Part shown: positions 1 to 64,000 of the stretch, in pieces | Position numbering within the stretch: the stretch's first letter is position 1 | How the letters are laid out: each line of letters begins with the position of its first letter | Assembly (NCBI GenBank): GCA_000002435.2 | Contig: CM018789.1 | Reading direction: 5' to 3' (one strand) | DNA length: 64,000 nt | Source: Giardia intestinalis | Taxonomy: Eukaryota | Program-made: the position numbers and the translations under genes | Notes under the pieces: model-generated | Database searches by the model: none | What the model saw: the letters and a program-made list of their open reading frames with translations, nothing else | Told to the model about the DNA's origin: nothing

Positions 1-592
1 AGTGCCTAACTGTCCTTGCCGGTGGCATTGCACAGCGAGTGCCCTGGAGGCGCCATCATGACTACGCTTTTCTGCTCTTTTGCTTACAGAGGCCATTACT
101 GTCTGTCCGCTCATGACACCATAAACACACAAGGTCAATCCCCCTGGCACTTTACTCAGAGGTGCGCCGGCTCTTTCGGAGAAGCGCTTCTCTGTGTAGC
201 TGTCTAGTGAACAGACCAGACACGGTGGTGCTATCAGCCAAGCCACTGCTGGGCAGAGCACACGGCCTGTATCTGCTCGTCTCGTGCTCTAGCCAGCCAC
301 CCCGCGTGAGCATCTGGAGGCGTGCCTGGACATATGCGTGGTATTCTGCGGTGTGCACGGTCTCGTGTCCGCACAGTAGGCCAGCCAGGGAGCGTGTGCA
401 GGCACGTCATGTGGCACCACGTCCTTTGTGGAATGCTGGAGGACCACACAGGCGAGGGTCTACCATCAAGATACGGACACGTTGCTTCCTGACATGGAAG
501 GTCAATGAGGCTATCCAGATGGCCCAGCCACGGTAGAAGGCTAGCAGATGTGATCGTATTGGCCACCAGCACTGTCACTAATACCAACATGC

Positions 593-3400
593 ATGATTAA
601 TAGATCTAGCAGGGCCGCAATGTTGCTACTAGTTCTTTGCTTTTTGATGAGCGCTCTCGCTGCACAATGCAAGGGGCACCAGCACTCCAACTGCGCAACC
701 GGCTGGTGCAGGGCGGTCCGTGGCGTCGAGGTCTGTATGAGGTGCAAAGCGGGCCACGTGCTGATCGACGGAGTGTGCGCTGATAACTCTGTTGTCTACG
801 GCGCGGGGTCCGCCTGCCAGATTCTAAACTGCAAGCAGTGTAACGCGGACAACACGCAGTGCGAGCAGTGCGAGGACGGATACACGCCGAGCGCCGGGAA
901 TACCCAGTGCAACGAGGACGCCGCGTCCGCCTGCCAGATTCTAAACTGCAAGCAGTGTAACGCGGACAACACGCAGTGCGAGCAGTGCGAGGACGGATAC
1001 ACGCCGAGCGCCGGGAATACCCAGTGCAACGAGGACGCCGCGTCCGCCTGCCAGATTCTAAACTGCAAGCAGTGTAACGCGGACAACACGCAGTGCGAGC
1101 AGTGCGAGGACGGATACACGCCGAGCGCCGGGAATACCCAGTGCAACGAGGACGCCGCGTCCGCCTGCCAGATTCTAAACTGCAAGCAGTGTAACGCGGA
1201 CAACACGCAGTGCGAGCAGTGCGAGGACGGATACACGCCGAGCGCCGGGAATACCCAGTGCAACGAGGACGCCGCGTCCGCCTGCCAGATTCTAAACTGC
1301 AAGCAGTGTAACGCGGACAACACGCAGTGCGAGCAGTGCGAGGACGGATACACGCCGAGCGCCGGGAATACCCAGTGCAACGAGGACGCCGCGTCCGCCT
1401 GCCAGATTCTAAACTGCAAGCAGTGTAACGCGGACAACACGCAGTGCGAGCAGTGCGAGGACGGATACACGCCGAGCGCCGGGAATACCCAGTGCAACGA
1501 GGACGCCGCGTCCGCCTGCCAGATTCTAAACTGCAAGCAGTGTAACGCGGACAACACGCAGTGCGAGCAGTGCGAGGACGGATACACGCCGAGCGCCGGG
1601 AATACCCAGTGCAACGAGGACGCCGCGTCCGCCTGCCAGATTCTAAACTGCAAGCAGTGTAACGCGGACAACACGCAGTGCGAGCAGTGCGAGGACGGAT
1701 ACACGCCGAGCGCCGGGAATACCCAGTGCAACGAGGACGCCGCGTCCGCCTGCCAGATTCTAAACTGCAAGCAGTGTAACGCGGACAACACGCAGTGCGA
1801 GCAGTGCGAGGACGGATACACGCCGAGCGCCGGGAATACCCAGTGCAACGAGGACGCCGCGTCCGCCTGCCAGATTCTAAACTGCAAGCAGTGTAACGCG
1901 GACAACACGCAGTGCGAGCAGTGCGAGGACGGATACACGCCGAGCGCCGGGAATACCCAGTGCAACGAGGACGCCGCGTCCGCCTGCCAGATTCTAAACT
2001 GCAAGCAGTGTAACGCGGACAACACGCAGTGCGAGCAGTGCGAGGACGGATACACGCCGAGCGCCGGGAATACCCAGTGCAACGAGGACGCCGCGTCCGC
2101 CTGCCAGATTCTAAACTGCAAGCAGTGTAACGCGGACAACACGCAGTGCGAGCAGTGCGAGGACGGATACACGCCGAGCGCCGGGAATACCCAGTGCAAC
2201 GAGGACGCCGCGTCCGCCTGCCAGATTCTAAACTGCAAGCAGTGTAACGCGGACAACACGCAGTGCGAGCAGTGCGAGGACGGATACACGCCGAGCGCCG
2301 GGAATACCCAGTGCAACGAGGACGCCGCGTCCGCCTGCCAGATTCTAAACTGCAAGCAGTGTAACGCGGACAACACGCAGTGCGAGCAGTGCGAGGACGG
2401 ATACACGCCGAGCGCCGGGAATACCCAGTGCAACGAGAACCCAGAAGCGCGGTGCAATACTCCCAACTGTAAGACCTGTGACAACCCCAAAACAGGCAAT
2501 GAAATCTGCACTAAATGTAATGATGGCGACTACCTCACCCCTACAAACCAGTGCGCACATGACTGCACAGCCATCAGCGGATACTACGGAGATACTGACA
2601 AGAAGTGTAAGCCATGCAGCCCTGAGTGCGCTGAGTGCGTTGGGCCAGCCAACAATCAGTGTAGTGCTTGTCCTGCAGGCAAGGCATTAACATATGGAGG
2701 TGGTGATCCTGCCCAAGGGGGCACCTGCGGGGATGCGTGTACGGCGGACAAGAACGGATGTAAGGTCTGTGGGGCAAGGATCGGCGGGACAGACTACTGC
2801 TCCCAGTGCTCAGTGGGTACTCAGGCTCCTCTGAACGGGGTCTGTACGGCCAACGCGCGTGCTCAGTTCTGCACACAAGTTACCAGTGGATCCTGCACGT
2901 CTTGTAGTGGGGGCTACTTCCTCAAGAATGGTGGCTGTTACCAGGCAGATAGACAGCCAGGCAAACAGATATGTACACTAGCTGATAGCAATGGTGGATG
3001 TCAGGCGTGTGCCAATGGTCTTCCTCCTAGTTCTTCTGACGTATGCCCCTCGTGTCATTTCACCTGCAAGACATGCTCGACCGCAGACATTGCAAATACT
3101 TGTACAACGTGTGCAACTGGGTACTACATGGTCGGATCAGGGCCAAACACATGTATTTCGTGTGAAAGTGACAGTGGAAGTGTCAAGGGAGTTGCTGGCT
3201 GCATGAGCTGCGCTCCTCCATCTAGCAATACTGGCTCCGTTCTCTGCTACCTCATGAACGGTGACAGTGCCGGCGGGAGCACGAATAAGAGCGGCCTTAG
3301 CACAGGTGCCATCGCTGGCATCTCTGTGGCTGTCATCGTCGTCGTCGGGGGACTCGTCGGCTTCCTCTGCTGGTGGTTCATCTGCAGGGGCAAAGCGTAG
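593..3400 (+). CDS. vsp: Variant-specific surface protein (VSP), long form with 14 x 39-aa tandem repeats
   Basis: 935-aa ORF. It has a hydrophobic signal-like N-terminus; MLLLVLCFLMSALAAQC from the second in-frame ATG at 620 may be the real start. It is Cys-rich with many CXXC motifs and a GGCY motif (FLKNGGCYQ). A C-terminal TM helix (GAIAGISVAVIVVVGGLVGFLCWWFI) is followed by CRGKA-stop. An AGTAAAC poly(A) signal lies just downstream. Confidence 0.95.
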   Translation: MINRSSRAAMLLLVLCFLMSALAAQCKGHQHSNCATGWCRAVRGVEVCMRCKAGHVLIDGVCADNSVVYGAGSACQILNCKQCNADNTQCEQCEDGYTPSAGNTQCNEDAASACQILNCKQCNADNTQCEQCEDGYTPSAGNTQCNEDAASACQILNCKQCNADNTQCEQCEDGYTPSAGNTQCNEDAASACQILNCKQCNADNTQCEQCEDGYTPSAGNTQCNEDAASACQILNCKQCNADNTQCEQCEDGYTPSAGNTQCNEDAASACQILNCKQCNADNTQCEQCEDGYTPSAGNTQCNEDAASACQILNCKQCNADNTQCEQCEDGYTPSAGNTQCNEDAASACQILNCKQCNADNTQCEQCEDGYTPSAGNTQCNEDAASACQILNCKQCNADNTQCEQCEDGYTPSAGNTQCNEDAASACQILNCKQCNADNTQCEQCEDGYTPSAGNTQCNEDAASACQILNCKQCNADNTQCEQCEDGYTPSAGNTQCNEDAASACQILNCKQCNADNTQCEQCEDGYTPSAGNTQCNEDAASACQILNCKQCNADNTQCEQCEDGYTPSAGNTQCNEDAASACQILNCKQCNADNTQCEQCEDGYTPSAGNTQCNENPEARCNTPNCKTCDNPKTGNEICTKCNDGDYLTPTNQCAHDCTAISGYYGDTDKKCKPCSPECAECVGPANNQCSACPAGKALTYGGGDPAQGGTCGDACTADKNGCKVCGARIGGTDYCSQCSVGTQAPLNGVCTANARAQFCTQVTSGSCTSCSGGYFLKNGGCYQADRQPGKQICTLADSNGGCQACANGLPPSSSDVCPSCHFTCKTCSTADIANTCTTCATGYYMVGSGPNTCISCESDSGSVKGVAGCMSCAPPSSNTGSVLCYLMNGDSAGGSTNKSGLSTGAIAGISVAVIVVVGGLVGFLCWWFICRGKA
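808..2437 (+). repeat. Perfect 117-bp tandem array, about 13.9 units, in frame within the VSP CDS
   Basis: The period was measured directly: cgcctgccag at 811 recurs at 928. The unit encodes SACQILNCKQCNADNTQCEQCEDGYTPSAGNTQCNEDAA (6 Cys, two CXXC). Units look nucleotide-identical by eye across lines 781-2460. 1630 bp / 117 = 13.9. Confidence 0.95.
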
Positions 3401-3412
3401 ATGTACTTAGAT

Positions 3413-3419
3413 AGTAAAC
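3413..3419 (+). promoter_or_regulatory. Giardia-type polyadenylation signal AGTAAAC for the left VSP
   Basis: AGTAAAC matches the AGTRAAY consensus and starts 13 nt after the TAG stop codon at 3398-3400. Confidence 0.7.
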
Positions 3420-3912
3420 GCGTCACTGTATAAAGCATATTATACTGTGATGGGGCCCTGCCTGTGGGAGCGTCCAGAAATCCCACGAGTAAGTCTCGCC
3501 CACGTCTTGGCCAATCTGAGAGCGAGAACTGGTTGTAGACAGCAAGCAGGGACTCCTCTTTATTAGTGTATCTAAAACTTGGCACCTTCTCCGGTCGCTC
3601 TGTGGGTGTGTGCTCAGTCTGGGTGTGCACGTCGGCCGTTTCGGGGTTCAGGCCTTCTCGCAGACTCTCTGGTCCACCAGTGGCGCCTCTCCTTGGTCTT
3701 CCTTCACGGTGAGTGAAGCCCGGGCCGCTGTCTTTTTTAGATGCCCCCGTCTGTCAGGGGCTGCCATCGGGCTCTCCGCTGGCTGGGCCCCTCGGTGTCC
3801 GTCCGGCTGTGGTTCTGGGTCAGCGCTTCCACAGTCGCGGTCACTTGGGTCTCAGTGGGCCGGCTGGTGGGTGGGGCGGGGGTATGGGCGGTGAGGACTG
3901 GTGGGACCGGGT

Positions 3913-5580
3913 GGGGGCTGAGATTGGTGTCCGTATGTGCTCCTGGGTTCGGTGGGCCATTGCGGCGGTGGGTGATCCCCTCTCTGTTTGCCAAGGTGGT
4001 TGTGTCTGATCCCCAGCCTTCGTTGCACTCCCGAGACACAGGCACCGACGATCGTGTCGTGTCCCCTGACTGAGCGCCTCCCTTGGCCCCTGCATGCCTC
4101 GGGCAGTACTGCTGCTCTGGTTGACTGGTACATGAGGGATGAGGCAGGCCATCGCAGCCTCTCCTGCTACTCGCTGATGCTCTGTGCGGGTCTGCTGGGC
4201 CCCTGGCATGCCCTGTCCAGTGCCTCGACGTAGTTCACCTCGGCCAGCAGGGGTGTGGATGAGCCGGTGGATGGGATGGGTTCTCTCAGGCCTCTAGTGT
4301 GATGGCCCAGAAGACTGGCACGGTGGGGCACTGGTGGCTGCACTGTCCCCGTGGTCAGCTGTGCTGCTCCTGGTGGGTCCTTGTCATGGAGCGCTGTGTG
4401 TTGTTCATAGGCAGAGGTGAGCCTCCTTGGTTTCAAGATGCTCTACCATGCAGAGAGGAGCACGCTGAGGGTCACCCATACCTCACATCTGCTGTGCCCG
4501 TTCGGGAGTTCCCGGTGTGGTCCACCAGGACCTTGACACCTCTCGTGGCTCTGATGACCCCTCGAGGAGAGCCGGGGTGTCCTATGCCAGGGGAGGCGTG
4601 CACCCTCCTGCATGAGCTGGGACCCACTGCACTGCCCTCAAGGAGGTCTGCTATGAGAGGCAGTGGGATGATTGACGGCCCCAGAGTGCGGTGGAGGGTG
4701 CTCGTGGTCATCTCTTGTGATCGGGCATCACTCTGATGGCCAGCTCTGTGCCTGTGTGGTGCTCAGAGGCCACCTGTCTGCCTCATCGCCTGCTGGACAG
4801 CCGGGTCTCTTGTGGTGTCCGAAGGCCTCCTCACTCCTCTGGCTGCTGCCCCCTCGGGTCATCAATGAAGACAGTCGAGGCCAGCGGAGTCTTCGGTGAG
4901 TCTGGTGCCTGCCTGGGTGTCATGGGGGCTGGCAGCTGTCAGGGCTCTGCCACTGCTCACCTGCCTGGAGTGTGCCTCCCTTGGACCTACTGTGCTGCGT
5001 GAGTCCTCTGGCTTCCTATCAGGCCCTGACTGTGAGGGTGACCCCACCTGGTCCTCTGATGCCCCTGTGGATGAGCATAGCAATGTGTCTGATTGAGGAT
5101 CTCTGGTGCCCGTGTCTGTTGCTGCCTCTCGGGTGCTCGGGTAGTTGCCTGGCACTCTCGTATGGGGGCACAGTCAGCGTGTCCCGAGCAGACTCCAGTC
5201 CTCTCTGGGTCCACACAGTCTGTTCGTGTGTGGATGATCCTCCTGCACTCAGGTCCATCTGTGCACACTATCACTCAGCCTCGAGAGCAGGCCAGTGCAG
5301 TCGCCAGGGTTGCTGTCAGAGGGAGTCGTCTGCCACTACATCGCTCGAGCAGACTCTACAGATCAGGCTGGCTGCTGTGCACCCTCATGGCAGGGCTGCC
5401 TGACTCCCCTTGGTCATCCTCTCTGTCCCGGTGTGCACGGCTCCTGAGGGTTGTCTGGGTGGAGGCACTCACAGACCACGAGCACACAGAGGGGTGAGTC
5501 ATAGATGGACAGCCATCAGTCACCACAGCTGCGATCACCCCAGTCTATCGAGGGACCAGGGGCACATACAGACACCCACC
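3913..5580. other. Unique GC-rich core of the inter-VSP spacer; no credible CDS
   Basis: This is the only part of 1-7971 without a mirror copy. Many overlapping 60-145 aa ORFs occur on both strands in several frames, as expected from stop-poor GC-rich DNA. I recognise no motif in any of them. Confidence 0.6.
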
Positions 5581-6073
5581 ACCCGGTCCCACCAGTCCTC
5601 ACCGCCCATACCCCCGCCCCACCCACCAGCCGGCCCACTGAGACCCAAGTGACCGCGACTGTGGAAGCGCTGACCCAGAACCACAGCCGGACGGACACCG
5701 AGGGGCCCAGCCAGCGGAGAGCCCGATGGCAGCCCCTGACAGACGGGGGCATCTAAAAAAGACAGCGGCCCGGGCTTCACTCACCGTGAAGGAAGACCAA
5801 GGAGAGGCGCCACTGGTGGACCAGAGAGTCTGCGAGAAGGCCTGAACCCCGAAACGGCCGACGTGCACACCCAGACTGAGCACACACCCACAGAGCGACC
5901 GGAGAAGGTGCCAAGTTTTAGATACACTAATAAAGAGGAGTCCCTGCTTGCTGTCTACAACCAGTTCTCGCTCTCAGATTGGCCAAGACGTGGGCGAGAC
6001 TTACTCGTGGGATTTCTGGACGCTCCCACAGGCAGGGCCCCATCACAGTATAATATGCTTTATACAGTGACGC

Positions 6074-6080
6074 GTTTACT
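6074..6080 (-). promoter_or_regulatory. Polyadenylation signal AGTAAAC for the right VSP (mirror of 3413-3419)
   Basis: The plus strand reads gtttact, whose reverse complement is AGTAAAC. Spacing from the stop codon is the same as on the left. Confidence 0.7.
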
Positions 6081-6092
6081 ATCTAAGTACAT

Positions 6093-7379
6093 CTACGCTT
6101 TGCCCCTGCAGATGAACCACCAGCAGAGGAAGCCGACGAGTCCCCCGACGACGACGATGACAGCCACAGAGATGCCAGCGATGGCACCTGTGCTAAGGCC
6201 GCTCTTATTCGTGCTCCCGCCGGCACTGTCACCGTTCATGAGGTAGCAGAGAACGGAGCCAGTATTGCTAGATGGAGGAGCGCAGCTCATGCAGCCAGCA
6301 ACTCCCTTGACACTTCCACTGTCACTTTCACACGAAATACATGTGTTTGGCCCTGATCCGACCATGTAGTACCCAGTTGCACACGTTGTACAAGTATTTG
6401 CAATGTCTGCGGTCGAGCATGTCTTGCAGGTGAAATGACACGAGGGGCATACGTCAGAAGAACTAGGAGGAAGACCATTGGCACACGCCTGACATCCACC
6501 ATTGCTATCAGCTAGTGTACATATCTGTTTGCCTGGCTGTCTATCTGCCTGGTAACAGCCACCATTCTTGAGGAAGTAGCCCCCACTACAAGACGTGCAG
6601 GATCCACTGGTAACTTGTGTGCAGAACTGAGCACGCGCGTTGGCCGTACAGACCCCGTTCAGAGGAGCCTGAGTACCCACTGAGCACTGGGAGCAGTAGT
6701 CTGTCCCGCCGATCCTTGCCCCACAGACCTTACATCCGTTCTTGTCCGCCGTACACGCATCCCCGCAGGTGCCCCCTTGGGCAGGATCACCACCTCCATA
6801 TGTTAATGCCTTGCCTGCAGGACAAGCACTACACTGATTGTTGGCTGGCCCAACGCACTCAGCGCACTCAGGGCTGCATGGCTTACACTTCTTGTCAGTA
6901 TCTCCGTAGTATCCGCTGATGGCTGTGCAGTCATGTGCGCACTGGTTTGTAGGGGTGAGGTAGTCGCCATCATTACATTTAGTGCAGATTTCATTGCCTG
7001 TTTTGGGGTTGTCACAGGTCTTACAGTTGGGAGTATTGCACCGCGCTTCTGGGTTCTCGTTGCACTGGGTATTCCCGGCGCTCGGCGTGTATCCGTCCTC
7101 GCACTGCTCGCACTGCGTGTTGTCCGCGTTACACTGCTTGCAGTTTAGAATCTGGCAGGCGGACCCCGCGCCGTAGACAACAGAGTTATCAGCGCACACT
7201 CCGTCGATCAGCACGTGGCCCGCTTTGCACCTCATACAGACCTCGACGCCACGGACCGCCCTGCACCAGCCGGTTGCGCAGTTGGAGTGCTGGTGCCCCT
7301 TGCATTGTGCAGCGAGAGCGCTCATCAAAAAGCAAAGAACTAGTAGCAACATTGCGGCCCTGCTAGATCTATTAATCAT
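6093..7379 (-). CDS. vsp: Variant-specific surface protein (VSP), short form with a single repeat unit
   Basis: 428-aa ORF. It is amino-acid-identical to the left VSP at the N-terminus (first ~110 aa) and C-terminus (last ~318 aa, including GGCY, the TM helix and CRGKA). It lacks 507 aa, which equals 13 repeat units. An alternative start at 7352 mirrors 620. Confidence 0.95.
   Translation of the reverse strand: MINRSSRAAMLLLVLCFLMSALAAQCKGHQHSNCATGWCRAVRGVEVCMRCKAGHVLIDGVCADNSVVYGAGSACQILNCKQCNADNTQCEQCEDGYTPSAGNTQCNENPEARCNTPNCKTCDNPKTGNEICTKCNDGDYLTPTNQCAHDCTAISGYYGDTDKKCKPCSPECAECVGPANNQCSACPAGKALTYGGGDPAQGGTCGDACTADKNGCKVCGARIGGTDYCSQCSVGTQAPLNGVCTANARAQFCTQVTSGSCTSCSGGYFLKNGGCYQADRQPGKQICTLADSNGGCQACANGLPPSSSDVCPSCHFTCKTCSTADIANTCTTCATGYYMVGSGPNTCISCESDSGSVKGVAGCMSCAPPSSNTGSVLCYLMNGDSAGGSTNKSGLSTGAIAGISVAVIVVVGGLVGFLCWWFICRGKA
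7056..7164 (-). repeat. Single copy of the 117-bp repeat unit in the short VSP
   Basis: The mirror coordinates of 808-2437 collapse to 109 bp (1630-1521). The protein reads ...GSACQILNCKQCNADNTQCEQCEDGYTPSAGNTQCNENPEA... only once. Confidence 0.9.
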
Positions 7380-8049
7380 GCATGTTGGTATTAGTGACAG
7401 TGCTGGTGGCCAATACGATCACATCTGCTAGCCTTCTACCGTGGCTGGGCCATCTGGATAGCCTCATTGACCTTCCATGTCAGGAAGCAACGTGTCCGTA
7501 TCTTGATGGTAGACCCTCGCCTGTGTGGTCCTCCAGCATTCCACAAAGGACGTGGTGCCACATGACGTGCCTGCACACGCTCCCTGGCTGGCCTACTGTG
7601 CGGACACGAGACCGTGCACACCGCAGAATACCACGCATATGTCCAGGCACGCCTCCAGATGCTCACGCGGGGTGGCTGGCTAGAGCACGAGACGAGCAGA
7701 TACAGGCCGTGTGCTCTGCCCAGCAGTGGCTTGGCTGATAGCACCACCGTGTCTGGTCTGTTCACTAGACAGCTACACAGAGAAGCGCTTCTCCGAAAGA
7801 GCCGGCGCACCTCTGAGTAAAGTGCCAGGGGGATTGACCTTGTGTGTTTATGGTGTCATGAGCGGACAGACAGTAATGGCCTCTGTAAGCAAAAGAGCAG
7901 AAAAGCGTAGTCATGATGGCGCCTCCAGGGCACTCGCTGTGCAATGCCACCGGCAAGGACAGTTAGGCACTGCCAATAGGCCAGTCTGCGTCAGTAAACA
8001 CGCAGTGTTCGCAGGCCGAACCATGTACCTTTGCAAGCGGGCAGTGTAA

Positions 8050-11000
8050 CCATTTCAACTTTTAATGCTGTTAAGCGATCTGTATAGTCCGCTTCATCTG
8101 GACGCCTCACGTGCCTTCGCCGCAACCACTGCTTCCATCTCGCAAGCCAACCATGCTATTGATGGAATGAGGCAGCAATACATCCGCCGCCCTTAATTCG
8201 CCCAGGCTGCCAATTCCACCCTGCAAGCTGCCCGCCACCTACCGTAGATCGATGTGGATGCATACTGCGGTGTGGTTGGGCCTGGAATAAGCAGATCTCA
8301 ACTGGGAGTCAGTCTCCTACTCTCCGTCGTCTGGCTCTGTCTCTGGTGTGAGCAGGACCATGCAACCACGAAAGACATCAGCTCCCTGCCAGTAGACAAT
8401 ATGCGCTGCAGAATAGGAGAACGTAGTGGGCCCCTAAGCTGCCCCGCTCGAGGAGCCGCTGCTTCTTTAACAGGGTTGCCCGACGACAGCAGGCACCAGT
8501 ATGGCTACCAGGCCCTTCTGGCTCTGACTTGCAGAGCATCCCCAGCACCGCTCCGGTAAGAGCTGTCTTTCCTATTGGCTTCTGCCGTCCGGGCGTCAGT
8601 TATGGCGAGAATTAACCCTTGCCCATTGGTACTGGTCGAACACTCACTACGTGTTGCTCGTCTAGGAAAGATTGATCTTGCCGCTCCACGGGCTATTCGC
8701 CATGCTGGATGACGAACATATGTGCCACTCAGCCCCTAGTCTTTATTGGATGCAAGGCCAGCTATGCAGGGTTACAGGGCCGCCTCGCCATCCTTAAGTT
8801 GAGCTCTTAGAAGTGTCCTACGTTTTACTAGACGCAACCTAGGTCCGTCCAACTCTATGCTTTATACTAATTCTAGATTGGGTTAAGCGTGCCTGGTAGT
8901 GAAGGTATCTACGGTACTTCCACTCACCGTGAGCAGTTCATAGAAGCCCCTGTGGCTCATCGCCTTCAATACTTGTGCGTTCACTCATCGATACCTCCGC
9001 GTTATTCAGCATAACTATAGTATGTCACCTGTATGCGTCAAGCTACAGCTCCTAAGTGTCTTACAGCAAATACCTTGCGTCTGAGCACCTGGTTAATTCA
9101 GCATCCACGCGTATAAAACATGATAGAAGTCTGTGGAGTATGGTGGCTTCCATTTTCTCTTTCCCCTTTTCTGACTCTGGTTGACTTTATCTTTGCTGGG
9201 TCAAATATGCACTATCTACGCGCACCTTAATGTTAACGGCACTCGTATGTCCTGCCAGGTCATATAAATCTTTATCAGCCGTTGCATGATAATTGTCTGG
9301 CATAATATGCAATCTGGTATTGAATGAAGAATAAAGCGCCCACTTTTGTAATGAGGACTTGTTGTGCTTATGCTGGGAAATAATAGATGGTCAAGTATAA
9401 CCGTACAAGGCTGTAGGACACTCTGCTGGACGATTTTATGAGTATAGGAAGCTGCCTGCTTTAACCTACAGCTCATTTCATTCACGTCATAAGCATTTTG
9501 CCACACAAGATCACTTTAAAAGCATTCTGTGATTACCAGACATCTTTTGATACCAGTCCCGGGTCAACAAAGCAAGCTGCTTATTGTAATTTGGAAAATT
9601 GGGTAACGGCTCCATGGATTCTTGGGTATCATGCCCACTAATCAGCAACTACCAAATATCCTACTTCGCATCTACTTTTTGCAATCTGTTTTTTGTAAGA
9701 CGGCGACTGAAGCGCTAATGGCTCAGTTTCCTAGACCATCCATATCTCTACATAAAGGTTGCCATCGGAAGTCTCCATAAATAGAACATGCAAACTCGAC
9801 AGACAAGCTTCTAGTATCAGCCTTCTCACAATGTATCTATGACAACGGGTCTGTCTTTAGTCAATCGATACTTATCCAGAGAACAGTAGCGCGGCAGTAG
9901 TATAGATGATTATTACGTAGCTTATGCAGGGGCTTGTTGTCAGCAACAAGAGATAAAACAACCTTAGCCTTACAAGATTAAAAGTTCCACATTAGCTAAA
10001 AACGATAGGCTCAGTGACCATTTTTCATGCCACTCACCAAACTTAAGCCGTTTACAGATTTGACGTTTAGTTGCTCTTACAATCTTTACTCTGCTGGTTG
10101 TCTGTTTGTTTGGATCTCTAGTTAAGGTTGGGCCAGTCTGCAATCTTACTCGTGCTCAATTGCGTGACACGCCATAACCATAATATCATTTATGATCTAG
10201 CCATCTATTGCAGGCGCTACTTGCTACATCAGAAACAATGACCGTGGATCCATTACCTTCCCTTTGGTGGTCAAAGTATCATAAGGGACAGACTCTTCTC
10301 ATGTGCTGGTTGGGCCGCTTAATCTTGTCAGTACAAACTTCTCTCACGATTCAAGCTAGTTGTGATAGTGATGGCATAATTTCCCTAGCAATCAGTTACT
10401 CAGTTCAATCCTTGCCTCAATATTATAACGAGTTGGACGCCTTGAGTCACAACGAGTCGGTGAAATTAGTATCTCAAAGCTTGCACGGATGTAAAGCATC
10501 GCGTTGGACATCACTGGATAAAGGCATGTACCAGTTGAGAATTGGTGCAACTTCTGGCTAACTCTTGAAGGCCCACGCTCCCTAACATGAACGTGGACAA
10601 GGCCAATCCCAGGCTCTGCGCCATATGGGTTTGTCACGAAGTCCTTGCCAGTAGGCACACAAAGCGACTGTTCTTGTCGCTTTTCTCGTGCTGTCGGTCT
10701 TGATTTGTCCTCTATGCGGCGTGGTGCAGTAGACAACCTCACCCCCTATGACCTTCCGTTGCGCAGCTCGTAACTGCTGTACACAATGCGTCTGCAAAGA
10801 GCCGACATGACAACGGCCCTATTTGGATGCTGCCCATGCAGAACCAGGCTTACGACTGCGTCTTGCAGCTATTAGCCGTGTATTCCATTTACTGCTGATT
10901 GCCTGGTCTATTATCACATATCTATGTATTGGCAAAGCAAGGCCCGTCCTTTTCTCGAAGGCAATAAAGCAATCTATTTGATCTACACCTTGCGCCCTTA

Positions 11001-11899
11001 AGCATATATCGGAAGACTACAATCAGCTCGTTCTGACTAGACTACATCATGGAAGGCATGAAAGGTCAGTTGGGTTTGTAACATACAGTGACGTAAAGTC
11101 ATTCGCGTCTCTTCAAAGCACCAAAGCAGCCCGCAAAAGTGTTCATTCAGATGGCTTTCTATCTCCATGTGACGATGCTCATGTGGATTTTCAGTACATT
11201 TACAGTGGTATTTCTGTGCGGCTCACATGTCTTATGAAAGTCTATGTTACCGATAGCTGGATGCAGATCTTCCTATTCTGTAAGATATTCATCGTCGTTC
11301 AACGTGTTCATAGCATGACATATCTGGCGTTTGCCTAGTTTGCCAATGCAAGTGCTTTCACTCTATGCTTACAAAAAGCACGAAGCCCAAGGGAGGATGG
11401 CCACAACCCCGAGGAGCGTGTATACAGCTGGCGACTTTAAGGGCCTACGTGAAAAGTACTAATATCCGTCCATGATTGCTCTTACAGTACTTTAATAATA
11501 GGCTAATAATAGATTCCCTGATGGCTATGCAGGATGGTATGTACCACCTGCAATGTTGAAAGATGTCCCAGCATGTACAGAAACACGTTGTGTACCCTAG
11601 AATCTACCAGTGATACTGGTGTGTAGAAGCAATTCATATATAAGAAGCGGTGTGCACAGACTCACTAAGAATGAGGAGGATAATTGGCAAGCAAAATAAG
11701 CTCTTACATTATTTCAAGAAGCATGCATTCACGACTTGGAGCTAAGAATGACGTATAAGTTATTTGAAAGCATAACACACTTAGAGGCAGAGCTGCAAAT
11801 CGCCTTTATCATATACAGGCAGTCACGTGGAACCATGCATGAAGATTCATGTTGTGGCACACCTTCACAGCTTCGTGGTTGGCGTCACGCCCAAGACCT
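8050..11899. other. ORF-free stretch (gene desert) between the VSP palindrome and the core genes
   Basis: The longest track ORFs here (8254-8559, 9216-9506, 10208-10561, 10392-10742) are 96-117 aa. All four start at non-ATG codons (GTG/TTG, checked in the sequence), they overlap each other, and they carry no motif I recognise. Stop codons are frequent in all six frames. Confidence 0.7.
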
Positions 11900-12424
11900 C
11901 TAATCATCGGTGAGATCAATAGTGCTATTGCTAAGATCAATGACTGGAACCCGCTTCAGAGCCCGTTGGTGCGCAATGTATCTTACCTCTTGGTAGTAGT
12001 TGTGGCAGGCACGGATTGTAAGTCCAGCGGCCTGGTTAATTCGGTGCGCTTGTGCGTGCCAGACGGGCCCGTGATGCACTCGCTCGAACACCTTCAGTCT
12101 GAAAAGGTAGGCGTGGATCATCTCATGCACCAGCACGTCGAGCAGGTCGTGTTGTGAACGATATTGGAGTAGAGGTGCAGATAGGATAATTACAATAGGA
12201 CTATGCTCTTCTGTTCGCGTCCCTCTGTATTTGCATAGACCTGCAGAACGTGTTAGCCTATTGCTCCAATGAACCACAACATCTCTCAGGCAATTGTCGA
12301 AAAAAGCCTCGTTGAAATGCCTAAAGAGCGCGTGCACATCACCAAAAGGCCAGTGTTGTGTTTCTAGTTCCTGAGAGGTAGGTGGTGGGGCAGCAAAAAA
12401 GTCCAGGAGGGGGTTGCTATCCAT
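11900..12424 (-). CDS. SprT-like zinc metalloprotease, SPRTN/Spartan-type (DNA-protein crosslink repair) ortholog
   Basis: 174 aa from the ATG at 12424 (context CATAAAAATG). The longer track ORF would run into the neighbouring gene. Motifs: FRHFNEAFFDN...VHWSNRLTRSAGLC, HExxH in LLDVLVHEMIHAYLF, then HGPVWHAQAHRIN. These are colinear with the human SPRTN block LLHEMIHAYLF...HGPEF...HRIN as I recall it. Confidence 0.85.
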   Translation of the reverse strand: MDSNPLLDFFAAPPPTSQELETQHWPFGDVHALFRHFNEAFFDNCLRDVVVHWSNRLTRSAGLCKYRGTRTEEHSPIVIILSAPLLQYRSQHDLLDVLVHEMIHAYLFRLKVFERVHHGPVWHAQAHRINQAAGLTIRACHNYYQEVRYIAHQRALKRVPVIDLSNSTIDLTDD

Positions 12425-12428
12425 TTTT
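12425..12428. promoter_or_regulatory. 4-bp spacer (TTTT) between two divergent start codons; minimal bidirectional initiator
   Basis: The plus strand reads CAT-TTTT-ATG at 12422-12431. CAT is the SPRTN-like start codon on the minus strand, and ATG is the Nei-like start codon. Confidence 0.6.
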
Positions 12429-13847
12429 ATGCCAGAGCATCCTGAGGTTCGAGCCTTCGCAGAACGCATAACGTTTGAGGCAGAGCACACTCTCTTTACT
12501 AACGTCTCTACTTCGAGGGCGTGTGTGTATAAGGCCCTCCCACCTTTGTTCCTTGATGATTCCATAAAAGTAGCATTTACCATAAGGTGCGAATCTCGAG
12601 GCAAGCAGCTCCGAGTTGACCTGGCTCGGGCAGCTGATCCACCTAGGAATGAGGCAAAGAGTATTTTTGTGCGTCTGAAAAGAAATACATCTGACACCTC
12701 AGAGACACCCTATGATTTGTGCAAAACAACCGCTTTAAGCCGCCCCTGGGAACACTCAGATCACGCTGTGGCGCTTACCATACCAACCAGTATCGTGATT
12801 GGCCTGGGATTAGCAGGCTGTATCAACACCTTCTTAACCCCAGAGGAAGCTTTGAAGTCTAACGCACATCTCTTGTTTGAGGCATCTGATGCTGTGTTAG
12901 CAGTATGCTCGCCACGGCCAGAGACCATGTACTGGCGAGTAGGAGACTTCGACCATGCACGGTCCCCTGATCCTGTGGCACAGTACCTAGACTATGTGTC
13001 CAAGATACTGTCCAAACTGTCACATATTCCTATAGGTCTTGACGGGTCTTTCATTGTGCCACCCAAGTCGATATTTTCACAACCCATATGCCGGCTTCTT
13101 TTGTCTCAGGAATTGTTCAACGGAGTAGGGAATTACCTACGAGCAGAGGCCATGCACCGACTTCTTATTCACCCTTTCACCCCAAGCGTCTATGTGTTTG
13201 AAGAGCTTATCCATTGGGTTCATGACACCGTGCGAGAAACCCCTCGATTCCACAACTTGAGTAACAAGTGGAGAAGTCTTGCCGAAAAGAATGTCTCTAT
13301 TATCGAGACCAAGTGCCCACTCATCCCGATGATCAGAAGGCTATGTGAGGAGGCCTATGCTGTTCTGGATGATCACAGACTCTTTTCGGAGTGGCTTTTA
13401 TGCTATAAGAAAGCAACTAATTGCATTCTTGATTCCGGGGGCAGAGAAGTTTGGTTCTTCGAAAAGCTAGTCGCAAACAAATCCAGTCATGCAAGTGAGC
13501 ACGGCGATAAGAAGAATTCTGCTGAGAAGCCAGATGCATGTACCCTGTCAGAGCTCATACTGTCCTCTGAACCTAGTCTTAAAAAGGTTGCAGTACAGCA
13601 ACTGGCTACGTCAAACGCAGAAAATGTCATTCTTAATAGCACGGAGAATGATGCTGATGTCAGCCAGCTAGACATCTTGGAATACTCTCGCAAAGACCTC
13701 CTTCGACGAGGCACGGTACTCGACAATCTTCCAATTGATTCTAGAAACGAGTCAGCTAGTCGATGGCAGGACAAGATTGTTCGGAAGAGTACTGTCCAAC
13801 AATTACATGACGCTCGAACGTTTCAAGCAAGCCTCCAGTCGAAGTAA
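12429..13847 (+). CDS. Fpg/Nei-family DNA glycosylase, NEIL1-like
   Basis: 472 aa from the ATG at 12429; the track start at 12414 is TTG. The N-terminus MPEHPEV matches the catalytic Pro2-Glu3 signature of Fpg/Nei. An H2TH motif LLLSQELFNGVGNYLRAEAMHRLLIHPF resembles E. coli Nei [20 protein letters not shown] and NEIL1 FFNGIGNYLRAEIL. AGTAAAG overlaps the TAA stop. Confidence 0.88.
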   Translation: MPEHPEVRAFAERITFEAEHTLFTNVSTSRACVYKALPPLFLDDSIKVAFTIRCESRGKQLRVDLARAADPPRNEAKSIFVRLKRNTSDTSETPYDLCKTTALSRPWEHSDHAVALTIPTSIVIGLGLAGCINTFLTPEEALKSNAHLLFEASDAVLAVCSPRPETMYWRVGDFDHARSPDPVAQYLDYVSKILSKLSHIPIGLDGSFIVPPKSIFSQPICRLLLSQELFNGVGNYLRAEAMHRLLIHPFTPSVYVFEELIHWVHDTVRETPRFHNLSNKWRSLAEKNVSIIETKCPLIPMIRRLCEEAYAVLDDHRLFSEWLLCYKKATNCILDSGGREVWFFEKLVANKSSHASEHGDKKNSAEKPDACTLSELILSSEPSLKKVAVQQLATSNAENVILNSTENDADVSQLDILEYSRKDLLRRGTVLDNLPIDSRNESASRWQDKIVRKSTVQQLHDARTFQASLQSK

Positions 13848-13865
13848 AGCAGAGAGTCCGCGGGC

Positions 13866-14399
13866 CTATATCTGCCTGACCATTATCTTATCATCCAAGG
13901 AGTACAGAAGGTGGTCGCTATACAGCTGTACAATGGGAGGCGGCTCTGTTTCAGAGATGGGCATTGTGCTTCTACAATACTGGTCTACAATCTCTAACTG
14001 ATCAGATACCTTCATGATCGTGTAGTGGTTTGCAAGAAAGAGGGCAGAACGGGCGTTGAGTAATCGTGTAAACGGGGGTTGGTGACACAGCTGGCTGTTC
14101 AACTGTTCAACCCTCTGCACCCTCAGCGGCTGCAGGCTGCCTCTCATGGCCAAGAGGTTGAGCCCGTCGGTTCCGACGGTGTAGAGCACTTGCTTGCAGG
14201 TGAGCGCGGAGTCGAAAATGGGATACGAGGGGGCCAGCTGGGCGTGTGTGTGAAGAAGGGCGTTCCTTATCAGATCCCAGACCTTCACAGACCCGTCGAT
14301 GCTGGTGGAAACCAGCGCGCTGTCGGCGACGTGCAGCGACGTCACCGCGTGGCTGTGAGAAAGGGTCGTGGCGGGGTGGGGCGGAAAAGCGTGCACCAT
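13866..14399 (-). CDS. Hypothetical protein with WD40-like repeats (short)
   Basis: 177-aa ATG-initiated ORF with a WD-type blade HSHAVTSLHVADSALVSTSIDGSVKVWDL. It is too short for a full propeller, and the ATG context is GC-rich (GACTCCCGCATGG), which is atypical for this locus. Confidence 0.55.
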   Translation of the reverse strand: MVHAFPPHPATTLSHSHAVTSLHVADSALVSTSIDGSVKVWDLIRNALLHTHAQLAPSYPIFDSALTCKQVLYTVGTDGLNLLAMRGSLQPLRVQRVEQLNSQLCHQPPFTRLLNARSALFLANHYTIMKVSDQLEIVDQYCRSTMPISETEPPPIVQLYSDHLLYSLDDKIMVRQI

Positions 14400-14523
14400 G
14401 CGGGAGTCGGACCCGCCCCAACAGCTTGGAAGGCTGTCATGCTAGCCGATACACCAATGGTGCCCGGCGCGCCGCATAAACAGCGGATAAATTAGTATGT
14501 GCTTTGAATGGTCTGGTTCAGAT

Positions 14524-15072
14524 TTACTCGGGATTGGCGGTGCGGATGAACTCGTCGAGGAGGTTCTCCTCTGGGAGCGCACGCCACCGGGTCCGCTCGG
14601 TCCCCCGCAGTGCTTCTTGCTGCCGCTGGAGCCGCTCGATGGTCTCTCGCTCACGAGCTTTGTGTACTCTTGCTTCCTCTGCGTAATTTGTAACGGCATC
14701 GATGAATTGTTTAACACCAGCAAAGGCGGTGCGGATCAGCCGCATCTCTGCAGAATCAGATGGAGGCGCAGGAGTGGTTATGTGACCCTTCTCTAGGAGC
14801 TCTCGCCGCTCTATGGAAATAGCATCCTGCAGGCGGCGCTCATACTTCTCACGCTCAACAGCCTTTTCTCGCCCTTCGCGATTGAGCATAACAGGACCGT
14901 GATCCGTTGTATTCAGGTTCTTGTTGACGATACGGCCAACTGCACTCGTAAGTTGCTCCGCGTCGTTATAGCCTAGATGCTTGCGCTTTGGCTCCCCTTC
15001 ATGTGCTGATGGTTCTGATGCAGAGTCACTGATGCTATCTGGGAGGTAGGAGATGTCTGTGTCCGATGACAT
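14524..15072 (-). CDS. Hypothetical protein, tentatively RRP15-like (rRNA processing)
   Basis: 182 aa from the ATG at 15072; the track start at 15102 is GTG. The upstream context is A/T-rich (TCTAAAAATTGTAATAGTATG). EMRLIRTAFAGVKQFIDAV resembles the RRP15 E-LRkvATrGVVqLFNAV block. AGTAAAT overlaps the TAA stop. The functional call is weak. Confidence 0.7.
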   Translation of the reverse strand: MSSDTDISYLPDSISDSASEPSAHEGEPKRKHLGYNDAEQLTSAVGRIVNKNLNTTDHGPVMLNREGREKAVEREKYERRLQDAISIERRELLEKGHITTPAPPSDSAEMRLIRTAFAGVKQFIDAVTNYAEEARVHKARERETIERLQRQQEALRGTERTRWRALPEENLLDEFIRTANPE

Positions 15073-15098
15073 ACTATTACAATTTTTAGAAGTGCGTG

Positions 15099-15734
15099 TC
15101 ACCCTACGAGCACAGCAGATCCTTTGATTACATGGTCCTCAACGGCATCGAAGTGGACTGCGAGTTGATCATCTACCGCCACAACAGTCTCTGTATCGAA
15201 AGATGTGATAGTGGTAGCTTGGAGAAAGCGTACAACCACAACCTTGCTACGGAGAAGGATAAGCTGTCGACTAAGGGTTTCGCGGAGCTCCTTTTGGAAG
15301 GAGGCTTCTGGGTCCAATTCTGTTGCATGGTTGGACAGTATGGCTTTAATGGGTTGAAAAATGGTTGTATTGAGCAACTGGTGCGACAACTCAAGAAAGG
15401 CTCTGGCGGCATCCTGCTCATTTTCAGTGAGGTACTTTTGTAGCTCCGTCTGCATATATAGAAATGGCTTATCGCTGAGCTTTGAAAGCCGTAGACGCAC
15501 ATAGTCTTCGAAAATGAAGCGTAGCCGCTCCATGTGTAGGTGAACCATGTCTCTATGAACCTTGTCATACATTGCTATTCTGTCTTGAGATTTCGACAGG
15601 TATTCCTTAACTGTATCAAGCACCTCTTGCTCGCGCGGAAGAACGATGGGACTATAGCGCTCGTTGTTCCACAGCTGCAGAAACCTGTCGTATGCCCGTT
15701 TATTCTGTTCACTGGCCTCAAGTAGCCCGGCCAT
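15099..15734 (-). CDS. SLD5: GINS complex subunit SLD5 (GINS4)
   Basis: 211 aa. LQLWNNERYSPIVLP matches the Sld5 aW-NE-aPelL motif. HMERLRFIFEDYVRLRLSKL matches the ERirFvl-sYlR-Rl-Kie motif. The C-terminal beta domain ends ...AVEDHVIKGSAVLVG. Confidence 0.8.
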   Translation of the reverse strand: MAGLLEASEQNKRAYDRFLQLWNNERYSPIVLPREQEVLDTVKEYLSKSQDRIAMYDKVHRDMVHLHMERLRFIFEDYVRLRLSKLSDKPFLYMQTELQKYLTENEQDAARAFLELSHQLLNTTIFQPIKAILSNHATELDPEASFQKELRETLSRQLILLRSKVVVVRFLQATTITSFDTETVVAVDDQLAVHFDAVEDHVIKGSAVLVG

Positions 15735-15746
15735 GAGGCAGCTAAT

Positions 15747-16964
15747 TTATTTACTGCAGCTGTCATTGACGTCTGGAGACTGGGGTTGCAGATCTTTATA
15801 TGTGTCCTTCGGCAGTACACACACTCCGAGATAAGCTTCCCGCCATAGATTAAGAAGTTGTCGACATATGGGCCGCAATGACCTATCTAGATCATCAAGT
15901 TCAGGGCGGGATACTGCACTGTTCATTAAAAGTAGCTCATGTCCAGCACCCACAGATGTCAGTAGCCCCATTTTTCTGTCGGAGCCGTGGAGCATAAGGC
16001 TTTGTCGAGCACTATGAAACGCGGAGGATAGTTCCCTTGTGCGTAGATGTGCAGCCAATGAATCAAGTCCTTGCATAATCTTCTTTCCAACAAGCCTACT
16101 CTGGCCAGGCCCCATACAGACCAATACACTTGCACCGTGAAATACCATGAGACTTGCAGACGCAAATGGGGCCAGCGTCTTATTTAAAAGTGGGACGAAA
16201 GCCAAAGCTGCATCTGTCTCACGGCCAGGCTGAACAGGAAATGCTAAGACAGTCTCTGGTATGCGTGTATATGGTGAGATGTATGAGTGTATCCTGTTGT
16301 CGAACAAATTAATGTTCAGTCGCGAGACCGGTTGTTGCCAGAAATCAGTGACCTGGGAGATAGATCCGTGAATATTGTTGCCTGAAAGGGTGTCCATTGC
16401 CTTACTAATATCCACGTCATTACCAGATAGAATGTAGACAGCCTTGGCAGGGTCAAGCAGCTTGTCCGTGAACTCCTTGTATGCTCCATTTTTCATTCGT
16501 CCATAAAGACCAATCTCTGCCAGTATCGGATTCGCCAGGGGGCTATCTCTGAAGACATGATGCAAAACAAGTTCCTTTGCATGCTCGTAAGGCGTAGCAA
16601 GGACCATGATGGCTTCGTGTTGAATATCATCGTACTCGTTGAGCAGAAGGGGAAGAGGACGCTGTGCACGCGGCAGGAGGTCACGAAGCTGCTCAAGACA
16701 ATCTGTGAGAGAGGGGCGATGGAGCTGAGTGTCTCGCGCATCTGCGGTAAATGCAACGTAGTTTTTAGCAGTGAACCCGTTGAGCTCAATCCCAGCATCC
16801 TCTGCGGCAGTTAGCCTCTGAGTGCGGGACAGACCTTGACCAAATGCCATGTGCTCAGCCAAGTGGGTGAAACCAGCAGTCATCGTAGACTCTACCAGCG
16901 GACCACCACTGAAGACCACGGTAGCGGAGGGAAGCGCTCCTGGAACTATGTCACGGATAAGCAT
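15747..16964 (-). CDS. M16-family zinc peptidase (inverted HxxEH motif); candidate mitosomal processing peptidase
   Basis: 405 aa. GFTHLAEHMAFGQG contains the H-x-x-E-H of pitrilysin/MPP-beta. The protein is shorter than typical MPP subunits. AGTAAAT overlaps its TAA stop. Confidence 0.8.
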   Translation of the reverse strand: MLIRDIVPGALPSATVVFSGGPLVESTMTAGFTHLAEHMAFGQGLSRTQRLTAAEDAGIELNGFTAKNYVAFTADARDTQLHRPSLTDCLEQLRDLLPRAQRPLPLLLNEYDDIQHEAIMVLATPYEHAKELVLHHVFRDSPLANPILAEIGLYGRMKNGAYKEFTDKLLDPAKAVYILSGNDVDISKAMDTLSGNNIHGSISQVTDFWQQPVSRLNINLFDNRIHSYISPYTRIPETVLAFPVQPGRETDAALAFVPLLNKTLAPFASASLMVFHGASVLVCMGPGQSRLVGKKIMQGLDSLAAHLRTRELSSAFHSARQSLMLHGSDRKMGLLTSVGAGHELLLMNSAVSRPELDDLDRSLRPICRQLLNLWREAYLGVCVLPKDTYKDLQPQSPDVNDSCSK

Positions 16965-17141
16965 GGCTAGAAATCTAAATTACTATACTTGGAGAAGGAG
17001 CTCTATCCCCGATTGACCAAGAAATGAAATCGCTACAAAATAGCAAGGAGCCCGTTTGCGAGTGGATGAGGCTAACAGTCCTTATTGAAGAACTTTTTGC
17101 CGCACAGAGAGATCTTTGGACTTTTTAATTTTGAAATCTCA

Positions 17142-18734
17142 ATGTCGCCACTTGATGCCTTTGAAGTAGTGCTGCGACTCAATGATCTAACCCATTTGGC
17201 GCCCAAATCCACTGGAAGTGTATGCAAGCTGATGTGGTCCGACTATACAGAGAGGGGCAAGCTGTTTTCTGAGGCCGCCGTGACAACTAAGGATGAACTT
17301 ATTTCCTTCTCTCTTTCGTTTCTGCACAACCCCGCTTCTTCGTCCAGTGCTCTCCTTGCAGCAGTCCTCTTCCGCCTTTCAGACTTCTGCCAGTGGTGCT
17401 CCGATTTCGAACAGAGGCTCATTACAAGACTCGATCCCCAGCTATTCAATCAGTTGGTGGCGTCCTTTGAAAAAGAGAGAAACCTCAATCGGCATGTGTT
17501 GTACTATGAGCGCGGAGACGAGGCCTTCTCCTACACACCTCTGGCAAGTGGAGAAAATCCCATATCCCACAAGTTCACTACGGGGTGCTACCTTTGTGCA
17601 TTAGACACGCTGCTGGCACAGTTAGCTCACAGCGTGACAGTAAGCATGCCCCTCTTCTTCAGTGTGTGTAGAACTGCCGATCGCCTTATGGATATCATAG
17701 CAAACTTCAAGCTAGTATACACACCTCTCATTGAGAAGAGTCTGCCTCTCCTGGCAAAGCTCATGATGAACCCCGTTCTCTTTGCCTTTATTCTCACCGC
17801 AGAGACGTTTGACCACGGATCAGTGGACAGAGCTTACATGGATCAATACGCAGACGACTATTACAACGCCCATGCAGACAGCATGATTACCGGGCTTTCT
17901 GGAGAGCAAGAGCGCCAGACGCTTTCTCCAGGTTCCCCACGGACAGTTGCCGGAAGTAAGCTTCTTCCACTCTTCATTAACATGATAGTCAGCCACCTGC
18001 CACGCGTGAGTAACCAGAAGTCGGTTGAGTTTCCAATAATATATGGCTGCCTTCTTTGCATATGGCTCAGCTCCTTCGTCGAAAAGCGCTCCTTGTTAAC
18101 ACAGGGCATCTTTGTCCTTATCGTAAGGATACTGAACTGTACCATCCTTCAGAATGTTGCTAAAATTGTTCGTCTGTCGCTCAAGATCCTTTTGAACGTT
18201 AGCACTCTCCCCGAGGCGGTAGATTTTATGGCAGCATCCCAGCTGGATGCCGTTCTTGTCGTTATGGAAGGCAAAGGATGGCAGGAGTCTAAGGAAAACC
18301 CCTCAGGATGCATATACACCTTACTCAGGGAGCTCCGTGCCATTCTTGAACAAACTATCAAGAAGGTGACAACCTGGGAAACGTACTTGGCGGAACTTAA
18401 GTCAGATCTTCTTGGGAACACTCCTGTGCACACGAGCGAAGCATTTTGGAAGGCCAATTCGCACAGGCTTCTTGATAATTCCGCCTATGCCCTTAACCGC
18501 CTAGAGCAGATTGGCACGAAGGCATACAAGTCTGACACCAATTCGCTACTTGTCTGCTTGAACGACATTGGGATGTTCTGCATAAGCTACAGCAATGGCA
18601 GAAACGTGGTAGCCCAAATGCCCAACATCAAAGCATTTGTTATGTCCTGTCTGCAGCACGAGGCCGAAACCGTTCGTGACGCTGCCATCGTGACCCTTTC
18701 GAAGGTCCTCGTGGACAACTGGCGCAATGTGTGA
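17142..18734 (+). CDS. V-type ATPase subunit H
   Basis: 530 aa from the ATG at 17142; the track start at 17085 is TTG. WETYLAELKSDLLGNTPVHTSEAFWKANSHRL resembles human ATP6V1H ...[29 protein letters not shown]. The C-terminus VMSCLQHEAETVRDAAIVTLSKVLVDNW resembles [28 protein letters not shown]. Confidence 0.9.
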   Translation: MSPLDAFEVVLRLNDLTHLAPKSTGSVCKLMWSDYTERGKLFSEAAVTTKDELISFSLSFLHNPASSSSALLAAVLFRLSDFCQWCSDFEQRLITRLDPQLFNQLVASFEKERNLNRHVLYYERGDEAFSYTPLASGENPISHKFTTGCYLCALDTLLAQLAHSVTVSMPLFFSVCRTADRLMDIIANFKLVYTPLIEKSLPLLAKLMMNPVLFAFILTAETFDHGSVDRAYMDQYADDYYNAHADSMITGLSGEQERQTLSPGSPRTVAGSKLLPLFINMIVSHLPRVSNQKSVEFPIIYGCLLCIWLSSFVEKRSLLTQGIFVLIVRILNCTILQNVAKIVRLSLKILLNVSTLPEAVDFMAASQLDAVLVVMEGKGWQESKENPSGCIYTLLRELRAILEQTIKKVTTWETYLAELKSDLLGNTPVHTSEAFWKANSHRLLDNSAYALNRLEQIGTKAYKSDTNSLLVCLNDIGMFCISYSNGRNVVAQMPNIKAFVMSCLQHEAETVRDAAIVTLSKVLVDNWRNV

Positions 18735-18982
18735 CGCCCTGGTACGGGCCTTTGCGGGGCCCATGTTTAAGTAAAGGACTGCGTGGATGGGATCCTTCCC
18801 CTTGCTTCTGGTGTACCGTGCGGCAGTCTTTGACAGAGACCACTGCGAGAAGAACTGGTGGTGAGGGTTCACGAGACAGAGTAGGGTAATAAAGAACACA
18901 CCAGAGTAACACAAGGGTGCAGTTTTTTCTCGCCAATTGACTTTGCAAAGGTAATTTACTCGTATCAATTTATAGGTATCGG

Positions 18983-19255
18983 ATGTCTCTCGAACTTCAG
19001 ATATCTAAGGTTAAACGGATTACCAAGCTTGCGGCGCCCTCCCATGTAATCAATAAGGACACTATCCGAGCCATTGCATTTGTTGCCCAGCGTGTCACGG
19101 CCCATGCCCTACAGTCGGCTATACAGGAATCGAAGCGGAACAAAAAGAAGATAACCGGATACGAGCATTTAGCTGATGCTGTGATACACGCCCCTGGGTT
19201 GGCCTTCCTTCGTGACACCGTTCCCCATCCCATTCAACTGAATAGGAATGGATAG
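18983..19255 (+). CDS. Histone-fold protein (NC2-alpha/DRAP1 or Pol-epsilon p12/CHRAC-type)
   Basis: 90 aa. ISKVKRITKLAAPSHVINKDTIRAIAFVAQRVTAHALQSAIQESKRNKKKITGYEHLADAV...LAFLRDTVP fits the CBFD_NFYB_HMF histone-fold pattern (arvKkImk-d-dv--is-ea...FL-d-vP). Confidence 0.75.
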   Translation: MSLELQISKVKRITKLAAPSHVINKDTIRAIAFVAQRVTAHALQSAIQESKRNKKKITGYEHLADAVIHAPGLAFLRDTVPHPIQLNRNG

Positions 19256-19387
19256 CTCATTCCGGGATGATCCTTAGTTTCTGTGATTTACATCCCACTT
19301 CTCTTCAGGGCGGTTTGTTATCAAGACCATTGACTATCGCAATCTTCTACAGAATCTGTGAACAGAGAGGTCAGGGAGATTTAAAAA

Positions 19388-19795
19388 ATGGAGTACTTTG
19401 ACCATGTAGGTATTTCCTATGACGGGGATAAAGTTAACGACGAGCCCCACGGCTTCGGTCAGATGACCATGCAGGATGGGTCAAGATACACGGGAAACTT
19501 CCTTAGCGGCCAATTTCACGGAGATGGCGAATTGGTCTTTGAGAGCGGAGGCGTAATGGGCAAGATTGTGGGGAGGTGGGACAATGGAGAACTGCAGGAA
19601 CACAAAATTTTCTTCGGAGATAACCTCCAATTTGAAAGTGACAATTGGAACTATTTGATCCCCAGCGATCGTCGATTTCACAACGAAATCACAGGCGCAG
19701 TCCCTGTTGCGGCCTCGCGAACAGAGCCGTCTCAGTTTCCAGACCTTCTCTCTATCGCAGAATACAAAAGGAACCAGTCTGCAGCAGCGCACTAG
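19388..19795 (+). CDS. MORN-repeat protein, MORN5-like
   Basis: 135 aa with start context TTAAAAAATG. It has MORN-type YTGNFLSGQFHGDGELVF repeats. NWNYLIPSDRRFHNEI resembles human MORN5 NWHYCDGYDRRFYTEI as I recall it. Confidence 0.8.
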   Translation: MEYFDHVGISYDGDKVNDEPHGFGQMTMQDGSRYTGNFLSGQFHGDGELVFESGGVMGKIVGRWDNGELQEHKIFFGDNLQFESDNWNYLIPSDRRFHNEITGAVPVAASRTEPSQFPDLLSIAEYKRNQSAAAH

Positions 19796-19960
19796 CCCTC
19801 TGGCTTGTCAGATGAGTGAATCTCTGACCACGCTTCCCGTTTACTTTCTCATGTCTTTCCCTATCATCGCTTCTCCTTATCATCAACAAACTGCCATCTC
19901 TCAGAGAGTTCAAAGGGGATTCTGACTAAATAACCTGATAAGTGGGCGAGTTCGAGGCCC

Positions 19961-21115
19961 CTAGATGCCATCAAATAGATCAAAGTCTGAGTAAGTATCA
20001 ATGTAGCTGTTGGGGCCCGCACTGAACTGATCTGTGTAATACGATAGCTCCATCCTGACATTCTGTGTGCTGTAGTCACTTTCTCTATCAAATGTGTTGG
20101 AGTCGTCGTATGGCACGCTACTGCTAGAATCTCTAATGGGATAGCCAGTGAAGTTTCTAATGGGAAGCCTCTGGACAGCTGACGAAGTAACCGGTGAGGC
20201 GATTCGCTCAGGGCCGCTGAGCATTATCTCTGAAGTTGAATAAAACTGAACCAGTAAGCGTCGTCTTTCGACGAACTCTGGGACCAGCTCTGGGTAGCGT
20301 AGTGATGAAGATACAAGGAACTCATACTTGAGATCTGGTGCAGACAAGATTATGGTGTAGGGCATGAGCCCATACCTAGTGGGATAGGGAAGGCTATACT
20401 GGTCAGAGTTCGTTAGTCGTGGATCCGTATTTGCAAAGATTCTGTTCACGCCCCGGCTGATGTTTGAAACGCTTATAGCTCTGTGTTGTGTGTCATTGAA
20501 CATAGCCTCTTGTATTTTCACTGCTTCCTCCAATTCTGCGCATTGCTTCGTGAGCAAAGCAAGCCTCTCTTTTAGAGTAGCTACGCCAGGCTTTGTGGAC
20601 CTTGCCTTAGGGTAGCGTGGAAGTAACACGGGCTCGTTTGCGGTGTATACACGTGCTAATTCAGACGTGTGGCGACCAGTTTCCCTTATGGGTATGTCTG
20701 TTCGTTTGCCATATTGACTTAAGAATAACGCGTTACAACCGACAAATTCGGAATTTCTACTAGACGAACTGACAAAGCTAAAGGAGCCTAGACGGGGTCC
20801 AGTCCAAATAATGAAAAGCTTAGTGGTCTGGATAACTCCCATTGCCTCCAGCGGACCTGTCACGTCATACAGCCTCCTTTTGTTTGTAATGGTGAGTAGA
20901 TCATCTTTGGCTATGCATACATATCCCTCTCTTGTGCGAGCCGCACTAGTGGAGAGCTCACAGATCAACCTACGGGCAAGTTCGATTGACCTGGTTGTCG
21001 ATTGCTTTTCCTTTAGATCGGGGCAGCTAATGACAGAAGTTGAGCTAGTCGATGTGGCAGAGGTGGAGGGGGTCTGACGCTTCAGCGGAGGGGAGGACGC
21101 TTCGGAGGGAGTCAT
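19961..21115 (-). CDS. E2F/DP-family winged-helix transcription factor
   Basis: 384 aa. SIELARRLICEL...DDLLTITNKRRLYDVTGPLEAMGVIQTTKLFIIWTG matches the E2F_TDP DNA-binding core (KRRIYDITNVLEGIGLIEK...IQWKG). Confidence 0.85.
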   Translation of the reverse strand: MTPSEASSPPLKRQTPSTSATSTSSTSVISCPDLKEKQSTTRSIELARRLICELSTSAARTREGYVCIAKDDLLTITNKRRLYDVTGPLEAMGVIQTTKLFIIWTGPRLGSFSFVSSSSRNSEFVGCNALFLSQYGKRTDIPIRETGRHTSELARVYTANEPVLLPRYPKARSTKPGVATLKERLALLTKQCAELEEAVKIQEAMFNDTQHRAISVSNISRGVNRIFANTDPRLTNSDQYSLPYPTRYGLMPYTIILSAPDLKYEFLVSSSLRYPELVPEFVERRRLLVQFYSTSEIMLSGPERIASPVTSSAVQRLPIRNFTGYPIRDSSSSVPYDDSNTFDRESDYSTQNVRMELSYYTDQFSAGPNSYIDTYSDFDLFDGI

Positions 21116-21158
21116 AGAATATACCTATAAAACTTGTATTTTTAAGAAATATCCGGGT

Positions 21159-21500
21159 ATGGAACCTCAACAGACCCCGTGCAGATCTCTTGTTCTTCTA
21201 CCATTTACCCTAGAGACCGAACAAGCAGAGATACCCTTTGATATGGAACGGATTGTTCCTGAAGAATTAAAAGCCCCAGAGGCGATTGCGCGAAATGTTA
21301 ACACTCCGCCAAAGCTTATTTTTCGCGGCCATGAGATGCAGGGATCGCCGTTGGAGCTTCCAACCGACTACGTTATTACTTTTCATAAGGACTCGGGTGC
21401 AGTCACTACCCATGACAGATGTACGATGTTCTTAGAGCCTGGCGACCAACCGCAGCCATCCCCCCGCTCTATTATGGGTTTGTATCAGATGATGCTTTAA
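21159..21500 (+). CDS. Hypothetical small protein (weak CTF8-like resemblance)
   Basis: 113-aa ATG ORF, 43 bp from the divergent E2F-like start. PPKLIFRGHEMQGSPLELPTDYVITFHKD loosely resembles the Ctf8 P-L-iG-H-L-G----L-kP block. Function is unassigned. Confidence 0.55.
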   Translation: MEPQQTPCRSLVLLPFTLETEQAEIPFDMERIVPEELKAPEAIARNVNTPPKLIFRGHEMQGSPLELPTDYVITFHKDSGAVTTHDRCTMFLEPGDQPQPSPRSIMGLYQMML

Positions 21501-21650
21501 TGAAGTAAATACAAAGCAGTCTTCAACTCATTGATCTGTGACAAAGGCGTCGAGTAACACACCACTTATGTATTATGAGGATAAAGCTTCAATCCTACAT
21601 TCCAACGGCACAAGCGCTGAACGGAGCATTTAAATCCTTTAGAAAAAGCT

Positions 21651-24263
21651 ATGCCCGGTGATCCATCAAAAACGTATGTCCAGAGGTGGATTCAGGATGC
21701 ACTACCGCCTCTGCAGACTGAGAAGATAGCTATAGAAGTAGATAACCTGGGGTATATGGTGGGGACTAAGGGATCACGGATAGGACTAATTAGGCAGAAT
21801 ACTGGGGCGGCTATTCACTATATGGAAGATCCGCCTGGCTCTAAGCGCTTTTATGCAGTTATTAAGGGAACGACAAAGCAACTGGCCGACGCAAAGGCTG
21901 CGATTTACGCAGACGTCTTAGATTACCATCGGTGGGTTAAAAGGGGAAAGGGCAGTCTCTCCGATGCCCTGGGGAACCGCATGTACCCGTATTCTTTAGT
22001 TCTTCGCCTTCCCCCTGGAGGATCTCGATTCTACTCCGGTCCTGGATATCAGTCGTTCTTAGAGCTTTCGATCCGAAAGGACATATTTATCAATGTCAGC
22101 CAGCAAGACGAGTTGACTGTCCGAGCTGCAAGTACTGAAGCACTGATGGAAGCCGTACAAAAGGTCACAGATATTTTGAACACATTTGTTAGTCTTGCTG
22201 CTCCAATCCCCAATTGGACTGTAGGCCGAGTGATCGGACGCAACGGAGAGGCACTGGCCAAGGTATCAGATATTATTCAAATAAGGACAAATTCCCGGTT
22301 GATTTGCTTCATATCCAACACGCATAAGGCTGAAGGACTGGTATCTTATTTTGTGGTGTTGGCAGATAAGAGGGATGCTGTTACCCTAGCCATGCAGATG
22401 GTCTTTTCCAGGATCTCTTCGATTACTATAGAGGCAGGCCTGTTTGTTCCTGTTATGGAGACCGAGAACGTCATCATGCTCCCGATTGACTCCACATCTT
22501 TGTGTAGCTATGGCCTAAAGGCGCCTCTTGCGAAACTTCAAAGCTCTTCAGGCTCTCATAGCAGGAAATATTCATCTATATCGATGGATGGGTCCTTCTC
22601 GCTACCCCCGGAGATGCTGTCGTTACTACCCACAAGCAGCCCTCCTACCCATGCACGGCACTTTTCTACCGTAGAAGGAGATGTAGTGCCTTGCCACGCC
22701 GTGCAAACCACTACTGCCCACCGGCGTCTTAATAGCTCTATCCCATATAGTGTTAGCAATAGCACACAGTCTGATGGCCAACAGTCATTCCTATTCCAGC
22801 TTTCTTTCCCCAACTCCTCAGTAAGTAACACCACAGATCAGGCGCTCAAGTGCAATTTTTGCTGTGCAAAGAGAAGGTCCCTCTTGCCGTGTTCTGATTT
22901 TCTACGCACACCTTACACAGTTGAGAGCCTCCGCGAATCAACAGTGGCCGTTGATAGGAGGTATCTTGTCATGCATGTTCCAGAGCACTGTGACAATATG
23001 CAGGAGTTTTGGCAATCGTCTCTTCTTGCAGCCCTGGCAACGGTTGGGCGCGAATTTTTCTTTATCGAGGACCCTACCACTGCAGTAGACTTTGTCAAGT
23101 CGGCATTTGACTTCACAGTATCCTGTTCTCCAGGACGATGCTACTACGCTTCTCGAACGGACGAGTTATTCGATACTATATATGATATCTCCGAGGGGCT
23201 CTCCTCACGCAGAGTGCGGCTCTGCTTCGACAGTGGCATGGATGACTGTGACTACACCAAGTTGTTTGCATCTTCAAAAACCCACTATGCGTGGTATACA
23301 AAGCAGCTTATGGATGTAAGTATCTCTGACGCATTGCCCAATGGCCTTGCGCAGCACCTATCAGCCATTAGCGGCGTTGGTGGAATGGACAAACACTATA
23401 GCATGTGGCACTCTTTGAACTTTGACTGCTACGTGCAGCCTCCCGGCCGAAAGTCTGCTTTAGAGCATGACTTCTCCATGTCCCTTAGTGACGAAGACAT
23501 ACCGCAATTACAAGATGCTGCTGACGAGCCTGCGGTTAGCGTATCTGGCTTGGGGATATCATATATTTTGCAGTCTAAAACGGGTTATGATATCTTGGTG
23601 AAGATAACCCTTGTTCCTAAGAGCCTTACTCCCTTGGTATCTGCAACCGATGAGACAGATGTGGATGCACTGTGTAGAGGGGACGCACGCTTGATACTCC
23701 TTAGAAAGTATATCAAGAATCTAAAGACTATATCCAGTAATACTGCGTACACAAGTCCTATTACGACCACCAAATGTTACGAAGTGCAATCCGAACCATC
23801 CCAATTCGGAGAGGCTCTTCCCGTCAAAACACATGTCATAACACTCAACTTACCAGACGTCCCACTTGACGTGGCGACACACATAGATCCCACGCCTCTG
23901 TCACTTGAGGATCTGGCCACGGGGGTGGGGTACTCTACAGCGAAGGGCCTCCTCCCACCCAGCCAAGATTCCAAGTTTCCTATGCCGTCCACCGTTCTTA
24001 TCCAGGACCATCCCAATGCTACCCTGAACCGGGTGGTCTTCGCTGGGCTTGGTGACATAGTTGCAACTTCTTCCTACCTCCAAGAGTTACCCCATGTGGC
24101 CAAGCCTAAATTAGTCGTCGACTTCCGACCCTTTGCTGGGTATCGGTGGAGGAGGAAGGGCCTTATTAACAAGGTGGTTAGCTTCACTGGACTGGTATCT
24201 ATTCTTCCGAGCATTGTAAGCAGAGTCAAGGAGGTCTTAAAGACGTTACCAGATCAGGAGTAA
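21651..24263 (+). CDS. KH-domain RNA-binding protein (large)
   Basis: 870 aa. KH GXXG loops occur in GYMVGTKGSRIGLIRQNTGAAI and VGRVIGRNGEALAKVSDI. The remainder has no motif I recognise. Confidence 0.85.
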   Translation: MPGDPSKTYVQRWIQDALPPLQTEKIAIEVDNLGYMVGTKGSRIGLIRQNTGAAIHYMEDPPGSKRFYAVIKGTTKQLADAKAAIYADVLDYHRWVKRGKGSLSDALGNRMYPYSLVLRLPPGGSRFYSGPGYQSFLELSIRKDIFINVSQQDELTVRAASTEALMEAVQKVTDILNTFVSLAAPIPNWTVGRVIGRNGEALAKVSDIIQIRTNSRLICFISNTHKAEGLVSYFVVLADKRDAVTLAMQMVFSRISSITIEAGLFVPVMETENVIMLPIDSTSLCSYGLKAPLAKLQSSSGSHSRKYSSISMDGSFSLPPEMLSLLPTSSPPTHARHFSTVEGDVVPCHAVQTTTAHRRLNSSIPYSVSNSTQSDGQQSFLFQLSFPNSSVSNTTDQALKCNFCCAKRRSLLPCSDFLRTPYTVESLRESTVAVDRRYLVMHVPEHCDNMQEFWQSSLLAALATVGREFFFIEDPTTAVDFVKSAFDFTVSCSPGRCYYASRTDELFDTIYDISEGLSSRRVRLCFDSGMDDCDYTKLFASSKTHYAWYTKQLMDVSISDALPNGLAQHLSAISGVGGMDKHYSMWHSLNFDCYVQPPGRKSALEHDFSMSLSDEDIPQLQDAADEPAVSVSGLGISYILQSKTGYDILVKITLVPKSLTPLVSATDETDVDALCRGDARLILLRKYIKNLKTISSNTAYTSPITTTKCYEVQSEPSQFGEALPVKTHVITLNLPDVPLDVATHIDPTPLSLEDLATGVGYSTAKGLLPPSQDSKFPMPSTVLIQDHPNATLNRVVFAGLGDIVATSSYLQELPHVAKPKLVVDFRPFAGYRWRRKGLINKVVSFTGLVSILPSIVSRVKEVLKTLPDQE

Positions 24264-24306
24264 AAGATCAGAAGTGAATAAAAATTAAAACTGCCTGAGC
24301 TGTGCG

Positions 24307-27300
24307 ATGACCACGTTTGTGAGTACCTTTCTTCCGGTGGGGGATCGTTTGAGCGACCCGGATTACGCTGATAACGCAGTCCAGACAGTACTGTATTTCC
24401 CCAAGCTGGCAATTTTTGCTGAGACAACAACGATCTATTCTACCTCATACAAGCCCAACGATTCCCATGGGCCCATTGGACTTACGTACCTGAATGAAAG
24501 TGTTAATAACGGCATCATCTTATCCGTTTCAAAGCGGAGCGCGTCCTCATTTCTCTGCCTATCTGCTATTGTAAAGGATAGTGACCCTGACAGTCTCTCT
24601 GCTCTCAAATTCCTCCAGCATAGGATCAGTGTGAGGCGTGATGTTGGTAATCCAGACGTCTCAGCAGATTTACACACTCTGGAATATCTTCTAATCCATA
24701 ACAAGATGTACACCACCTACACGGTGTACAGTGTGACTGATGCTCAGTGCGAATTAAAGTACGTTGCCCCCACGTCAGTACCCTTGATTGGAGCCATCGC
24801 TGTGGAGGGGACGCCATTTATTGCTGCCACTGGTGTTTCAAAAGACGGCTATAACTTTACATTTGATTGTCTTCTTGATGAGGATAATGGGGGGAAGCTT
24901 ATCCCTGTGCGCACCGTTAAACAGAAAACAGGAGACGTCACATCCTTCGTTGACACAGCCCTTTACCCCGCCATCAATATGATATCTGACCGCCCCTCTA
25001 CCGCATGTACTACTCCTGCAACGACAGTCAAAGACTTTGTCCATCAGGTTAGCTCTCGTAACACGCGCGCTGCATCTGATGTTCTGTATAAATTTTCTGC
25101 TGTCCACCTAGATTCTAGTACAAAAACTGTGTACTACAGAGAGTACGATTTGAAATCGACTAACTTACGAGTCATACATGCCCCAGGTACAAAGAAGTCG
25201 GATAAGCACAAGGCAGCAGACTCAGTTGATTATAGTGCGACCATAGAAAGCTTCAAGCCAACTGTCCATTATACCAGGACGCTCATTGTTAACTCTGCGG
25301 TGCCCATTGTTCGTATTGCAGCGCTAGTTATGCCGTATACGCAGAACTCGCTTCTCAATGACAAGTACGCCGTTATCACAGACTGCGGTGACCTTCAACT
25401 TTATTCCAGGAGAGAGCAGGCAGACGGTCCTTCTGCTAGCATCAAAGTGTTTTCTAAAAAGCTAAGACGAGCGTTCCTTGTGCCTCTCAGAGATGGAGTT
25501 ATCATGCTCACCTCTTCTACCGGGGAGTCTGCTTTAGTTGGCATAGATGGCAAGTGGAACTCCGACAAAAATATTGAAGAAATGCGGGGCCATCTCTGCA
25601 AAATCTTTATTGATGAGTTCTTAGCAACTAATCCTAATTACGACCAACAGAATTTGAGACACGAGCTGTCGAAGGACCTTCTCCCGCCTATTGACTCCTT
25701 TTCCAAGTCAGTTCAGGTGAAGAAGCACATAGATAAGCTAGCAATAATAACCACCTTCTCGTACAATTCGACTGTCACCTGTGCCTCCACGGCTCCTGAT
25801 CATAAGCTTGTTTGTTTGGGCTTGACATCCCGAAAGTTCATCTTTGTGCCCACAGAGCCGATCAAGAACAGGGCTCTTTTGTCAAGCTATAGAGGTAAGC
25901 TGAGCCGCGAAACTGCTAATAATCTGCAGGGACAGTACACAAAGTATGATGTAGAGGCTGCAGTGAAGGATACTGTCGCGTACTTGGCCAACCGGGGCCT
26001 TAATGGTCAGCAGCTCATGGAGCGTGTTAGCTTTTTCTTCGCATTTTCAAAGGACGTGGGGCACTCAGACTTTTTGCCTGTGCAAGAAAGTGTTCTAGAT
26101 GTTGCAAATCATAACCACGATGCTCCATCAGATACGATTGAAATGCTCTCCATTCTGGCATCTGTCACTAAGGACGAGGTTCTGGGGAAGTCTAGCTTGG
26201 CGGCCTATGACCCTGATCTCGGGAAATCCATGATAAACGACCTCAGGGAGGTGATGCGCAGTACGTTAAGGACGGTCGCCGTCCCCGGTGTCGGATCCAC
26301 GGCGATCCCAGGAGAAGGAGCCCTTCAGGCTTCCGATCATCATCTTCTTGCAGATCAGCTTTCGGACCATACTGGAACACGCTCTAAACGAGTTGAGTTC
26401 CTGGAGCCAACGCTGCGTGGAGCAAAGCTGTCGACTGCAATTAATTTCACTCTTGCGGATCTGAGTGCCATAGAGACAAGAGGATTAACTGAAGCTAACG
26501 GCTCCCACGTTGCTGCACCGATACACTCTGCCAGCGGACTTTATCAGACAGATCGAAATGTGGTGCAAGAACCCCCAGATCACGCTCATCTAGACTCATT
26601 AATAGAGGAGAATTTTAAGAATCATCTTGTTGATGCAACTCGTAACCTTTTAGAGTCGGGCTTCGACTGTCAGAGACTTTTTAACGCCGTCGAGGAAGAC
26701 GTGAAAACTGCCATACTTAGTATGATGAATGTTTCTGACCTGAATGAGGACTCCAGAACTGCGCGACTGGCAGATCTTCCATTGGTGCCTCATCACGCTG
26801 ATGAGCGTGTCACGTCAGGCAGAGACGCAATGTTAGATGAATATCCGGCTGAGCCAGGGGTTAACGTTCCCGTGTCTCTCTTGTCTGCGGCTTGGCTTGG
26901 AGCAATTAGTAATAGTCTAGCTGTTAGGGATACTACGAGACATCCTGTACAGCTTCCTGTGCTTAGCAACCTAGGCGGCGCCAAGTTGTTGCTAACTCAT
27001 TACAAGGAGATCCAGGAAAAGAAATATACTTTAGTACGGAATAAGTTTACTTTGGCGCTAGAGCTACTATTAGCTGATGATCCTCTTTTTTTGGCAGCCT
27101 CCTGCTCCGCCAGGGGGTTGTCTAGCATGAAGAATTCATATTATTTGACAGACTATATTCGCCGGGAGCATGAAGAGATCTCACAGTGCCCATACTGCTC
27201 CGTTTTTTCCATTCGATGCAATCTTTTCCAGCTCTCTTCGCGTGGAGAGACTGTGTGCAGCACAACTGAGCGCTTGCTGTGCGAGATCTTAGATAGCTCA

Positions 27301-28593
27301 CACGAGATAAGGCAGGACTATGCTGTCCGTATTATTGCAGGAATGGAGGCCTTCTTGACAAGAGTATATCAAGAAGATCTTAATACGGCAATGACTGCCC
27401 CCGGGGAGGAACCGCTGGCATCCTTGCAGTATACACAGTTTCCTCAGCGTCTCATTACATTTGTCCCCGATGGAGGGCTGGTGAATAATTTGACTTTCAT
27501 GCAAGACATTGCAGGACCCAGTGGAGCTCCTCAAAAGGTCAGATATGAGCTTATTGGAACCATATCACAGGACTGCTTGGCTGTTTACAAGCTAGATACT
27601 GTCGGTAGATGGTGTATGCTCGAAGGCAGTGATTCTACCGGGCTCACCATCAGTATCAGGCCCAATGACGTAGCAGATAATAGTTTTTATGCCGTATACA
27701 AGCAAGTCAGTGGCTCAGAAGGTGCAGTAGGAGTGCCCCTGGATTCGTTGCACAACATCATGACACTGGCATACGGTACCGACGATACTCTGCGGCCGTC
27801 TGCAGAGATACCGGATTCTGATCTCAATCCGCTCAGCGATTCGTCCTTGAAGAAAGAAATATCTCTTTTAAAATCTCAGTTGGAGTACCGAACAAGGCGT
27901 GAAGAGAGAGCGACAGAAAAGGCACAAGCATTAAGCGCAGAGAACCATGAACTGAAGAAGAAGATTGAGTCACTGAAAGTTGATTTGAAATTCGAAGAAA
28001 TGCTTACAAAAAGCGAACTTCTTCGTCAGCAGAGTGCAGCGGAAAATGCAGAGCAGGACCGCAGGCTAGATGAGCTCTTGCGTCTTCAAACAGAATTGCG
28101 GCAACGTGAAAGCGAGGAGAAGATCTTGATATTAGAGCTCGAGGAGGCTCGCAGGAGAATCGCAGACTTGGTGCATACCCGCGAGACAGCCGACATAGAT
28201 GAATACGATGTAATACTGAAGCATTGCTACACTACCTTGGGTGGAGATGAGGCAGACGTACCTGAAAAGCGCAAGGAGCTCCTGCTGATGTTACAGAAGC
28301 AGTGCATTGCAGTGTCGACAGAGTATGACTTGAATAACCCCTATCGCAAAGGAAGCATGCGGCTATCATATGGTCCAGCAAGGGCCTCACAAATGCGCAT
28401 GTCAAGAAGCAGGGCCGATGCCCGATCCATAGCTCAGAGCTTGGAAGCGTTCCATGTTTCAGACCTTCAAGACAATGAGTTGGGGAACAGAAAGGTAATA
28501 GCGACTACGCTTCTTCCTGTCATTTGTTTCTTTATTGGAATAGCGATCATTGTTATTTTTGCGATGGCATTCAACAGGAACGACGTCGTATGA
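24307..28593 (+). CDS. Large tail-anchored coiled-coil protein with a degenerate USP-like (pseudo-deubiquitinase) region
   Basis: 1428-aa uninterrupted ORF. A C-terminal coiled coil (LKSQLEYRTRREERATEKAQALSAENHELKKKIESLK...) is followed by a terminal TM helix (VIATTLLPVICFFIGIAIIVIFAMAF). The USP-like blocks are described in the findings. Confidence 0.9.
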   Translation: MTTFVSTFLPVGDRLSDPDYADNAVQTVLYFPKLAIFAETTTIYSTSYKPNDSHGPIGLTYLNESVNNGIILSVSKRSASSFLCLSAIVKDSDPDSLSALKFLQHRISVRRDVGNPDVSADLHTLEYLLIHNKMYTTYTVYSVTDAQCELKYVAPTSVPLIGAIAVEGTPFIAATGVSKDGYNFTFDCLLDEDNGGKLIPVRTVKQKTGDVTSFVDTALYPAINMISDRPSTACTTPATTVKDFVHQVSSRNTRAASDVLYKFSAVHLDSSTKTVYYREYDLKSTNLRVIHAPGTKKSDKHKAADSVDYSATIESFKPTVHYTRTLIVNSAVPIVRIAALVMPYTQNSLLNDKYAVITDCGDLQLYSRREQADGPSASIKVFSKKLRRAFLVPLRDGVIMLTSSTGESALVGIDGKWNSDKNIEEMRGHLCKIFIDEFLATNPNYDQQNLRHELSKDLLPPIDSFSKSVQVKKHIDKLAIITTFSYNSTVTCASTAPDHKLVCLGLTSRKFIFVPTEPIKNRALLSSYRGKLSRETANNLQGQYTKYDVEAAVKDTVAYLANRGLNGQQLMERVSFFFAFSKDVGHSDFLPVQESVLDVANHNHDAPSDTIEMLSILASVTKDEVLGKSSLAAYDPDLGKSMINDLREVMRSTLRTVAVPGVGSTAIPGEGALQASDHHLLADQLSDHTGTRSKRVEFLEPTLRGAKLSTAINFTLADLSAIETRGLTEANGSHVAAPIHSASGLYQTDRNVVQEPPDHAHLDSLIEENFKNHLVDATRNLLESGFDCQRLFNAVEEDVKTAILSMMNVSDLNEDSRTARLADLPLVPHHADERVTSGRDAMLDEYPAEPGVNVPVSLLSAAWLGAISNSLAVRDTTRHPVQLPVLSNLGGAKLLLTHYKEIQEKKYTLVRNKFTLALELLLADDPLFLAASCSARGLSSMKNSYYLTDYIRREHEEISQCPYCSVFSIRCNLFQLSSRGETVCSTTERLLCEILDSSHEIRQDYAVRIIAGMEAFLTRVYQEDLNTAMTAPGEEPLASLQYTQFPQRLITFVPDGGLVNNLTFMQDIAGPSGAPQKVRYELIGTISQDCLAVYKLDTVGRWCMLEGSDSTGLTISIRPNDVADNSFYAVYKQVSGSEGAVGVPLDSLHNIMTLAYGTDDTLRPSAEIPDSDLNPLSDSSLKKEISLLKSQLEYRTRREERATEKAQALSAENHELKKKIESLKVDLKFEEMLTKSELLRQQSAAENAEQDRRLDELLRLQTELRQRESEEKILILELEEARRRIADLVHTRETADIDEYDVILKHCYTTLGGDEADVPEKRKELLLMLQKQCIAVSTEYDLNNPYRKGSMRLSYGPARASQMRMSRSRADARSIAQSLEAFHVSDLQDNELGNRKVIATTLLPVICFFIGIAIIVIFAMAFNRNDVV

Positions 28594-28616
28594 CAAAAAG
28601 CGGGTTCATCCACAAC

Positions 28617-29249
28617 TCAATCAGTGTCCTCTCCGTTACATATGCCCGGATGCTGAAATTGTGGAGCCTTTATTTGGCGATCCATGCGGTGGAGTGCGAC
28701 AGCCAAAGGATAGATCCTTGCGAATGTTAGTTTTGATCCATGAACTATCCCAATCATGTGTGGGCATAGGGGGTCTGGAAGCCGCTGCAGGGTCTGAGAT
28801 ATATTATGTAATGTATTAGGGGTCAGATCTGCTCTGGGGATGAACAAGAGGAAGTCTGGTGGCCCCGTTTGCAGTGTCTTTCGTGTCACTGGGCGGTTGA
28901 ATGCCTGGAATATATGCCAGACGGCATAGCAGTATCGTTGTAACATTGGTGGAGGGCTGTGGAATGTAACAAAGTGACCCTTAGCGCGCAGATTGGCATA
29001 CCCACGCATAACGGCCGTCATCGCTGGTCCATATTCGAAGTTGATCCGCTCCATAGCAATAGCCAAGACGCGAAACATCTCGTCAGAGAGAAGAAGCTTT
29101 CCCTGTGAGTGTAAATGCATAACTTCGATAGCGGTAAGAAACTGCTTCTGATCAGTGATCCACCCCATGCGATCGGACACCCTGCCGCGGGCTTCTATTA
29201 ACCGAAAGGAATAGGGAATAGTATCTGCTGGGAGCGCAGCGACTCGCAT
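28617..29249 (-). CDS. Hypothetical protein, tentatively tRNA-splicing endonuclease Sen54-like
   Basis: 210 aa from the ATG at 29249; the track start at 29399 is GTG. The upstream context is ATTTTAAAATCATCTCCATG. The pattern GWITDQKQFLTAIEVMHLHSQGKLLL ... MRGYANLRAKGHFV ... YAVWHIFQAFNRPVTRKTLQTGPPDFLLFI fits the Sen54 layout (LlpeEalyL-e-G-L; vY--Lr--Gy-v; f-vykp--fkK--pg-PdF). The functional call is weak. Confidence 0.7.
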   Translation of the reverse strand: MRVAALPADTIPYSFRLIEARGRVSDRMGWITDQKQFLTAIEVMHLHSQGKLLLSDEMFRVLAIAMERINFEYGPAMTAVMRGYANLRAKGHFVTFHSPPPMLQRYCYAVWHIFQAFNRPVTRKTLQTGPPDFLLFIPRADLTPNTLHNISQTLQRLPDPLCPHMIGIVHGSKLTFARIYPLAVALHRMDRQIKAPQFQHPGICNGEDTD

Positions 29250-29264
29250 GGAGATGATTTTAAA

Positions 29265-29615
29265 ATGGCCCAACAGGAAGGAAACGATCAGAGCTTTATC
29301 AGGACTAAGAAAGCGCAGGTGGGAGGGATACACTGCCCCATGTTCTTCTTTCCTACTTATAGCATGCCTTCCGAGCCGCCGGGACCTGTTTTGATACACC
29401 CAGAGAGAATACTAAGAAATATTGTGTCAATAAATGAAGCCCAATGCGCATCTCTTGTCCGCTTTCCAGTGCGGCTTCCTTCTTCACTCGCAACTGACTT
29501 GAAGGCACTTTCAGGAGGGTTTGGAGCCGGCACTGGCCAGCAGATCCTAAAGAACTTAAACCAAGAAGAGACCACTCTTTTGTTTACGCTAATGGACAAG
29601 CTAGCGAAAAAGTAG
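29265..29615 (+). CDS. Possible small hypothetical protein
   Basis: 116-aa ORF with a textbook start context (TTTTAAAATGGCC), 15 bp from the divergent 29249 start. It fills an otherwise ~380-bp gap. I recognise no motif, and a minus-strand ORF overlaps it. Confidence 0.4.
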   Translation: MAQQEGNDQSFIRTKKAQVGGIHCPMFFFPTYSMPSEPPGPVLIHPERILRNIVSINEAQCASLVRFPVRLPSSLATDLKALSGGFGAGTGQQILKNLNQEETTLLFTLMDKLAKK

Positions 29616-29632
29616 GACAACGGGCACACCCT

Positions 29633-30367
29633 TTAAGCATCCTCAGGGTCAGCAACTAGGTCTTCCTCCCCGAGAGGCTCGAAGATACTACCCCTGGTAA
29701 ATCCCACGGTGGCCCTTTCCCATTGGTGCAGTGGACAGACGGACTTACAGACTCCGTCCAGCCAGGTGTCAATGGAGCAAAAGTGGAGCTTTTTCAATTC
29801 CCAAACAGTGCTCTTGAACTTGTAGCTATCAAACACACTAACCACTTGCTTGCGAAACCGGCTCCCGAGACAACGTTCAGGGGTTGCTTCCCCGCCAAGA
29901 TAGATCTCCACATGCACCATGTCGTGCTTTTGCGGCCGTTTTTTGTTGTTGAAGTAAACCCCCTCATAGAAAATGAGGTCGCCTTCGCGGATAAGGTCAT
30001 GGGTGTCATAGCGGAGGGGGAGGGTGTCAAATTGATATGCTTGGTTGTAGGGCAGGGGCTCAAAACCAAACTCGTCCTTTAAGTCCATTAGAGCCTGTCT
30101 TATGAGTCCGCAACAGTCAAGCTGAAGGGGGTAGGCAGCCAGTTCGGAGCCTTCTGGATGCTCTTTGCGAGAGTAGGGTGTACCGCAGTAGCCCATGGCT
30201 TTCTCAATGAAGAGCCTGCGAAGTCTATCCTTCTCTGCCTGGGTGCGTTGAATGGGCTTGGCCCGAGCCGCAATCTTTGCCCGTTCGGCTCGCTTCTTTT
30301 CTAGAAACGTTTGGAACGCGTCTTGAAGAGAACAGGTGGTGTCGTGCGTGTCCTCTTGCGCATCCAT
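29633..30367 (-). CDS. NlpC/P60-family (C40) cysteine peptidase-like protein, no signal peptide
   Basis: 244 aa. It carries the canonical blocks AMGYCGTPYS (GtPY-wGG), QLDCCGLIRQAL (fDCSGlv, catalytic Cys) and REGDLIFYEG...HDMVHVEIYLGG (GDLvFf...HVgIY-G, catalytic His). The N-terminus is charged, not hydrophobic. Confidence 0.85.
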   Translation of the reverse strand: MDAQEDTHDTTCSLQDAFQTFLEKKRAERAKIAARAKPIQRTQAEKDRLRRLFIEKAMGYCGTPYSRKEHPEGSELAAYPLQLDCCGLIRQALMDLKDEFGFEPLPYNQAYQFDTLPLRYDTHDLIREGDLIFYEGVYFNNKKRPQKHDMVHVEIYLGGEATPERCLGSRFRKQVVSVFDSYKFKSTVWELKKLHFCSIDTWLDGVCKSVCPLHQWERATVGFTRGSIFEPLGEEDLVADPEDA

Positions 30368-30411
30368 TTAAGATCTTTGCCTAAAAATACCATTTAAAAA
30401 ATCTATAGGAA

Positions 30412-31557
30412 ATGAAGTACACATTGAAAGATGTCTTCAAATTGTTCACGCCACTGGCAGAGATGCCCCCAGAAATTCAGACAATTAAGAATAATTTCCC
30501 ATTGAGGATTTTCTCTGATATCTCCAGCGGTCTTGCCATTTCTGACGTGAGTAATTTGAATTTCTCTGAGTTCATCAAGACTCCTAATCTTCGTCAAAAC
30601 AGAGGTACACAGCCACGTGCAAAACAATATGCATCGAAGTTTGTAACGGATAGCCAACAAAAGACACTAGCGCACCAAAATCAAATGCCCGAAGAGCCTA
30701 TCCATTGGGATAAGCCTGACCCAAGTGATAAGTTTGACGATCTTCTGTGCCCAGACTTCAGGACTGCCGGCGGAAAAGAAAGTATAAGTGATTCGTTTCG
30801 AAGTACCACTGCCTCAGATGCTGTCCTCGATGTGATGGACCTTATTTCTGCACCAGACAGTAGGAAGAACATCTATTCAAATCCAAAGCATCAATCTGCA
30901 TTAACAAGTGATCTGCCAGTAGAGACTGCCAATGAATCAGATAATGCAGGGGACAGGGGTCCTATTGGCCTTGCAGGAGACGACATTGAAGACGTTCTAC
31001 AAAAGTTAGAGCAGGGTCCTGTCACCGGACCCAACACTATCGACTCTTTACCCGAAAGTCAAGGTATTTCTGAACATGGAGTACCGCAGTTCCCTGTCCC
31101 GCCCACTAGTGATCCTGCGATCTTTGGGTTCCCAACACTACCCTACACACAAGTAATTCCGGGTATACAGCCAATCTCAAACCAGCTTGTTTTCCCGGTG
31201 TACCATCCCCAACAGCAGATTGTCGGACTTGCAAATCCAATGGGCGCTGCCCCATCCATGCAGCCTATGCACGGGATACCGGCTATTCCAGCTGTGTATA
31301 CTATGCCTGTGCAACAGACTCCTCAGACGTATGATGTCAGCTGGGAGTATCTGGATCTAAACAACATAATGAGGGGGCCATTTCCCAGCGTAACAATGTG
31401 GAAGTGGTACAAACAGGGCAGTTTGCCCAACACGCTTCGCATCCGCGTTGCTGGTGATACCGGACCATTCCTTCCCCTTTTTAGCAGGTGGGCCAAGTCA
31501 TTAGCACGAGGAGTTGATCCTTTTAGTGTACCTCCATCAGAACTATCTTATCAGTAA
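30412..31557 (+). CDS. GYF-domain protein
   Basis: 381 aa. The C-terminal WEYLDLNNIMRGPFPSVTMWKWYKQGSLPNTLRIRVAGDTGPFLPL matches the GYF pattern W-Y-D--g--qGPF----M--W---GyF. The central part is Pro/Gln-rich. Confidence 0.85.
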   Translation: MKYTLKDVFKLFTPLAEMPPEIQTIKNNFPLRIFSDISSGLAISDVSNLNFSEFIKTPNLRQNRGTQPRAKQYASKFVTDSQQKTLAHQNQMPEEPIHWDKPDPSDKFDDLLCPDFRTAGGKESISDSFRSTTASDAVLDVMDLISAPDSRKNIYSNPKHQSALTSDLPVETANESDNAGDRGPIGLAGDDIEDVLQKLEQGPVTGPNTIDSLPESQGISEHGVPQFPVPPTSDPAIFGFPTLPYTQVIPGIQPISNQLVFPVYHPQQQIVGLANPMGAAPSMQPMHGIPAIPAVYTMPVQQTPQTYDVSWEYLDLNNIMRGPFPSVTMWKWYKQGSLPNTLRIRVAGDTGPFLPLFSRWAKSLARGVDPFSVPPSELSYQ

Positions 31558-31624
31558 ATTCACGCCTTGAGTCTTGGCCCAGAATCCCTCTTTTAAAAAA
31601 ATAAGACGCTTTTGGATCCGGGAA

Positions 31625-33478
31625 ATGGTTCTTCAACTCCGCAGGGTACTTGGATTTTATCCCCATAGAAGACGCACACTTCTCTTCCATCCTGACGGAG
31701 AGAGGTGTATCTATAGTATTGGCTCGACTATAGTGATTTCTTCTTTTACTGATCCCGAGAATCAGACGATTCTCCGTGGCCATGTGGGCACCGTGAGTCA
31801 TATGGCCTTGGACCCTAGTGGTCGCATGCTGATCAGTGCAGAAGACGGAGAGGATTCGGATGTTTGTATCTGGAATTTGGAGACAGATAGCCTGCACTTC
31901 CGCTTTTCCGAGCACGATTTTGGGGTGTCCTCTGCCAATTACAGCGCAGATGGTTTATTTTATGTTTCGTATGGTGCCCGCGACAAGATGATCTTCATCT
32001 CCGAAGCAGCCACTGCTGATATCGTTTGCAAGCGGAAAATTGGTGACCTGGACCTGGCATGTGTCTTGTTCGGTGGGAGAATCAAGGACGAGCGTGGAAG
32101 AAAGCTTGCGCTTTATAATCTATTGGGTTATACCCAGTCAGGGGCTATCGTATCTTTTACATTCGATCCCAAGACCTCAACCATTCAGCCCATTCCTTTA
32201 ACAACTGGCCCGGTGAAACGCGTAATCCGAGACATCGCCCACTGCACTAAGGACAGATCATTGATGATAGCTGGATCCATGTCCGGGGAAATATTGGTCA
32301 TTGATGCGGTGAAAAACACCTTCTTGAGCTTCATCCAATTACCCAATGGCGCACCAATAGAATGCATTGTGGTATTTCCGGGAGAAAGCAAAGACTTAGA
32401 TAGTATACGACCTGTTTATACCACATATGAAAGGTTGGATGCATTTGATGAGACCATTGCTGCAGGTGGTCATGGATTTATATCAATAATTAAAGGCCAG
32501 GGGAAGAACTGGGATGTGTCTTCAACCCTCAGCGTTCCCGGGCGAGTTACGAACCTTGCTGCTGATTCCCTGGGTCGTATTCTCGCAGGGACAGATAACG
32601 GGAGTATCATTTTAATAATTCAAGAAGGCTCTTCTTACAAGGCCGTTCCGGTAAGCGAGAATCACATTGCCCCGGCAACGTCCGCGTGCTTTGCAGGAAA
32701 CGGGGACGCAACGATGCTTATTACCGTTGCGGCGGACAACACCTGCCGTATTTGGGATCTTAAAGATTTCTATCCTGGGTTAACAATAGACGTGTCGCCA
32801 AACTCGCCGTCTGCCGTCTACCTGAACGAGATCCAGATTTTAGTTGGCTGTACAAACGGAGATCTATTAATCTATGACATTGAGAACGGCGATAAATTGC
32901 TGACTATCCAAGGCGCAGATCGGATCGCAGTTACTAGCCTCTACGGTCACAGGACGCGCATTTTGGTGGGAGGGTCTCACGGGGACGTCCGCGAGTGGGA
33001 CCTAAGAAGCAGGAAGATGATTGGTGGTCACAAGGAGCATACACTACGTGTTGCGAATCTTTCTTTAACTGGCGATGGAGTAATCGTTTCGGCAGCAGAG
33101 GACAAGTATATAATTGCATCTAAAAATGGCACTCGTGTCTCCGATTTCCTTGCAGAGGGGCCTATCAGAGGAATGACGTTGATCGGTGACGTATGTGCAA
33201 TATCTTGTGGCCGGATAGTTGCTCTGGTTGACGTCCCCAAGCGGCGTCAATTGAATAAGATAGAGCTAGGGTCAAGAATGACCAGCATAACGCACAATAG
33301 TAAGTACATTTTCGCTGGCAGCGAAGCAGGGACGCTATACGTATTCACACACGGATTAGAGCTGGTTGAGGAAATACCTGCCCATGCTGCAGATAAAGAT
33401 TTGCATCACATGTCATGCACAGAGGAGTGGCTTTGTACCATGGACAATGATGGCTGTGTCATGGTGTGGTCAATGTAG
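31625..33478 (+). CDS. WD40-repeat protein, CFAP52/WDR16-like (axonemal)
   Basis: 617 aa from the ATG at 31625; the track start at 31574 is TTG. WD repeats run throughout (GHVGTVSHMALDPSGRMLISAEDGEDSDVCIWNL, DNTCRIWDL, HGDVREWDL). The N-terminal layout LGFYPHRRRTLLFHPDGERCIYSIGSTIVISSF...ILRGH is colinear with human CFAP52 IGFNGHVPTGLKCHPDQEHMIYPLGCTVLIQAI...FLQGH as I recall it. Confidence 0.85.
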   Translation: MVLQLRRVLGFYPHRRRTLLFHPDGERCIYSIGSTIVISSFTDPENQTILRGHVGTVSHMALDPSGRMLISAEDGEDSDVCIWNLETDSLHFRFSEHDFGVSSANYSADGLFYVSYGARDKMIFISEAATADIVCKRKIGDLDLACVLFGGRIKDERGRKLALYNLLGYTQSGAIVSFTFDPKTSTIQPIPLTTGPVKRVIRDIAHCTKDRSLMIAGSMSGEILVIDAVKNTFLSFIQLPNGAPIECIVVFPGESKDLDSIRPVYTTYERLDAFDETIAAGGHGFISIIKGQGKNWDVSSTLSVPGRVTNLAADSLGRILAGTDNGSIILIIQEGSSYKAVPVSENHIAPATSACFAGNGDATMLITVAADNTCRIWDLKDFYPGLTIDVSPNSPSAVYLNEIQILVGCTNGDLLIYDIENGDKLLTIQGADRIAVTSLYGHRTRILVGGSHGDVREWDLRSRKMIGGHKEHTLRVANLSLTGDGVIVSAAEDKYIIASKNGTRVSDFLAEGPIRGMTLIGDVCAISCGRIVALVDVPKRRQLNKIELGSRMTSITHNSKYIFAGSEAGTLYVFTHGLELVEEIPAHAADKDLHHMSCTEEWLCTMDNDGCVMVWSM

Positions 33479-33552
33479 GTTGACCGGGTTAACATGCCAA
33501 GGTAGTACACTAGATTAATTCATAATCGTTCATTGCAGTGACGCAAGCTGAG

Positions 33553-33960
33553 ATGGATCCATCTATGAGTATGGCATGCCTTAGAGATAGTCAGACATCA
33601 TTTACGTTCTACCAAACCCCATACCAGTCAGGACTTCATGACACTCATGGCACTCACGCCATGTCTGGATCGACAGTGGCTGCTGCCGTTTCTGCTTCTA
33701 TGATTTGGTCGCCCTTCCAGACACCAACACCGGCTGATCGCGCACAGCGAAAGTGGCACGACGATGGACAAGTGAAAATGTCAACGGGAGGGTCTAACTG
33801 GAAGACAAAGCGTGTAACTATTGTGGCCCCAGCTCTTCCGCAGATACCTTCTCTACAGACAACCCTGTACTCAAGGCTTCTCGACGACCCTCCATCAATT
33901 CATCTTGAACTCTCTGACTGCAGTATCTGTACACCAATATTCGAAGACCGTGAAATTTAG
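33553..33960 (+). CDS. Possible hypothetical protein
   Basis: 135 aa from the first ATG; the track start is GTG. No recognisable motif, and the start context is not A/T-rich. An AGTAAAT lies at 34018-34024. Confidence 0.3.
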   Translation: MDPSMSMACLRDSQTSFTFYQTPYQSGLHDTHGTHAMSGSTVAAAVSASMIWSPFQTPTPADRAQRKWHDDGQVKMSTGGSNWKTKRVTIVAPALPQIPSLQTTLYSRLLDDPPSIHLELSDCSICTPIFEDREI

Positions 33961-34055
33961 TTTCGGCTTTAATTTCGGCTTCAGCTGAGAGAAAAAAAGA
34001 GAGGAAGAAAAGAACAAAGTAAATCAGACAAGACACCGGAATATTAAGTCTTAAG

Positions 34056-34571
34056 TCACAGTTCATCTTGATCTGCTGGCGGGTGCGATGGGTCGCTCGC
34101 CTCCTGCTCGATAAGTGTCGGGTCGTCAATTAAGTCGAACGTGATATGGACCGGTTCGCACGGGCCCGACTTGCTCACCTTCTTCTTGCATGAAAACTCA
34201 GCTCCCTCAACTATGTTGTTCTTAGTCACATACTCTACGCTGGGTTCTGCTAGAAATATCATATATTTAATGTCATAGCTAATATTGTGAGATGCTGTGT
34301 CTATAAAGTCTACCAGGACCGTTGCAAACTGGTTTTCTTTATCTGGGGTTACTTGCTTGACCACGCAAATACCTGGAAAGATGTCTAGGTCGCACTGCCG
34401 TCCAAAGATGCGTCGAAAGTTTATCATCAGTTTGTCTCTGCTGGAGCCAGAAGCCCCACCTTCAGCTCCTTCATGGATTTTCCCGTCCTCGTCGCTGTAG
34501 ACACTACGAACCTCACCTCTTATGAGCTCAAAATTGAAGAAGAAAAGTAGAAGAAGCCCCAAGGGATACAT
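34056..34571 (-). CDS. Secretory-pathway protein with signal peptide and C-terminal QDEL (KDEL-type ER retrieval) signal
   Basis: 171 aa. The N-terminus is hydrophobic (MYPLGLLLLFFFNFELIRG) and the C-terminus is ...HPPADQDEL-stop. The start context is A/T-rich. The protein family was not recognised. Confidence 0.7.
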   Translation of the reverse strand: MYPLGLLLLFFFNFELIRGEVRSVYSDEDGKIHEGAEGGASGSSRDKLMINFRRIFGRQCDLDIFPGICVVKQVTPDKENQFATVLVDFIDTASHNISYDIKYMIFLAEPSVEYVTKNNIVEGAEFSCKKKVSKSGPCEPVHITFDLIDDPTLIEQEASDPSHPPADQDEL

Positions 34572-34683
34572 TTACGAATTTATGAATTGAAAGACTTTAA
34601 GAGGTCCAGAAGGGTGCAGGATTACGAGTAGATAAGAAGGCCCATAGAATGTGCTCAGAACAGTTTACATGCACTAGCCGGTG

Positions 34684-34998
34684 CTAGTCAATGATATGTA
34701 ACTCGCTGAGCTTCCAATCCTCGTATGTACCATCTGGCAGGTGTCTGCGGATGATTATGGGGATAGCGTTATTGGCCAGCTCACGGCGCGCCAGTACGAG
34801 GGGGTCCAGGTGGCCGCCTTTGTCTGTGATTGTTATGTGAGCTGGAGCTCCCATTGAGAGCTGGTATGCTCTGGTTCCAAGGATGCGAGCCTGTTCAAAC
34901 TTCGTAAGATACCGCGGGGTGATGCGCTTATCTGGATCTGCAGGCTTAATCTTGCTGATAAACGGCTGATTGCTTTCCACGATCAAGGGCTTGTCCAT
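34684..34998 (-). CDS. RPB6: RNA polymerase I/II/III common subunit RPB6 (RPABC2)
   Basis: 104 aa. RITPRYLTKFEQARILGTRAYQLSMGAPAHI...LDPLVLARRELANNAIPIIIRRHLPDGTYEDWKLSEL matches the RPB6 core (TtpymTKyErARiLGtRAlQi...DPl-IA-kEL----iP--irRylPdGsyEdW). Confidence 0.92.
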   Translation of the reverse strand: MDKPLIVESNQPFISKIKPADPDKRITPRYLTKFEQARILGTRAYQLSMGAPAHITITDKGGHLDPLVLARRELANNAIPIIIRRHLPDGTYEDWKLSELHIID

Positions 34999-35120
34999 GT
35001 GACAATCTTCAATTTTATACTGTTCAATTTTATATGCTTCATTGCTTTCTCAGAAACTGAAATGTTTACATGGTGCCGGGCATTCTTCAGACGGGCAAGT
35101 TTGGGTTCATGCGAGCCAAC

Positions 35121-35690
35121 CTACCTCAAGGTGTAGCTCTCCAGCGGCATGAAAGAGTCGTTTTCTGAAAGAAAGTATTTAAACGCGTTGCTATTAACTA
35201 CAGCCTTATTGGAAAGGAGTCTGTGGAAGTAGTTATTAATCTCTCTTACGCGTTCTTCGACAAAGCCTTTCCGATTTCCTCCGAGATTCCAAGGGCGATC
35301 TCGTGGAAAGGACGGCAAATGTTCTAAACCCTCTTGCAACAGGTCGGCATGAAGACGCTTTATTGTGCTAAAACGTTTTGAAACCTGAACCTGATGCTTC
35401 TTCCTCGGAATCAGAAGGTCGTAGACGATGAAGGGGTGTGAACCTCCATTTGAACAGACTGTGTAATTATCACACACAGAAAGAGGGGGAGGATCATCTG
35501 ACGATTCTTTTGTCTCAGTTATTATAGGGGTTTGTGTCACACAGCCGCCCTCATTCCTAAGCCTCGCAGGTGTGACGACGCCTGTGTAATTTTCTGTGTG
35601 GATTGCGTCTTCCAGAAGAATCTGTATGGTTGGCACCGGATTGCTGCCTGCTGCCGTTGGGTAATATGCAGTCGAAACAACGTGCGTCAT
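35121..35690 (-). CDS. PX (phox homology) domain protein
   Basis: 189 aa with start context TATTTAAAAATG. KRFSTIKRLHADLLQE...LPSFPRDRPW...FVEERVREINNYFHRLLSNKAVVNSNAFKYFL fits the PX pattern RRYsdF--L---L...lP-lP-K...fie-Rr--Le-yl--ll. Confidence 0.85.
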   Translation of the reverse strand: MTHVVSTAYYPTAAGSNPVPTIQILLEDAIHTENYTGVVTPARLRNEGGCVTQTPIITETKESSDDPPPLSVCDNYTVCSNGGSHPFIVYDLLIPRKKHQVQVSKRFSTIKRLHADLLQEGLEHLPSFPRDRPWNLGGNRKGFVEERVREINNYFHRLLSNKAVVNSNAFKYFLSENDSFMPLESYTLR

Positions 35691-35731
35691 TTTTAAATAG
35701 CTTCCCTGCGCCTTTCAACCTAAAAGCTTAG

Positions 35732-35803
35732 TAATCTTAATAAAATAATCTTAATAAAAAAGGAACGAACCTAAAAACTGAACTTAACAACTGAACATAA
35801 CAA
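35732..35803. repeat. Two back-to-back short tandem duplications in an A/T-rich intergenic spacer
   Basis: taatcttaataaaa occurs twice (35732-35745, 35746-35759). ctgaacttaacaa / ctgaacataacaa follow at 35778-35790 and 35791-35803. Confidence 0.8.
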
Positions 35804-35825
35804 CTATAATTTATTAATAAAGGAT

Positions 35826-38039
35826 TTAAGCATCCTCCTGCTCTGTTATCGCCTTTATCATACTGAGGCACTTCGTCAATGAATCCAAAAGAACCGGAGA
35901 TGATACCAGAGGATCATTATCAAGGTTTGCTACAGAGCCCATCTTTGTGTTCAGAGTAGCTTGAACGATTTCTCCCATTCCCGTTTCACCGACCAGTGAC
36001 GTTACATCCCCACCGCCCCGGAGGTACGGCTTCACAGCGGCTACACGTTGCTCTGCCTTGCCTTCCCGTTCCTGGTACTCAATCTGGCGATCTGCGTCTA
36101 CTGTGTGCATTTTGCTAGCTATTGGAAGATCCTTGAATGTCTGATCAGTCATCCCAGCGAACTCTGGTCGCAGCACGCCCTGCTTGACAAGCTTCATATT
36201 GCGTCTCTGTCTCTCATCCATTCTGTAAGGTTCTCCGTCCTTTACGTTCTTAAGATGCTTATTGTAGTAACATACGCCTAGCTGTGCAGTTGCGTCGAGT
36301 ATAGACTCACCGGGCTTGTAGTTGAGCTTTACCTTCGCTGTCTGGGGCTTTCCTGTGCTCTTTGATCGCGCTTCTGCTGCCATTCGCTCCTTGAACTCGT
36401 CCATCATTTCTTCTCTGTACTTTAAACTGGTGTTTGCCCGCAGAGCATGATATGCATCCTCCCAAATGACATGATCGTCAGGAAAATAGGAAAGGATACG
36501 CTGATTCATTGCGTAGAGCTTTAGATCGTATAGGTACTTAGTTATTATTTTTGTATAGTCGTCTAGCTCGTTGAGAGACCGGACCTTAACAGTGTAGTTT
36601 TCGATGCTATTTTCGATGCTTTCCTTCACAGTTGCTGTCCCATCGTATATGCGTTTGCGTGTCGAGAGCTCGATGGACCTATCGTTCAGCTCTGGCCGAA
36701 ACGTGCATCCAGATGTCTCTTCCTCGGCCCGTTGGCGGTCAATCTCCAGTTGTTTGGCTTGCTTCTTTTCATGAAGCGAATAGAGCTTGTTGCAATGGGA
36801 TATCACCTCATCGTAACCCTTGAAAGAGGAGGTGGACGTTGCTGCGGAGCTAAAGCTAGAACTGGTGCTAGAGGGATTGCGCTGGTAACCAGGTTGGTCA
36901 CAGCGCGGGATAGTTGTTAGCCGCCGGGCCTTCAGCTCTTTCTTGAACATGTAGATACACTTAACGAACGGGACCGTAATGGAACTGGAGCTGCGAAGCC
37001 TTTCAATTGCCACAGACGGGTTAACATATTTATTGTATGACTGTACAATCTCCAGTACATGGCGTGCCATCGCAATACAGAAGGGTTCTACTTCCGAAAC
37101 TGTAAGATAGCTGCTGTCTCCCACCAAAAATCCCTGGTCATCTTCTAGCAATCCATCGAATAGGGAATAAAATCCAAAATATACCATGTTATACGTACAC
37201 ATCTTTAACTGATCTGGAAAATCGACCTTCAACACCACCATTGTCTGCGACGAAGACGGCATATGAGGATCTGAGGTTGATTCTGATTCGAGTGGCTGGT
37301 TATCCTCTGCAGAGAATGCTAGAATGCTTTGTGATCCAGATCTGTTTATGTAAAACGTTGATGGGTGACTAAGCTTCAGGCAATTCAGGACGTGGAACAC
37401 CTGTTGGGTTATATCCGCGTCTGTCATTGGCCGTCCTCTCACCGAGGAAGCGCGGAGCCCGTTAGGGTCACTTGAGAGATAAGATGTGGATGCCTCCACT
37501 CGTGTGCCCTGATGGCGCCTGGGGCCGCCTGTGGAAGGGCGCCACCGAATCATGGACCCTGCTGGAGTTCGCATGAATGAACTGGATCGGCTACTCTGCG
37601 AGGACATAAGGAGCTGCTTGGCAGGGAGCTCACCGGAACGGAGGCTGCGGATTCCTGCGAAGCTGGAGTCTTTCCGGGCATTCTCATCAACACTTTTCTG
37701 CTTGAGTGATTGTGACCGAAGAGGAAGATCGCCTACTGTCGAATCTATCAGAAGCCTGCTAAGGTCATCCTCTAGATAATCGATGGGACTCTCTTCGCGG
37801 CCATATTGGAGGTCATTCGCAAAGTTGACTTTATAGGCCGCATATGGAGAAGTACTTCGTATGGAGGCTTCCTTATATGGAGGGATCCCCGAAGTGCTGG
37901 TGTCCGCTGTCATGGCTCTGATAAACTCCAAAGAGATATCCTGAGAGGTATGTGATGGATAGGATGGTTGGGAGAACCCGCTCGTAGCTGCACGGGCCTC
38001 CGAGACATAGATATCGCTCACTATTTGATCAACTTCCAT
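35826..38039 (-). CDS. Hypothetical protein (large, Ser-rich N-terminal half)
   Basis: 737-aa uninterrupted ATG ORF with start context AATAAAAAAGAATG. No family was recognised. Confidence 0.85.
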   Translation of the reverse strand: MEVDQIVSDIYVSEARAATSGFSQPSYPSHTSQDISLEFIRAMTADTSTSGIPPYKEASIRSTSPYAAYKVNFANDLQYGREESPIDYLEDDLSRLLIDSTVGDLPLRSQSLKQKSVDENARKDSSFAGIRSLRSGELPAKQLLMSSQSSRSSSFMRTPAGSMIRWRPSTGGPRRHQGTRVEASTSYLSSDPNGLRASSVRGRPMTDADITQQVFHVLNCLKLSHPSTFYINRSGSQSILAFSAEDNQPLESESTSDPHMPSSSQTMVVLKVDFPDQLKMCTYNMVYFGFYSLFDGLLEDDQGFLVGDSSYLTVSEVEPFCIAMARHVLEIVQSYNKYVNPSVAIERLRSSSSITVPFVKCIYMFKKELKARRLTTIPRCDQPGYQRNPSSTSSSFSSAATSTSSFKGYDEVISHCNKLYSLHEKKQAKQLEIDRQRAEEETSGCTFRPELNDRSIELSTRKRIYDGTATVKESIENSIENYTVKVRSLNELDDYTKIITKYLYDLKLYAMNQRILSYFPDDHVIWEDAYHALRANTSLKYREEMMDEFKERMAAEARSKSTGKPQTAKVKLNYKPGESILDATAQLGVCYYNKHLKNVKDGEPYRMDERQRRNMKLVKQGVLRPEFAGMTDQTFKDLPIASKMHTVDADRQIEYQEREGKAEQRVAAVKPYLRGGGDVTSLVGETGMGEIVQATLNTKMGSVANLDNDPLVSSPVLLDSLTKCLSMIKAITEQEDA

Positions 38040-38156
38040 TCTTTTTTATTACGCGGAATTCCCTCGGGCGGTCTTGACCGGTTTCACTGCAAAAAATCGC
38101 AGCAGTGATCACAGAAGACCACAGGAGCCGCTTGCCACTTACCTGGACGTTAGTGT

Positions 38157-38462
38157 ATGAATATAGAGCTATTACGTAAGCGTCATCCAGCACTCTCTGT
38201 TGCACAAAAGACATCACGACAAGATCTCGACGGTGTCAATGGCCTAGCAGGCACTCCTGACAATGAATGCATAAGCAAACAATCTGATGAACCAGTGCAG
38301 CCATGTCCCAAAGATAGACGTGACTTGCCCGTCATGAGGGAAGGCTTTGGATACGCCCTTCTGTCATCTATGGGCATTACCGAGGAGACACCGCTGATTG
38401 CATACGAGGGTAAGATTTCAAACACAGACTCGTCCTGCTCCTTACCATCTACAGGCAATTAG
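38157..38462 (+). CDS. Possible small ORF in a 483-bp gap
   Basis: 101-aa ATG ORF without an A/T-rich initiator. It has only a vague G-patch-like string (GFGYALLSSMG). The overlapping minus-strand ORF starts at TTG. Confidence 0.25.
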   Translation: MNIELLRKRHPALSVAQKTSRQDLDGVNGLAGTPDNECISKQSDEPVQPCPKDRRDLPVMREGFGYALLSSMGITEETPLIAYEGKISNTDSSCSLPSTGN

Positions 38463-38522
38463 TTTGTATCTCACTGAGTTTACTACATTTACCTATCACC
38501 GCTAGACTGATGAAGATGACAA

Positions 38523-38894
38523 CTACAAAGATGTAATGTTGAATAGCTGGTAGATGCGGCCAACCTCGACTCCCTTGCGCTCTGCTAAAGCCCCTGCCAG
38601 CATGGTACAGACCTCACGAAGGCGCGAGACTTTGAGCTCCAGCTCTGAATTCCCACTGGACGACCGTGGCTTGCGCTGCTTTGCTTGCTTCTCAAGCCTC
38701 TTGATTTCCGCATCCACCTCAGCCGCAGTTGGTCTAGTTCGTAGAATATTGTACTCGTGGCTCAAAGCATCCACATTATCTGCCACGTCCATATCAACAC
38801 GAAATACGTAGCTCACCCCTGCATGCTCAAACACAACCATATCCGCTTCTAGTGTGTCAGCCGCCTTGTCGAAAACCCGTATGCGTTCGCCCAT
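38523..38894 (-). CDS. Hypothetical small protein
   Basis: 123-aa ATG ORF that starts 15 bp downstream of the preceding gene's stop on the same strand. It has a short coiled-coil-like middle. No family was recognised. Confidence 0.65.
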   Translation of the reverse strand: MGERIRVFDKAADTLEADMVVFEHAGVSYVFRVDMDVADNVDALSHEYNILRTRPTAAEVDAEIKRLEKQAKQRKPRSSSGNSELELKVSRLREVCTMLAGALAERKGVEVGRIYQLFNITSL

Positions 38895-38909
38895 GACTTT
38901 GTAAATAGA

Positions 38910-39368
38910 TTAGCTCTTAATTTTACTAACTCTACGATCCTTCATACCCTCGTCCTCGTGGCGTTTTTTCTCTTTGCGTGAGGACTTGGAGGACTTGGAC
39001 CGCTTCTTCTCTGGCTGCTCGAAGTGTACGTGCTTTTCTTGCTTTAGTGAATGCTTGGTCTTCTGATCTTGCTCCCTCCGCAAGTGCGAGGTTACCCAAT
39101 CTACCTGCCTGCTTGTGGGGATGCTATTTTTAGGATTGGGAAGGCTGCTCCGTGCTGCTGCCATGTCACCTGAAAGGAGCGTGAGTGCACTAGTCAGTGT
39201 ATGCTGCGTGTACTCATCCCCCTTGCTGTGCAGTAGAAGGCTGGTGGAGAGTGGAATCTCGATGGCTTGGAAGCCACTAAAGATAAGCTCGCCTTTACTG
39301 CCTAGCCTAGCACCTGTTGAAAAGAGGGCCTCCGCATTTGTCCCGCGAGGCAAGACCAGCAGCTGCAT
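38910..39368 (-). CDS. Hypothetical protein with Lys/Ser-rich basic tail
   Basis: 152-aa ATG ORF. The C-terminus EKKRSKSSKSSRKEKKRHEDEGMKDRRVSKIKS suggests a nuclear or nucleolar protein. No family was assigned. Confidence 0.65.
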   Translation of the reverse strand: MQLLVLPRGTNAEALFSTGARLGSKGELIFSGFQAIEIPLSTSLLLHSKGDEYTQHTLTSALTLLSGDMAAARSSLPNPKNSIPTSRQVDWVTSHLRREQDQKTKHSLKQEKHVHFEQPEKKRSKSSKSSRKEKKRHEDEGMKDRRVSKIKS

Positions 39369-39405
39369 AGTAGAGGGAGGAGGTGCTTTCTTTTAATTAC
39401 CTCTT

Positions 39406-39431
39406 CTTTTAAACCTCTCTTTTAAACCTCT
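39406..39431. repeat. 13-bp tandem duplication (cttttaaacctct x2) in a promoter spacer
   Basis: Read directly from the sequence. It lies 38-63 bp upstream of the minus-strand ATG at 39368. On that strand it reads AGAGGTTTAAAAG twice, an initiator-like A/T patch. Confidence 0.8.
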
Positions 39432-39578
39432 TTAAAAATTCGGCCTGATGCTCAATTAGCTCTTAATGCTACGTCCTGATACTGAACCAAAACATAAATA
39501 CAGCTACTGTTCAACAATCTACAACTGCTAACCGTTCTAGGTACGAACTACAGCGTCGACATTTTAAATTTATCGACG

Positions 39579-41114
39579 ATGGATAGGCTCATCGCCACAT
39601 TTTCTGGGTTACGCTGGATCCATGACGAGCAATCCTTTGGGCGAATTATGTGTTACGTTACCGCATTCGCCAAGGCTCTTCCACAAATGGTAGACAACTG
39701 CTCTACGACGCGCTCAAAGAAGCTTGTGTACGTTGGGCGAGATGGAAGGAACACTGGGGATGAATACCCTAAGTACATTATCGCAGCCCTCCTTCTGGAA
39801 GGTTTTAACGTTAAATACCTTGACATTGTTCCCACCCCTACAGTGCAGCAGTTGGTCCGTAACTCCCAGTGCGCAGGAGGAGTGATCGCGACTGCTTCTC
39901 ACAATCCCCCCAAGTGGAATGGACTTAAGTTTGTTGGGCCCAGTAGCATATTCCTCACCCCAGACGAGTGTACTCGTGTGTATAGTTGTGTCACCGAAGA
40001 TATGCTTCAAAAGGAGTATCACAGCTTCATGACCAAACATCCACATACAGTGCTAGTACAGGAGATCGCCGATTCCATTCAGAATAAAAAGACGTACACC
40101 CACAATAAGGCGAAAATGGAATATGTGGGGTCTGACGATGCCATAGCTGAGCACATAAAGCATGTTCTTGCACAGACTCCTCTAGTTAATGCTGCCTCCA
40201 TCCGTGAATCAAACTTCTCAATAGGTTTCTCTGGGTGCAATGCGTCTGGTGCCATGTATATCGTCTCTCTATGCGAGCACTTGGGCGTCAGTCTCAAGGT
40301 ACCTTACATGATGGAGCCAGGTCCACTTCCGCTACAGCCAGAGCCTATTCCAGAAAACCTTGTCCAGTTTGGACAGGCTATAAAGGACCAAGGAGACGTC
40401 CACGTGGGATTTGCAGTTGACCCCGATGCTGATAGACTGGTTATTCTTACTGAGACGGGCGTGCCGCTGGGAGAGGACTACACCCTTGCTCTGTGTGTTG
40501 ACTACGCCCTTTCTCTTCAGCCTCCGGGCGAGTATCATATAGTGACGAATATCAGTACATCCCTAGTCGTTGCAGATGCGTGCAGAAAGCATGAGGAAAG
40601 GGGCGTCAAGGGTGTACTGCACTACACCGCAGTAGGAGAGGTCAACGTGGCACTCAAGATGCTTGAACTGGGCGATAGGTGTCTTGTTGGCGGTGAGGGG
40701 AACGGCGGCGTGATGCTTCCGTCTGCGCACATAGGCCGTGACAGCATCGTGGCGATTGTCCTTGTTCTCTCATGGCTTGCTAAGATGCGCAAGCTTCACG
40801 GAGAGAGGCCAATTAGCGAGCTTGTTGCAGAACGATTCCAGAAATACTATATTAAGAAGAACAAGTATACCATAGCACCAGAGAAGCGAGCTAAGCTTGA
40901 CAAGAAGCTGCAGGCCTTGGCGCAAGAAGCCTCCGAGTATGACGTTGACACTGTTGATGGGGTAAAGTTCACATCCGTCAGCTCTCGTAAGTGGGTTCAT
41001 ATGCGCTTTAGCAACACTGAGCCTATTATTCGTATAATTTCAGAGGCACCGTCTGAAGACGAGGCGGTCGAACTGATTAAGAATTATGAGAAGGCGCTTT
41101 CTTTGATTACCTAA
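39579..41114 (+). CDS. Alpha-D-phosphohexomutase (phosphoglucomutase/phosphomannomutase family)
   Basis: 511 aa. The active-site loop is IATASHNPPKWNGLKF (TASHNP phosphoserine), the Mg-binding loop is GFAVDPDADRL, and the sugar-binding loop is GGEGNGG. Start context ATTTTAAATTTATCGACGATG. Confidence 0.92.
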   Translation: MDRLIATFSGLRWIHDEQSFGRIMCYVTAFAKALPQMVDNCSTTRSKKLVYVGRDGRNTGDEYPKYIIAALLLEGFNVKYLDIVPTPTVQQLVRNSQCAGGVIATASHNPPKWNGLKFVGPSSIFLTPDECTRVYSCVTEDMLQKEYHSFMTKHPHTVLVQEIADSIQNKKTYTHNKAKMEYVGSDDAIAEHIKHVLAQTPLVNAASIRESNFSIGFSGCNASGAMYIVSLCEHLGVSLKVPYMMEPGPLPLQPEPIPENLVQFGQAIKDQGDVHVGFAVDPDADRLVILTETGVPLGEDYTLALCVDYALSLQPPGEYHIVTNISTSLVVADACRKHEERGVKGVLHYTAVGEVNVALKMLELGDRCLVGGEGNGGVMLPSAHIGRDSIVAIVLVLSWLAKMRKLHGERPISELVAERFQKYYIKKNKYTIAPEKRAKLDKKLQALAQEASEYDVDTVDGVKFTSVSSRKWVHMRFSNTEPIIRIISEAPSEDEAVELIKNYEKALSLIT

Positions 41115-41214
41115 GGTCTAGACTAAGGTCTAGAGATGCACACACCTGTGAAGCAGCTCAAGCTTTTGGTAAATTCTCCTCGTTTTATTTCTGTTTAAAA
41201 AAGGCGAAAATTAG

Positions 41215-42180
41215 ATGCCCAGAGAGCCAGTCTCCACAGCAAAGATCTTTGGCGACCAGCCAGAGCAGGCCAGGGATCATGCAGTGAAAGTACGGAATAA
41301 TCTCCAATGGCTAGAGGCTTTATTAGACGAGCTAGCACATTTTGCTGCCTCTGCCCGCAGGCTCAGTCATATAGCGTCTTCAATTCCGCACCCAAACATT
41401 TTAGGAATGGATATGACTAACTTTTACAACGCATGTCAGGTGCTACAGATGGCAGGAGTGAAGCTTAGCTCTGTAGCCAACACCCAATCCAGAGCTAGGA
41501 TCCACAACGCAGTCGCTAATTTTACCGGCGAGCTGTCTCGTGCATCGTCAAATATATATTTAGAAAGCAAGAGGAGAGCAGGCAATAGGCCATTCCTTAG
41601 CAGCTCCAAGAGCCCTGAGGCGTCCACCAGTGGCAGCAAACATATCATAGACCATATGCCAAGGATTTTGGAAATGCTGGAGGCGGCGGATTGCGAGGCC
41701 TCCAATCTGTTTGAAAGAAACCTTCAGGAACTTATGGAGGCTATGAAATCGTTTACAGAAGTGGCTAGCAAGGCTGCAGAGATTCTCTCCACAGAGGTTA
41801 ACTCTGCTGATTTGGGTGCTGCCATGGAGGGGTTTTTGGTGGCAGGAGAAAGACGCCAGCTTCCAGTGGACTGCCTCGACTACCGAGCCGGGTATGCTCC
41901 GGTGTTGTACAACGATGAAGATAACGATGATTATATCATCAATGCATATAACAGGAACTCTGTGAACCCAGTATCTGCCCTATCTGCGCGTGAGAGCCTG
42001 TCAGGGAGCGGTCTGGGAAGTTCTTACAAAGCACGATCTCCTGCATTCGGTAGCAAGGGGCCACGCTCTCCGTCTTCGAAGACGACATCACTACTTCAGA
42101 TTATCATGCAACGACAACAGAATCCTCACGAGTGCGACGAGTTGGAAGAGGAAGAGGAAGAGAGGTCCAGCAGCGGCTAG
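41215..42180 (+). CDS. Hypothetical protein with acidic C-terminus
   Basis: 321-aa ATG ORF with start context TTTAAAAAAGGCGAAAATTAGATG. No family was recognised. Confidence 0.75.
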   Translation: MPREPVSTAKIFGDQPEQARDHAVKVRNNLQWLEALLDELAHFAASARRLSHIASSIPHPNILGMDMTNFYNACQVLQMAGVKLSSVANTQSRARIHNAVANFTGELSRASSNIYLESKRRAGNRPFLSSSKSPEASTSGSKHIIDHMPRILEMLEAADCEASNLFERNLQELMEAMKSFTEVASKAAEILSTEVNSADLGAAMEGFLVAGERRQLPVDCLDYRAGYAPVLYNDEDNDDYIINAYNRNSVNPVSALSARESLSGSGLGSSYKARSPAFGSKGPRSPSSKTTSLLQIIMQRQQNPHECDELEEEEEERSSSG

Positions 42181-44504
42181 GCGTCTGTCGTTTGCTTGCT
42201 AACAACACTTAGTTTTGCGATTAACCTTTTTGTCACAGCAGTGAGGTTTGCCTTATCATTTTTAAGAGCTTCTATCTCCGATCGCAGTGCAGCTATCTCT
42301 GCAGAAGAGCCAGAGTCCTCTCTTTTCCCGCTACTACTGTGTAAACCTCCTAGCTCGGCTCTCAGTTTGTCATTTTCTTCTTTGTATGCTAGAAGCTTAT
42401 CATTCGTTACTCGTTTCATTGTCTCATATCTCTCTGTAGCTTGTTCAAACATTGTCTTAAATTGCTGCTGCTTGCTTTCGTACTTGTCGAGGCGGTCCAT
42501 CATGGTTCTGTCGCGCTCTTTCAGGGCTTGATATTTTTCTGTCAGTCTGTCGAAGCCACTCTTCAAGGAGTCAAGCTCTCCTTGCAGTGCTAGGTTTTGG
42601 AGATAGAGCTGTGTAGAGGCGCCTGTGGAAACAGACTCTGTCTGCATGTTCAGCAGTGTGTCATTGTAGTTGTTGATCTTCTCCACATATTCCCGAATCT
42701 GTAGTTTGGCGCTATTGAGTTGGGCTTCCAAGTCTTTGTTTGTTTGACGAAGAGCGTTAAGTTCTTCCATGCTAGAATAATTGCTTTGCAAACCCAGTGG
42801 CCTCTGCAGAGACTCACCACGCTCTACCGTGTCCTTCCTATCTATGGAGTAGCCTGTGTAACCAGCGGAGTTGGGGACAGTGCCACCATGGCCTGAAAGA
42901 CCTGCATAGCTCGATATCCCCATGCCTGGAGAGGCCATAGATACCGACTGGGATGGACCTATGGGAGGGACGCCCATCACACCCGTGACGCGCCTGCTTG
43001 CATTAGTCTTGCCCAAGTTGTTGACATAGGAGAGTATATCGTCCATATTCATGGTTTCATTTGCATCTGAGGCATACACGCTCTGTGAAGACACCAGGTT
43101 TCGGGCTTGTTCCAGAAGATTCATAGTTGTATCTGCATCTTGCGGTGCTTGGCTTTCATTGAAGAACGTTGGTCCCAGACTTGCTTCACGTATAAACTGC
43201 TCAAGAGCATCTCCTGGTGTCTTCACTACAGGCTGGGACTTCTTTGCAAAGGGCGGTGTGGATGTATGAATGACTGGTGCAACCTTGTGTGTCGAATTGG
43301 CCACGTTATCAAGTGCTGCGTTCACATCAGCCACTCCAATCATATCTTCGATACTTTCCCGAGCAGATGGTGTCGCGCTCAGGCCACTCATGGCTCCGAT
43401 GATGCTTGCCCCACCAGTGGACCCAAAGGTGACGACAGGATGGGAGTTCATTTCTTCTTGAATGGATGGTCGGAAGGACTGGAGGGAGTGACCAGTCATG
43501 GAGGCACTCTGTGGCGGAAGAAACGTAGAGCCAGACCCTAATTCTGGCTGATGGTGGCGTAGGTCTGGGATGGATGTAGGGGCCTTACCAGGGGTAGAGG
43601 TGATATTGATAGAGTTCTCATCAAATTTGACTGTCTTTGATAGAGTGCCAACAAGCTTCGACGATGTTCCATAGAGAGAGGTGTTGCTATCAGCACCCCT
43701 AACGGAGAACATGCCGCAGAGAATCCTTGCATATGCCTCTACTCCCTTTGCAGAAAATGTCTTTGTGTCGTATCCGCCTGCCGAAACTGCTTGCGCGGCC
43801 ATGGACGAGAGGCCATAATGCACCGTGCTTTCGCAGGCAAGCTCCAGTATCTGCTGCTTCACCTCCAACGGAAGAGGAGACGTGTTTTCTGGTTCGTCAC
43901 AGATCGCCGAGAACTTCTCTTTGAAGAAGTTGGAGTACTGCTGGTCAAAAATGAAGAGTAGTATAGCTTCCCAGGCTGCTTGGGACAGCGGAACCTCTTG
44001 ACAGATTGTATACACACAGTCCATCGCCTGATTCGAACGATCCCGAAGGCAATATGCTAGGATCTCGTGTGCTACCGGTGCAATATGAAGGGGGGAAACT
44101 TTAGAGAATTCTATCAGAATTGAAGACAAGAACGGTGTAAAGGTCTTTCGCTTTTCGTGTAGCTGCTTCATCAGTGGCTGAATTGACCCTGGGACCAGGA
44201 TAGAAATGTACGGCCTCATGTCGTCCTTCGTTAAATGGTCGTTGATATAGATCAAGGCCTGCAGGCGGACAAACCAATGCATTCGGTTGCTGTCAAGGCT
44301 CTGAAACCTCTGTGTAAGGTGAGTAAGCTTATCCCCTGCAATAGCCTTGTCTACAAGGGGCGGAGTGGGAAGAGTCGCCGAAGGAGCTACTGAGAGGTAT
44401 GCACGAGCCTGTGACAAGAGGTCTACCTCAGCAGTTGGCTGCATGTCTACGAGGCTGACCCGGGAGTTGCGTAGAAAGGAGGTTTCGGGCGCCTTTCCAT
44501 CCAT
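42177..44504 (-). CDS. Hypothetical protein with C-terminal coiled coil
   Basis: 775-aa ATG ORF. The C-terminal ~200 aa are heptad-rich (LNALRQTNKDLEAQLNSAKLQIREYVEKINNY...LRSEIEALKNDKANL). The N-terminal part looks helical-repeat-like. Confidence 0.85.
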   Translation of the reverse strand: MDGKAPETSFLRNSRVSLVDMQPTAEVDLLSQARAYLSVAPSATLPTPPLVDKAIAGDKLTHLTQRFQSLDSNRMHWFVRLQALIYINDHLTKDDMRPYISILVPGSIQPLMKQLHEKRKTFTPFLSSILIEFSKVSPLHIAPVAHEILAYCLRDRSNQAMDCVYTICQEVPLSQAAWEAILLFIFDQQYSNFFKEKFSAICDEPENTSPLPLEVKQQILELACESTVHYGLSSMAAQAVSAGGYDTKTFSAKGVEAYARILCGMFSVRGADSNTSLYGTSSKLVGTLSKTVKFDENSINITSTPGKAPTSIPDLRHHQPELGSGSTFLPPQSASMTGHSLQSFRPSIQEEMNSHPVVTFGSTGGASIIGAMSGLSATPSARESIEDMIGVADVNAALDNVANSTHKVAPVIHTSTPPFAKKSQPVVKTPGDALEQFIREASLGPTFFNESQAPQDADTTMNLLEQARNLVSSQSVYASDANETMNMDDILSYVNNLGKTNASRRVTGVMGVPPIGPSQSVSMASPGMGISSYAGLSGHGGTVPNSAGYTGYSIDRKDTVERGESLQRPLGLQSNYSSMEELNALRQTNKDLEAQLNSAKLQIREYVEKINNYNDTLLNMQTESVSTGASTQLYLQNLALQGELDSLKSGFDRLTEKYQALKERDRTMMDRLDKYESKQQQFKTMFEQATERYETMKRVTNDKLLAYKEENDKLRAELGGLHSSSGKREDSGSSAEIAALRSEIEALKNDKANLTAVTKRLIAKLSVVSKQTTDA

Positions 44505-44709
44505 ATCACTAGATATTTTTGAATTTTATTTTCAGGAGAGAGTACCAGGTAGTGCGGCAGCACAGACCGACACTGACACGACGATGCTGCGACCATATGA
44601 CTTTCTTCGTACTTCACGCAACTTCAATGCACTGATTAGTTTCTAAAAAGTTCCACGTATAATTTTATCAAAATATAAAATTATACTTTTACTTCCTGAA
44701 TTAAGAGAT

Positions 44710-45087
44710 ATGGATGCACTGCCGTCCATCTGTACTCTGTCCTACGGGAACACTGTGGTAAACGTGCAGCACTTGCCATTCCACGTGGGGAGCAGCCCAA
44801 ACATGGATCTCCAGATAGGGGAGGACTTTTTTTCCTCACACCAGTTTTCCCTCTCAACAGATATCACAGGAAGGCTCCATGCATGTGTCGTTGATCCCTC
44901 TGGCCTGTACGTTGACGGCGTTTATTACCCCAACAACTCTCCCCGCATTCTCTTGCAGAAGAGTTCCACCGTAGGAACCCAAAAGTTACAGCTCAACGTT
45001 GTCCAAACGGGGTCTCCCTCAGTGATCGAGCGTCCTGTTGGCTTTGTCAGCGAGAAGGTCCTTTCATATGTGGGCTTCAACCAGTGA
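44710..45087 (+). CDS. Hypothetical small protein, possibly FHA-like
   Basis: 125-aa ATG ORF. LPFHVGSSPNMDLQIGEDFFSSHQFSL...VDPSGLYVDGVYY loosely fits the FHA pattern (iGR----di-l-d--iSr-Ha-i ... d-S-nGt-vNG). The call is weak. Confidence 0.55.
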   Translation: MDALPSICTLSYGNTVVNVQHLPFHVGSSPNMDLQIGEDFFSSHQFSLSTDITGRLHACVVDPSGLYVDGVYYPNNSPRILLQKSSTVGTQKLQLNVVQTGSPSVIERPVGFVSEKVLSYVGFNQ

Positions 45088-46024
45088 AGTTTATAGCAAT
45101 CCTATAGATCCAGATGCCCACTATCCCCAAAAGCACGAGTATTATGGTTATCCATACGCATTTTCCGATGCTGGCAACCTTCTTTCTGACGTCAGCGGTT
45201 GACTTATGCAGCTCCTTGACGTCGGTGACTGCGGTTTCCATTTTCTCGTCAACAACCTCAATTACCTCTCCAATTTGATTAAGCTTCTCTTCAATCTGAT
45301 TTGTCTGTGCTTTAGCACGATTAACAGCACCTATTAGTATCTTAAGATCTTCGTTAAACTCTTGCTCCATGCTTGCAAGTTTGTCCCGAGCCTCCTCTGC
45401 GTTAGCATGGACAGGCAGGAGCTCGTCTATCTTGCTCATCTTTGTCCCAGAGCTCCCAAACAATGGGGCAGAAGGAACCATGGGCGAACCAATGTCTGTC
45501 CGTTGGAATGCGCGTTCACGCTCTTCTTCCGTGAAGGCCCTGCAGTAGTCATCTATCAAAGCAGCCATCTCCTTGCATTCCTGGCAGTTCTTTTGGGCGA
45601 GCGCGCGAGCATCACCGGAGCTGCTGTTTAGTTCGCGCTCACATTTTCTTTCTAGCTCTCGGAACTGGTCAACATTTTCCTTAAGCCCCCGAATTTTCTC
45701 TCTTATCTCTTGCGAAAGAAAGGGTATCTTTGTGTTAGATGGGTTCCTCTTGATCATTGCATCACGCTCTTCCAGGGATTTACGTAGTTCATTGATGTGC
45801 AGTTGCGAGATAATGCGAAGGTTCTCTATTATGTCTGCCTCTTTCTGCTCAATCCCCGCATCCCGCTCCTGTAGATCCTTCACACTGCTCTGGTATGGCT
45901 CCCCGGCCGCCTCCTCGTAGATGCGTAAGAGACGTTCTCGAACAGAGTACATCAGCTTTTTTACCAGCTCTGCTTTTTCTTTCTCTTTTGCAAGTATGTT
46001 CAAATATTTATTGCACATTGCCAT
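45077..46024 (-). CDS. Tail-anchored coiled-coil protein, syntaxin-like Qa-SNARE candidate
   Basis: 315 aa from the ATG at 46024 (upstream TTTAGAAAATGGAATAATG). An alternative ATG at 46090 would overlap the divergent neighbour. The SNARE-like heptads NQIGEVIEVVDEKMETAVTDVKELHKSTADVRKK resemble [31 protein letters not shown]. A terminal TM helix follows (CVWITIILVLLGIVGIWIY). Confidence 0.75.
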   Translation of the reverse strand: MAMCNKYLNILAKEKEKAELVKKLMYSVRERLLRIYEEAAGEPYQSSVKDLQERDAGIEQKEADIIENLRIISQLHINELRKSLEERDAMIKRNPSNTKIPFLSQEIREKIRGLKENVDQFRELERKCERELNSSSGDARALAQKNCQECKEMAALIDDYCRAFTEEERERAFQRTDIGSPMVPSAPLFGSSGTKMSKIDELLPVHANAEEARDKLASMEQEFNEDLKILIGAVNRAKAQTNQIEEKLNQIGEVIEVVDEKMETAVTDVKELHKSTADVRKKVASIGKCVWITIILVLLGIVGIWIYRIAINFTG

Positions 46025-46045
46025 TATTCCATTTTCTAAATTGAA
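46025..46045. promoter_or_regulatory. 21-bp A/T-rich spacer between divergent start codons
   Basis: tattccattttctaaattgaa lies between CAT (46022-46024) and ATG (46046). Confidence 0.5.
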
Positions 46046-48370
46046 ATGCCTGAACAAGGCCTGCACCACCAGCACGGGTACTATAGACATACTGCGGTGT
46101 TGAGTAAGTTTTCGTTAGGGAAACTATGCAGGGCACATCGGTCTTCAGATGCTGTGCCCGTTTTAACCTGCAATATAGGTCTAGATGCCTTGCGTCAATC
46201 AGAGCAAGAGGGCTTTGTTCGTGCCGCAAATAACTTTTTAGGGAATCACCATTATAATCTTATTAAATACAACTCTATCATATTAGACGACGAAGGCCGA
46301 CAGGCACACTTGGAAGCAGATCTGTGGAACGGGGAGACACTTGAAAAGTTTGTGTGGGAGACTCGCAAGGCACACAACGGTCTACCAGAGGCTGATGTGT
46401 GGCTCATTATTGCACAGGTAGTGAGTGGGATCCACTTTTTGTGCAGCACACACAACTCTGATGAGGTCTTTGCAATCCTTTCCCCACAGACAATCATCAT
46501 ATGTGATAACTGCTGCCTGAAGCTATGCGTGTATGGTGAGTGGATCAAGTACTGTCACACTCTCTATAACGATAAGACAACCGGGCAATCTCTTATTTTG
46601 GATGAGCTACATAGATTGATATTATATTTGACCGGCAACCTTATTGACACATACAGTGGAGCTCTTCAGGACTTCTATGCTGGCTGCAAGCACCATAGTA
46701 CCTCACTGAGAACCAAGACGCTTGGACTCATAAGGTGCCCGGAGATACAACATGCTCTTGTCGTAGCCAGGAGCAACGCAGGGCTGGTGCTACGCCTACC
46801 ACCCAGGCCTGTGCACCCTCACGCTACGTACCCAACAGAGGAACCGGGTGACGCTAAGGGCAGCAACAGCACATCTCTGCGGAGCCCTTCAAGTTCTGAT
46901 GCAGAAGACGCTGCGTCGATTGCTGAGTTCTGTGGTAATGCAAAAGATGCTTCGATGCTGATAGACATGTATTCGTCACCCGGTTGTGATATCGGGCTTC
47001 TTACTCTTGAGGCCATGGTGTGTGTAGGTGATCTGCAAGGAGTGAGAGATGTCGCTTGGATCATGCTACAGCGTGGTCTGGTATCTGAGGTGTTTCAGCT
47101 AGCACTCTCAATGAAGAATGGAGACATAATTGCTACAATCATAGACTTTGCTGAAGAACACAAACTGCGTCTGCGACTACCTGTGCAACAAGCAGTGTTT
47201 TCTGACAGCCAAACAAACCTCATACGCGCAGCTCAAACTAAGGAGAAGGGCTTTCAGTTATCGCAGGAAGATATGTCGGATATGGGGAAGATATACGGGT
47301 CCAAAACAAGCTGCTACTGTACGGCATTGATGACTGCGGCCTTTTACGGCAATGATGAGGCAGTGGTTCAGCTGCTCGGTGAGCTGGGAATCTATGACTA
47401 CTATGGTCTGACCGCACTTCAATATGGATGCATAAATGCATCGTGGTCTCGCCTACGATACTTGATTCCAGAGATGAAAATGAGCAGGGTGACATGGCTG
47501 ATGGTTTATGCAGCACTGGGAGACGTTGATAACGTACAGAAATGCATCGAAGAACTACATGGCCAAACACACTATGGTTATACTGCACTTATGTTTGCAG
47601 CTAGCAACAATCACATTGATTGCGTGAAGTTACTCCTTCAAGAGGCAGGGTCCAAGACCCAGAGTGGGCGGACAGCACTCATTCTGGCTGCGCTACAAGG
47701 CCACGTGGCATGTGTGCAGGCCCTGTATCCTCTTGAAAAGGATCTTCTGACGAATGGTGGCGGAACCGCCTTGATGGCTGCGGCCGAGGGACAATCTCTG
47801 GAGTGTGGTAGGTGCCTTATTAAACAGGCCGGAATGCGAAGTCGGGATGGATATACGGCTATCATGTGGGCCGCCCAGACCGGCTCTGCAGGGCTTGTGA
47901 AGTTGCTCTTGGAAAACGAGGCTGGTTACCAAAACAAGAGTGGCTGGTCTGCACTGATGCTAGCAACCGTGAATAATCACTGGGAGTGCGTAGAGCTTCT
48001 TGCTCCTCGGGAAGCAGGACTACTACGGCCAGGAAAGCACACGGCTCTTATGCTAGCTGCGGAATGTGGATACCACAAGTGCGTTGAGATCCTCTTACCC
48101 TACGAGAAAAGAATGCAGAACACAGATGGATATACTGCTTTAATGTATGCAGCTGACGGGTGCCACGTAGAGTGTGTTTCGGCCCTTGCAAGGTACGAGT
48201 TTGACATAAAAGACGCTGCTAAAAGAACGGCCCTCATGCGCGTACGTAAGCGCGTAAGTGACCCCTCGTTCGCTAGAAAGGATGATGCTCAAGACTGCCT
48301 TGATATTCTCACTGAGTTACTAAAACCGAAGTCTATGCTTCCAGAGAATTTAATGCCTTTAGCAGATTAA
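46046..48370 (+). CDS. NEK-like pseudokinase fused to ankyrin repeats (Giardia NEK / protein 21.1 type)
   Basis: 774 aa. The N-terminal kinase-like fold has catalytic motifs replaced: FAILSPQTIIICDNCCLKLCVYGEW stands where HRDLKPxN...DFG is expected. The C-terminal half has many ankyrin units (TALMFAASNNHIDCVKLLL, TALILAALQGHVACVQAL, SALMLATVNNHWECVELL, TALMLAAECGYHKCVEILL). Confidence 0.9.
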   Translation: MPEQGLHHQHGYYRHTAVLSKFSLGKLCRAHRSSDAVPVLTCNIGLDALRQSEQEGFVRAANNFLGNHHYNLIKYNSIILDDEGRQAHLEADLWNGETLEKFVWETRKAHNGLPEADVWLIIAQVVSGIHFLCSTHNSDEVFAILSPQTIIICDNCCLKLCVYGEWIKYCHTLYNDKTTGQSLILDELHRLILYLTGNLIDTYSGALQDFYAGCKHHSTSLRTKTLGLIRCPEIQHALVVARSNAGLVLRLPPRPVHPHATYPTEEPGDAKGSNSTSLRSPSSSDAEDAASIAEFCGNAKDASMLIDMYSSPGCDIGLLTLEAMVCVGDLQGVRDVAWIMLQRGLVSEVFQLALSMKNGDIIATIIDFAEEHKLRLRLPVQQAVFSDSQTNLIRAAQTKEKGFQLSQEDMSDMGKIYGSKTSCYCTALMTAAFYGNDEAVVQLLGELGIYDYYGLTALQYGCINASWSRLRYLIPEMKMSRVTWLMVYAALGDVDNVQKCIEELHGQTHYGYTALMFAASNNHIDCVKLLLQEAGSKTQSGRTALILAALQGHVACVQALYPLEKDLLTNGGGTALMAAAEGQSLECGRCLIKQAGMRSRDGYTAIMWAAQTGSAGLVKLLLENEAGYQNKSGWSALMLATVNNHWECVELLAPREAGLLRPGKHTALMLAAECGYHKCVEILLPYEKRMQNTDGYTALMYAADGCHVECVSALARYEFDIKDAAKRTALMRVRKRVSDPSFARKDDAQDCLDILTELLKPKSMLPENLMPLAD

Positions 48371-50978
48371 TTAGGGGCTCAGTAGCTATGGAGGCTACCT
48401 TGTGCCTGACATACTGGCTTGTTTCTCTGGCCAGAGTCTCCTCATTCTCCATTAGAATGCTATATATCCCCGAATACTTCTGGATCAATGCTGCGTAGTC
48501 TGCTTCAGAAAGATCTGGGATTGCTCTGACTATTCTCTTCCTAATGAACTCATCAGAGACAGAAACCATATTTTCTGCATCGGTAGGCTCTAGCTCTGGT
48601 TCTCCGCGATCCATACACGTCATCTTCAACCTCATGAGCAGCGGTGCAAACGTGGTATCAGTCGACCACAACACGCGCATTGATTTGTAGGTTCTTAAGA
48701 GTTTAAACAGTCTTGCAGTGAGACCTAGAGGCTTAGAAGCAGCAATTGTGGTTGACTGATTGCTCTGTGTATCGATTTGTATCATGTCGTGAGACCTTTC
48801 TGATGGTATAGAGCACATCAGGAAGAACGTGGGGAACTGTGCATTTAGTCTCTCTAGCTGGTCCTCAAGGCGATTGTTCCGGAGAGAGGAAATGAGATCT
48901 TGCTCGCTTTTGCGTTCAACTGCGGTCATGGATGACAGGATGTAGTCCCCGAGAGTAAGTTGTCTCACAATGAGTCTTAAACCTTTGGACAGGACAAATA
49001 GCTCTACAGGGACAACGGATCTTAATTCTCTATTGTCTATGTACAGTAGGCGCTGTGGATTCTCAAGCTTGCCAGGACTTTGTTGCTTGGTTTGTATGCC
49101 CGTAAAATCTATCTCTGTGGGCGTGTTATAGTACGAAGAAACAGACATGTGCATTGAGGCCGTATGGAGAACCTTTAATGCCTCCGATTCTACATTGTTA
49201 ACAAGGATAGGGTAATTCGTTGTAAAAGACTGGGCACCTCCCTCAATTACTATGAGGGGTATCTGTATAGGTGTCTGATGAGCCTCCTGTTTGTACCTAA
49301 AGTTGAGACGCTCTAGAACTCGAACTGCTTGGATCGACGCGCCACAGCAGATAATTGACGCAATTGTGCTTATTCCTAGCTGATCCAATCGATCATACAG
49401 GGAGAACGGTGTTGACATAGCCTTTGTAGAGAAGAGGGGATTTGACACAGTTGAGATGATTACCACTTCTGCACCGCTATGGATCCTTCCAGAGATGCTC
49501 TTTGTTAACGCATCTATAACGGCTCCTTTACTTGGAGTAAAAGGAACATATGCATCATCACTTAGCTTTGTTGACTCTTTATCAATGCTTGTCTGTAGGT
49601 AAAGACGTCTGTGGATTGTATTAAGCTCTGGAGCGCTTGCTTCTTGTGAATACTTACTAGGGTCAGACCCCTGAGTAGCAGTATCCGTTGACAGTGCTGA
49701 CCCCTTAGATGGTACAGTCCTTCGTGGTGCTGGCTCTAATGCAATGAGGTCAGCTCCTGGAACTCCATCCTCACTTTGAGAAGAGAGCATCTCTACCTTC
49801 CCACTTAGTACAAGACACTCTTCCAGCTCTCGGGCACCAAAGTATGTACCCAGAAGAACAACAATTCGTGTGGGAGGACCATGAAGGTGCTTTTGCTCCG
49901 TGTACATGTGGGCCTCTATGGAGGCTGCAACATCTTCGCTTGCAGACTCAACGGCTGTGGCCATAGCAGTTATCAAGGTTGTGCCTCCTTGGGCTCCACA
50001 GACCGCCAGCAAAGAATCGTAGTAGCTGCGGATGTCTGCAGGGCGTGTTAATGGATGCTTGAATTGGTCCAGAAATAGTCCGTAACACTTTAGCACCTCT
50101 GTGCGGTGTTGTGGCAGCGCCAACTCCATGTGGTAAAGAAACCAAAGCGCCCAACTAATGTACTCATCTGCGAAAAGCAGGTCTGCATGCTTAATTAGTT
50201 TGGCCTGGGGAAGACGTGCAATTGCCTCGTACCGTGGCTGCTTTCGTGCAAGTAAAAGAGACCATCGACGTATCTCTTGCCATACACGGGGATGCGTGGG
50301 ATGCTCTAAGCCGACATCCACACAAATAACCTCCTCCATGAATAAGTTTGCCCTTCGATGAATCGTATCTAACACAGAAGAGCCTGCAGGCAGAGGAGAT
50401 GCAGGAAGGTCCTTAAGGACTATCTGCATAGACCTGTGTACGACGTTTATTGCTGTTATATGGAAAGCCTCTATCTGCTCCAGATGCACTTGGATTTCAT
50501 AAAGGTTCTGCACAAACGCAAACATTAAAGGCTGATCGGATAGATACTTTACCCAACAACGGTTCTCCCTTAAGGCTGGGGCAAGAGCTTTCAACAACGG
50601 GGCAGGTTTTCCAGCTGTAAGGACAAGGAGTCCATCAAAAGATGATAGACTGAGTTCTCCTCGCACAATCTCTGACACAAAGGTTGCAACTGGAAAGACA
50701 AAGACGTCCGCAGCAGTTGTCGCTTTGAGTTTAGAAGAAGATATGTAAAGATGACCCCTATTGGAAGCTGCAAGGAAGCGGAAGAGAGGCGCTAGGAAAT
50801 GCGATACTCCTTGAGTATATACTACGCCCACTGCACGCCGCCTGATTGTGTAGCTGCGAAGGAAGAGCTCGCAGGCCTTGCAGACCCCCAATCCTGAGCT
50901 GAGTATTATGGCCTCTGATAGGGAAAGGGGGTCATCTGCTGTGTTCGGATCTACCTTGAGGAGTTTTTCATACTGCAT
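48333..50978 (-). CDS. XPF/ERCC4/Rad1-type structure-specific DNA repair endonuclease
   Basis: 881 aa with start context GTTTTAAAATG. The ERCC4 nuclease motif is YIDNRELRSVVPVELF...LTLGDYILSSMTAVERKSEQDLISSLRNNRLEDQ (GDx(n)ERKxxxD). There is a long helicase-like N-terminal region and an HhH-like C-terminus. Confidence 0.88.
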   Translation of the reverse strand: MQYEKLLKVDPNTADDPLSLSEAIILSSGLGVCKACELFLRSYTIRRRAVGVVYTQGVSHFLAPLFRFLAASNRGHLYISSSKLKATTAADVFVFPVATFVSEIVRGELSLSSFDGLLVLTAGKPAPLLKALAPALRENRCWVKYLSDQPLMFAFVQNLYEIQVHLEQIEAFHITAINVVHRSMQIVLKDLPASPLPAGSSVLDTIHRRANLFMEEVICVDVGLEHPTHPRVWQEIRRWSLLLARKQPRYEAIARLPQAKLIKHADLLFADEYISWALWFLYHMELALPQHRTEVLKCYGLFLDQFKHPLTRPADIRSYYDSLLAVCGAQGGTTLITAMATAVESASEDVAASIEAHMYTEQKHLHGPPTRIVVLLGTYFGARELEECLVLSGKVEMLSSQSEDGVPGADLIALEPAPRRTVPSKGSALSTDTATQGSDPSKYSQEASAPELNTIHRRLYLQTSIDKESTKLSDDAYVPFTPSKGAVIDALTKSISGRIHSGAEVVIISTVSNPLFSTKAMSTPFSLYDRLDQLGISTIASIICCGASIQAVRVLERLNFRYKQEAHQTPIQIPLIVIEGGAQSFTTNYPILVNNVESEALKVLHTASMHMSVSSYYNTPTEIDFTGIQTKQQSPGKLENPQRLLYIDNRELRSVVPVELFVLSKGLRLIVRQLTLGDYILSSMTAVERKSEQDLISSLRNNRLEDQLERLNAQFPTFFLMCSIPSERSHDMIQIDTQSNQSTTIAASKPLGLTARLFKLLRTYKSMRVLWSTDTTFAPLLMRLKMTCMDRGEPELEPTDAENMVSVSDEFIRKRIVRAIPDLSEADYAALIQKYSGIYSILMENEETLARETSQYVRHKVASIATEPLINLLKALNSLEA

Positions 50979-51199
50979 TTTAAAACGCCGCAGAAGCCGG
51001 CTCTCCCCGAGAGCCTTAAGTAAAGGAAATCATATAACACTGTCTCAGCAGTCTAAAGATACTGGGTTCTCAGTAGACCGTCGTGTTGGAGTAATCATTT
51101 TTAATTTACTGGTTTTGCTCAAGACCTTTTTACTGATTTTCTAGTTCGTTTCTAGTCCGCACAAAGTATACCTACCAGGGGGGTCGAGGAATCTGGAGG

Positions 51200-54100
51200 C
51201 TATTTGCCTTTCTTAGGAGTAGGGTCCGTGAGCGGAATTGGCGGTTGATACTCAGGTGGGGCTTTGTTCAGCTTATAGAGAGCGACATGGGCGACTTGGG
51301 AGTCATACTGTGGCTGCAAATGGGACAGGACCTGTCCGAATTCGACCACACTAAGGGGCTTGGATCCCAAGGATGCCACGCGTCCAGGTGTGCAGACCAT
51401 GTGTAGAGCCTGTTGTATCTGCCCTGCCGTGAATCCTTCGGTAACCTTGGCAAAAGAACTGAGGTCAAAAGGAATCTTCTCGGTCTCGTTGTTTGTGATT
51501 GCAATTCCCGACGTTAAGTTCATCAGGCCCAGTGCCGTGAACCGTCGAGAATCAAAGGCCCCTGTGCTCAGTTTCGAGGACGTGTACTGACCCACGGGGA
51601 CGTCCTTGGCCACTCCGGTTAGAGCAAATTGCTCCAAACCCATCTTCTCAAAGAAGTGACTGATCAACCTTAGCCTCGTGTTATAGTCAGGCAGTGGTAC
51701 ATATATGTGTCTCTGGAAGAAGTCTGCAAGTGCTTTTTCGCGAGTCATAGTGCGTGTGGCGCATCCTAAAACAAGTACCCCATCATACTCATTAATGGAC
51801 TTCAGCAAGCTAAGGAGTTCTTTACGAAGCCTGTAGGGGTTGTAGTCTGGGTCGCTAAGCTTGGGGTATCCTTCGCAGCACATGGAGTATCCTGGGGTCT
51901 CCACATCGTCTCCAGGCAGCTTTAGCTTACCTTTCCCTTTGCTCCCCTTGTTTCCCTTGCTTCCTTTCTTTCCTTTTTTTTCTTTTGTGTCTGCCAACAC
52001 AAGCTCTGCCTCATCGAAGTATATTATTGCCGGTTGATTGGAGGCTATAACCACCTTGATCAACTTGAAGATCACCCCGATTTCCTGGCCAGGAAACTTG
52101 TTAACAATATTTGCCGGAGACACGTCAATCACAAGAGCACCCGTTTCAGTAGCAATAATTCGCGAAAGAAGGGTCTTCCCCACCCCCGGAGCCCCATATA
52201 TAAGGAGGGTATTGCTGTGAGGAACGGCCCTTGCCATGGGGCACCCCAAAGGGATGATTACGTTGGCTATTATGTCTTGCTTTATCTGGTTGTACGATGG
52301 AAGGTCCGGCAGAAGAGCATAAGCAGGAATAGATGCCTTTGCTGCGGCCAGCTTCTCCTGTTCAACGGGATCGACAATCCCGGCGGCTTTTTTGTCTATA
52401 GCAATTGTGCCCTGCTGTGTAAACTTCTGAAGCGCCTTGACAGCTATTCGTTGCATGAACTCAGTCTCCTGGCTTGAAGGAGCAATGTATGTGTCACATC
52501 CGATAAAATCTCGTATCCGAGCTGGCTTAATCGCTTTTACAAGACCCTCGCTGACCAGTTCTGCATATGCTGCCTCGACAGAGGCGTCACCAACTGGGCC
52601 CACGGGTGGCGGGGGCTCAAGCGCTGGAAGGCTCTTGGATCCCCTACTCCCCTTCTTTCCTTTTTTCCCCTTACTGCCCTTCTTACCCTTCTTACCTTTA
52701 CCGCCCTTCTTGGCCTCGACAAGCTGCTTAGTTGCGTCGGCAATGGTACGCATGTTGTCGAGCTCTGCAGTCACCGTTTCAGCAACGCTGTCGTATACGT
52801 CCTTCAGTATCTGGGGTCTAAGAGTTTCCTTAAGGTATTCAACATCATATGGCTGCTCAGCCAAGTTAGCTGGATCGTGTCGCTGCCACCTGTTGAAGTA
52901 CTCGACTGTTGTATCGACAATATCGTGGAGATATGCAGACAGAAAAGAAACCTTGGCCTTGTCTGGGTCTTCAACTGCCTCCTCAGCTGCCCCCTTCGAA
53001 GGTGCAGCCGTTTTTCCTTTGGATCCTTTGCTTCCCTTCTTCCCTTTTTTCTTCTTCCCCTTCAAGCCTCTCCGCAATAACTCGGCCTCTCGCTCTGCTG
53101 CCACCTTCTCCATCACCAGCTTCTCATCGGGAGAGGCAATGTCTAAGGCACTTGTGGGAATCGCCCCGTCGTTCAGATCTCTGAACTGCGCAATGGCTTT
53201 TTTGTGCCGAGAGTATAGCAGTTTTTCCAGCTCGGTCCCCTCCTTTTCCTTAAGTTCTTGCAGAATGACATCCTCTGCAGATTGCATAACGAGTTCGGCT
53301 TGAATTCGCAGCGCCACATTGCGCTTAGTAATAAGCTCAGCTTGATAGGCCGCCTGGCCAAGCTTTTTAGCATCCGCTAACAAAATCCTATTCCGCACAA
53401 GATCATGCATAAGAGGAAGCCCGGAGTTATACGCATTGGTAACGTGAGTCATATATGGCTGGTTAGAAAGGATGTTAGACTTATCTATATATCTGCTAAG
53501 AGCATAGGTGGACTCCATCCCATCACAGGTAGTAGCAATGATAACTGAGGTTAGAGGAGTAAGAGTTGTGTGCAGATTAGAACTAGCTGCAATGCCAGAG
53601 TCTGGGATTCCAGGCTTACCGACAGAAAGAATGGACTTGTCGAGGACGTCCTTGCGAGCATTGAGCCGCGCCAGGTAATCCGCTTCATATAGCTTCTCGC
53701 GCTTGATGCACTCACTGCTTACCATATCTTGTACGATGGGAAGAATGGATGAACCTGTACCTTGAGCAGCAGATGAGGATGCCAATCCAAGGAAGACTAA
53801 ATCGGCCTGCTTCATGGCATTCACCTTGGACTTTGCGAGGGCTCTTCGCCAATACTTTTGAATGATTACACTAGCCTGTTCTCGTGAGTGAATGCGCCCT
53901 CCTTGTATCTGCCGTCCAGCCGGCTTAACCTTCATGATGTCCTGTACCAGCTTCGCTCGCAGTCTGGCGGCACGTCCTCGCTCAGCGCGCTGAATAAGAA
54001 GTATGGCTTCTTCGAGACTCATGGCTCGCTGCACTTGGGCCTCCGTCTTCTCCTCGAGGATGCCCTTCCCAGGAACATATCCTCGGAGAGAGTGCGTCAG

Positions 54101-54556
54101 ATCAAAGCAGGATCCATTCTGAGAAAGAAGCTCGTACCGCTCGAGTAGAAGGCGCAGCAGATCATTTCGACGGCTCAGAGAGAAGTTATCGCTCACTAGA
54201 AACCTGGGCACATGCAATTCTATATCTGTAGGAAGTAACGTACGATTGTTCATGAGTGCAAAGATATCGGGGCTCCACGTCCCAGTTAAGCAGCAAATAT
54301 TGCGTCTGGACTCAAGCATTCGTCCTATGGTTGCGTCCAGAGACTTCTTGATCACTCTCCGCTTTTGTGGATGGTGCATCTGATCATAACACTCCTCTAA
54401 AAGTACGTAAACATGACGGTATGTGTTATACCAGTTGAGCTGTTGTTGCAAAAGCTGTGAATTTTGTAGCCGTATGACTCTAGGATCTGAAGTGGACTCC
54501 TTATTTATTTGCTCCATGAGAAGCGTCATGGCTTCCCGCCACTGACGATCGCTCAT
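51200..54556 (-). CDS. IQ-motif and AAA-ATPase protein, IQCA1 / DRC11-like (nexin-dynein regulatory complex)
   Basis: 1118 aa. IQ motifs: LLIQRAERGRAARLRAK and VIIQKYWRRALAKSK. The Walker A motif is in LLIYGAPGVGKTLLSRIIA. Three Lys/Gly/Ser-rich inserts are present. Confidence 0.9.
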   Translation of the reverse strand: MSDRQWREAMTLLMEQINKESTSDPRVIRLQNSQLLQQQLNWYNTYRHVYVLLEECYDQMHHPQKRRVIKKSLDATIGRMLESRRNICCLTGTWSPDIFALMNNRTLLPTDIELHVPRFLVSDNFSLSRRNDLLRLLLERYELLSQNGSCFDLTHSLRGYVPGKGILEEKTEAQVQRAMSLEEAILLIQRAERGRAARLRAKLVQDIMKVKPAGRQIQGGRIHSREQASVIIQKYWRRALAKSKVNAMKQADLVFLGLASSSAAQGTGSSILPIVQDMVSSECIKREKLYEADYLARLNARKDVLDKSILSVGKPGIPDSGIAASSNLHTTLTPLTSVIIATTCDGMESTYALSRYIDKSNILSNQPYMTHVTNAYNSGLPLMHDLVRNRILLADAKKLGQAAYQAELITKRNVALRIQAELVMQSAEDVILQELKEKEGTELEKLLYSRHKKAIAQFRDLNDGAIPTSALDIASPDEKLVMEKVAAEREAELLRRGLKGKKKKGKKGSKGSKGKTAAPSKGAAEEAVEDPDKAKVSFLSAYLHDIVDTTVEYFNRWQRHDPANLAEQPYDVEYLKETLRPQILKDVYDSVAETVTAELDNMRTIADATKQLVEAKKGGKGKKGKKGSKGKKGKKGSRGSKSLPALEPPPPVGPVGDASVEAAYAELVSEGLVKAIKPARIRDFIGCDTYIAPSSQETEFMQRIAVKALQKFTQQGTIAIDKKAAGIVDPVEQEKLAAAKASIPAYALLPDLPSYNQIKQDIIANVIIPLGCPMARAVPHSNTLLIYGAPGVGKTLLSRIIATETGALVIDVSPANIVNKFPGQEIGVIFKLIKVVIASNQPAIIYFDEAELVLADTKEKKGKKGSKGNKGSKGKGKLKLPGDDVETPGYSMCCEGYPKLSDPDYNPYRLRKELLSLLKSINEYDGVLVLGCATRTMTREKALADFFQRHIYVPLPDYNTRLRLISHFFEKMGLEQFALTGVAKDVPVGQYTSSKLSTGAFDSRRFTALGLMNLTSGIAITNNETEKIPFDLSSFAKVTEGFTAGQIQQALHMVCTPGRVASLGSKPLSVVEFGQVLSHLQPQYDSQVAHVALYKLNKAPPEYQPPIPLTDPTPKKGK

Positions 54557-54721
54557 TTTGAATAAATTTTTGGGTGCTGGTCAGATTTCGCACGCTGATA
54601 ATAACGGCTTCGCAAACATGTGAAAAACCTACTATCCAAATATAGGATCTTTATATCAGGAGCGTGTGGTTCTAGTGAAACTTAAAAGACCGCCTCACCG
54701 GCCAGTTGTACCATTTTTAAA

Positions 54722-55573
54722 ATGGACGACTTCTTTGGATTCGGCGATAACGTTCCTGACGGTACTGCACAGACATTCGACCCCTTCGCAGGACAGCCAG
54801 CGGCACCAATTCAAAGTGCTGATGACATGTTCGGTTTTGGGGACGTCCCTGCAGCTACCGCGCCCCCTGCCCCTGCAGTGCCCTTTTTCACCGCCCCAGA
54901 GCAGACTGGCCAGCACGGTGTCAATGCATTTGAAAAAGCTGCAACGCTTTCCGCGCCTGTGCCTGTGCCTGTAGAGGCGTATTCCACCTCTTCGTCGGCC
55001 CCTGTAGTCCCATCTTTATCGAGCATTCCGCAGGCTTCCACGACCCAGCAGCCTGCTGCTGTCTCTATTGCACCACCAGTTGTCCCTGCTACGCATGTTT
55101 CAGCGCAACCGGGGCAGCTTCCCCCTGCGCTCACCCCATATGCTCCACTGCCTCCTCCAATACATCTTTCTCCCGAGCACGAGGCCGCCCTCAATGATCC
55201 TGAGATTCTGGTGGCATATCAGCGAGACAATAGCATTGCAAAGACCAATGAGATCAAGTACAAAGCGTTTCAGAACCTTCAAGACAAAAATCACGAGGCC
55301 GCAAAGGCCCTCGTCTATCAGCAAAGCGTTGAGTACAGAAAGGCCTATATGGAGAAGTTCCAGAAGGAGGGAGAAGCCCGTAAGGCTCAGCAGTGTGTCA
55401 AACGCGAGAAGGTCCGTCGTGCCCTCTTGGAGGGAGGTTCTGTCCCGTGGGTACGGGTTAGAAGTCTGGCGCGTGACGATGCAACAGGTTCTGAGCAAGC
55501 CCTTCGTCAGCTAGAGGCGATTAAGGCCAAGAGTACGTTTGATTACCGTGCCAACGAGCTCCTCAACAAATGA
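54722..55573 (+). CDS. Acidic FG/DPF-motif protein with C-terminal helical region; tentatively clathrin-light-chain-like
   Basis: 283 aa with start context TTTTTAAAATGGAC. The N-terminus carries MDDFFGFGD...FDPFAG...DDMFGFGD, which are adaptor/clathrin-type short motifs. The C-terminal SVPWVRVRSLARDD...LRQLEAIKAK loosely resembles the CLC tEWErVa-LcD...sRmr-vL--LK block. The functional call is weak. Confidence 0.8.
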   Translation: MDDFFGFGDNVPDGTAQTFDPFAGQPAAPIQSADDMFGFGDVPAATAPPAPAVPFFTAPEQTGQHGVNAFEKAATLSAPVPVPVEAYSTSSSAPVVPSLSSIPQASTTQQPAAVSIAPPVVPATHVSAQPGQLPPALTPYAPLPPPIHLSPEHEAALNDPEILVAYQRDNSIAKTNEIKYKAFQNLQDKNHEAAKALVYQQSVEYRKAYMEKFQKEGEARKAQQCVKREKVRRALLEGGSVPWVRVRSLARDDATGSEQALRQLEAIKAKSTFDYRANELLNK

Positions 55574-55883
55574 TATAACTAATGCCCTTCCCACTACTCT
55601 AGTCGTTGTAAATTTGTAGTGCCTTGGTTATTTTCGTTTAAATACAAAGACTTCAGGTAAAAGATTTATCTTAAATTGAAGATTCACAAGATTGATTGAC
55701 TGATTTGAAGCCCTCACTAAAGCTGTGGACAAGATGCTCTATGATAACGTGGTGTTAGCAGTGTAGAAACACATGGATTACTAAGGTTGTCAAAGTACAT
55801 CTCAGTGTTGTACTTCCTATTTTTGATAGCTGCAACCCTGTTGTCAACGAGACACTATAGGTACCTGGCAAGATGCCCGAGAC

Positions 55884-58262
55884 TCAGTGTTCACTTTCTT
55901 CCTTAGCTTGAGGTACTATATGTGTAGGGAACGGCTGACTGTTCCATATCCAGCAATCTGAGAGGATGTCATTGACTACGAAGTCCACGTCAGTCTTGGC
56001 CTTTTGCAGAATTGAGTGCATCATAACACCGCTTCCTCGTTGCTCAGCCAGGCTTATCATGACACCTGATAAATCGTTACCCCAATCCTGTCTGACAGCG
56101 GCTTCGACAAGGGGAAAGCCAGGATATGAAGTTAGTGCATCCATGCCTTCAATAATGTGCTGCTTAATGTTTGGAACTAAGTTCTCTGCGTTGTAGAGAG
56201 ATATCTCACTCGATGATATACCCTTTGCAAGCTCCTGCTCTATAAACGTTCTCTCGTCAAGCCCCACGACAGCATCAAAGTCTCCATCTGCCTTTGAATA
56301 TGAGTGCACAGCTGTGAAGGCAGAACCGCTTTCTAGGAGGCGGATCAATTTTCTGATCAATGGATGATAGTGATTGCGAAGCCCCGTGAGCTCAATCAGA
56401 GTTATGCTGGGAACTGAAGTGCCCTCCCACAGCTGTAGGCAGTTTGAAAGTGACAAGGGGGAAGCGTGGAAAGCAGACACATCTGCAGGCTCTTCTTGGC
56501 CTTGATTCTTGAGCAACCAGCGAAGATTTGTGTGTCGCTTCAGTGTGGCTATGATCAACATAACTATGCTTAAAGTAATGTTGCCAGACACACAAAGGGA
56601 CAGAATGGAAAGACGCTTTAGAAGACATGCCTGAATAGCACTAGCAACATATGAAGTCTGTAGACATTTTGCTAAGAGGCGTAGAAGTCGTTGTCTGCAA
56701 CCAGGAATAGAAAATACATTTGGCACGAGAAGGGAAAAAAGATGCTCAAAGAAGTTATTCAGGGGAAGGCTGTTGCTAGTGCAGAGATCGAACATGGCGT
56801 CGGTGACCAAAAGCTTGTATGCCAAAGAAAACCTCCTTGCATAATGTCCTGCCGGAAGCTTAGACCCAGTAACGCTTTCAAGGCTATGTTGGAGATCAGA
56901 GAGCTTTTTCATTGTTGCTATAAGATAGATACTCTGTGAAGAAGAAGTAGCATGCTTTGTGACCTGGTTAGATGTAGATAAAATGGCTATAATGGCATTG
57001 TGAGCAGGCGTAAAGTCCGGCGCGGCAACTGACCGTCGAACAATGCTGCAGGCAATATTGAATAGAAGCTCGCAGATTCCGTAGTAACAAGAGAATAAGA
57101 CGGCCCTGAGTCCCTCTGCATCTTCGAGAGCATAGGCAGGAGTAAACTGCTCTGTCTCTGGAAGGGCTACGTTCTCTCGCTCCAGTCTCTGAACCTCTGC
57201 AAGCATAGAGTTTATCTGTGACAGGTTATGTTTCCGCATAGACACGTTATCTCCTTTTTTCCTATCTTCTGCAGTGCGATCGCGTGGGGTCCTGTGTATT
57301 AACAGCAAATTGACACGGTCCAAAATCCCTCTCGAGAGTCTCCTCTGTGGGATTTTTATGCTAGAGCTAGAAATAACATCAATAAGCCCAGTGATTCCTG
57401 GTATGGATGCTGACCTGGTGCACCCTTTAATACATGTCACTGAGATGGCCAGGTATTCGATGTAGTAATTGATAGCGTTTGCCTTTATATGGTGACTGGC
57501 GGCATCCAAACTTAATTGAAAAAGATTGATGATGGCAGCAGTGGAGATAGAATTGGAAATATCTTCTAGTGGTGTGTGATCTTGAATTTCTTGCACAATG
57601 GCATCTATAGCAGAAAATGTGAAAAAGCACAAGTCGCTATACGTGTCTAGAATGTTGGAGAAAGTCCGCTTAAAACTATCACTAAGGGTCTTGGGTGCCT
57701 CTGGTCTAAGAAGGTAACGGAGAAACAGAGTGTAGGATTGGAGAGGGAAGAGGCCTATGGACCCGTCCTCTGTGGTCTTCCAGGGCTGTGTTTGAGAAAG
57801 CACAACAGAGGAGTCCTGGTGTGCTTCAATAAGTGCTTCCGCGCGTAAAATCTCAAACATGTTGTACAGAGCAGCCTTGCATAGTTTGCCACTAGCGCTT
57901 GACTCTGCGTATTTATACAGAAGAAGCCGGAATAAGGTAGCATGCTTAAGAATGAGGAGATCGTTATCATCCATAGAGAGGCTCTCCTGAGCTGTCTTCA
58001 AATCAGCTGCAATGTTGGCTTCTGGTAAGCCTACCAGTGCTAGTCCAGCCATTACTTTAGGATATCTTGTGAACAATTCCAGAAAGATCTCGGTTGTAAC
58101 GTTGATGGCGGCAACGGTGACCCCTGTATATTCGGGGTCGTCAATCGAGCATATATCTTGACAAAGAGGCCCCAAGAGTTCCAGCTGCTCATTCTCCCCA
58201 AGTATCCGTCTGCGCATCTCGTTGAGAGCAGAGAGGTAGTTGCTTTCGGTTGGTCTCCCCAT
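55884..58262 (-). CDS. CBF/Mak21-family nucleolar complex protein (Noc3/Noc4-like, ribosome biogenesis)
   Basis: 792-aa ATG ORF. ACLLKRLSILSLCVSGNITLSIVMLIIATLKRHTNLRWLL fits the CBF-domain core (a-flKRL-r-sl-ap----il-fi-nLl-rHp). The rest is helical-repeat-like. Confidence 0.85.
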   Translation of the reverse strand: MGRPTESNYLSALNEMRRRILGENEQLELLGPLCQDICSIDDPEYTGVTVAAINVTTEIFLELFTRYPKVMAGLALVGLPEANIAADLKTAQESLSMDDNDLLILKHATLFRLLLYKYAESSASGKLCKAALYNMFEILRAEALIEAHQDSSVVLSQTQPWKTTEDGSIGLFPLQSYTLFLRYLLRPEAPKTLSDSFKRTFSNILDTYSDLCFFTFSAIDAIVQEIQDHTPLEDISNSISTAAIINLFQLSLDAASHHIKANAINYYIEYLAISVTCIKGCTRSASIPGITGLIDVISSSSIKIPQRRLSRGILDRVNLLLIHRTPRDRTAEDRKKGDNVSMRKHNLSQINSMLAEVQRLERENVALPETEQFTPAYALEDAEGLRAVLFSCYYGICELLFNIACSIVRRSVAAPDFTPAHNAIIAILSTSNQVTKHATSSSQSIYLIATMKKLSDLQHSLESVTGSKLPAGHYARRFSLAYKLLVTDAMFDLCTSNSLPLNNFFEHLFSLLVPNVFSIPGCRQRLLRLLAKCLQTSYVASAIQACLLKRLSILSLCVSGNITLSIVMLIIATLKRHTNLRWLLKNQGQEEPADVSAFHASPLSLSNCLQLWEGTSVPSITLIELTGLRNHYHPLIRKLIRLLESGSAFTAVHSYSKADGDFDAVVGLDERTFIEQELAKGISSSEISLYNAENLVPNIKQHIIEGMDALTSYPGFPLVEAAVRQDWGNDLSGVMISLAEQRGSGVMMHSILQKAKTDVDFVVNDILSDCWIWNSQPFPTHIVPQAKEESEH

Positions 58263-58325
58263 GGCTCCTGTGCTGGAATTAATTCATTGATAAATTGTAA
58301 AGAGCATTCACAGAGGAAGAGAGGC

Positions 58326-58526
58326 CTAATTTCCTTCAGTAGAGACCTGAATATTCTGATCAATTGGAACATGATACGGAACAAGTGAGCTCTTCACGGC
58401 CTTCGTTGCCTTCCAGAAGACACTCACCAGCTCATCTGCAAACTTATCAACGGGTTTTTCTCGCCCGCTATCCAGGTTATATTGCTCAGCTGGCGATCCA
58501 TCAGAAAACAAGGACGCATCCGGCAT
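58326..58526 (-). CDS. Possible small protein (66 aa)
   Basis: The first ATG is at 58526 with context GGTTCAAAAATG; the track start is GTG. No motif was recognised. Confidence 0.4.
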   Translation of the reverse strand: MPDASLFSDGSPAEQYNLDSGREKPVDKFADELVSVFWKATKAVKSSLVPYHVPIDQNIQVSTEGN

Positions 58527-58657
58527 TTTTGAACCCACACTTACAGGCTGTAAGCTGTAGATGATTGAATTTCTCAGACATTGGTCTAATTGCTAGATTT
58601 ACGAGTACAGTGTTTCTCCGCAAGATTTCTTCACAAGACCGGCGTGAGATTGGAATA

Positions 58658-59698
58658 CTAAACATGGGCATATAACAAAGCAGTAAATAAACAGGCCAAG
58701 CAGATAGCCAGGATCCCAGAAGTCCCCAGAACATGAAATGTATCGACCAGGATACCTATAGTATTGCGATCACTCATATTAATGTATGCGATAACATCGG
58801 ATGCGACCATACTTTCCCCATAATGCTTGTATGCGGCTCTGGATGCCCTTCTGGTTAGGATTGCAGCCCTCTCACATATAGATAGAGCAGACTCATCGAC
58901 AGACCTAGCCAGAAGAGCAGCTAGGATGCCTGCAAGGATATCTCCCTGGCCTGCAGACCGTTTTGGTTGTCCCCTCTCTGTGACTACACGTGCAGCATCG
59001 CACGGATTCGGAGAAACCACTACGTCCACCACACCCTTGATCAAGATAACAACTCCCAACTTTTTGGATAATTGCGTAGGCTCATTTGTGAGTGCATTGT
59101 AGTACTTTCTCCCTCTTTTGACCAAGCCTTTTAAAGCTATGAACCCCAGTGCAATCCCCGACCAATTGGATGTAAGGCTTTTCCCTAATACACTTATTGT
59201 CTTCTCATACTGTGAAGGATACGAATTAAAGACGCTATGATAGAGGTGCTTAAACTCAGCATAGTTGGGGGTGATTATTGATTGTGCTGCACTGAGCTGA
59301 TTGAGTAAGCCGCTTGTGACAACATCCTGTTGCTTAAGAAGCATGCAAACTATACGAATAGCATCTGCATCCAGTAAGAGCCGTGATGGCTTTGTGGACA
59401 TGACATCCGTGAATAGCGCAACAGACTCCTCCTCTGTGTCCAAGCCGGGACCTATAAGTATATTAGTATAATGAATATCTTTCCAGGTATCTAAGCAACT
59501 AGATACGATAAAGTTTGGAGAGGCTGAAGCAACAATTTGTGAATTGGACCCTCGCACAAGCAAGTAGCAGTAATCTGCCCCTGCCCGAAGACACGACAAC
59601 CCTGCAAGGATTGGAGCCCCGTGATATTTAGGGGAGCCTGCAATTAAAAGCGGCCGCCCACGTTGACCCTTGTGCAAGGTATATCTGAGCCTCTGCAT
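58658..59698 (-). CDS. ATP-dependent NAD(P)H-hydrate dehydratase (CARKD / YjeF C-terminal type) with hydrophobic C-terminal extension
   Basis: 346 aa with start context TTTTAAAATG. KGQRGRPLLIAGSPKYHGAPILAGLSCLRAGADY matches KG--G-vlviGGs--y-GAp-laa-aalr-GaDl. GQGDILAGILAALLA matches the GgGDvLaG motif. An extra tail TFHVLGTSGILAICLACLFTALLYAHV follows. Confidence 0.88.
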   Translation of the reverse strand: MQRLRYTLHKGQRGRPLLIAGSPKYHGAPILAGLSCLRAGADYCYLLVRGSNSQIVASASPNFIVSSCLDTWKDIHYTNILIGPGLDTEEESVALFTDVMSTKPSRLLLDADAIRIVCMLLKQQDVVTSGLLNQLSAAQSIITPNYAEFKHLYHSVFNSYPSQYEKTISVLGKSLTSNWSGIALGFIALKGLVKRGRKYYNALTNEPTQLSKKLGVVILIKGVVDVVVSPNPCDAARVVTERGQPKRSAGQGDILAGILAALLARSVDESALSICERAAILTRRASRAAYKHYGESMVASDVIAYINMSDRNTIGILVDTFHVLGTSGILAICLACLFTALLYAHV

Positions 59699-59710
59699 TT
59701 TAAAATTCTC
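59699..59710. promoter_or_regulatory. 12-bp spacer (tttaaaattctc) between divergent start codons
   Basis: CAT lies at 59696-59698 (minus-strand gene) and ATG at 59711 (plus-strand gene). The track start at 59663 is TTG. Confidence 0.6.
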
Positions 59711-61672
59711 ATGACAGACTTACAGTCCTTTTACCATAGCTCGGTTCAGCCCAAAGGTGGAGACATTGTTGTTGCAACCCTAGGTAATAGCGGGTCTACC
59801 TTTGCTGTTGCCACGGCAAAGCGAATGGTGTCTGTGTATGTTCTTGGCCAATCTGAGCCTACGCTGACATTTAAAGACTTCAACAGTGATGCAACGTCCA
59901 TCCTGTTCAGTTACGATGAGTCTTTATTGGCCCTAGGGACAATGGGAGGTTCTGTCCATGTTTATGATTTGAAAGCAAAGTCATGTTATTGGAGATTTTC
60001 AGCGCACAAGTCATACATTACAGCTATGGCCTTCACACAATCAGGCATGTTTCTCGCGACAGGCAGTATTGACGGGAGCATTCATATTTGGGACACGTCC
60101 AAGCGGGGAAAACTGCAGGATATAGCGAGTTGCAATTCTCAGCCTATTGTTCCTCCAACTGGTATTAAGGGCTCTGCCAGACTAACGTCAGTAGTCAACG
60201 ATCCTGCCATAACAGCCCTGACCTTCCCATCTAGTGGGGCCTTCCTCTTCATTGGGGATGCAGCAGGGCGGATATTTATTTGGAATACAGTTTCTCTTGC
60301 CTTTATCCAAGAGCTGATGGCCACCAGTCGGTCAGGTAATAGTAGCGAAGACCTATCACTTACTAATCCTCATATAAGTCAGAATAGCAACCAACTGCTT
60401 CAAATTACCAAGGTCAGCATAAAGCATATCACTGCTCATGATGAGCACAAGATCATTGCCGTCTGCGACGGAGAGAAGGTAACGTACTGGGATGTAGGAG
60501 CTTTTTCTGAAATCACTAAAGAAAACAGGGCCGGTGGTTGTGATTGGTCCTACTTTATGAATAATTCTGATGTTAGCTTAGTTTTTCATCCTCATGGCAT
60601 GCTCTGTGTGGATTATGAAGCAGAACAGGAGCATGTCTTGAGCTCAGTGCCAGTCAATCTAGACAACCTTTTTTCAGTAGCAATTAGAAGGAGTTCCCGA
60701 TTGCCGCAGGTCGTCATGCTGCTTCTGGAACAATCAACGACACCCAGCGTGAGCATTTGGGTGATTAATTTGAAGTATGTTGAACCATTTAAGACCTTGT
60801 ATGCCCATCTGATAGGTGACAAAGCCACAGAAGGGGGCAAACCCATGAAGAAGTCATCTGACACAGCATCTACAGCGAGCATACAGCAGCCCAAGCCAGC
60901 AGAAAAGCGGCAAAAGCCTCCACAATCAACCTCAGTGGTTCCTGCACCGAACCCCAATGGTAGAAATCGTCCACATGAGAAAGACGACAAAAGGCCTGCA
61001 GAACCCAAGAGGACATCAGCAAGTGCTACGCCAGAGTCGGATACCATAGCTCAGCCAACGGTGTACTCTGTATTTGATTACAACAAAATTCAACGGAAAC
61101 CAGGTGATACAGATGAGATGCTGTCTGTTTTATTAGGCAACACAGAGATAATAGAGTCCATGGAACATAAAAGCATCATTGTGGGAGTGTTTAGTGATTT
61201 GTGGCATGAGGGAAACATTAAGGTGGCCATTGAAACCCTACTCCAAGAAAAGGATATGCGTGTGGTTTGTGACGTTCTTAAGAAAATAGACGCCAGAAAT
61301 GGTATTAGCATAAGCGACATACTTCCAGTCCTTATCCACTTTTCTGCGTCTATCGAACATGCCATTGCATCTAAAGATCCATCTATCACGGCCATTTACA
61401 ATGCCACCGATAGCATGTCTCTATCGGTCAATTATGCAAAGATCTTCTCACAGGTTGTCTTTAGTACAATTCAAGCCTATAGCCGGACCAGTGCCAACGC
61501 CAACGATGTCGCTCTGGAGGATAGGTACGACAACTGCATCAAGTTCTTCGAGTCCATGTGCACAATAAAAGGGCTCTGTGAAGATGCTAGTGTACAGAGC
61601 ACAAGCTCCAAAATTAAAGCTAGTGCAAAGGCTTCTGCAGCTACACTACGCGATCTACGGTTCACCAAGTAA
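59711..61672 (+). CDS. Katanin p80 regulatory subunit (WD40 + con80 domain)
   Basis: 653 aa. The N-terminal WD40 region (LALGTMGGSVHVYDLKAKSCYWRFSAHKSYITAMAFTQSGMFLATGSIDGSIHIWDTSKRG) is colinear with human KATNB1 ([58 protein letters not shown]). The C-terminal VFSDLWHEGNIKVAIETLLQEKDMRVVCDVLKKI fits the con80 pattern. Confidence 0.88.
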   Translation: MTDLQSFYHSSVQPKGGDIVVATLGNSGSTFAVATAKRMVSVYVLGQSEPTLTFKDFNSDATSILFSYDESLLALGTMGGSVHVYDLKAKSCYWRFSAHKSYITAMAFTQSGMFLATGSIDGSIHIWDTSKRGKLQDIASCNSQPIVPPTGIKGSARLTSVVNDPAITALTFPSSGAFLFIGDAAGRIFIWNTVSLAFIQELMATSRSGNSSEDLSLTNPHISQNSNQLLQITKVSIKHITAHDEHKIIAVCDGEKVTYWDVGAFSEITKENRAGGCDWSYFMNNSDVSLVFHPHGMLCVDYEAEQEHVLSSVPVNLDNLFSVAIRRSSRLPQVVMLLLEQSTTPSVSIWVINLKYVEPFKTLYAHLIGDKATEGGKPMKKSSDTASTASIQQPKPAEKRQKPPQSTSVVPAPNPNGRNRPHEKDDKRPAEPKRTSASATPESDTIAQPTVYSVFDYNKIQRKPGDTDEMLSVLLGNTEIIESMEHKSIIVGVFSDLWHEGNIKVAIETLLQEKDMRVVCDVLKKIDARNGISISDILPVLIHFSASIEHAIASKDPSITAIYNATDSMSLSVNYAKIFSQVVFSTIQAYSRTSANANDVALEDRYDNCIKFFESMCTIKGLCEDASVQSTSSKIKASAKASAATLRDLRFTK

Positions 61673-61790
61673 ATTATGCAACCTTACTATGCAGCAATAT
61701 ATGTAATAAATAAGCCTTTTGTTCCTACTGGCTTGCTATGAAACCGGGAAAGCCCAAAATAAAAATACGAAAACTACCGGGATTCACCAA

Positions 61791-64000
61791 ATGAGTAAGA
61801 CCGATCCTGTTATACTCTATGTGGGGGTAGCAGGGCCCTGTCCTAACTACATCAAGGGAAGCTATATACAAATGTATAAGAGGTCCCAAGCTCGAAATTC
61901 ATCGAACCTTCTACCTACGGTTTTAGCGCGATACCCATCCTCTGACTTGTCAGATTTTCCATTCCCACCTTATATCTACAACTATGTATTCCCTATGGGG
62001 GTTCAAATCCTGTCAGAAAAACCGGTTAAGAAACTCGATCATCACTGTTTCACATACACAACTGCACGGGGAAGACTTGTCTGGGGTATATCTCACCAGT
62101 TTGCATTGCCAATGGGCGATGAAATGCGCGGAATCATACAATCGCAATATGAAGACATTAATGTCACGGTCCAATCATACAGTCTGTACTCTATTTTTGC
62201 CCTTATCACAGAGGGCCACTTATCTAAATTTACCACTATTCTAGGCCAGTTTGCAAGAAGCATCCAGTCAGAGAGGGACTTCCAGGGTGTTTGCATGAAA
62301 ATATATGAGCTTTTCCCATCAAAGAAGAAGTTGCCCTACACTGTTATTATCGATACCGACAAGCAAGTCCAGGCATTTCCGACTGTAGCACTGACTTCAG
62401 CACAGTCAACTAGTGCTGGTTTTACACCAATAACTCAAAGAGTGCACCAGACACCCAAGGAAGTATCAGCTCTATCTCAGGCGGTTATCAATGGTGAAGT
62501 GCTAAAACGAAATTCAGGGCAGAAGAACTCTGAAAAGCTAAAGCTGACTTTCGAGAAGCTTTCTAACAACTGCTTTCCGTCAGTTTCTGTTAATTTTCTG
62601 ACCCTTTTTAGCCACGTTTCTCCCAATGCAATTGTGGACACGTTAGAGGCGCTTCTACAATCTCGAACGGTCTTATTTATTGGGAAATCACTCCACAGGG
62701 TGTCTATGTGTGTCATTGAAATGTGGACTCTTCTTTATCCGTTCTCGTATCCCTTTCCATTCCTCCCTGTCATGTCTGGTCTTCAACTGTACATTTTGCA
62801 CTCCCCCTTTCCAGTGCTTGCGGGCGCTTACAGATCCGTTATAACTGGCAATGCAATATCCCCCCTTCTTCACGTAGTCGATGTGGATACTGGCCGTGTT
62901 GTGCCGCCTTACGAGTTGCTCTCTTCGCAGTACGGTGGCAGGCTGCTTCGCTATGCGCTCCCGCGGGCAGTTATTTCTAGATTTCCAATTGCCTTTTACC
63001 TTGGAGAGGATCATAAGCATGAGAGTAAGCACGCCTCTCGTCATGAAGTAATGCCACATGCGGTCGCTCTTCACAATACATTCAATCTGGAGGGCACTGA
63101 TGAGACCTTAACCATCTCAAATCTTTTTCCAATGGAAAAGAAGGCAACAGCAGGGCAACGGAAAAAAGGCAAAGGTGGAGGCCAGTCTTCTCATACTGAT
63201 ATCACCAGTAATGAGCACTCATTGATCCCAACGGTTTCTAAGGCATATCAAAATCTAAGTGATACCTCTAAAGAACTACAGCAGCTGGTTCCTAACTTTT
63301 TCGGAATCTCTCATTTATGTCGTTTAATAACTATGAACTTTCATTTATTCACACTTTCCAAAATCATTCAAATATCATACGATAGCAACACTCTGCAATC
63401 AGGTATTAACACAAGACAACATGCTTTCCCTCCTCCAGTAGGAAAGGGCATTGCCAGCTATGCAACTAAAGCGCCCCCAGACATGCAAGCGAACAAGCGC
63501 CCTCTTTTATCAAAATCTGTCAATAGCATTGCCAGCGTCGCATCTGTTCATATGGTACCAACAGAGTCATCTAATTCGGGTGATAGCTTTCTAGGAGCAA
63601 TGCAATCCTGTGCAGGAAAGGTGAAACGACAAGTGAAGAAGCGCTTAGCCAAAAAGGAGCAGCGGTGGCGCCATGGAGATAGCTTGATCCTAGATCGTGA
63701 TGGAAAGGTATCTAGTTTACTTAGCACACAATTGCCACAAAACAGTTGTCCGAGACCCTCAGATCAGCGAAAATGTGGAGACTTGAATAGTGCAACTGCT
63801 TCGTCTGTATCGTCATCGAATATTTTTCAGGTTCCATCACTTCCTACTATTATAAAAAAGCGACTCCTTTTACTAATTAATCAAGCAGCTCGTATTTATA
63901 TAGACAAGTCCACTAAGGAGAAGCCTTCTAAAGGGGTAGCAGACACATCGACTACATGTAATCTTCCAAAGATGCCGAGTCACTACGAGCAGAAAATTAA
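61791..64000 (+). CDS. DENN-domain protein (Rab GEF family), 5' partial; ORF continues past the window end
   Basis: This ORF is not in the supplied track. I translated from the ATG at 61791 to 64000 (736 codons) and found no stop. A uDENN-like region is present (HHCFTYTTARGRLVWGISHQFALPMGDE). The core DENN region LEALLQSRTVLFIGKSLHRVSMCVIEMWTLLYPFSYPFPFLPVMSGLQLYILHSPFPVLAGAY matches l--aLL-E-kiil-S...c-eal-sLLyPf-W-h-yIPiLP--l-d-l-aP-PfliG. Confidence 0.85.
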   Translation, partial: MSKTDPVILYVGVAGPCPNYIKGSYIQMYKRSQARNSSNLLPTVLARYPSSDLSDFPFPPYIYNYVFPMGVQILSEKPVKKLDHHCFTYTTARGRLVWGISHQFALPMGDEMRGIIQSQYEDINVTVQSYSLYSIFALITEGHLSKFTTILGQFARSIQSERDFQGVCMKIYELFPSKKKLPYTVIIDTDKQVQAFPTVALTSAQSTSAGFTPITQRVHQTPKEVSALSQAVINGEVLKRNSGQKNSEKLKLTFEKLSNNCFPSVSVNFLTLFSHVSPNAIVDTLEALLQSRTVLFIGKSLHRVSMCVIEMWTLLYPFSYPFPFLPVMSGLQLYILHSPFPVLAGAYRSVITGNAISPLLHVVDVDTGRVVPPYELLSSQYGGRLLRYALPRAVISRFPIAFYLGEDHKHESKHASRHEVMPHAVALHNTFNLEGTDETLTISNLFPMEKKATAGQRKKGKGGGQSSHTDITSNEHSLIPTVSKAYQNLSDTSKELQQLVPNFFGISHLCRLITMNFHLFTLSKIIQISYDSNTLQSGINTRQHAFPPPVGKGIASYATKAPPDMQANKRPLLSKSVNSIASVASVHMVPTESSNSGDSFLGAMQSCAGKVKRQVKKRLAKKEQRWRHGDSLILDRDGKVSSLLSTQLPQNSCPRPSDQRKCGDLNSATASSVSSSNIFQVPSLPTIIKKRLLLLINQAARIYIDKSTKEKPSKGVADTSTTCNLPKMPSHYEQKI

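What the first reader, a model, noticed from the sequence alone, without database searches (positions are those of the whole stretch)
1..7971. Apparently perfect ~8-kb palindrome built from two convergent VSP genes
Positions 1-3912 and 5581-7971 are reverse complements. Each arm carries at least 592 bp of 5' flank, a complete VSP gene and 512 bp of 3' flank, including the AGTAAAC poly(A) signal. Twin ORFs in several overlapping frames are amino-acid-identical on both arms. That leaves little room for even synonymous differences, so the copies were either duplicated very recently or are kept identical by gene conversion. The only difference I can find is repeat copy number (next finding). The repeat reaches position 1, so its true outer boundary and size are unknown, and the right arm may continue past 7971. 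Tail-to-tail duplicated vsp genes have been reported in Giardia (I recall the vsp1267 pair). The architecture class is therefore known, but this asymmetric pair is worth characterising. A palindrome of this size is also a potential site of cruciform formation, replication stalling and flip-flop recombination in an antigen gene family.
Basis: partly seen in the sequence, partly recalled or inferred. Interest (0 to 1): 0.7.

Follow-up and report, generated by a model that had tools for sequence, protein, structure and literature searches.

The report
Known Giardia tail-to-tail VSP gene pair
This is a real inverted duplication of a Giardia surface-antigen (VSP) gene that was already catalogued in 2010 as the pair vsp87.1/vsp87.2. 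Its only unusual feature is that one copy has 13 more copies of a 39-amino-acid repeat than the other.

Summary
Window 1-3914 and 5579-7971 are exact reverse complements, except that the left arm has 13 extra 117-bp coding repeats (13.9 copies against 0.9). A unique, non-coding 1,664-bp spacer (3915-5578) separates the arms.

Both ORFs are typical Giardia VSPs: Pfam PF03302, a CRGKA tail, a CAATGTT initiator and an AGTAAAC poly(A) signal. They are the annotated genes GL50803_0050392 (926 aa) and GL50803_00112647 (419 aa) on chromosome 1 of the G. intestinalis WB reference.

Adam et al. 2010 already list this locus as the tail-to-tail identical inverted pair vsp87.1/87.2 with a 117-nt repeat. 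Their 3' divergence point (514 nt) is exactly the one found here. The 2,692-bp ORF distance matches the mean of the 12 tail-to-tail pairs in the 2020 reference (2,693 ± 77 bp).

The architecture is therefore known and this pair is already described. Later catalogues (2020, 2022) leave it out of their lists of duplicated pairs, probably because the ORF lengths differ.

The likely mechanism, which is inferred, is arm homogenisation by gene conversion or a recent duplication, plus fast repeat slippage. A cruciform is unlikely with so long a spacer. The outer boundary could not be determined. Interest is low.

The parts
1..3914 (+). Left (long) arm of the inverted repeat. It is cut by the window start, so its outer end is unknown.
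   Evidence: 1-916 and 2329-3914 pair perfectly with the right arm. It carries 1,521 bp (13 x 117) more than the right arm.
1..619 (+). 5' flank of the left VSP gene, identical to 7353-7971 on the other strand.
   Evidence: perfect pairing of 1-916 with 7056-7971.
618..624 (+). VSP initiator motif CAATGTT, which contains the annotated start ATG (620-622).
   Evidence: Sequence read. Adam 2010 lists vsp87 as INR CAATGTT. The reference proteins start at MLLLVL.
620..3400 (+). Long VSP gene, 926 aa, GL50803_0050392 / XP_037901619.1. An upstream in-frame ATG at 593 would give 935 aa.
   Evidence: PF03302, E 9e-101. The preprint's supplementary table gives 926 aa and 131 Cys, and the 935-aa ORF from ATG 593 has 131 Cys; its nine extra N-terminal residues contain none.
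808..2437 (+). Array of 13.9 identical 117-bp units. Each unit encodes 39 aa with 6 Cys and 2 CXXC motifs.
   Evidence: TRF, 100% matches; 12 interior units identical.
3413..3419 (+). AGTAAAC poly(A) signal of the left gene, 13 nt after the stop codon.
   Evidence: The same 20-mer TACTTAGATAGTAAACGCGT is listed for GL50803_0050392 and GL50803_00112647 in the preprint supplement.
3401..3914 (+). 3' flank of the left gene (514 nt), identical to 5579-6092 on the other strand.
   Evidence: It equals the '3' divergence 514' given for vsp87 in Adam 2010, Table 5.
3915..5578 (.). Unique spacer of 1,664 bp, GC about 0.61, non-coding. Its first ~32 nt and last ~23 nt keep a degenerate trace of the arms (3926-3946 against 5556-5576).
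   Evidence: No self or inverted homology. No Pfam hit for its ORFs. No significant VSP remnant by tblastn. No Rfam family. Edge homology; composition.
5579..7971 (-). Right (short) arm of the inverted repeat. The end at 7971 is set only by the window start on the other arm.
6074..6080 (-). AGTAAAC poly(A) signal of the right gene.
   Evidence: Mirror of 3413-3419 (paired positions sum to 9493) within the perfectly paired segment.
6093..7352 (-). Short VSP gene, 419 aa, GL50803_00112647 / XP_001707111.2 (P0001). The upstream ATG at 7379 gives the 428-aa form of the 2007 annotation (XP_001707111.1, P0121).
   Evidence: PF03302, E 8e-92.
7056..7164 (-). Single incomplete (0.93) copy of the 117-bp unit in the right gene.
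   Evidence: The unit carries both the first-unit variants and the last-unit variant of the long array. No tandem array is reported on this arm.
7348..7354 (-). CAATGTT initiator of the right gene.
   Evidence: Mirror of 618-624 (paired positions sum to 7972) within the perfectly paired segment.

Best explanation
The feature is a genuine, already catalogued tail-to-tail inverted duplication of a variant-specific surface protein gene on chromosome 1 of Giardia intestinalis WB. It is vsp87.1/vsp87.2 of Adam et al. 2010, now annotated as GL50803_0050392 and GL50803_00112647.

Shown here. There are two convergent, complete VSP genes, each with its own initiator and poly(A) signal. Their arms are base-for-base identical over 2,393 nt. 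A unique 1,664-bp non-coding spacer separates the arms. The only difference is 13 extra perfect 117-bp (39-aa) units in the left gene.

Inferred. The arms are identical either because the duplication is recent or, more likely, because arm-to-arm gene conversion keeps them alike. Conversion is favoured because the same arrangement, with the same ~2.69-kb spacing, recurs in at least 12 other WB pairs and in G. muris. The repeat array changes length by replication slippage or unequal sister-chromatid exchange. That process is faster than point substitution, and inter-arm conversion has not erased the length difference.

The locus gives the parasite two length variants (about 419 and 926 aa) of one antigen type. 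Each should be subject to the usual one-VSP-at-a-time expression control.
For: Geometry.

VSP identity: (PF03302, CRGKA tail, GGCY motif, signal peptide). Searches show the initiator and poly(A) signal.

Gene identity: P0001 (XP_001707111.2, WB, contig of 1,485,438 bp) matches the right ORF at 100%. P0121 (XP_001707111.1, 428 aa) matches the right ORF over all 427 residues compared (the query lacked the initial Met). The preprint's supplementary tables give GL50803_00112647 = XP_001707111.2 and GL50803_0050392 = XP_037901619.1, 926 aa with 131 Cys, both on NC_051856.1.

Match to vsp87 of Adam 2010 (PMC2996952): tail-to-tail identical pair, TR117, INR CAATGTT, 623 aa, 83 Cys, 27 CXXC. These are exactly the values of the 428-aa ORF plus five 39-aa units. 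The 3' divergence of 514 nt is the boundary found here.

Spacing: the 2,692-bp ORF distance compares with a mean of 2,693 (sd 77) for the 12 convergent pairs in Xu 2020, Table 2.

Related loci: the preprint's S4 table says the intergenic region between 50392 and 112647 is very similar to that of the 14586/d14586 pair on chromosome 5. G. muris also has internally identical head-to-head and tail-to-tail VSP pairs.

Precedent for repeat variation: allelic or paralogue differences in VSP repeat copy number are documented for vspA6, vspA6-S1 and vspC5.
Against: No reads were available, so neither the arm-spacer-arm linkage nor the two copy numbers were checked directly. The Sanger-era analysis gave about 6 units (623 aa) where the PacBio reference gives 14, so at least one of these counts is inexact or the array is unstable between stocks. 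Polishing with multi-mapping short reads could have made nearly identical arms look perfectly identical. Adam 2010 prints an ORF distance of 2,393 for vsp87, against 2,693 expected here by their convention. That is exactly 300 off, so probably a misprint, but a real 300-bp difference is not excluded. Nothing in this window separates ongoing gene conversion from a very young duplication. Identity ends abruptly, with only about 30 nt of degenerate homology beyond it.
Confidence: 0.85

Rival explanations
1. Assembly artefact. The inverted copy, or the 14-versus-1 repeat asymmetry, was produced by fold-back or chimeric long reads, by collapse of one array, or by assigning two allelic array lengths of a tetraploid to the two arms.
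For: The window starts inside the left arm. Identical pairs are known to end contigs (PMC2996952). Repeat number differs between the Sanger-era table (5 repeats, 623 aa) and this sequence (13.9 copies). Adam 2010 warns that copy numbers may be condensed by assembly and that alleles differ in copy number for vspA6 and vspC5. The 2022 preprint notes that VSP pairs had been questioned as artefacts in the older assembly.
Against: The same tail-to-tail pair, with the same 514-nt 3' divergence point, was found in the independent Sanger assembly. A one-unit 428-aa gene was already annotated in 2007 (P0121), alongside a multi-unit form (623 aa). Fold-back artefacts join arms directly and do not create a 1,664-bp unique spacer. 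The spacing matches that of 12 other pairs. The arms-as-alleles version cannot be excluded without reads.
Confidence: 0.08
2. A very recent one-off inverted duplication with no ongoing homogenisation. The arms are identical only because too little time has passed for substitutions, and the array expanded or contracted afterwards.
For: There are zero substitutions in 2,393 nt. Identity ends abruptly, with no diverged outer zone. Adam 2010 favoured recent duplication and transposition for the 14 identical pairs.
Against: About 20 pairs in WB are all internally identical, with no identical VSP genes outside such pairs. The tail-to-tail spacing is uniform. A different pair on chromosome 5 shares a very similar intergenic region. 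G. muris has the same kind of identical pairs. Many independent duplications, all very recent, are less parsimonious than old palindromes kept uniform. None of this is a direct test on this locus.
Confidence: 0.25
3. The inverted pair acts as a source of hairpin double-stranded RNA. Read-through from one gene across the spacer into the antisense of its twin would give a Dicer substrate that feeds RNAi-based VSP silencing.
For: The convergent identical arms would be self-complementary in a read-through transcript. In WB, 81% of convergent gene pairs with mapped 3' UTRs show transcript overlap (PMC3610916). RNAi and antisense VSP transcripts are implicated in VSP control (PMC2817412).
Against: Each gene has a canonical AGTAAAC poly(A) signal 13 nt after its stop, and the twin lies about 2.7 kb downstream. 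No RNA data were examined. No paper found or 68 links small RNAs to the pairs. Head-to-head pairs, which are equally identical, would not form such hairpins.
Confidence: 0.07

Closest known systems
vsp87.1 (GL50803_112647) / vsp87.2, a tail-to-tail identical inverted pair with TR117 (Adam et al. 2010, BMC Genomics 11:424)
   Same: This is the same locus. It shares the 117-nt repeat, the CAATGTT initiator and the 514-nt 3' divergence. Its 623 aa / 83 Cys / 27 CXXC equal the 428-aa ORF plus five units.
   Different: The 2010 table reports 5 repeats and treats the ORFs as identical, whereas this sequence has 13.9 against 0.9 copies. The printed ORF distance is 2,393 against 2,693 by their convention. 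The chromosome was unassigned in 2010 and is now chromosome 1.
vsp1267 pair (GL50803_112208 / d112208), the first described Giardia tail-to-tail VSP duplication
   Same: Convergent identical VSP genes on chromosome 1, about 2.65 kb between ORFs, no gene in between.
   Different: It is a different VSP (596 aa), has no tandem repeat, and its two ORFs are the same length.
GL50803_0014586 / d14586 pair on chromosome 5
   Same: Tail-to-tail, 2,689 bp between ORFs. The 2022 preprint's S4 table states that its intergenic region is very similar to the one between 50392 and 112647.
   Different: It has a different coding sequence (719 aa, per Xu Table 2) and equal-length ORFs. I could not retrieve the sequence to verify the similarity.
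vspA6 (CRP170) and vspA6-S1/G3M; allelic repeat variation in vspC5
   Same: These are nearly identical VSP genes that differ mainly in tandem coding-repeat number (about 23 against about 1 copy of a 195-bp unit). Alleles also differ in copy number.
   Different: Those genes are not the two arms of one inverted pair, and they carry scattered substitutions outside the repeats.
Identical VSP pairs of Giardia muris
   Same: Seven pairs of identical VSP genes, head-to-head or tail-to-tail.
   Different: A different species. The intervening DNA carries NEK, ARP or zinc-finger remnants, whereas this spacer has no recognisable gene remnant.
Large palindromes kept uniform by arm-to-arm gene conversion, such as the human Y-chromosome ampliconic palindromes (own knowledge, used as an analogy only)
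   Same: Near-identical inverted arms around a unique spacer, with identity ending abruptly at the spacer.
   Different: Different scale and organism. Conversion has not been shown for Giardia VSP pairs.

Membership tests
[quoted passage not shown] | Match to the Pfam VSP family (PF03302) above the curated cut-off | tested here: met
   338 and 309 bits against a cut-off of 31.4, for the 926-aa and 419-aa ORFs.
[quoted passage not shown] | C-terminal hydrophobic anchor followed by the invariant CRGKA tail | tested here: met
   both ORFs end ...AIAGISVAVIVVVGGLVGFLCWWFICRGKA*.
[quoted passage not shown] | N-terminal signal peptide, many CXXC motifs (about 11-13% Cys) and a GGCY motif | tested here: met
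   Counted on the ORFs from the upstream ATG (428 and 935 aa): 53 Cys / 17 CXXC and 131 Cys / 43 CXXC. Hydrophobic N-terminus MLLLVLCFLMSALA and GGCY are visible. The signal peptide was judged by eye, not with SignalP.
[quoted passage not shown] | PyAATGTT initiator at the start codon and an AGTAAA-type poly(A) signal just after the stop | tested here: met
   CAATGTT at 618-624. AGTAAAC at 3413-3419. Both are mirrored on the right arm.
Giardia identical inverted VSP pair, tail-to-tail type (Adam 2010; Xu 2020) | Two VSP ORFs in convergent orientation with no gene between them | tested here: met
   The spacer ORFs have no Pfam hit and no significant VSP remnant.
Giardia identical inverted VSP pair, tail-to-tail type (Adam 2010; Xu 2020) | Identical coding sequences in the two members | tested here: not met
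   The ORFs are 926 and 419 aa. They are identical at every aligned base but differ by 13 repeat units. This is probably why Xu 2020 Table 2 omits the pair and the 2022 preprint calls the genes 'non duplicated'. Adam 2010 did file it as an identical pair.
Giardia identical inverted VSP pair, tail-to-tail type (Adam 2010; Xu 2020) | Flanks identical up to an abrupt divergence point a few hundred nt (318-559) 3' of the stop | tested here: met
   514 nt, the same as the published value for vsp87. Only about 30 nt of degenerate homology lie beyond it.
Giardia identical inverted VSP pair, tail-to-tail type (Adam 2010; Xu 2020) | About 2.5-2.8 kb between the two ORFs | tested here: met
   2,692 bp, against 2,526-2,813 (mean 2,693) for 12 pairs.
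Cruciform-forming or perfect palindrome | Arms adjoining or separated by only a few bases, so that intrastrand pairing can nucleate | tested here: not met
   There is a 1,664-bp unique spacer and the arms are unequal. That long spacers disfavour extrusion is general knowledge and was not tested.

The most novel reading that the evidence does not exclude
Because its arms differ in length by 1.5 kb, this is the one Giardia VSP palindrome in which the two arms can be told apart physically. It could show directly whether the arms exchange. Flip-flop inversion of the spacer, or transfer of array length by gene conversion, would be visible within a clonal population. It could also show whether read-through across the spacer yields hairpin RNA that feeds VSP silencing. 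If the arms do exchange at measurable rates, this locus would be the first direct evidence of concerted evolution acting on Giardia antigen genes.
Probability: 0.15. Interest if true: 0.55.

Novelty: already known. Interest (0 to 1): 0.15.

Why it matters
It matters little as a discovery, because inverted VSP pairs are a textbook feature of the Giardia genome and this pair is already in the 2010 catalogue. Two small points have practical value. First, the 2020 and 2022 lists of duplicated pairs leave this pair out, apparently because they required equal ORF lengths. The number of inverted VSP duplications in WB is therefore under-counted by at least one, and reads map ambiguously to both genes. 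Second, the length asymmetry makes this pair a convenient natural marker for testing arm-to-arm recombination and repeat instability in an antigen gene.

Tried and rejected
1. Extending leftwards to find the outer boundary failed. The look-up of encoding contigs has no record for the WB chromosome proteins: P0001, the 926-aa and 428-aa ORFs, P0088, and two flank ORFs. A scan of JGI metagenome contigs with a 42-nt flank probe found nothing.

2. Short-read (Logan) contigs reached through neighbouring genes stop at 8941/8964 or at about 14.3-14.5 kb. They never enter the arms, so they say nothing about the palindrome boundary.

3. A coordinate slip occurred. I gave window:6093-7376:-, which drops the Met rather than the stop codon. 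The exact look-up of the short protein is therefore invalid. The homology search is unaffected. The correct range is 6096-7379.

4. I looked for a gene, VSP pseudogene, RNA family or internal symmetry in the spacer and found none. A recurrent 23-aa tblastn match of the VSP membrane anchor to 5097-5165 has E about 1, and that frame contains stops, so I rejected it.

5. I tested whether the closest non-WB relative marks an orthologous palindrome. It is P0002 from isolate DH (locus L013). The locus is not syntenic and shares only the 3' ~1 kb of coding sequence at 88.6%.

6. I could not verify the reported similarity of the spacer to that of the 14586 pair, because that sequence is not retrievable with these tools.


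Full report
**Observation.** Three independent checks agree that the first 7,971 bases form an inverted repeat. The checks were repeat finder, BLASTN of the window against itself and a base-by-base walk. Segment 1-916 pairs without a mismatch with 7056-7971, and 2329-3914 pairs without a mismatch with 5579-7164. On the right arm these two perfect segments overlap by 109 nt. The whole right arm (5579-7971, 2,393 nt) is therefore an exact reverse complement of the left arm (1-3914) once 1,521 bp are removed from the left. That is exactly 13 x 117 bp.

Tandem Repeats Finder reports a single array at 808-2437, with period 117, 13.9 copies and 100% matches. The right arm has 0.9 copy (7056-7164). 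Its unit carries both the edge variants of the first unit and the edge variant of the last unit of the long array. Either a contraction between the first and last units or an expansion of the interior would therefore produce the difference.

Perfect identity ends at 3914/5579. A further 21 nt match at 19/21 after a short indel (local score 32; maximum 28 in 100 shuffles), and then all similarity stops. The spacer, 3915-5578, is 1,664 bp long. The structure is an inverted repeat with unequal arms and a long spacer, not a perfect palindrome. Because the left arm runs into window position 1, the apparent end of the right arm at 7971 is set by the window and is not a biological boundary.

**What the arms carry.** The left ORF (593 or 620 to 3400, plus strand) and the right ORF (6093 to 7379 or 7352, minus strand) both end in a hydrophobic anchor and CRGKA. 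Both contain GGCY and many CXXC motifs. Both match Pfam PF03302 (Giardia VSP) at 338 and 309 bits against a cut-off of 31. The second in-frame ATG (620) sits in the VSP initiator CAATGTT (618-624). AGTAAAC lies 13 nt after the stop (3413-3419). Both elements are mirrored on the right arm. Each arm is therefore a complete VSP transcription unit with 619 nt of 5' flank and 514 nt of 3' flank.

The spacer has no ORF with a Pfam hit, no significant VSP remnant, no Rfam family and no internal symmetry. Its composition (GC about 0.61, T over A on the plus strand) continues that of the left 3' flank and is opposite to that of the right 3' flank.

**Identity of the locus.** The short protein is 100% identical to P0001. 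P0001 is KAE8301640.1 / XP_001707111.2, a VSP of G. intestinalis WB clone C6, on a contig of 1,485,438 bp. With the upstream ATG it matches the 428-aa XP_001707111.1 of the 2007 annotation over all 427 residues compared (P0121; the query lacked the initial Met).

The supplementary tables of bioRxiv 10.1101/2022.03.07.483299 give GL50803_00112647 = XP_001707111.2 and GL50803_0050392 = XP_037901619.1. The latter is 926 aa with 131 Cys and starts MLLLVLCFLMSALAAQC, followed by the same repeat. Both are on NC_051856.1. The ORF counted from the upstream ATG at 593 (935 aa) has 131 Cys, and its nine extra N-terminal residues contain none, so the 926-aa form also has 131. The window is therefore part of chromosome 1 of the WB reference, and both genes are already annotated.

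**Prior description.** Adam et al. [quoted passage not shown] The flanks are identical up to an abrupt divergence point.

Their Additional file 1 lists vsp87.1 (GL50803_112647) and vsp87.2 as a tail-to-tail identical inverted pair. The entry gives a 117-nt tandem repeat (5 repeats), initiator CAATGTT, 623 aa, 83 Cys and 27 CXXC. The 428-aa ORF plus five 39-aa units gives exactly 623 aa, 83 Cys and 27 CXXC.

Their Table 5 gives a 3' divergence of 514 nt for vsp87, which is exactly the boundary found here. The printed ORF distance is 2,393. For seven pairs shared with Xu et al. 2020, the Adam values equal the Xu values plus one. This locus would then give 2,693, so the printed figure is off by exactly 300 and is probably a misprint. 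A real difference cannot be excluded.

Xu et al. 2020 (PMC7000408) list 19 duplicated pairs in the PacBio reference, 12 of them convergent. This pair is absent from the table. The 2022 preprint calls 50392 and 112647 'non duplicated VSP genes'. It also notes that their intergenic region is very similar to that of the 14586/d14586 pair on chromosome 5. The likely reason for both omissions is that the lists required equal ORFs. The 2,692-bp ORF distance found here falls on the mean of the 12 convergent pairs (2,693, sd 77). G. muris also has seven internally identical VSP pairs.

**Artefact or real.** Several points argue for a real structure:
- The same pair, with the same 3' divergence point, was found in the independent Sanger assembly.
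- A 1,664-bp unique spacer is present, which fold-back chimeras do not create.
- The spacing is the canonical one for tail-to-tail pairs.
- A one-unit gene was already annotated in 2007 (P0121), beside a multi-unit form in the 2010 table.

The exact array length is less secure (about 6 units in 2010 against 13.9 here). Adam et al. warn that arrays may be condensed by assembly and that alleles of vspA6 and vspC5 differ in copy number. Two other possibilities remain open: that the long and short arrays are alleles rather than arms, and that polishing with multi-mapping reads made near-identical arms perfectly identical.

**Mechanism.** The following is shown: two complete, convergent VSP units; no substitutions between the arms; all 13.9 repeat units identical; and a length difference of 13 units.

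The following is inferred. The array changes length by slippage or unequal sister-chromatid exchange, faster than substitutions arise. Whatever keeps the arms alike has not carried the array length across.

Arm-to-arm gene conversion seems more likely to me than a unique recent duplication, for four reasons. About 20 pairs in WB are all internally identical, and no identical VSP genes occur outside such pairs. The tail-to-tail spacing is uniform. A different pair is reported to share the intergenic region. A distant species shows the same pattern. None of this is a direct test on this locus. The abrupt end of identity fits either model.

Cruciform extrusion is unlikely with a 1.66-kb spacer; this is general knowledge and was not tested. 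Flip-flop inversion of the spacer by recombination in the 1.48 kb of identity between the array and the spacer is possible. Because the arms differ in length, it would be easy to detect in long reads or by PCR. A role as a hairpin-RNA source for RNAi-based VSP silencing is not excluded, but nothing I examined supports it. Each gene has a canonical poly(A) signal, and head-to-head pairs are just as identical.

**Related sequences elsewhere.** The nearest relative outside WB is P0002 of isolate DH (86% identity over 79% of the query). It lies in a non-syntenic locus and shares only the last ~1 kb of coding sequence, to 21 nt past the stop, at 88.6%. The repeat-bearing N-terminal part is different. 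This fits the mosaic evolution described for VSPs but does not help to date the palindrome.

**Verdict.** The interpretation as a tail-to-tail VSP duplication of a known class is right. The pair itself is already known as vsp87.1/87.2. What remains of interest is modest. Later catalogues of duplicated pairs overlooked the pair, and its 13-unit asymmetry makes it a handy natural marker for studying recombination between the arms of a VSP palindrome. Interest is 0.15.

Noticed in passing
window 8941-14375: A 5.4-kb segment occurs in two genomic contexts. It holds a SprT-like ORF (11900-12697, minus), a Nei/Fpg-like 472-aa gene (12429-13847, plus) and the 3' part of a WD40 gene (13866-14375, minus). 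Nine short-read contigs (L004-L012) match it with two differences (8981 T>C, 14371 G>A). Past 14375 they continue into sequence absent from the window: an intact 295-aa WD40 gene, then PUF, ribosomal S4 and others. L003 crosses 14375 exactly as the window does, and L002 stops 30 nt past the junction. The window copy therefore carries a 5'-truncated WD40 gene and looks like the derived copy of a segmental duplication next to the VSP pair. An outer continuation of the palindrome on the unseen left side is not excluded.
   Followed up: partly
window about 8940-8965: All six long short-read contigs coming from the right start at 8941 or 8964. At this point GC falls from 0.54 (7972-8940) to 0.42 (8941-9900). 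It appears to mark the edge between GC-rich, gene-poor VSP-associated DNA and ordinary gene-dense sequence.
   Followed up: partly
window 3915-5578: The spacer is compositionally one-sided. AT skew is -0.31, -0.27 and -0.11 in its three thirds. This continues the left 3' flank (-0.285) and opposes the right 3' flank (+0.285), as if the spacer were the original downstream region of the left gene and the right arm the inserted copy.
   Followed up: no
literature (PMC2996952 Table 5 against PMC7000408 Table 2): For seven shared pairs, the 2010 ORF distances equal the 2020 distances plus one. For vsp87 the printed 2,393 is exactly 300 less than the 2,693 expected from this sequence, so it is probably a misprint. 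For vsp48 (137707/137708) the two papers differ by 445 bp: 3,222 against 2,777.
   Followed up: no
window 796-2511, minus strand: A 571-aa open frame runs antisense through the whole 117-bp array. It is a by-product of the perfect repeat, whose period is a multiple of three and which has no stop codon in that frame. It is not evidence of a gene.
   Followed up: no
L013 11575-11874 (isolate DH, AHGT01000035.1): A 99-aa VSP fragment (PF03302) overlaps the end of the DH relative P0002 and lies directly downstream of it. Its 3' end is 77% identical to the last ~140 nt of the genes in this window. It looks like a VSP tail remnant in head-to-tail position.
   Followed up: no

What the first reader, a model, noticed from the sequence alone, without database searches (positions are those of the whole stretch)
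808..2437. 14 versus 1 copies of a perfect 117-bp coding repeat between otherwise identical VSP copies
The left VSP has about 13.9 head-to-tail copies of a 117-bp unit that appear nucleotide-identical. The right VSP (7056-7164) has one. Each unit adds 39 aa with 6 Cys and two CXXC motifs (CKQC, CEQC). The long form therefore gains 507 aa and 78 Cys of extracellular stalk, while the N-terminus, membrane-proximal region, TM helix and CRGKA tail are unchanged. The absence of any unit-to-unit divergence argues for very recent expansion or contraction, by replication slippage or unequal exchange. The two arms may represent before and after states of one expansion held in cis. Functionally, the pair would present the same epitopes at two very different lengths and valencies. 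Repeat-number polymorphism between alleles is known for other repeat-bearing VSPs. Here it is seen between paralogous arms of one palindrome.
Basis: seen in the sequence. Interest (0 to 1): 0.65.

Follow-up and report, generated by a model that had tools for sequence, protein, structure and literature searches.

The report
Giardia VSP pair, unequal repeat arrays
Two mirror-image copies of one Giardia surface-antigen gene are identical except that one carries 14 perfect copies and the other one copy of a 117-bp coding repeat; this is real, but both genes and the repeat are already catalogued and this kind of variation is well known in this gene family.

Summary
Window 808-2437 is a 117-bp array of 13.9 copies with no mismatch. 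The opposite arm has one partial copy (109 nt, 7056-7164). With 13 units removed, the arms (1-3914 and 5579-7971) are identical at every base.

The locus is on chromosome 1 of the Giardia intestinalis WB reference. The long gene is GL50803_0050392 (926 aa) and the short one GL50803_00112647 (419 aa). Adam et al. 2010 listed this pair as vsp87.1/87.2 with "TR117". Their 623 aa, 83 Cys and 27 CXXC match a 6-copy version exactly. A 2022 preprint tabulates this same 117-nt unit.

The expansion reading is only partly right. The short arm lacks the last 8 nt of the unit (GACGCCGC). A simple tandem duplication of it therefore cannot give the array. One in-register deletion of 13 units from the long arm gives the short arm exactly, so contraction is the more parsimonious direction. 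Relatives in assemblages A and E carry 1, 2.9 or 4.9 copies of the homologous module.

The precedent is vspA6 (~23 copies) versus vspA6-S1 (~1 copy). What I did not find stated in print is that this "non-duplicated" pair is a perfect palindrome differing only in array length. Interest is low to moderate.

The parts
1..3914 (+). Left arm of the palindrome (cut by the window start). It holds the 5' flank, the long VSP gene and 514 nt of 3' flank.
   Evidence: Inverted repeats found. After removal of 13 units it is identical to the reverse complement of 5579-7971 over 2393 nt.
620..3400 (+). Long VSP gene, 926 aa (GL50803_0050392 / XP_037901619.1). An upstream in-frame ATG at 593 gives the 935-aa mechanical ORF.
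   Evidence: ORF. CAATGTT initiator at the second ATG. Pfam PF03302 E 9.4e-101. Identity to the annotated gene (926 aa, 131 Cys).
808..2437 (+). Array of the 117-bp (39-aa) coding repeat: 13 full units plus a 109-nt partial unit, all identical.
   Evidence: The consensus is identical to TR unit no. 21 (GL50803_50392) in a supplementary table of the 2022 preprint.
3404..3423 (+). Extended VSP polyadenylation motif TACTTAGATAGTAAACGCGT, starting 4 nt after the stop codon.
   Evidence: Exact match. The same motif is listed for both genes in a supplement of the preprint.
3915..5578 (.). Unique spacer between the arms: 1664 nt, GC 61.5%.
   Evidence: Arm boundaries. No other copy in the window, no VSP-like coding remnant, and GC value, all. 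No internal repeats.
5579..7971 (-). Right arm of the palindrome. It is seen only as far as the mirror of window position 1.
6093..7352 (-). Short VSP gene, 419 aa (GL50803_00112647 / XP_001707111.2 / KAE8301640.1). An upstream in-frame ATG at 7379 gives the 428-aa ORF, which equals the old XP_001707111.1.
   Evidence: Pfam PF03302 E 7.8e-92.
7056..7164 (-). Single partial unit: the first 109 of 117 nt. The 8-nt inter-unit junction is absent.
6070..6089 (-). Extended polyadenylation motif of the short gene.

Best explanation
This is the tail-to-tail VSP palindrome vsp87.1/87.2 (GL50803_00112647 and GL50803_0050392) on chromosome 1 of Giardia intestinalis WB. Both arms encode the same variant-specific surface protein. 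It has a signal peptide, a 49-residue N-terminal cap, one or more copies of a 39-residue six-cysteine module, a ~320-residue CXXC-rich body, a TM helix and a CRGKA tail.

The module is predicted to fold as two small beta-hairpins of the furin-like cysteine-rich repeat type. The long arm therefore makes a protein whose membrane-distal part is extended by 13 extra modules.

Copy number changes by in-register recombination or slippage between perfect 117-nt units. The length is a multiple of 3, so the frame is always kept.

The array state is the older one in this VSP subfamily. The short arm is most simply a one-step contraction, by deletion of 13 units between the first and the last (partial) unit. 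The contraction happened in one arm of a palindrome whose arms are otherwise kept identical, either by arm-to-arm gene conversion or by recent origin.

Shown: the sequence anatomy, the identities, family membership, and the identity of the locus with catalogued genes. Inferred: the direction of change, the recombination mechanism, gene conversion between the arms, and any functional consequence of the length difference.
For: Array and single copy, all units identical.

Arms identical apart from a 1521-nt indel.

Short arm lacks the 8-nt junction. The best possible duplication junction differs at 3 or more of 8 nt, while 14 x 109 nt of unit and 2393 nt of arm show no substitution at all.

Locus identity:
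- The short protein equals KAE8301640.1 / XP_001707111.2 on a 1,485,438-bp WB contig.
- The long gene is GL50803_0050392, 926 aa, 131 Cys, on NC_051856.1, with the same 117-nt unit.
- A 6-copy version gives 623 aa, 83 Cys and 27 CXXC, exactly the vsp87 row of Adam 2010. The 3' divergence of 514 nt also matches.

Family context: the homologous module is present as 4.9 x 35 aa in WB vsp108, 2.9 x 40 aa and 2.9 x 35 aa in two P15 VSPs, and once in P15 P0007 and WB P0021. All arrays end at the same point, just before ...PE(A/Q)(R/Q)CNTPNC.

VSP membership.

Fold: AlphaFold2 model with pLDDT 83; the unit region scores 87-89 over residues 71-100 (65 over 61-70) and has hairpins E71-74/E81-84 and E88-90/E97-99. 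The best PDB matches are R-spondin Fu1-Fu2 furin-like repeats, probability up to 0.99.

Assembly quality: PacBio 200x, read N50 12.7 kb, so reads span the ~8-kb palindrome. The authors reported no misassemblies on read mapping.
Against: The direction of change rests on parsimony from one 8-nt junction plus family comparison. A never-expanded copy that is continuously converted by the other arm's flanks would look the same.

No reads were available, so neither copy number is verified at read level. Giardia is tetraploid, and repeat number is known to differ between alleles for vspA6 and vspC5. '14' may therefore be one of several alleles.

The Sanger-era sequence had only ~6 copies. That could be assembly condensation or a true difference between stocks.

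Gene conversion between the arms is inferred only from their identity.

The fold matches are weak by E-value (0.03).
Confidence: 0.6

Rival explanations
1. The short arm is the unexpanded 'before' state, and the long arm arose from it by a recent tandem duplication followed by rapid expansion.
For: Perfect unit identity fits a recent burst. Single-copy relatives exist in WB and P15.
Against: The short arm holds only 109 of 117 nt of the unit. Every junction that a 117-nt tandem duplication of the short arm could produce differs from the observed GACGCCGC at 3 or more of 8 positions. Nothing else in the units or arms has changed. Homologous arrays with the same 3' boundary occur in paralogues and in assemblage E, which points to an old array state.
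Confidence: 0.2
2. Assembly artefact. Either the right arm's array was collapsed to one copy, or the left arm's copy number is wrong, and in the cell the two arms are the same.
For: Perfect tandem repeats and identical inverted pairs are the classic trouble spots. Adam 2010 warns that repeat numbers 'may have been artificially condensed' and that inverted pairs terminated contigs. The Sanger version had ~6 copies against 14 here.
Against: The reference used PacBio reads with N50 12.7 kb at 200x, HGAP plus Quiver, optical maps and a read-mapping check. A 1.6-kb array and an 8-kb palindrome are both spanned by single reads. A single-copy gene model (428 aa, XP_001707111.1) already existed in the independent 2007 assembly. 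Adam 2010 attached 'TR117' to only one member of the pair.
Confidence: 0.1
3. Consensus of a heterogeneous population. The four chromosome copies, or different cells in the culture, carry several array lengths on either arm. The assembly shows only the most common combination.
For: Allelic differences in repeat number are documented for vspA6 and vspC5. Nanopore work predicts many intra-isolate structural variants enriched for VSPs in WB. Copy number was 6 in one data set and 14 in another.
Against: This does not remove the asymmetry. It only adds variation around it. Heterozygosity in WB is very low, 0.01-0.03%.
Confidence: 0.1

Closest known systems
vspA6 (CRP170) versus vspA6-S1 / vspG3M in Giardia WB
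   Same: These two VSP paralogues are nearly identical outside the repeat. [quoted passage not shown] Alleles also differ in copy number (Adam 2010 background).
   Different: There the unit is 195 bp, the flanks carry scattered substitutions, and the genes are not described as the two arms of one palindrome. Here the flanks are 100% identical and the two genes are 2.7 kb apart, tail to tail.
Identical inverted VSP pairs (vsp1267 type; 14 pairs in Adam 2010, 19-20 pairs in Xu 2020 and the 2022 preprint)
   Same: Orientation is tail to tail. ORFs are 2692 nt apart (published range 2.2-3.8 kb). The flanks are identical up to an abrupt divergence 514 nt after the stop (published range 139-729). 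The spacer is reported as similar to that of the 14586/d14586 pair.
   Different: The ORFs are not identical in length, 926 vs 419 aa. For that reason the pair is missing from Xu's Table 2 and is called 'non duplicated' in the preprint, which also states 'no duplicated VSPs have repeats'.
vsp108 (GL50803_102662, TR105) and the related P15 VSPs. From my own knowledge, this is the vspC5-like group with nearly identical 5' regions.
   Same: They share the same leader (MLLLVLCFLMSALAAQ), a homologous six-Cys module, the same sequence after the array (NPEARCNTPNCKTCD), and arrays that are internally perfect.
   Different: Unit length is 35 or 40 aa and copy number 2.9-4.9. The downstream body is 55-65% identical.
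Furin-like cysteine-rich repeats (R-spondin Fu1-Fu2, ErbB / IGF-1R Cys-rich domains)
   Same: The predicted fold of the VSP ectodomain, including the unit, is a series of disulfide-rich beta-hairpin modules. The best Foldseek PDB matches have probability up to 0.99.
   Different: Sequence identity is 17-29% and E-values reach only ~0.03. This is a resemblance of fold, not evidence of shared function.

Membership tests
Giardia variant-specific surface protein (VSP) | Match to the Pfam VSP family PF03302 above the gathering score | tested here: met
   338 and 308.6 bits against a cut-off of 31.4.
Giardia variant-specific surface protein (VSP) | N-terminal signal peptide, CXXC-rich ectodomain, C-terminal TM helix and CRGKA tail | tested here: met
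   Both translations end in ...GGLVGFLCWWFICRGKA. CXXC counts are 43 and 17, and Cys makes up 12-14% of residues. The model has helices at residues 2-13 and 395-416. No dedicated signal-peptide predictor was run.
Giardia variant-specific surface protein (VSP) | Initiator element (C/T)AATGTT at the start codon and the extended poly(A) motif just after the stop | tested here: met
   CAATGTT lies at the second ATG, 620 / 7352. TACTTAGATAGTAAACGCGT starts 4 nt after each stop.
Identical inverted VSP pair (Adam 2010; Xu 2020) | [quoted passage not shown] | tested here: met
   Tail to tail, 2692 nt between the ORFs. No VSP-like coding remnant in the spacer.
Identical inverted VSP pair (Adam 2010; Xu 2020) | Flanks identical up to an abrupt point of divergence 139-729 nt from the ORF | tested here: met
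   The 3' divergence is 514 nt after the stop, the same number as in Table 5 for vsp87. The 5' divergence point is not visible because the window starts inside the arm.
Identical inverted VSP pair (Adam 2010; Xu 2020) | The two ORFs are identical | tested here: not met
   926 vs 419 aa. They are identical only after 13 units are removed.
Tandem-repeat-containing VSP (30 genes in Adam 2010, 36 in the 2022 preprint) | In-frame tandem repeat of about 105-516 bp, with 2 or more copies, in the ectodomain | tested here: met
   The long gene has 117 bp x 13.9 copies. The short gene has 0.93 copy and does not qualify.

The most novel reading that the evidence does not exclude
The palindrome is kept base-for-base identical by arm-to-arm gene conversion, yet the array is exempt from that homogenisation. 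The parasite would then stably hold two length forms (1 vs 14 modules) of one antigen in cis. It could switch between them to change coat thickness or epitope valency without changing antigenic identity.
Probability: 0.1. Interest if true: 0.5.

Novelty: already known. Interest (0 to 1): 0.25.

Why it matters
The finding mainly tidies the record. It shows that one VSP pair treated as 'non-duplicated' in recent catalogues is a perfect palindrome differing only by 13 repeat units. That contradicts the generalisation that duplicated VSPs never carry repeats.

The locus is a convenient natural test bed. The unique spacer lets each arm be read separately in long reads. Rates of array contraction and expansion, and of arm-to-arm conversion, could then be measured in clonal lines.

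It also matters for read mapping. Every k-mer of the short gene is contained in the long gene. Expression of the two forms therefore cannot be separated with short reads. In the published table, the unique-mapping TPM for 112647 is about a tenth of the multi-mapping TPM.

Tried and rejected
- Exact-protein look-ups of the 428-aa ORF and of P0001 in the contig index found nothing. No independent assembly of the locus could therefore be fetched.
- The exact long protein is not in the protein collection.
- An exact 51-nt probe from the unit found nothing in the JGI metagenome contigs.
- tblastn of 121 VSP relatives against the intergenic region gave only two marginal 33-aa hits (E ~3e-4) inside the arms, so no pseudogene is evident in the spacer.
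- No internal repeats or hairpins of note were found in the spacer.
- The Be-2 versus WB comparison paper has no statement on tandem repeats or inverted pairs.
- I considered reading the published RNA-seq values as evidence for which form is expressed. I rejected this because both clones expressed other VSPs, and the long gene's row is not in the stored part of the file.
- The 571-aa antisense ORF at 796-2511 is only the stop-free repeat read on the other strand.
Full report
**Observation**

Tandem Repeats Finder reports a single array in the first 12 kb. It lies at 808-2437, with period 117, 13.9 copies, 100% matches and no indels. Direct comparison shows 13 full units with zero differences. 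The 14th unit departs only in its last 8 nt. A 109-nt probe from the unit, with up to 3 mismatches allowed, hits 14 times on the + strand and once on the - strand (7056-7164). All hits are exact, and no match occurred in 100 shuffles.

The array lies inside ORF 593-3400 (+, 935 aa). The single copy lies inside ORF 6093-7379 (-, 428 aa). The long form has 507 more residues, 78 more Cys and 26 more CXXC.

The two genes are the arms of an inverted repeat. With 13 units removed from the left arm, positions 1-3914 equal the reverse complement of 5579-7971 at every one of 2393 positions. The window starts inside the left arm, so the outer end of the palindrome is not visible. The arms enclose a unique spacer of 1664 nt (3915-5578).

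**What it is**

Both proteins match Pfam PF03302 (Giardia variant-specific surface protein) at E 9e-101 and 8e-92. Both end in the canonical ...FLCWWFICRGKA tail. The CAATGTT initiator lies at the second in-frame ATG (620 and 7352). The extended VSP poly(A) motif TACTTAGATAGTAAACGCGT starts 4 nt after each stop.

- **Short gene.** The short protein is 100% identical to KAE8301640.1 / XP_001707111.2. This is a 419-aa VSP of G. intestinalis WB on a 1,485,438-bp contig. The 428-aa version equals the older XP_001707111.1.
- **Annotation in the WB reference.** Supplementary tables of a 2022 preprint (10.1101/2022.03.07.483299) identify the short gene as GL50803_00112647. Its neighbour is GL50803_0050392 (XP_037901619.1), with 926 aa and 131 Cys, on chromosome 1 (NC_051856.1). 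The preprint lists a tandem-repeat unit for it that is letter-for-letter the TRF consensus found here.
- **Earlier catalogue.** Adam et al. 2010 (PMC2996952) list vsp87.1 (GL50803_112647, 'TTIPa') and vsp87.2 ('TTIPb_TR117', 117 nt x 5) as a tail-to-tail inverted pair of 623 aa, 83 Cys and 27 CXXC. A version of the present ORF with six units has exactly those three numbers. Their 3' divergence point for vsp87, 514 nt after the stop, is exactly what I measure (3914 minus 3400).

The gene pair, its orientation and the 117-bp repeat are therefore already catalogued. The Sanger-era sequence simply held fewer copies. The authors themselves warn that such condensation can be an assembly effect.

**What is not in those papers, as far as I could read**

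Xu et al. 2020 (PMC7000408) list 19 duplicated VSP pairs, and this pair is not among them. The 2022 preprint calls the two genes 'non duplicated VSP genes' and states that 'no duplicated VSPs have repeats'. The sequence shows instead a perfect duplicate pair whose only difference is 13 repeat units. That is a useful correction, but a small one.

**Direction of the change**

The long arm reads F5-(U)13-U'-F3. U' is the first 109 nt of the unit. The remaining 8 nt, J, are GACGCCGC. The short arm reads F5-U'-F3 and does not contain J.

A tandem duplication of any 117-nt segment of the short arm would create a junction built from the first nucleotides of F3 (AACCCAGA) and the last nucleotides of F5 (GGCGCGGG). 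Every such combination differs from J at 3 or more of 8 positions (my enumeration from the sequences). Yet not one substitution is seen in 14 x 109 nt of unit or in 2393 nt of arm.

By contrast, one in-register exchange or slippage between the first unit and the last partial unit removes exactly 13 units and yields the short arm to the base. Contraction is therefore the more parsimonious direction.

Family comparison agrees with this. The same leader and a homologous six-Cys module occur in several relatives:

- 4.9 x 35 aa in WB vsp108
- 2.9 x 40 aa and 2.9 x 35 aa in two VSPs of the assemblage E isolate P15
- a single copy in P15 P0007 and in WB P0021

Every array is perfect at the protein level. 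Every array ends at the same place, just before ...PE(A/Q)(R/Q)CNTPNC. An array at this position thus looks old for the subfamily. Each array seems to be homogenised internally, and copy number has moved between 1 and many repeatedly. This remains an inference. A never-expanded copy that is continually converted from the other arm cannot be excluded.

**Is it an assembly artefact?**

I could not examine reads. In favour of reality:

- The reference was built from PacBio reads with N50 12.7 kb at 200x, using HGAP and Quiver, optical maps and a read-mapping check that found no misassemblies. Single reads span both the 1.6-kb array and the ~8-kb palindrome.
- A single-copy gene model was already present in the independent 2007 assembly.
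- Adam 2010 attached the TR label to only one member of the pair.

Against certainty:

- Perfect repeats and identical inverted pairs are the known weak spots of Giardia assemblies.
- Giardia is tetraploid, with documented allelic repeat-number variation for vspA6 and vspC5.
- Nanopore data predict many intra-isolate structural variants enriched in VSPs.

I put about 0.1 on an artefact and about 0.1 on '14 and 1' being only the commonest of several states.

**How it most likely works**

An AlphaFold2 model of the short protein was built from an alignment of 59 relatives. It has mean pLDDT 83. The unit occupies residues 64-102, and blocks 71-100 have pLDDT 87-89 (block 61-70: 65). It forms two small beta-hairpins (E71-74/E81-84 and E88-90/E97-99).

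The best matches among solved structures are the furin-like cysteine-rich repeats of R-spondins, followed by ErbB receptors. Foldseek probability is up to 0.99, but E-values reach only ~0.03. Each unit is therefore most likely one disulfide-bonded module of the same kind as the rest of the ectodomain.

Thirteen extra modules lengthen the membrane-distal part of the protein, between a 49-residue cap and the ~320-residue conserved body. This is not the membrane-proximal stalk.

Repeats of another VSP (VspA6) are reported as immunodominant. A 14-fold repeated epitope is thus a plausible consequence, but nothing here tests it. Published RNA-seq from clones expressing other VSPs shows only low sense signal for 112647: about 1 TPM from unique reads and about 16 TPM when two-fold multi-mapping is allowed. 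The antisense signal is higher. This shows only that the two genes cannot be told apart with short reads.

**Comparison with what is known**

[quoted passage not shown] The genomic arrangement is that of the vsp1267-type tail-to-tail pairs. It meets their criteria of orientation, spacing (2692 nt) and abrupt flank divergence (514 nt). It fails only the criterion of ORF identity.

The feature is therefore a combination of two well-described properties of the VSP repertoire, at a locus that is itself already catalogued.

**Verdict**

I rate it 'already known'. The unremarked detail is the asymmetric palindrome, which contradicts a published generalisation. Interest is 0.25.

Noticed in passing
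window 3915-5578: The spacer between the arms has GC 61.5% against 49% for the window. It has no VSP-like coding remnant and no internal repeats. A preprint supplement says it closely resembles the spacer of another tail-to-tail pair on chromosome 5 (14586/d14586). That would mean palindrome cassettes share a spacer of unknown role.
   Followed up: partly
window 3401-6092: Adam 2010 Table 5 gives 2393 nt between the vsp87 ORFs. The window has 2692 nt, although the 3' divergence (514 nt) agrees exactly. This could be a typo, or a ~300-nt difference between the old and new assemblies within the spacer.
   Followed up: no
window 593-622 and 7350-7379: An in-frame ATG 27 nt upstream of the initiator ATG adds 9 residues (MINRSSRAA). 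It was used in the 2007 gene model (428 aa) and in the 623-aa figure of Adam 2010. The current annotation starts at the CAATGTT initiator.
   Followed up: yes
P0003, P0005, P0007 (Giardia P15), P0008 and P0021 (WB): Relatives with the same leader carry 1, 2.9 or 4.9 copies of a homologous 35-40-aa module. Each array is perfect at the protein level and ends at the same boundary. This suggests concerted evolution within arrays and repeated copy-number change across assemblages A and E.
   Followed up: partly
window 796-2511 (-): This 571-aa antisense ORF is produced only because the repeat has no stop codon in that frame. It is not evidence of a gene.
   Followed up: yes
window 14391-14463 (-); 21651-24263 (+); 48333-50978 (-); 51200-54556 (-): Ordinary neighbours lie to the right of the palindrome: tRNA-Gly(TCC), a KH-domain protein, an ERCC4-domain nuclease and an AAA ATPase. 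Two large ORFs (24307-28593 and 35826-38039) have no Pfam match.
   Followed up: no
window 52640-52711: There is a short imperfect 27-nt (and 18-nt) pyrimidine-rich tandem repeat inside the AAA ATPase ORF region.
   Followed up: no

Follow-up and report, generated by a model that had tools for sequence, protein, structure and literature searches.

The two convergent VSP genes at the start of the analysed window, a 64-kb stretch of Giardia intestinalis WB chromosome 1, are vsp87.1/87.2, a catalogued tail-to-tail inverted VSP pair whose members are now GL50803_0050392 and GL50803_00112647. The structure is already known from the listing of Adam et al. 2010 (BMC Genomics 11:424, PMC2996952), and the pair is not new. 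The locus is best explained by inverted segmental duplication: an entire VSP transcription unit, comprising the 5' flank, the ORF and ~0.5 kb of 3' flank, lies on either side of a ~1.6-kb non-coding spacer. Around this known pair, the overall reading that we consider probable comprises arms homogenised by gene conversion, transcripts that end at their own signals, and no dedicated generator of dsRNA.

The right VSP is a 100% match to a VSP of WB chromosome 1, and the gene IDs and sequences of both VSPs are found in Table S1 of bioRxiv 10.1101/2022.03.07.483299. Adam et al. 2010 describe vsp87 as an inverted pair in tail-to-tail orientation, give its repeat as 117 nt and place the 3' divergence point at 514 nt, exactly the value measured here. 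A hypothetical 6-copy version of the gene encodes 623 aa with 83 Cys and 27 CXXC motifs, equal to the vsp87 entry in their table. The preliminary description had two VSP genes converging over 2692 bp, which is exact from stop to stop (3401-6092), with both genes ending in CRGKA tails; the AGTAAAC signal that it named is present 13 nt past the stop of each gene. The locus consists of the following features:

1-619, + strand: left VSP 5' flank, outer left arm, with 0 mismatches against the reverse complement of 7353-7971
620-3400, + strand: CDS of the left VSP GL50803_0050392 (XP_037901619.1), 926 aa counted from the Inr ATG (mechanical ORF from 593, 935 aa)
808-2437, + strand: tandem array of a 117-nt (39-aa) unit in 13.9 copies, 100% identical (TRF), in the left gene only
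3401-3914, + strand: left 3' flank, the perfectly mirrored inner arm (base-by-base comparison)
3915-3946, + strand: decayed inner end of the left arm, matching 5578-5556 apart from 3 mismatches and a 9-nt indel (gapped alignment, blastn)
3947-5555, no strand assigned: unique non-coding spacer core of 1609 nt (gapped definition); composition G 0.317, C 0.298, T 0.238, A 0.147 on the + strand
5556-5578, - strand: decayed inner end of the right arm (same gapped alignment as 3915-3946)
5579-6092, - strand: right 3' flank, mirror of 3401-3914 (base-by-base comparison and motif scans)
7352-6093, - strand: CDS of the right VSP GL50803_00112647 (XP_001707111.2 / KAE8301640.1), 419 aa counted from the Inr ATG (mechanical ORF out to 7379, 428 aa)
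7353-7971, - strand: right VSP 5' flank, outer right arm, identical to left-arm 1-619

Translation of the left VSP contains a signal peptide, CXXC motifs, a TM segment and the CRGKA tail, and its sequence and length of 2781 nt agree with Table S1 of bioRxiv 10.1101/2022.03.07.483299. The right VSP is a 100% match to P0001 (Table S1 entry of 1260 nt and 419 aa). Both genes possess the features of the family, i.e. an N-terminal signal peptide, a conserved C-terminal TM segment and the CRGKA tail, with 43 (left) and 17 (right) CXXC motifs, and their best protein matches are WB VSPs with PF03302. The Inr motif (C/T)AATGTT occurs at the start codon as CAATGTT (618-624), in the stretch GCAATGTTG at 618-626, which is mirrored on the right arm. 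The extended poly(A) motif characteristic of the region soon after the stop, ...TAGRTAGTRAAY..., is found as TACTTAGATAGTAAACGCGT 7-26 nt past the stop.

Contrary to what had been supposed, the two genes are not identical. Their ORFs differ by 13 x 117 = 1521 nt of tandem repeat, with 13.9 copies in the left gene and one copy of the 117-nt unit in the right one, so the identical coding regions by which Adam et al. 2010 define the tail-to-tail class are found here only outside the repeat difference, where identity is 100%. Removal of the 1521 nt restores perfect left-right arm identity, and the 14 repeat units of the left array are themselves 100% identical. Because the ORFs are non-identical (14 vs 1 repeat units), the 2022 catalogue (Rodriguez-Walker et al.) tags both genes as "non duplicated". 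Variation in repeat number is also known from the allelic variants vspA6 / vspA6-S1 and vspC5, with ~23 copies in A6 and ~1 in A6-S1 (Adam et al. 2010). These resemble the present genes as near-identical VSPs that differ chiefly in tandem-repeat number, here 14 vs 1; however, the variants of vsp87 are the two arms of one palindrome and not alleles or dispersed paralogues.

Outside the repeat difference the arms have 0 differences in 2393 nt (1-3914 vs 7971-5579). The inverted repeat passes the left window edge, so its outer end lies beyond view. Mirrored 3' flanks of 512 bp had been reported; the mirror is real, and it is perfect for 514 nt (3401-3914 vs 6092-5579), within the range of 139-729 nt from the coding region at which the flanks of the class diverge (Adam et al. 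2010). The gradual decay noted at the inner arm ends, then given as ~40 nt, is likewise real and spans ~32 nt, homology extending to 3946/5556 with 97.8% identity over 546 nt. With 32 nt of decayed homology past the 514 nt, the divergence point is not strictly abrupt, unlike in the class description.

Arm-to-arm identity (0 differences in 2393 nt) compares with 3 substitutions and a 9-nt indel in the innermost 32 nt. Judged from this pattern in the sequence, intrachromosomal gene conversion between the arms probably maintains their identity; it would stop short of the innermost 32 nt, and the 117-nt tandem array would change its copy number independently in each arm. The earlier proposal that conversion tracts set the inner boundary is reasonable given the 0/2393 differences beside a decayed 32-nt end, but the junction of a very recent duplication would look alike. 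An error-prone junction formed during such a duplication would produce the same pattern, and the divergence gradient that speaks for conversion spans only 32 nt. In large genomic palindromes, such as the ampliconic ones of the human Y chromosome, near-perfect inverted arms flank a unique spacer and are kept alike by gene conversion between them. The present locus shares with them near-perfect arms, a unique spacer and an arm identity far above that expected from the boundary divergence; it differs in being thousand-fold smaller, with one gene per arm, in a protist, and its proposed conversion is deduced from a single sequence.

Between the arms, a unique, GC-rich core of 1668 bp without a convincing gene had been described. 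GC-richness (61.5% G+C) and the lack of a gene both stand, and the length is corrected to 1664 nt (3915-5578), or 1609 nt by the gapped definition. Coding signal is absent from the core: the longest open run is 167 codons vs a mean of 170 in 1000 shuffles, and codon log-odds are negative in all six frames. A Pfam search of 8 spacer ORFs has no match, a VSP profile HMM run against the six spacer frames has none either (best E 0.28, negative bit scores), and 14 concatenated spacer ORFs compared with 5.8 billion proteins retrieve nothing at E<=0.01. With tblastn, 121 VSPs match the spacer only weakly and in scattered places, the best match (E=3e-4) being a 33-aa Gly/Ser/Cys-rich stretch in the arms. 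Pseudogenes are frequent between tail-to-tail pairs according to bioRxiv 10.1101/2022.03.07.483299; a pseudogene in this spacer was rejected because it has no Pfam, VSP-profile or protein-homologue match. Rfam has no match in the spacer at the gathering threshold and, at E<=1, only a chance match to mir-305 (E=0.38). No tRNA is found in the core and no second copy of the core within the 64-kb window; a metagenome scan for the G-rich junction sequence has no matches, and a promoter/terminator scan found nothing, with models that are bacterial-type and not applicable to Giardia. The 1.6-kb unique core and its two junctions are uniquely mappable, which makes the locus a well-defined test case for RNA data.

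Adam et al. 2010 list 10 tail-to-tail identical pairs, and the newer assembly has 13. The class consists of convergent VSP ORFs with 2-4 kb of non-coding DNA between them (here 2692 bp); the spacers of the listed pairs measure ~2.4-3.2 kb (Table 5 of Adam et al. 2010), those in the S4 rows of bioRxiv 10.1101/2022.03.07.483299 2,526-2,777 nt, and the arms end 318-559 nt past the stop, in 7/9 pairs at 486-559 nt. An S4 row describes the spacer of this locus as "very similar" to the 2,689-nt spacer of GL50803_0014586/d14586 on chromosome 5, a similarity that is taken from the preprint table. The spacer belongs to a family of similar spacers between tail-to-tail pairs. In its convergent genes, its ~2.7-kb non-coding spacer similar to that of another pair, its 514-nt identical 3' flanks followed by divergence and its CAATGTT Inr, the locus corresponds to the other Giardia tail-to-tail VSP pairs; in contrast to them, its ORFs are non-identical in the present assembly, with 14 repeat units vs 1.

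AGURAA is the genome-wide poly(A) signal of Giardia, with a median 3' UTR of 59 nt and a median gap of 81 nt between proximal and distal alternative cleavage sites (PMC9014877). Motif scans detect AGTAAA at 3413-3418 and AGTGAA at 3712-3717 in the left arm, and on the - strand of the right arm AGTAAA starting at 6080 and AGTGAA starting at 5781. A G-quadruplex motif, GGGTGGGGCGGGGGTATGGG, is located at 3869-3888 (+) and mirrored at 5624-5605 (-); the 64-kb window has no other G4 motif, and each of the two lies within its arm, 26-45 nt from the arm end. Tail-to-tail Giardia genes with mapped 3' UTRs have overlapping transcripts in 81% of pairs (PMC3610916). For the 3' UTRs at vsp87 to overlap, both would have to be >1.3 kb long, or one of them 2.7 kb, vs the median of 59 nt (PMC9014877). 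From the signals present and the published poly(A) rules, the AGUAAA 13 nt past its stop is most likely where transcription of each gene ends, and the second signal, AGUGAA, 300 nt further on, would act as a back-up terminator. The arrangement would then yield two copies of one antigen gene, antigen size variants and a recombination substrate; the pair would not be a source dedicated to dsRNA. Low-level read-through antisense may occur, and nothing indicates an excess over solitary VSP genes.

In the strand-specific RNA-seq of Rodriguez-Walker et al., antisense RNA over GL50803_00112647 amounts to 92-165 TPM (about 120) under a two-location counting scheme. This range overlaps those of the solitary VSPs GL50803_00113024 (115-174) and GL50803_00113163 (80-185); only such antisense-to-antisense comparisons between genes are used here, as the publication does not state whether sense and antisense TPM share a denominator. 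For most VSPs in general, the same authors report more antisense than sense. Tail-to-tail pairs have uniformly moderate antisense (26-135 TPM), and some other VSPs, solitary or otherwise arranged, have 1-8, so the partner gene possibly contributes a modest share. The vsp1267 tail-to-tail pair is the expressed VSP in Clone2, with 17,987 sense TPM, and its antisense falls there instead of rising (69 TPM, below Clone1); a tail-to-tail position therefore does not oblige a pair to silence itself.

Giardia restricts expression to one VSP among 136 in the current WB catalogue (earlier estimates are about 200-300). The RNAi model of this control invokes antisense or double-stranded VSP RNA, and the source of that RNA is the question that bears on the inverted pairs. 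Read-through across the spacer could provide RNA antisense to the partner, or one long hairpin, from which Dicer would produce VSP siRNAs without RdRP, a built-in silencing trigger. If the ~13 tail-to-tail palindromes supplied VSP dsRNA in this way, the RNAi model would gain a concrete genomic origin, and the supply would account for what Adam et al. termed "an interesting, but cryptic observation", the existence of the pairs. We consider such a trigger very unlikely at vsp87, even though its geometry was correctly described: a read-through RNA would be antisense to the partner and complementary to the mRNA of both copies, and the long perfect hairpin proposed for a single transcript is confirmed by folding, in which RNA of the whole spacer forms a 514-bp uninterrupted helix (MFE -1958.6 kcal/mol). 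A transcript entering the partner ORF would possess a perfect stem of 1592 bp (2323-3914 vs 7170-5579). Antisense RNA over GL50803_00112647 does exist, overlapping tail-to-tail transcripts are common in Giardia, and Dicer, Ago and RdRP are reportedly implicated in VSP control (Prucca 2008). Against the trigger, two AGURAA signals and the G4 tract have to be passed in each direction before the core is reached, in a read-through of 2.7 kb where a Giardia 3' UTR typically measures 59 nt. The antisense level at GL50803_00112647 does not exceed that of the two solitary VSPs or of many non-VSP genes in the same table, antisense is reported for most VSPs regardless of arrangement (Rodriguez-Walker et al.), and the vsp1267 pair is highly expressed. 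In published work, knock-down of RdRP disrupts VSP exclusivity, which is not expected were hairpins to make RdRP dispensable. Within the library searched, no paper proposes or tests the hairpin idea for inverted VSP pairs.

What defines the loci of hpRNA endo-siRNAs and convergent-transcription siRNAs in animals and fission yeast is a spanning transcript that has been demonstrated, together with abundant Dicer-size small RNAs. Liao et al. (PNAS, 2014) reportedly located the origin of Giardia endo-siRNAs in telomeric retrotransposons and three further regions, with VSP pairs not described as sources, which also counts against the trigger. The present inverted repeat is similar to hpRNA loci in that it gives a long perfect dsRNA if transcribed as a unit, and Giardia has Dicer and Argonaute; unlike them, it carries in each arm a complete protein-coding gene that has poly(A) signals of its own, and expression of the sister pair vsp1267 is high. 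The hairpin or antisense idea is geometrically possible, finds no positive support in the sequence or in published expression tables, and is weakened, not refuted. A broader version would see tail-to-tail VSP palindromes as regulated hairpin-RNA loci, in which leaky passage of AGURAA and G4 sets the amount of spacer-spanning RNA, this RNA is diced into primary siRNAs that seed silencing of the family via the conserved 3' region, and the recurrent spacer length and arm-end position are selected; it is harder still to credit. Alternatively, the convergent partner may play no part, and antisense may start at AT-rich promoters, cryptic or bidirectional, within the 3' flank; the palindrome would then be irrelevant to it. 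This origin is quite conceivable, if not the one to be expected: initiator-like AT-rich patches lie in the 3' flank at 3413-3445 (around the poly(A) signal), 3560-3580 and 3735-3745, solitary VSPs reach equal antisense TPM, and the literature attributes the abundant sterile antisense of Giardia to promoters of this kind (Teodorovic et al. 2007, as cited in PMC3610916). It is compatible with the locus being a self-terminating inverted duplication and not exclusive of it. On balance the locus looks like an ordinary member of the catalogued inverted-duplication class, with an unremarkable antisense level.

A different origin would have the spacer and the two conserved 3' flanks form a functional or mobile cassette, i.e. 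a relic element or recombination module that recruits VSP ORFs, and not a simple local duplication. Pairs with different ORFs have "very similar" intergenic regions of near-constant length in the S4 rows mentioned above, the distance from stop to arm end is near-constant in 7/9 pairs, and the only G4 motifs of the window are placed just inside both arm ends. Homology to the retrieved P15 and DH VSP loci, furthermore, ends ~25 nt past the stop codon, so the 0.5-kb 3' flank is not part of an ordinary VSP gene. The recurrence of spacers and arm-end positions in pairs with different ORFs could reflect a selected spacer function instead of common descent. However, no transposase, RT or other coding relic is detected in the spacer, the window holds no second copy, and the preprint explains the similarity by a common source and relics of transposons but demonstrates no mechanism; we regard a cassette as rather unlikely. 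Mis-assembly of the inverted pair, or of the 14-vs-1 repeat difference, from a single gene is exceedingly improbable. Adam et al. 2010 do warn of repeat numbers condensed by assembly and of contigs ended prematurely by identical pairs, their vsp87 spacer measures 2393 vs 2692 here, and duplicated pairs were once questioned as artefacts (Rodriguez-Walker et al.). Yet the pair is present in both the Sanger and the chromosome-scale assemblies, and the one-copy gene had been annotated in 2007 as the 428-aa XP_001707111.1 beside its repeat-bearing partner. The core joins each arm by a distinct decayed junction, which an artefact of collapse or duplication would not create, and the vsp1267 tail-to-tail pair was described before any genome assembly, according to the citation of ref. 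17 in Adam et al. 2010. Logan contigs with the neighbouring SprT-like gene are <=4.4 kb long and end ~1 kb before the pair.

Among other isolates, the DH locus of the closest DH VSP is not syntenic and was rejected as a counterpart. The syntenic locus of the assemblage E isolate P15 possesses a single VSP and no inverted repeat, which counts further against a silencing role of the hairpin; from this comparison of sequences, the inverted arrangement would be lineage-specific. From about 7772 rightwards, the right outer arm is collinear with the DNA downstream of the single VSP in P15.

The convergent genes of the vsp87 pair (vsp87.1/87.2), GL50803_0050392 (left) and GL50803_00112647 (right), lie in the two arms of an inverted repeat that extends to the left window edge, its outer end being outside view. 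As the preliminary description had stated, they face each other across 2692 bp from stop to stop (3401-6092); this spacer includes the unique DNA between the arms, the core. The features of the locus and its neighbourhood are:

593-3400, + strand: left VSP ORF, cysteine-rich, CRGKA tail (translation)
6093-7379, - strand: right VSP ORF, cysteine-rich, CRGKA tail (translation)
3413, + strand, mirrored at 6080, - strand: poly(A) signal AGTAAA (motif scan)
3712, + strand, mirrored at 5781, - strand: poly(A) signal AGTGAA (motif scan)
3869-3888, + strand: left G-quadruplex motif, GGGTGGGGCGGGGGTATGGG
5624-5605, - strand: right, mirrored G-quadruplex motif, GGGTGGGGCGGGGGTATGGG
11900-12424, - strand: SprT-like metalloprotease gene (PF10263), 100% identical to a WB protein
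14391-14463, - strand: tRNA-Gly(TCC) gene, a few kb right of the VSP pair

Both translated ORFs possess a signal peptide, CXXC motifs, a hydrophobic anchor and the CRGKA tail, the defining mark of Giardia variant-specific surface proteins (VSPs). The right protein is 100% identical to the Giardia intestinalis WB clone C6 VSP KAE8301640.1 / XP_001707111.2, encoded on the 1,485,438-bp contig, i.e. chromosome 1. Both genes are catalogued on NC_051856.1 with agreeing sequences, the right one with 1260 nt and 419 aa, the left one with 2781 nt, 926 aa and 14 repeats (Table S1, Rodriguez-Walker et al., bioRxiv 10.1101/2022.03.07.483299). Annotation places each start at the second ATG (620 left, 7352 right), inside the VSP initiator CAATGTT, and the AGTAAAC signal noted earlier is present 13 nt past the stop codon of each gene. 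The genes are not identical, as had been assumed: a 117-nt unit occurs in 13.9 perfectly identical copies in the left gene (808-2437) but singly in the right gene (7053-7169). With 13 units (1521 nt) taken out, the left arm equals the right arm at 2393 of 2393 positions (1-3914 vs 7971-5579). Copy number (14 vs 1) is the sole arm difference, with protein sizes of 926 vs 419 aa, and all 14 copies are mutually 100% identical. The repeat array is altered in copy number, or assembled differently, in one arm only; since the one-copy gene was in the 2007 gene set already (428-aa XP_001707111.1), the asymmetry is probably real rather than an assembly effect. It also explains why the vsp87 genes are omitted from the duplicated pairs of the 2022 catalogue, according to which 'no duplicated VSPs have repeats' (bioRxiv 10.1101/2022.03.07.483299).

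As Adam et al. 2010 (PMC2996952) note, vsp1267 was described earlier (their ref. 17) as two identical tail-to-tail ORFs about 3 kb apart. They themselves found 14 inverted identical VSP pairs in WB, of which 10 are tail to tail; inter-ORF distances are 2190-3847 bp over all identical pairs, and flanks diverge 139-729 nt from the coding region. They regarded inverted pairs as 'an interesting, but cryptic observation'. In their supplement the pair appears as vsp87.1 (GL50803_112647, 'TTIPa') and vsp87.2 ('TTIPb_TR117'), and for gene 87 Table 5 puts the 3' divergence at 514 nt, exactly the value measured in the window. Modelled with six repeat copies, the present gene has their vsp87 values (623 aa, 83 Cys, 27 CXXC), but their spacer is 2393 against 2692 in the window. 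The chromosome-scale assembly possesses 20 duplicated VSP pairs, of which 13 are tail to tail, and the listed tail-to-tail spacers (2,526-2,777 nt) cluster by 'very similar' sequence (S4 table, bioRxiv 10.1101/2022.03.07.483299). Given this table and the 2010 listing, locus, geometry and spacer relatedness to other pairs are already on record. The vsp87 pair is itself known and belongs to an established class, and the preliminary observation was essentially correct save for 'identical'.

The 3' flanks mirror each other perfectly over 514 nt (3401-3914 vs 6092-5579); arm homology goes on to 3946/5556, interrupted by three mismatches and a single indel of 9 nt, then ends. A 21-nt block beside the indel has 19 matches, far beyond chance. 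The dimensions first proposed (512-bp mirrored flanks, 1668-bp core, ~40-nt decay) are each off by a few bases. The core is GC-rich (61.5% G+C), with a + strand poor in A, and indeed lacks a convincing gene: no open run exceeds 167 codons (shuffle mean 170), codon-usage log-odds are below zero in all six frames and every ORF, the 14 spacer ORFs have no homologue among 5.8 billion proteins, and searches of the core for Pfam domains, VSP-profile matches, Rfam families and tRNAs found none. From 3401 to 5200, a stretch that takes in the left 3' flank and the greater part of the core, the + strand is strongly skewed, with more T than A (AT skew -0.16 to -0.55) and more G than C; this skew flips in the right arm only. 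By composition, the 'unique' core resembles an extension of the left arm and may reveal the ancestral copy. The mirrored GGGTGGGGCGGGGGTATGGG pair comprises the only canonical G-quadruplex motifs, (G3+N1-7)x4, in the 64-kb window, both strands counted. They are located 26-45 nt inside the arm/core junctions, each beyond its VSP on the sense strand, and could mark where polymerase pauses, or where fork stalling fixed the duplication breakpoint. The G-rich tract around the left motif spans about 3862-3918. The 1.6-kb core and both arm/core junctions are uniquely mappable.

Contig ACVC01000194.1 of the assemblage E isolate P15 (9903-21455) was compared with window 526-19946, anchored by the tRNA-Gly(TCC) and SprT-like metalloprotease genes, and is syntenic: 5.5 kb of neighbouring genes match at 88% identity and another 3.1 kb at 71%. 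The matching position holds one VSP of the same subfamily and N-terminal sequence type, with three tandem repeats, no inverted partner and no spacer homologue, so the inverted duplication is one that WB does not share with assemblage E. About 235-350 nt separate the 3' end of this VSP from DNA homologous to window 7772-8475. In WB that DNA precedes the 5' end of the right VSP and is partly (7772-7971) within the inverted repeat; from this displacement, the palindrome arms appear to have extended outward, taking in ancestral flanking DNA. Homology of the WB gene to the VSP loci compared in P15 and DH, another isolate, ends ~25 nt past the stop, so the 0.5-kb mirrored flank lies outside the ordinary VSP gene. 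The arms show 0 differences over 2393 nt, whereas their innermost 32 nt carry three substitutions and one indel. This contrast supports the earlier suggestion that conversion tracts set the arm boundary, and fits a duplication older than the arms look, homogenised by arm-to-arm gene conversion that would fail near the end of homology; a very recent duplication with an error-prone junction could also explain the 32-nt decay.

Spacer-spanning hairpin or antisense VSP RNA had been proposed as an RNAi trigger, a reasonable hypothesis; no paper tying dsRNA to inverted VSP pairs was found in the literature searched. The expected long perfect hairpin is reproduced by computation, RNA 3401-6092 being predicted to form an uninterrupted 514-bp helix (MFE -1958.6 kcal/mol), and a transcript running on into the partner ORF would have a perfect stem of 1592 bp (2323-3914 vs 7170-5579). 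Dicer, Argonaute and RdRP are all present in Giardia and all implicated in VSP control. Transcripts of convergent genes overlap in 81% of pairs with mapped 3' UTRs (PMC3610916), but this figure comes from genes much closer together than 2.7 kb. Moreover, each arm has two canonical AGURAA signals ahead of the core, the genome-wide poly(A) signal of Giardia, with a median 3' UTR of 59 nt and a median gap of 81 nt between proximal and distal alternative cleavage sites (PMC9014877), as well as the G-quadruplex motif, a putative pausing element, on its sense strand before the arm end. Published strand-specific RNA-seq shows antisense RNA across the right ORF, but in a small, not systematically chosen sample of 12 VSP genes the antisense ranges of tail-to-tail and other VSPs overlap, and the vsp87 pair is no outlier.

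Antisense TPM by VSP gene (Table S9, bioRxiv 10.1101/2022.03.07.483299, two-location counting scheme)
GL50803_00112647 (vsp87 pair), tail-to-tail: 92-165
GL50803_00112208 (vsp1267), tail-to-tail: 69-148
GL50803_00115797, tail-to-tail: 22-77
GL50803_00136003, tail-to-tail: 5-68
GL50803_00137707, tail-to-tail: 30-75
GL50803_00137714, tail-to-tail: 61-89
GL50803_00113024, solitary: 115-174
GL50803_00113163, solitary: 80-185
GL50803_00112207, not in tail-to-tail identical pair: 5-23
GL50803_00112693, not in tail-to-tail identical pair: 0-9
GL50803_00112867, not in tail-to-tail identical pair: 0-8
GL50803_00113357, not in tail-to-tail identical pair: 3-12

Whatever the arrangement, sense outweighs antisense in only 12-20% of VSPs, and antisense TPM exceeds 100 in many non-VSP genes of Table S9 (bioRxiv 10.1101/2022.03.07.483299). 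The vsp1267 tail-to-tail pair is the expressed antigen in Clone2 (17,987 sense TPM), so a palindrome can escape silencing completely; its antisense is 69 in Clone2 but 117-148 in Clone1, so antisense does not track partner sense abundance, an argument that would lose force if VSP control were purely post-transcriptional. Published knock-down of RdRP disrupts VSP exclusivity, which would be unexpected if hairpins made RdRP dispensable, and the syntenic P15 locus lacks the tail-to-tail arrangement. Liao et al. 2014, who surveyed small RNAs in depth, reportedly found Giardia endo-siRNAs to derive from telomeric retrotransposons and three other regions, not from VSP pairs. A different small-RNA repression route has been proposed already for VSP-87.1 (GL50803_112647), one of 33 VSP genes whose 3' UTR regions, when aligned, share a putative miR2 binding site (Fig. 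7, PMC5192507); in the window this region corresponds to 3401-3426 and 6067-6092. Spacer-spanning read-through RNA is thus an unlikely source of meaningful amounts of VSP dsRNA, and a palindrome selected for producing dsRNA is very improbable. Most likely, a VSP unit was duplicated segmentally in inverted orientation around a family-typical non-coding spacer, arm-to-arm gene conversion probably keeps the arms homogenised, and transcription of each VSP would terminate at its own signals.

Just right of the palindrome, at 8800-10000, G+C falls from about 56% to about 40%, and short-read (Logan) contigs starting at the SprT-like gene all stop in or before this interval.

What the first reader, a model, noticed from the sequence alone, without database searches (positions are those of the whole stretch)
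7972..11899. ~3.9-kb stretch with no credible gene next to the VSP palindrome
From 11.9 kb onward a gene starts about every 1.3 kb and spacers are mostly under 250 bp. In 7972-11899 all six frames are broken by frequent stops. The four longest track ORFs (96-117 aa) all start at GTG or TTG, overlap each other and have no motif I recognise. By eye the composition is less GC-rich than the palindrome. I see no internal repeats, no telomere-like TAGGG runs and no reverse-transcriptase-like remnant. Possible explanations are a decayed gene or retroelement at a synteny break, an outward continuation of the palindrome arm (untestable because the partner lies outside the window), or a locus for non-coding RNA.
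Basis: seen in the sequence. Interest (0 to 1): 0.5.

Follow-up and report, generated by a model that had tools for sequence, protein, structure and literature searches.

The report
Non-coding spacer inside large Giardia palindrome
The 3.9-kb stretch really has no gene, but it is not an isolated oddity: it is the non-coding spacer between a surface-antigen (VSP) gene and a SprT-like gene inside one arm of an inverted duplication of about 20 kb in Giardia, a kind of gene-poor VSP neighbourhood already described for this genome.

Summary
7972-11899 has no open frame beyond chance, no codon bias, no 3-base periodicity, no protein homologue, no Rfam family, no repeats and no unusual RNA folding.

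The start at 7972 comes only from the window edge. The left arm (1-916) is 100% identical to 7056-7971 right up to base 1.

The interval has two parts. About 1 kb (7972 to ~8.9-9.0 kb) is 54% GC, like other VSP upstream regions. About 2.9 kb (to 11899) is 43.7% GC, the same as ordinary intergenic DNA in this window.

The G. intestinalis WB reference proteins run in consecutive accession order: WD40(636), Nei-like(637), SprT(638), [639, not retrieved, presumably the left VSP], VSP(640), SprT(641), Nei-like(642), then single-copy genes. SprT and Nei-like each occur twice with identical sequence; WD40 occurs once. Short-read contigs match 8982-14370 exactly and then run into the full WD40 gene, which is absent from the window.

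So the palindrome arm most likely spans 5573-14370, about 8.8 kb, and includes the whole finding. Its partner lies left of base 1 and was not read directly.

No gene or retroelement relic was found. An RNA-seq-derived contig covers 8964-11899, so low-level transcription is possible. This is a known kind of feature and of low interest.

The parts
1..3920 (.). The part of the left palindrome arm that lies inside the window. It holds the VSP gene 593-3400 (+, 935 aa), which carries 14 copies of a 117-bp tandem repeat at 808-2437.
   Evidence: Arms 2323-3920 and 5573-7170 are 100% complementary. 1-916 is 100% identical to the reverse complement of 7056-7971. Tandem repeat. Pfam VSP PF03302, E=1e-100.
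3921..5572 (.). Unique centre of the palindrome, 1652 bp. The 2692-bp gap between the two VSP ORFs (3401-6092) is 60.8% GC.
   Evidence: Adam et al. 2010 (PMC2996952) report 2-4 kb of non-coding DNA between inverted VSP pairs.
5573..14370 (.). Right palindrome arm as inferred here, about 8.8 kb. It holds the VSP 3' flank, the VSP gene, the spacer, the SprT-like gene, the Nei-like gene and a WD40 3' fragment.
   Evidence: The inner 2.4 kb is mirrored inside the window. The outer part is inferred from duplicated identical SprT and Nei-like proteins with consecutive accessions on either side of the VSP pair. It is also inferred from Logan contigs that are identical over 8982-14370 and continue into the single-copy full WD40 gene.
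6093..7379 (-). Right VSP gene. The ORF is 428 aa; the reference annotates 419 aa as KAE8301640.1. It has one repeat unit where the left copy has 14.
7380..8990 (.). GC-rich, non-coding region 5' of the VSP gene (54-57% GC). Its outer part, 7972-8990, is the first section of the finding.
   Evidence: GC values. Identity with the left arm up to the window edge. VSP 2-kb upstream regions average 53.9% GC in WB (bioRxiv 10.1101/2022.03.07.483299).
8941..8994 (.). Internal boundary. It combines a compositional shift, the recurrent left end of short-read contigs at 8964 or 8941, and a single difference at 8981 (window T, all contigs C).
   Evidence: The cause is not resolved. It could be differences between the arms or the end of RNA-seq coverage.
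8991..11899 (.). 2.9-kb non-coding stretch at 43.7% GC, the composition of ordinary intergenic DNA in this window (44.6%). It lies downstream of the SprT-like gene and is covered by a contig from an RNA-seq run.
   Evidence: RNA-seq origin of L008.
11900..12424 (-). SprT-like family protein, 174 aa, right copy (KAE8301641.1). An identical left copy is KAE8301638.1.
   Evidence: Pfam PF10263, E=1e-25..
12429..13847 (+). Endonuclease VIII-like 1 (Nei-like), 472 aa, right copy (KAE8301642.1). An identical left copy is KAE8301637.1.
13866..14370 (-). Truncated copy of the WD40 repeat gene, matching residues 127-295 of 295. The intact gene, KAE8301636.1, lies outside the window.
14371..14463 (-). 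Outer breakpoint of the duplication at 14370/14371, followed by tRNA-Gly(TCC) at 14391-14463.

Best explanation
7972-11899 is non-coding spacer DNA inside the right arm of a palindromic (inverted) segmental duplication of about 20 kb in Giardia intestinalis assemblage A.

Each arm carries, from the outside inwards:
- the 3' part of a WD40 gene
- an endonuclease VIII-like gene
- a SprT-like gene
- the spacer
- a VSP gene and about 520 bp of its 3' flank

The arms face each other across a 1.65-kb unique centre. The right arm is 5573-14370. The left arm starts outside the window and ends at 3920.

The spacer has two parts. The first is about 1.6 kb of GC-rich VSP upstream sequence, of which 7972 to ~8990 lies in the finding. 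The second is about 2.9 kb of sequence with ordinary intergenic composition, 3' of the SprT-like gene.

The spacer encodes no protein and no recognisable RNA family. Its size reflects the generally gene-poor surroundings of VSP genes. Its perfect preservation reflects either a recent duplication or gene conversion between the arms, not selection on a product.

What is shown: absence of coding signal, the two-part composition, arm identity up to the window edge, duplicated identical flanking genes in the reference, and the breakpoint at 14370/14371.

What is inferred: that 7972-8940 is mirrored in the left arm, that the origin was a fold-back or inverted duplication, and that the spacer has no function.
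For: Not coding:
- The longest open run equals the shuffle expectation.
- Codon-usage log-odds in all six frames behave like out-of-frame sequence. The maximum is 9.1, and 37% of block shuffles reach it. Period-3 signal to noise is 0.4-2.0, against 1.6-6.5 in genes.
- No Pfam hit at E<=0.2 in six frames.
- None of 97 open stretches of 29 aa or more hits 5.8 billion proteins at E<=0.01.
- An exhaustive phmmer search of 9219-9515(-) against 1.84 billion representatives gave 0 hits.
- No Giardia intron 3' motif.
- No Rfam hit at E<=1. Fold z-scores have mean +0.14 and minimum -2.9, the same as a coding control.
- No protein accession lies between VSP KAE8301640 and SprT KAE8301641.

Palindrome:
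- 1-916 against 7056-7971 is 100% identical to the window edge.
- SprT-like has two accessions for one sequence (KAE8301638 and 641). Nei-like has two (637 and 642). WD40 has one (636). VSP is 640, and 643-645 are the next genes of the window.
- The deprecated 102-aa ORF antisense to SprT also exists twice in EukProt.
- Logan contigs from more than 100 runs are identical to 8982-14370 and then continue into the full WD40-PUF-S4 genes, which are absent from the window.
- The window's own junction is backed by a 100% identical contig, L017.
- It is also backed by contigs that stop exactly 30 nt (k-1) inside the shared block at 14341.
- No contig branches at the SprT stop, so both copies share the AT-rich 2.9 kb.

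Literature:
- Regions around VSPs are gene-poor and duplications reach about 20 kb (PMC7000408).
- VSP-flanking intergenic length has mean 2131 nt against 392 nt genome-wide, and VSP 2-kb upstream GC is 53.9% (10.1101/2022.03.07.483299).
- Inverted identical VSP pairs are separated by 2-4 kb (PMC2996952).
Against: - The left partner of 7972-14370 was never read directly, because no tool gave the sequence left of base 1.
- No independent contig crosses 8941, so 7972-8940 is only bracketed by mirrored sequence on both sides.
- All contigs that reach 8981 carry C where the window has T, and they stop at 8964 or 8941 for a reason I could not establish.
- The left VSP (935 or 926 aa) is not in the protein collection. 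The window may therefore come from a different assembly or clone than GCA_000002435.2, or the repeat number differs there.
- A contig from an RNA-seq run spans 8964-11899, so saying the spacer has no product is an inference.
- Pseudogene annotations carry no protein accession and would not be seen by my test.
Confidence: 0.78

Rival explanations
1. The AT-rich 2.9 kb (about 8964-11899) is a transcription unit. It could be a long non-coding RNA, or an unusually long 3' UTR or read-through of the SprT-like mRNA on the minus strand, ending near 8941-8964.
For: L008 is an 18-kb contig assembled from run SRR17933279. That run is RNA-seq of WB trophozoites. The contig covers 8964-11899 continuously with the SprT-like gene. 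More than ten runs end at the same two coordinates, 8964 or 8941. The window has an AGTGAAC poly(A)-signal-like motif on the minus strand at 8979-8985.
Against: - Giardia transcribes pervasively, so coverage alone says little.
- The contigs carry C at 8981, which turns the motif into AGTGGAC.
- The contigs have no poly(T) or poly(A) extension.
- No Rfam family matches and there is no excess structure.
- The library type of the other runs is unknown.
- AGTRAAY occurs at chance frequency in the window: 31 found, 31.9 expected.
Confidence: 0.15
2. The stretch is the relic of a gene or a retroelement (GilM/GilT/GilD-like, or a pseudo-VSP) that has decayed beyond recognition.
For: Published CENSOR and BLASTn analyses report transposable-element relics in the flanks of duplicated VSP pairs and pseudogenes near them. 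The number of stops is slightly below the shuffle mean, 388 against 415 +/- 12.
Against: - No RT, endonuclease, integrase, VSP or any other Pfam domain in six frames at E<=0.2.
- No protein hit.
- No residual codon bias or periodicity.
- No repeats, terminal repeats or poly(A) tract.
- The composition equals that of ordinary intergenic DNA.
Confidence: 0.05
3. The gene-free stretch, or its join to the VSP palindrome, is an assembly artefact: a collapsed or chimeric join in a repeat-rich region.
For: No independent contig crosses 8941. All contigs stop at 8941 or 8964 and differ from the window at 8981. Adam et al. note that inverted VSP pairs ended contigs early in the first assembly.
Against: - 8982-14370 is reproduced at 100% in more than 100 independent assemblies.
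- The outer junction is reproduced by L017 and by k-1 overlaps.
- The reference annotation independently lists both gene copies flanking the VSP pair.
- The inner 916 bp of the flank is present twice in the window at 100% identity.
Confidence: 0.03

Closest known systems
Inverted (tail-to-tail) duplicated VSP gene pairs of Giardia lamblia WB, such as vsp1267 (Adam et al. 2010, PMC2996952; Xu et al. 2020, PMC7000408, Table 2)
   Same: Two convergent VSP ORFs are separated by 2692 bp of non-coding DNA. The published range is 2.2-3.8 kb, and tail-to-tail pairs are at about 2.4-3.2 kb. The 3' flanks are identical for 520 bp and then diverge abruptly; the published range is 318-559 bp. The flanks are otherwise identical.
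   Different: The two ORFs differ in tandem-repeat number: 14 copies of the 117-bp unit against 1, giving 935 and 428 aa. The pair is therefore not in the published tables of identical pairs. The duplicated outer flank is inferred to be about 7 kb and to include two non-VSP genes plus a gene fragment. For head-to-head pairs the reported 5' flank identity is 158-729 bp.
Gene-poor, GC-rich neighbourhoods of VSP genes (Xu et al. 2020; Rodriguez-Walker et al. 2022, bioRxiv 10.1101/2022.03.07.483299)
   Same: [quoted passage not shown] The 1.6 kb upstream of the VSP is 54-57% GC, and the published mean for 2 kb upstream is 53.9%.
   Different: At 4.5 kb the distance is about twice the published VSP mean of 2131 nt. 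The distal 2.9 kb is not GC-rich; it has ordinary intergenic composition.
Multi-gene segmental duplications in the WB reference genome (6.9% of the genome, up to about 20 kb; Xu et al. 2020)
   Same: Identical duplicated copies of non-VSP genes (SprT-like and Nei-like) lie next to a duplicated VSP. The total inferred size is about 20.8 kb.
   Different: The paper does not describe this locus. The palindromic geometry and the truncation inside a WD40 gene beside a tRNA-Gly were worked out here.
Large near-perfect palindromes kept identical by arm-to-arm gene conversion, such as primate Y-chromosome ampliconic palindromes (from my own knowledge)
   Same: Kilobase-scale arms at about 100% identity surround a unique spacer, and the arms carry genes.
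   Different: The resemblance is in geometry only. Gene conversion was not tested here, and the organism, scale and gene content differ.

Membership tests
Giardia inverted duplicated VSP pair / palindromic segmental duplication | Two VSP ORFs in inverted orientation | tested here: met
   593-3400(+) and 6093-7379(-) both match Pfam PF03302, with E=1e-100 and 1e-91. They are convergent.
Giardia inverted duplicated VSP pair / palindromic segmental duplication | 2-4 kb of non-coding DNA between the ORFs, and identical 3' flanks up to an abrupt divergence point | tested here: met
   2692 bp lie between the ORFs. The arms are 100% identical to 3920/5573, which is 520 bp past the stops.
Giardia inverted duplicated VSP pair / palindromic segmental duplication | Identical coding sequences in the two members | tested here: not met
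   The sequences are identical except for repeat copy number: 14 against 1 copy of the 117-bp unit, giving 935 against 428 aa.
Giardia inverted duplicated VSP pair / palindromic segmental duplication | The outer (5') flank is mirrored in the partner arm across 7972-11899 | tested here: inconclusive
   The direct test is impossible because the partner lies outside the window. Indirect evidence is strong. Identity is 100% up to the window edge. Duplicated identical SprT and Nei-like proteins bracket the VSP pair in accession order. Contigs link 8964-14370 to the single-copy full WD40 gene. Nothing covers 7972-8940.
Protein-coding gene or recent pseudogene | An open frame longer than chance, codon bias or 3-base periodicity, or homology to any protein | tested here: not met
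   Searches were all negative. No protein accession lies in the stretch in the reference.
Non-LTR retrotransposon remnant (GilM/GilT/GilD) or other transposable-element relic | Similarity to reverse transcriptase, endonuclease or transposase in any frame | tested here: not met
   Six-frame Pfam scans found no such domain at E<=1. The protein search was also negative.
Non-LTR retrotransposon remnant (GilM/GilT/GilD) or other transposable-element relic | Nucleotide similarity to the Gil element consensus sequences, or copies dispersed across the genome | not testable with these tools
   No Giardia genome or element library is available in the DNA collections. Within the window and the fetched loci there are no other copies.
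Known non-coding RNA family (Rfam 15) | A covariance-model match | tested here: not met
   No match at E<=1 over 7000-12500. The only match in the whole window is tRNA-Gly at 14392-14463.
Telomeric or subtelomeric repeat | (TAGGG)n runs | tested here: not met
   No match in the interval. The one 2-mismatch hit in the window is at 31131.

The most novel reading that the evidence does not exclude
The spacer is transcribed, and because it sits in a perfect palindrome with convergent VSP genes, transcripts that read through the 1.65-kb centre would fold into kilobase-long hairpin dsRNA containing VSP sequence. The palindrome, with its long promoter-distal spacer, would then be a built-in source of Dicer substrates for the RNAi-type silencing proposed for VSP antigenic variation. 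The 2.9-kb AT-rich segment would be part of a long non-coding precursor, not inert DNA.
Probability: 0.06. Interest if true: 0.55.

Novelty: already known. Interest (0 to 1): 0.15.

Why it matters
The main value is practical. The stretch should not be treated as a missed gene or a new element. The boundary of the feature was set by the window edge. Reads from this locus map to two places, because the whole of 5573-14370 has an inverted twin. Coverage, SNP and expression calls here, including those for the SprT-like and Nei-like DNA-repair genes, therefore need handling that allows for multi-mapping.

The locus also gives one worked example of two published points for Giardia: gene-poor VSP surroundings and duplications of up to 20 kb. 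It has one precisely placed outer breakpoint (14370/14371, inside a WD40 gene, 20 nt from a tRNA-Gly) and a 14-against-1 repeat-number difference between arms that are otherwise identical. Both could be used to study how VSP palindromes arise and how they are kept identical.

Tried and rejected
Negative searches on the interval:
- Six-frame Pfam scan of 7700-12000 with stops masked. Only two hits, E=0.2-0.3 to DUF families, which are noise.
The reduced query of 97 open stretches of 29 aa or more found nothing.
The single best-scoring frame, 9219-9515(-), gave 0 hits.
- Rfam at E<=1 and over the whole window at gathering scores: only the tRNA.
- The RNA-fold z-score scan showed no enrichment.
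- Giardia intron 3' motif CTRACACRCAG: none in the interval.
- Sensitive blastn of the interval against the window and against all fetched Giardia loci found no diverged repeats.

Attempts to reach the sequence left of the window or across 7972-8964:
- Exact look-ups of both VSPs.
- Exact look-ups of the 118-aa ORFs at 234-590 and 7382-7738.
- Exact look-up of the 101-aa ORF at 8254-8559.
- A homology search with all open stretches of 7383-8060.
- An exact 30-mer scan of JGI metagenomes.
- A SprT-based locus search in metagenomes, which returned only distant eukaryotic and other SprT genes at 58% identity or less, and no Giardia.

All of these failed.

Orthologous locus of another assemblage (P0002, 88% aa identity, about 76% nt identity, probably assemblage B):
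- Homology to the window stops exactly at the SprT stop codon.
- The contigs extend only 350-550 bp further, so conservation of the spacer could not be assessed.

Ideas considered and dropped:
- A centromere-like AT-rich region. Its GC equals that of ordinary intergenic DNA, and there are no repeats.
- A poly(A) site at 8964. The contigs lack the signal base and have no A tail.
Full report
**Identity of the window.** The two large ORFs at 593-3400(+) and 6093-7379(-) are Giardia variant-specific surface proteins (Pfam PF03302, E=1e-100 and 1e-91). The neighbouring proteins are found with identical sequence in Giardia intestinalis WB (ATCC 50803) records.

**Check of the observation.** Between the right VSP start (7379) and the stop of the next credible gene (11900) the ORF list holds nothing longer than 124 aa. 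Inside 7972-11899 the four longest are 96-117 aa and all start at GTG or TTG. The longest stop-free run is 121 codons. 500 dinucleotide-preserving shuffles give a mean of 120.6 (sd 24.3), and 43% of them reach 121, so these ORFs are what chance produces.

I trained a codon-usage log-odds model on half of the long genes in the window.
- Held-out genes score +9.9 +/- 5.3 per 60 codons in frame.
- Held-out genes score -19.1 +/- 12 out of frame.
- The target scores -15.5 +/- 9.8 over all six frames. Its maximum is 9.1, which 37% of block shuffles reach.

Period-3 signal to noise is 0.4-2.0 across the target, against 1.6-6.5 in genes. The gap is exceptional for this window. It is 4520 bp, the palindrome centre is 2692 bp, and every gap to the right of 12 kb is 870 bp or less.

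Two corrections are needed.
- The GC drop applies only to the distal part.
- The coordinate 7972 has no biological meaning.

**The interval has two parts.** 7972-8990 is 53.7% GC, close to the 56.8% of 7380-7971. 8991-11899 is 43.7% GC, essentially the same as pooled intergenic DNA from the rest of the window (44.6%). ORFs there are 48.6% GC. The maximum-likelihood change point is near 8794, and 100-nt windows fall to about 0.43 from 9000 on. The GC-rich 1.6 kb upstream of the VSP fits the published average of 53.9% GC for the 2 kb upstream of WB VSP genes (10.1101/2022.03.07.483299).

**Search for a hidden product.**
- Six-frame translations of 7700-12000 with stops masked gave no Pfam family below E=0.2.
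- All 97 open stretches of 29 aa or more from 7951-11910 were joined and searched against 5.8 billion proteins. That collection includes the NCBI and UniRef Giardia proteomes. Nothing scored at E<=0.01.
- The frame with the best codon score, 9219-9515(-), gave 0 hits at E<=0.001 in an exhaustive phmmer search of 1.84 billion representatives.
- Rfam 15 at E<=1 found nothing in 7000-12500. The only Rfam or ARAGORN hit in the whole window is tRNA-Gly(TCC) at 14391-14463.
- A sliding RNA-fold z-score scan (120 nt, both strands) gave mean +0.14, minimum -2.86 and 3.6% of windows below -2. A coding control gave mean +0.09, minimum -3.11 and 3.1%.
- The Giardia intron 3' motif is absent.

**The palindrome does not end at 7971.** The inverted repeat reported as 1-961 / 7011-7971 at 98% has all 20 of its mismatches at 917-959, where the tandem-repeat registers differ. 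1-916 against 7056-7971 is 100% identical. An arm that is still perfect at window base 1 has been cut by the window, not by biology.

**How far the arm goes.** Exact-sequence look-ups gave the key result.

| Protein | Accession(s) |
|---|---|
| WD40 repeat protein, 295 aa | KAE8301636.1 (one only) |
| Endonuclease VIII-like 1, 472 aa | KAE8301637.1 and KAE8301642.1 |
| SprT-like, 174 aa | KAE8301638.1 and KAE8301641.1 |
| Right VSP (annotated 419 aa) | KAE8301640.1 |
| Next three genes of the window: 14524-15072, 15099-15734, 15747-16964 | KAE8301643.1, 644.1, 645.1 |

All of these are listed with a longest carrying contig of 1,485,438 bp. KAE8301639 was not retrieved and is presumably the left VSP. 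Read in order, the accessions give WD40, Nei-like, SprT, [639], VSP, SprT, Nei-like, then the unique genes. The window starts inside 639 and runs upward.

The deprecated 102-aa ORF antisense to SprT (11849-12157, GL50803_115501) is likewise present twice in EukProt, once beside each SprT copy.

No protein accession lies between VSP(640) and SprT(641). The current reference annotation therefore has no coding gene in the stretch.

**Independent sequence evidence.** Short-read (Logan) contigs that carry the Nei-like gene come from 132 blocks of the collection. The longest ones match the window from 8964 or 8941 to 14370. They are 100% identical over 8982-14370, with one difference from the window at 8981. 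At 14371 they leave the window and continue into the rest of the WD40 gene, then a PUF protein, ribosomal protein S4 and further genes that are absent from the 64-kb window.

The WD40 piece in the window matches residues 127-295 of 295. The window's own junction is real:
- L017 (SRR12825854) covers 13083-14927 at 100%.
- Contigs coming from the right stop at 14341, exactly 30 nt (k-1 for k=31) inside the shared block. This is the signature of a branch, so both junctions coexist in those samples.

No contig branches at the SprT stop codon, so both SprT copies are followed by the same 2.9 kb.

Another assemblage has SprT at 88% aa identity and coding DNA at about 76% nt identity, and is probably assemblage B. 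It shows the PUF-WD40-Nei-SprT order with an intact WD40 gene. The intact copy is therefore ancestral and the window's copy is the derived, truncated one.

**Resulting model.** The right arm is 5573-14370 (8798 bp). The left arm is its mirror plus 13 extra 117-bp repeats (1521 bp). The centre is 3921-5572 (1652 bp). The total is about 20.8 kb. The finding lies entirely inside the right arm, as the spacer between the VSP and SprT. This matches the statement that WB contains multi-gene duplications of up to about 20 kb (PMC7000408).

The one piece not covered by any evidence is 7972-8940, which is only bracketed by mirrored sequence on both sides. Every contig that approaches it stops at 8964 or 8941 and carries C at 8981 where the window has T. 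Clustered differences between the arms, or the end of RNA-seq coverage, could explain this. I could not decide between them.

**Transcription.** SRR17933279, the source of the 18-kb contig L008, is an RNA-seq run of WB trophozoites. The AT-rich 2.9 kb is therefore represented in RNA, contiguous with the SprT-like gene. This keeps a long non-coding RNA or read-through reading alive. The evidence for it is weak, for these reasons:
- Giardia transcribes pervasively.
- The minus-strand AGTGAAC motif at 8979-8985 is AGTGGAC in the contigs.
- The contigs have no A or T tail.
- AGTRAAY occurs at chance frequency in the window.

**Comparison across assemblages.** In the probable assemblage B contigs, homology to the window ends exactly at the SprT stop. 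The 350-550 bp available beyond it are also AT-rich (40% GC against 46% for the SprT coding sequence) and ORF-poor. They are polymorphic, at 95-99% identity among isolates. An AT-rich non-coding region 3' of SprT is therefore not peculiar to assemblage A, but conservation of the spacer cannot be judged from this.

**What is known already.**
- Regions around VSPs tend to be gene-poor (PMC7000408).
- VSP-to-neighbour distances have median 1280 nt and mean 2131 nt, against 79 and 392 nt genome-wide.
- Identical inverted VSP pairs are separated by 2-4 kb of non-coding DNA and share flanks up to an abrupt divergence point (PMC2996952).

The locus is an instance of these published features, and both gene copies are already annotated in the reference.

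**Verdict.** The decayed gene or retroelement is not supported. The ncRNA locus is not supported but not excluded. The feature is of a known kind and of low interest.

Noticed in passing
window 14370-14463: This is the outer breakpoint of the duplication. The WD40 gene copy is cut after the codons for residues 127-295 and is joined 20 nt from the 3' end of a tRNA-Gly(TCC) gene. More than 100 short-read assemblies, and another assemblage, carry the intact WD40-PUF-S4 continuation instead.
   Followed up: yes
window 808-2437 versus 7011-7170: The two VSP copies are otherwise 100% identical but differ 14 to 1 in copies of a 117-bp (39-aa) tandem repeat, giving 935 and 428 aa. The 935-aa and 926-aa forms are not in the protein collection, so the repeat number may differ between assemblies or clones.
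   Followed up: partly
window 8941-8994: All short-read contigs entering from the right stop at 8964 (10 or more runs) or at 8941 (3 runs). All carry C at 8981 where the window has T. In the window, T creates a minus-strand AGTGAAC poly(A)-signal-like motif. The cause of the recurrent ends is unexplained.
   Followed up: partly
window 11900-13847: Two DNA-repair-type genes sit head to head only 4 bp apart: a SprT-like protease and an endonuclease VIII-like (Nei/Fpg H2TH) protein. Both are duplicated as part of the palindrome, so WB carries two identical copies of each.
   Followed up: partly
window 11849-12157 (+): This 102-aa ATG ORF, antisense to the SprT-like gene, is the deprecated hypothetical protein GL50803_115501. 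An automatic gene caller still called it on Logan contigs in place of SprT.
   Followed up: yes
window 10500-10900: A 400-bp island of 50-55% GC lies inside the AT-rich stretch. It holds the lowest fold z-scores of the interval (-2.9 and -2.7), which is not significant against the coding control.
   Followed up: partly
L020-L027 (loci of another assemblage, downstream of SprT): The non-coding DNA after the SprT stop is 95-99% identical among isolates of that assemblage. All of these contigs end within 30-550 bp of the stop, which fits assembly fragmentation caused by high allelic variation.
   Followed up: no
window 3401-6092: The 2692 bp between the two VSP ORFs is 60.8% GC and, like the spacer, has only short overlapping ORFs. 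Published work reports pseudogenes between tail-to-tail VSP pairs. This was not examined here.
   Followed up: no
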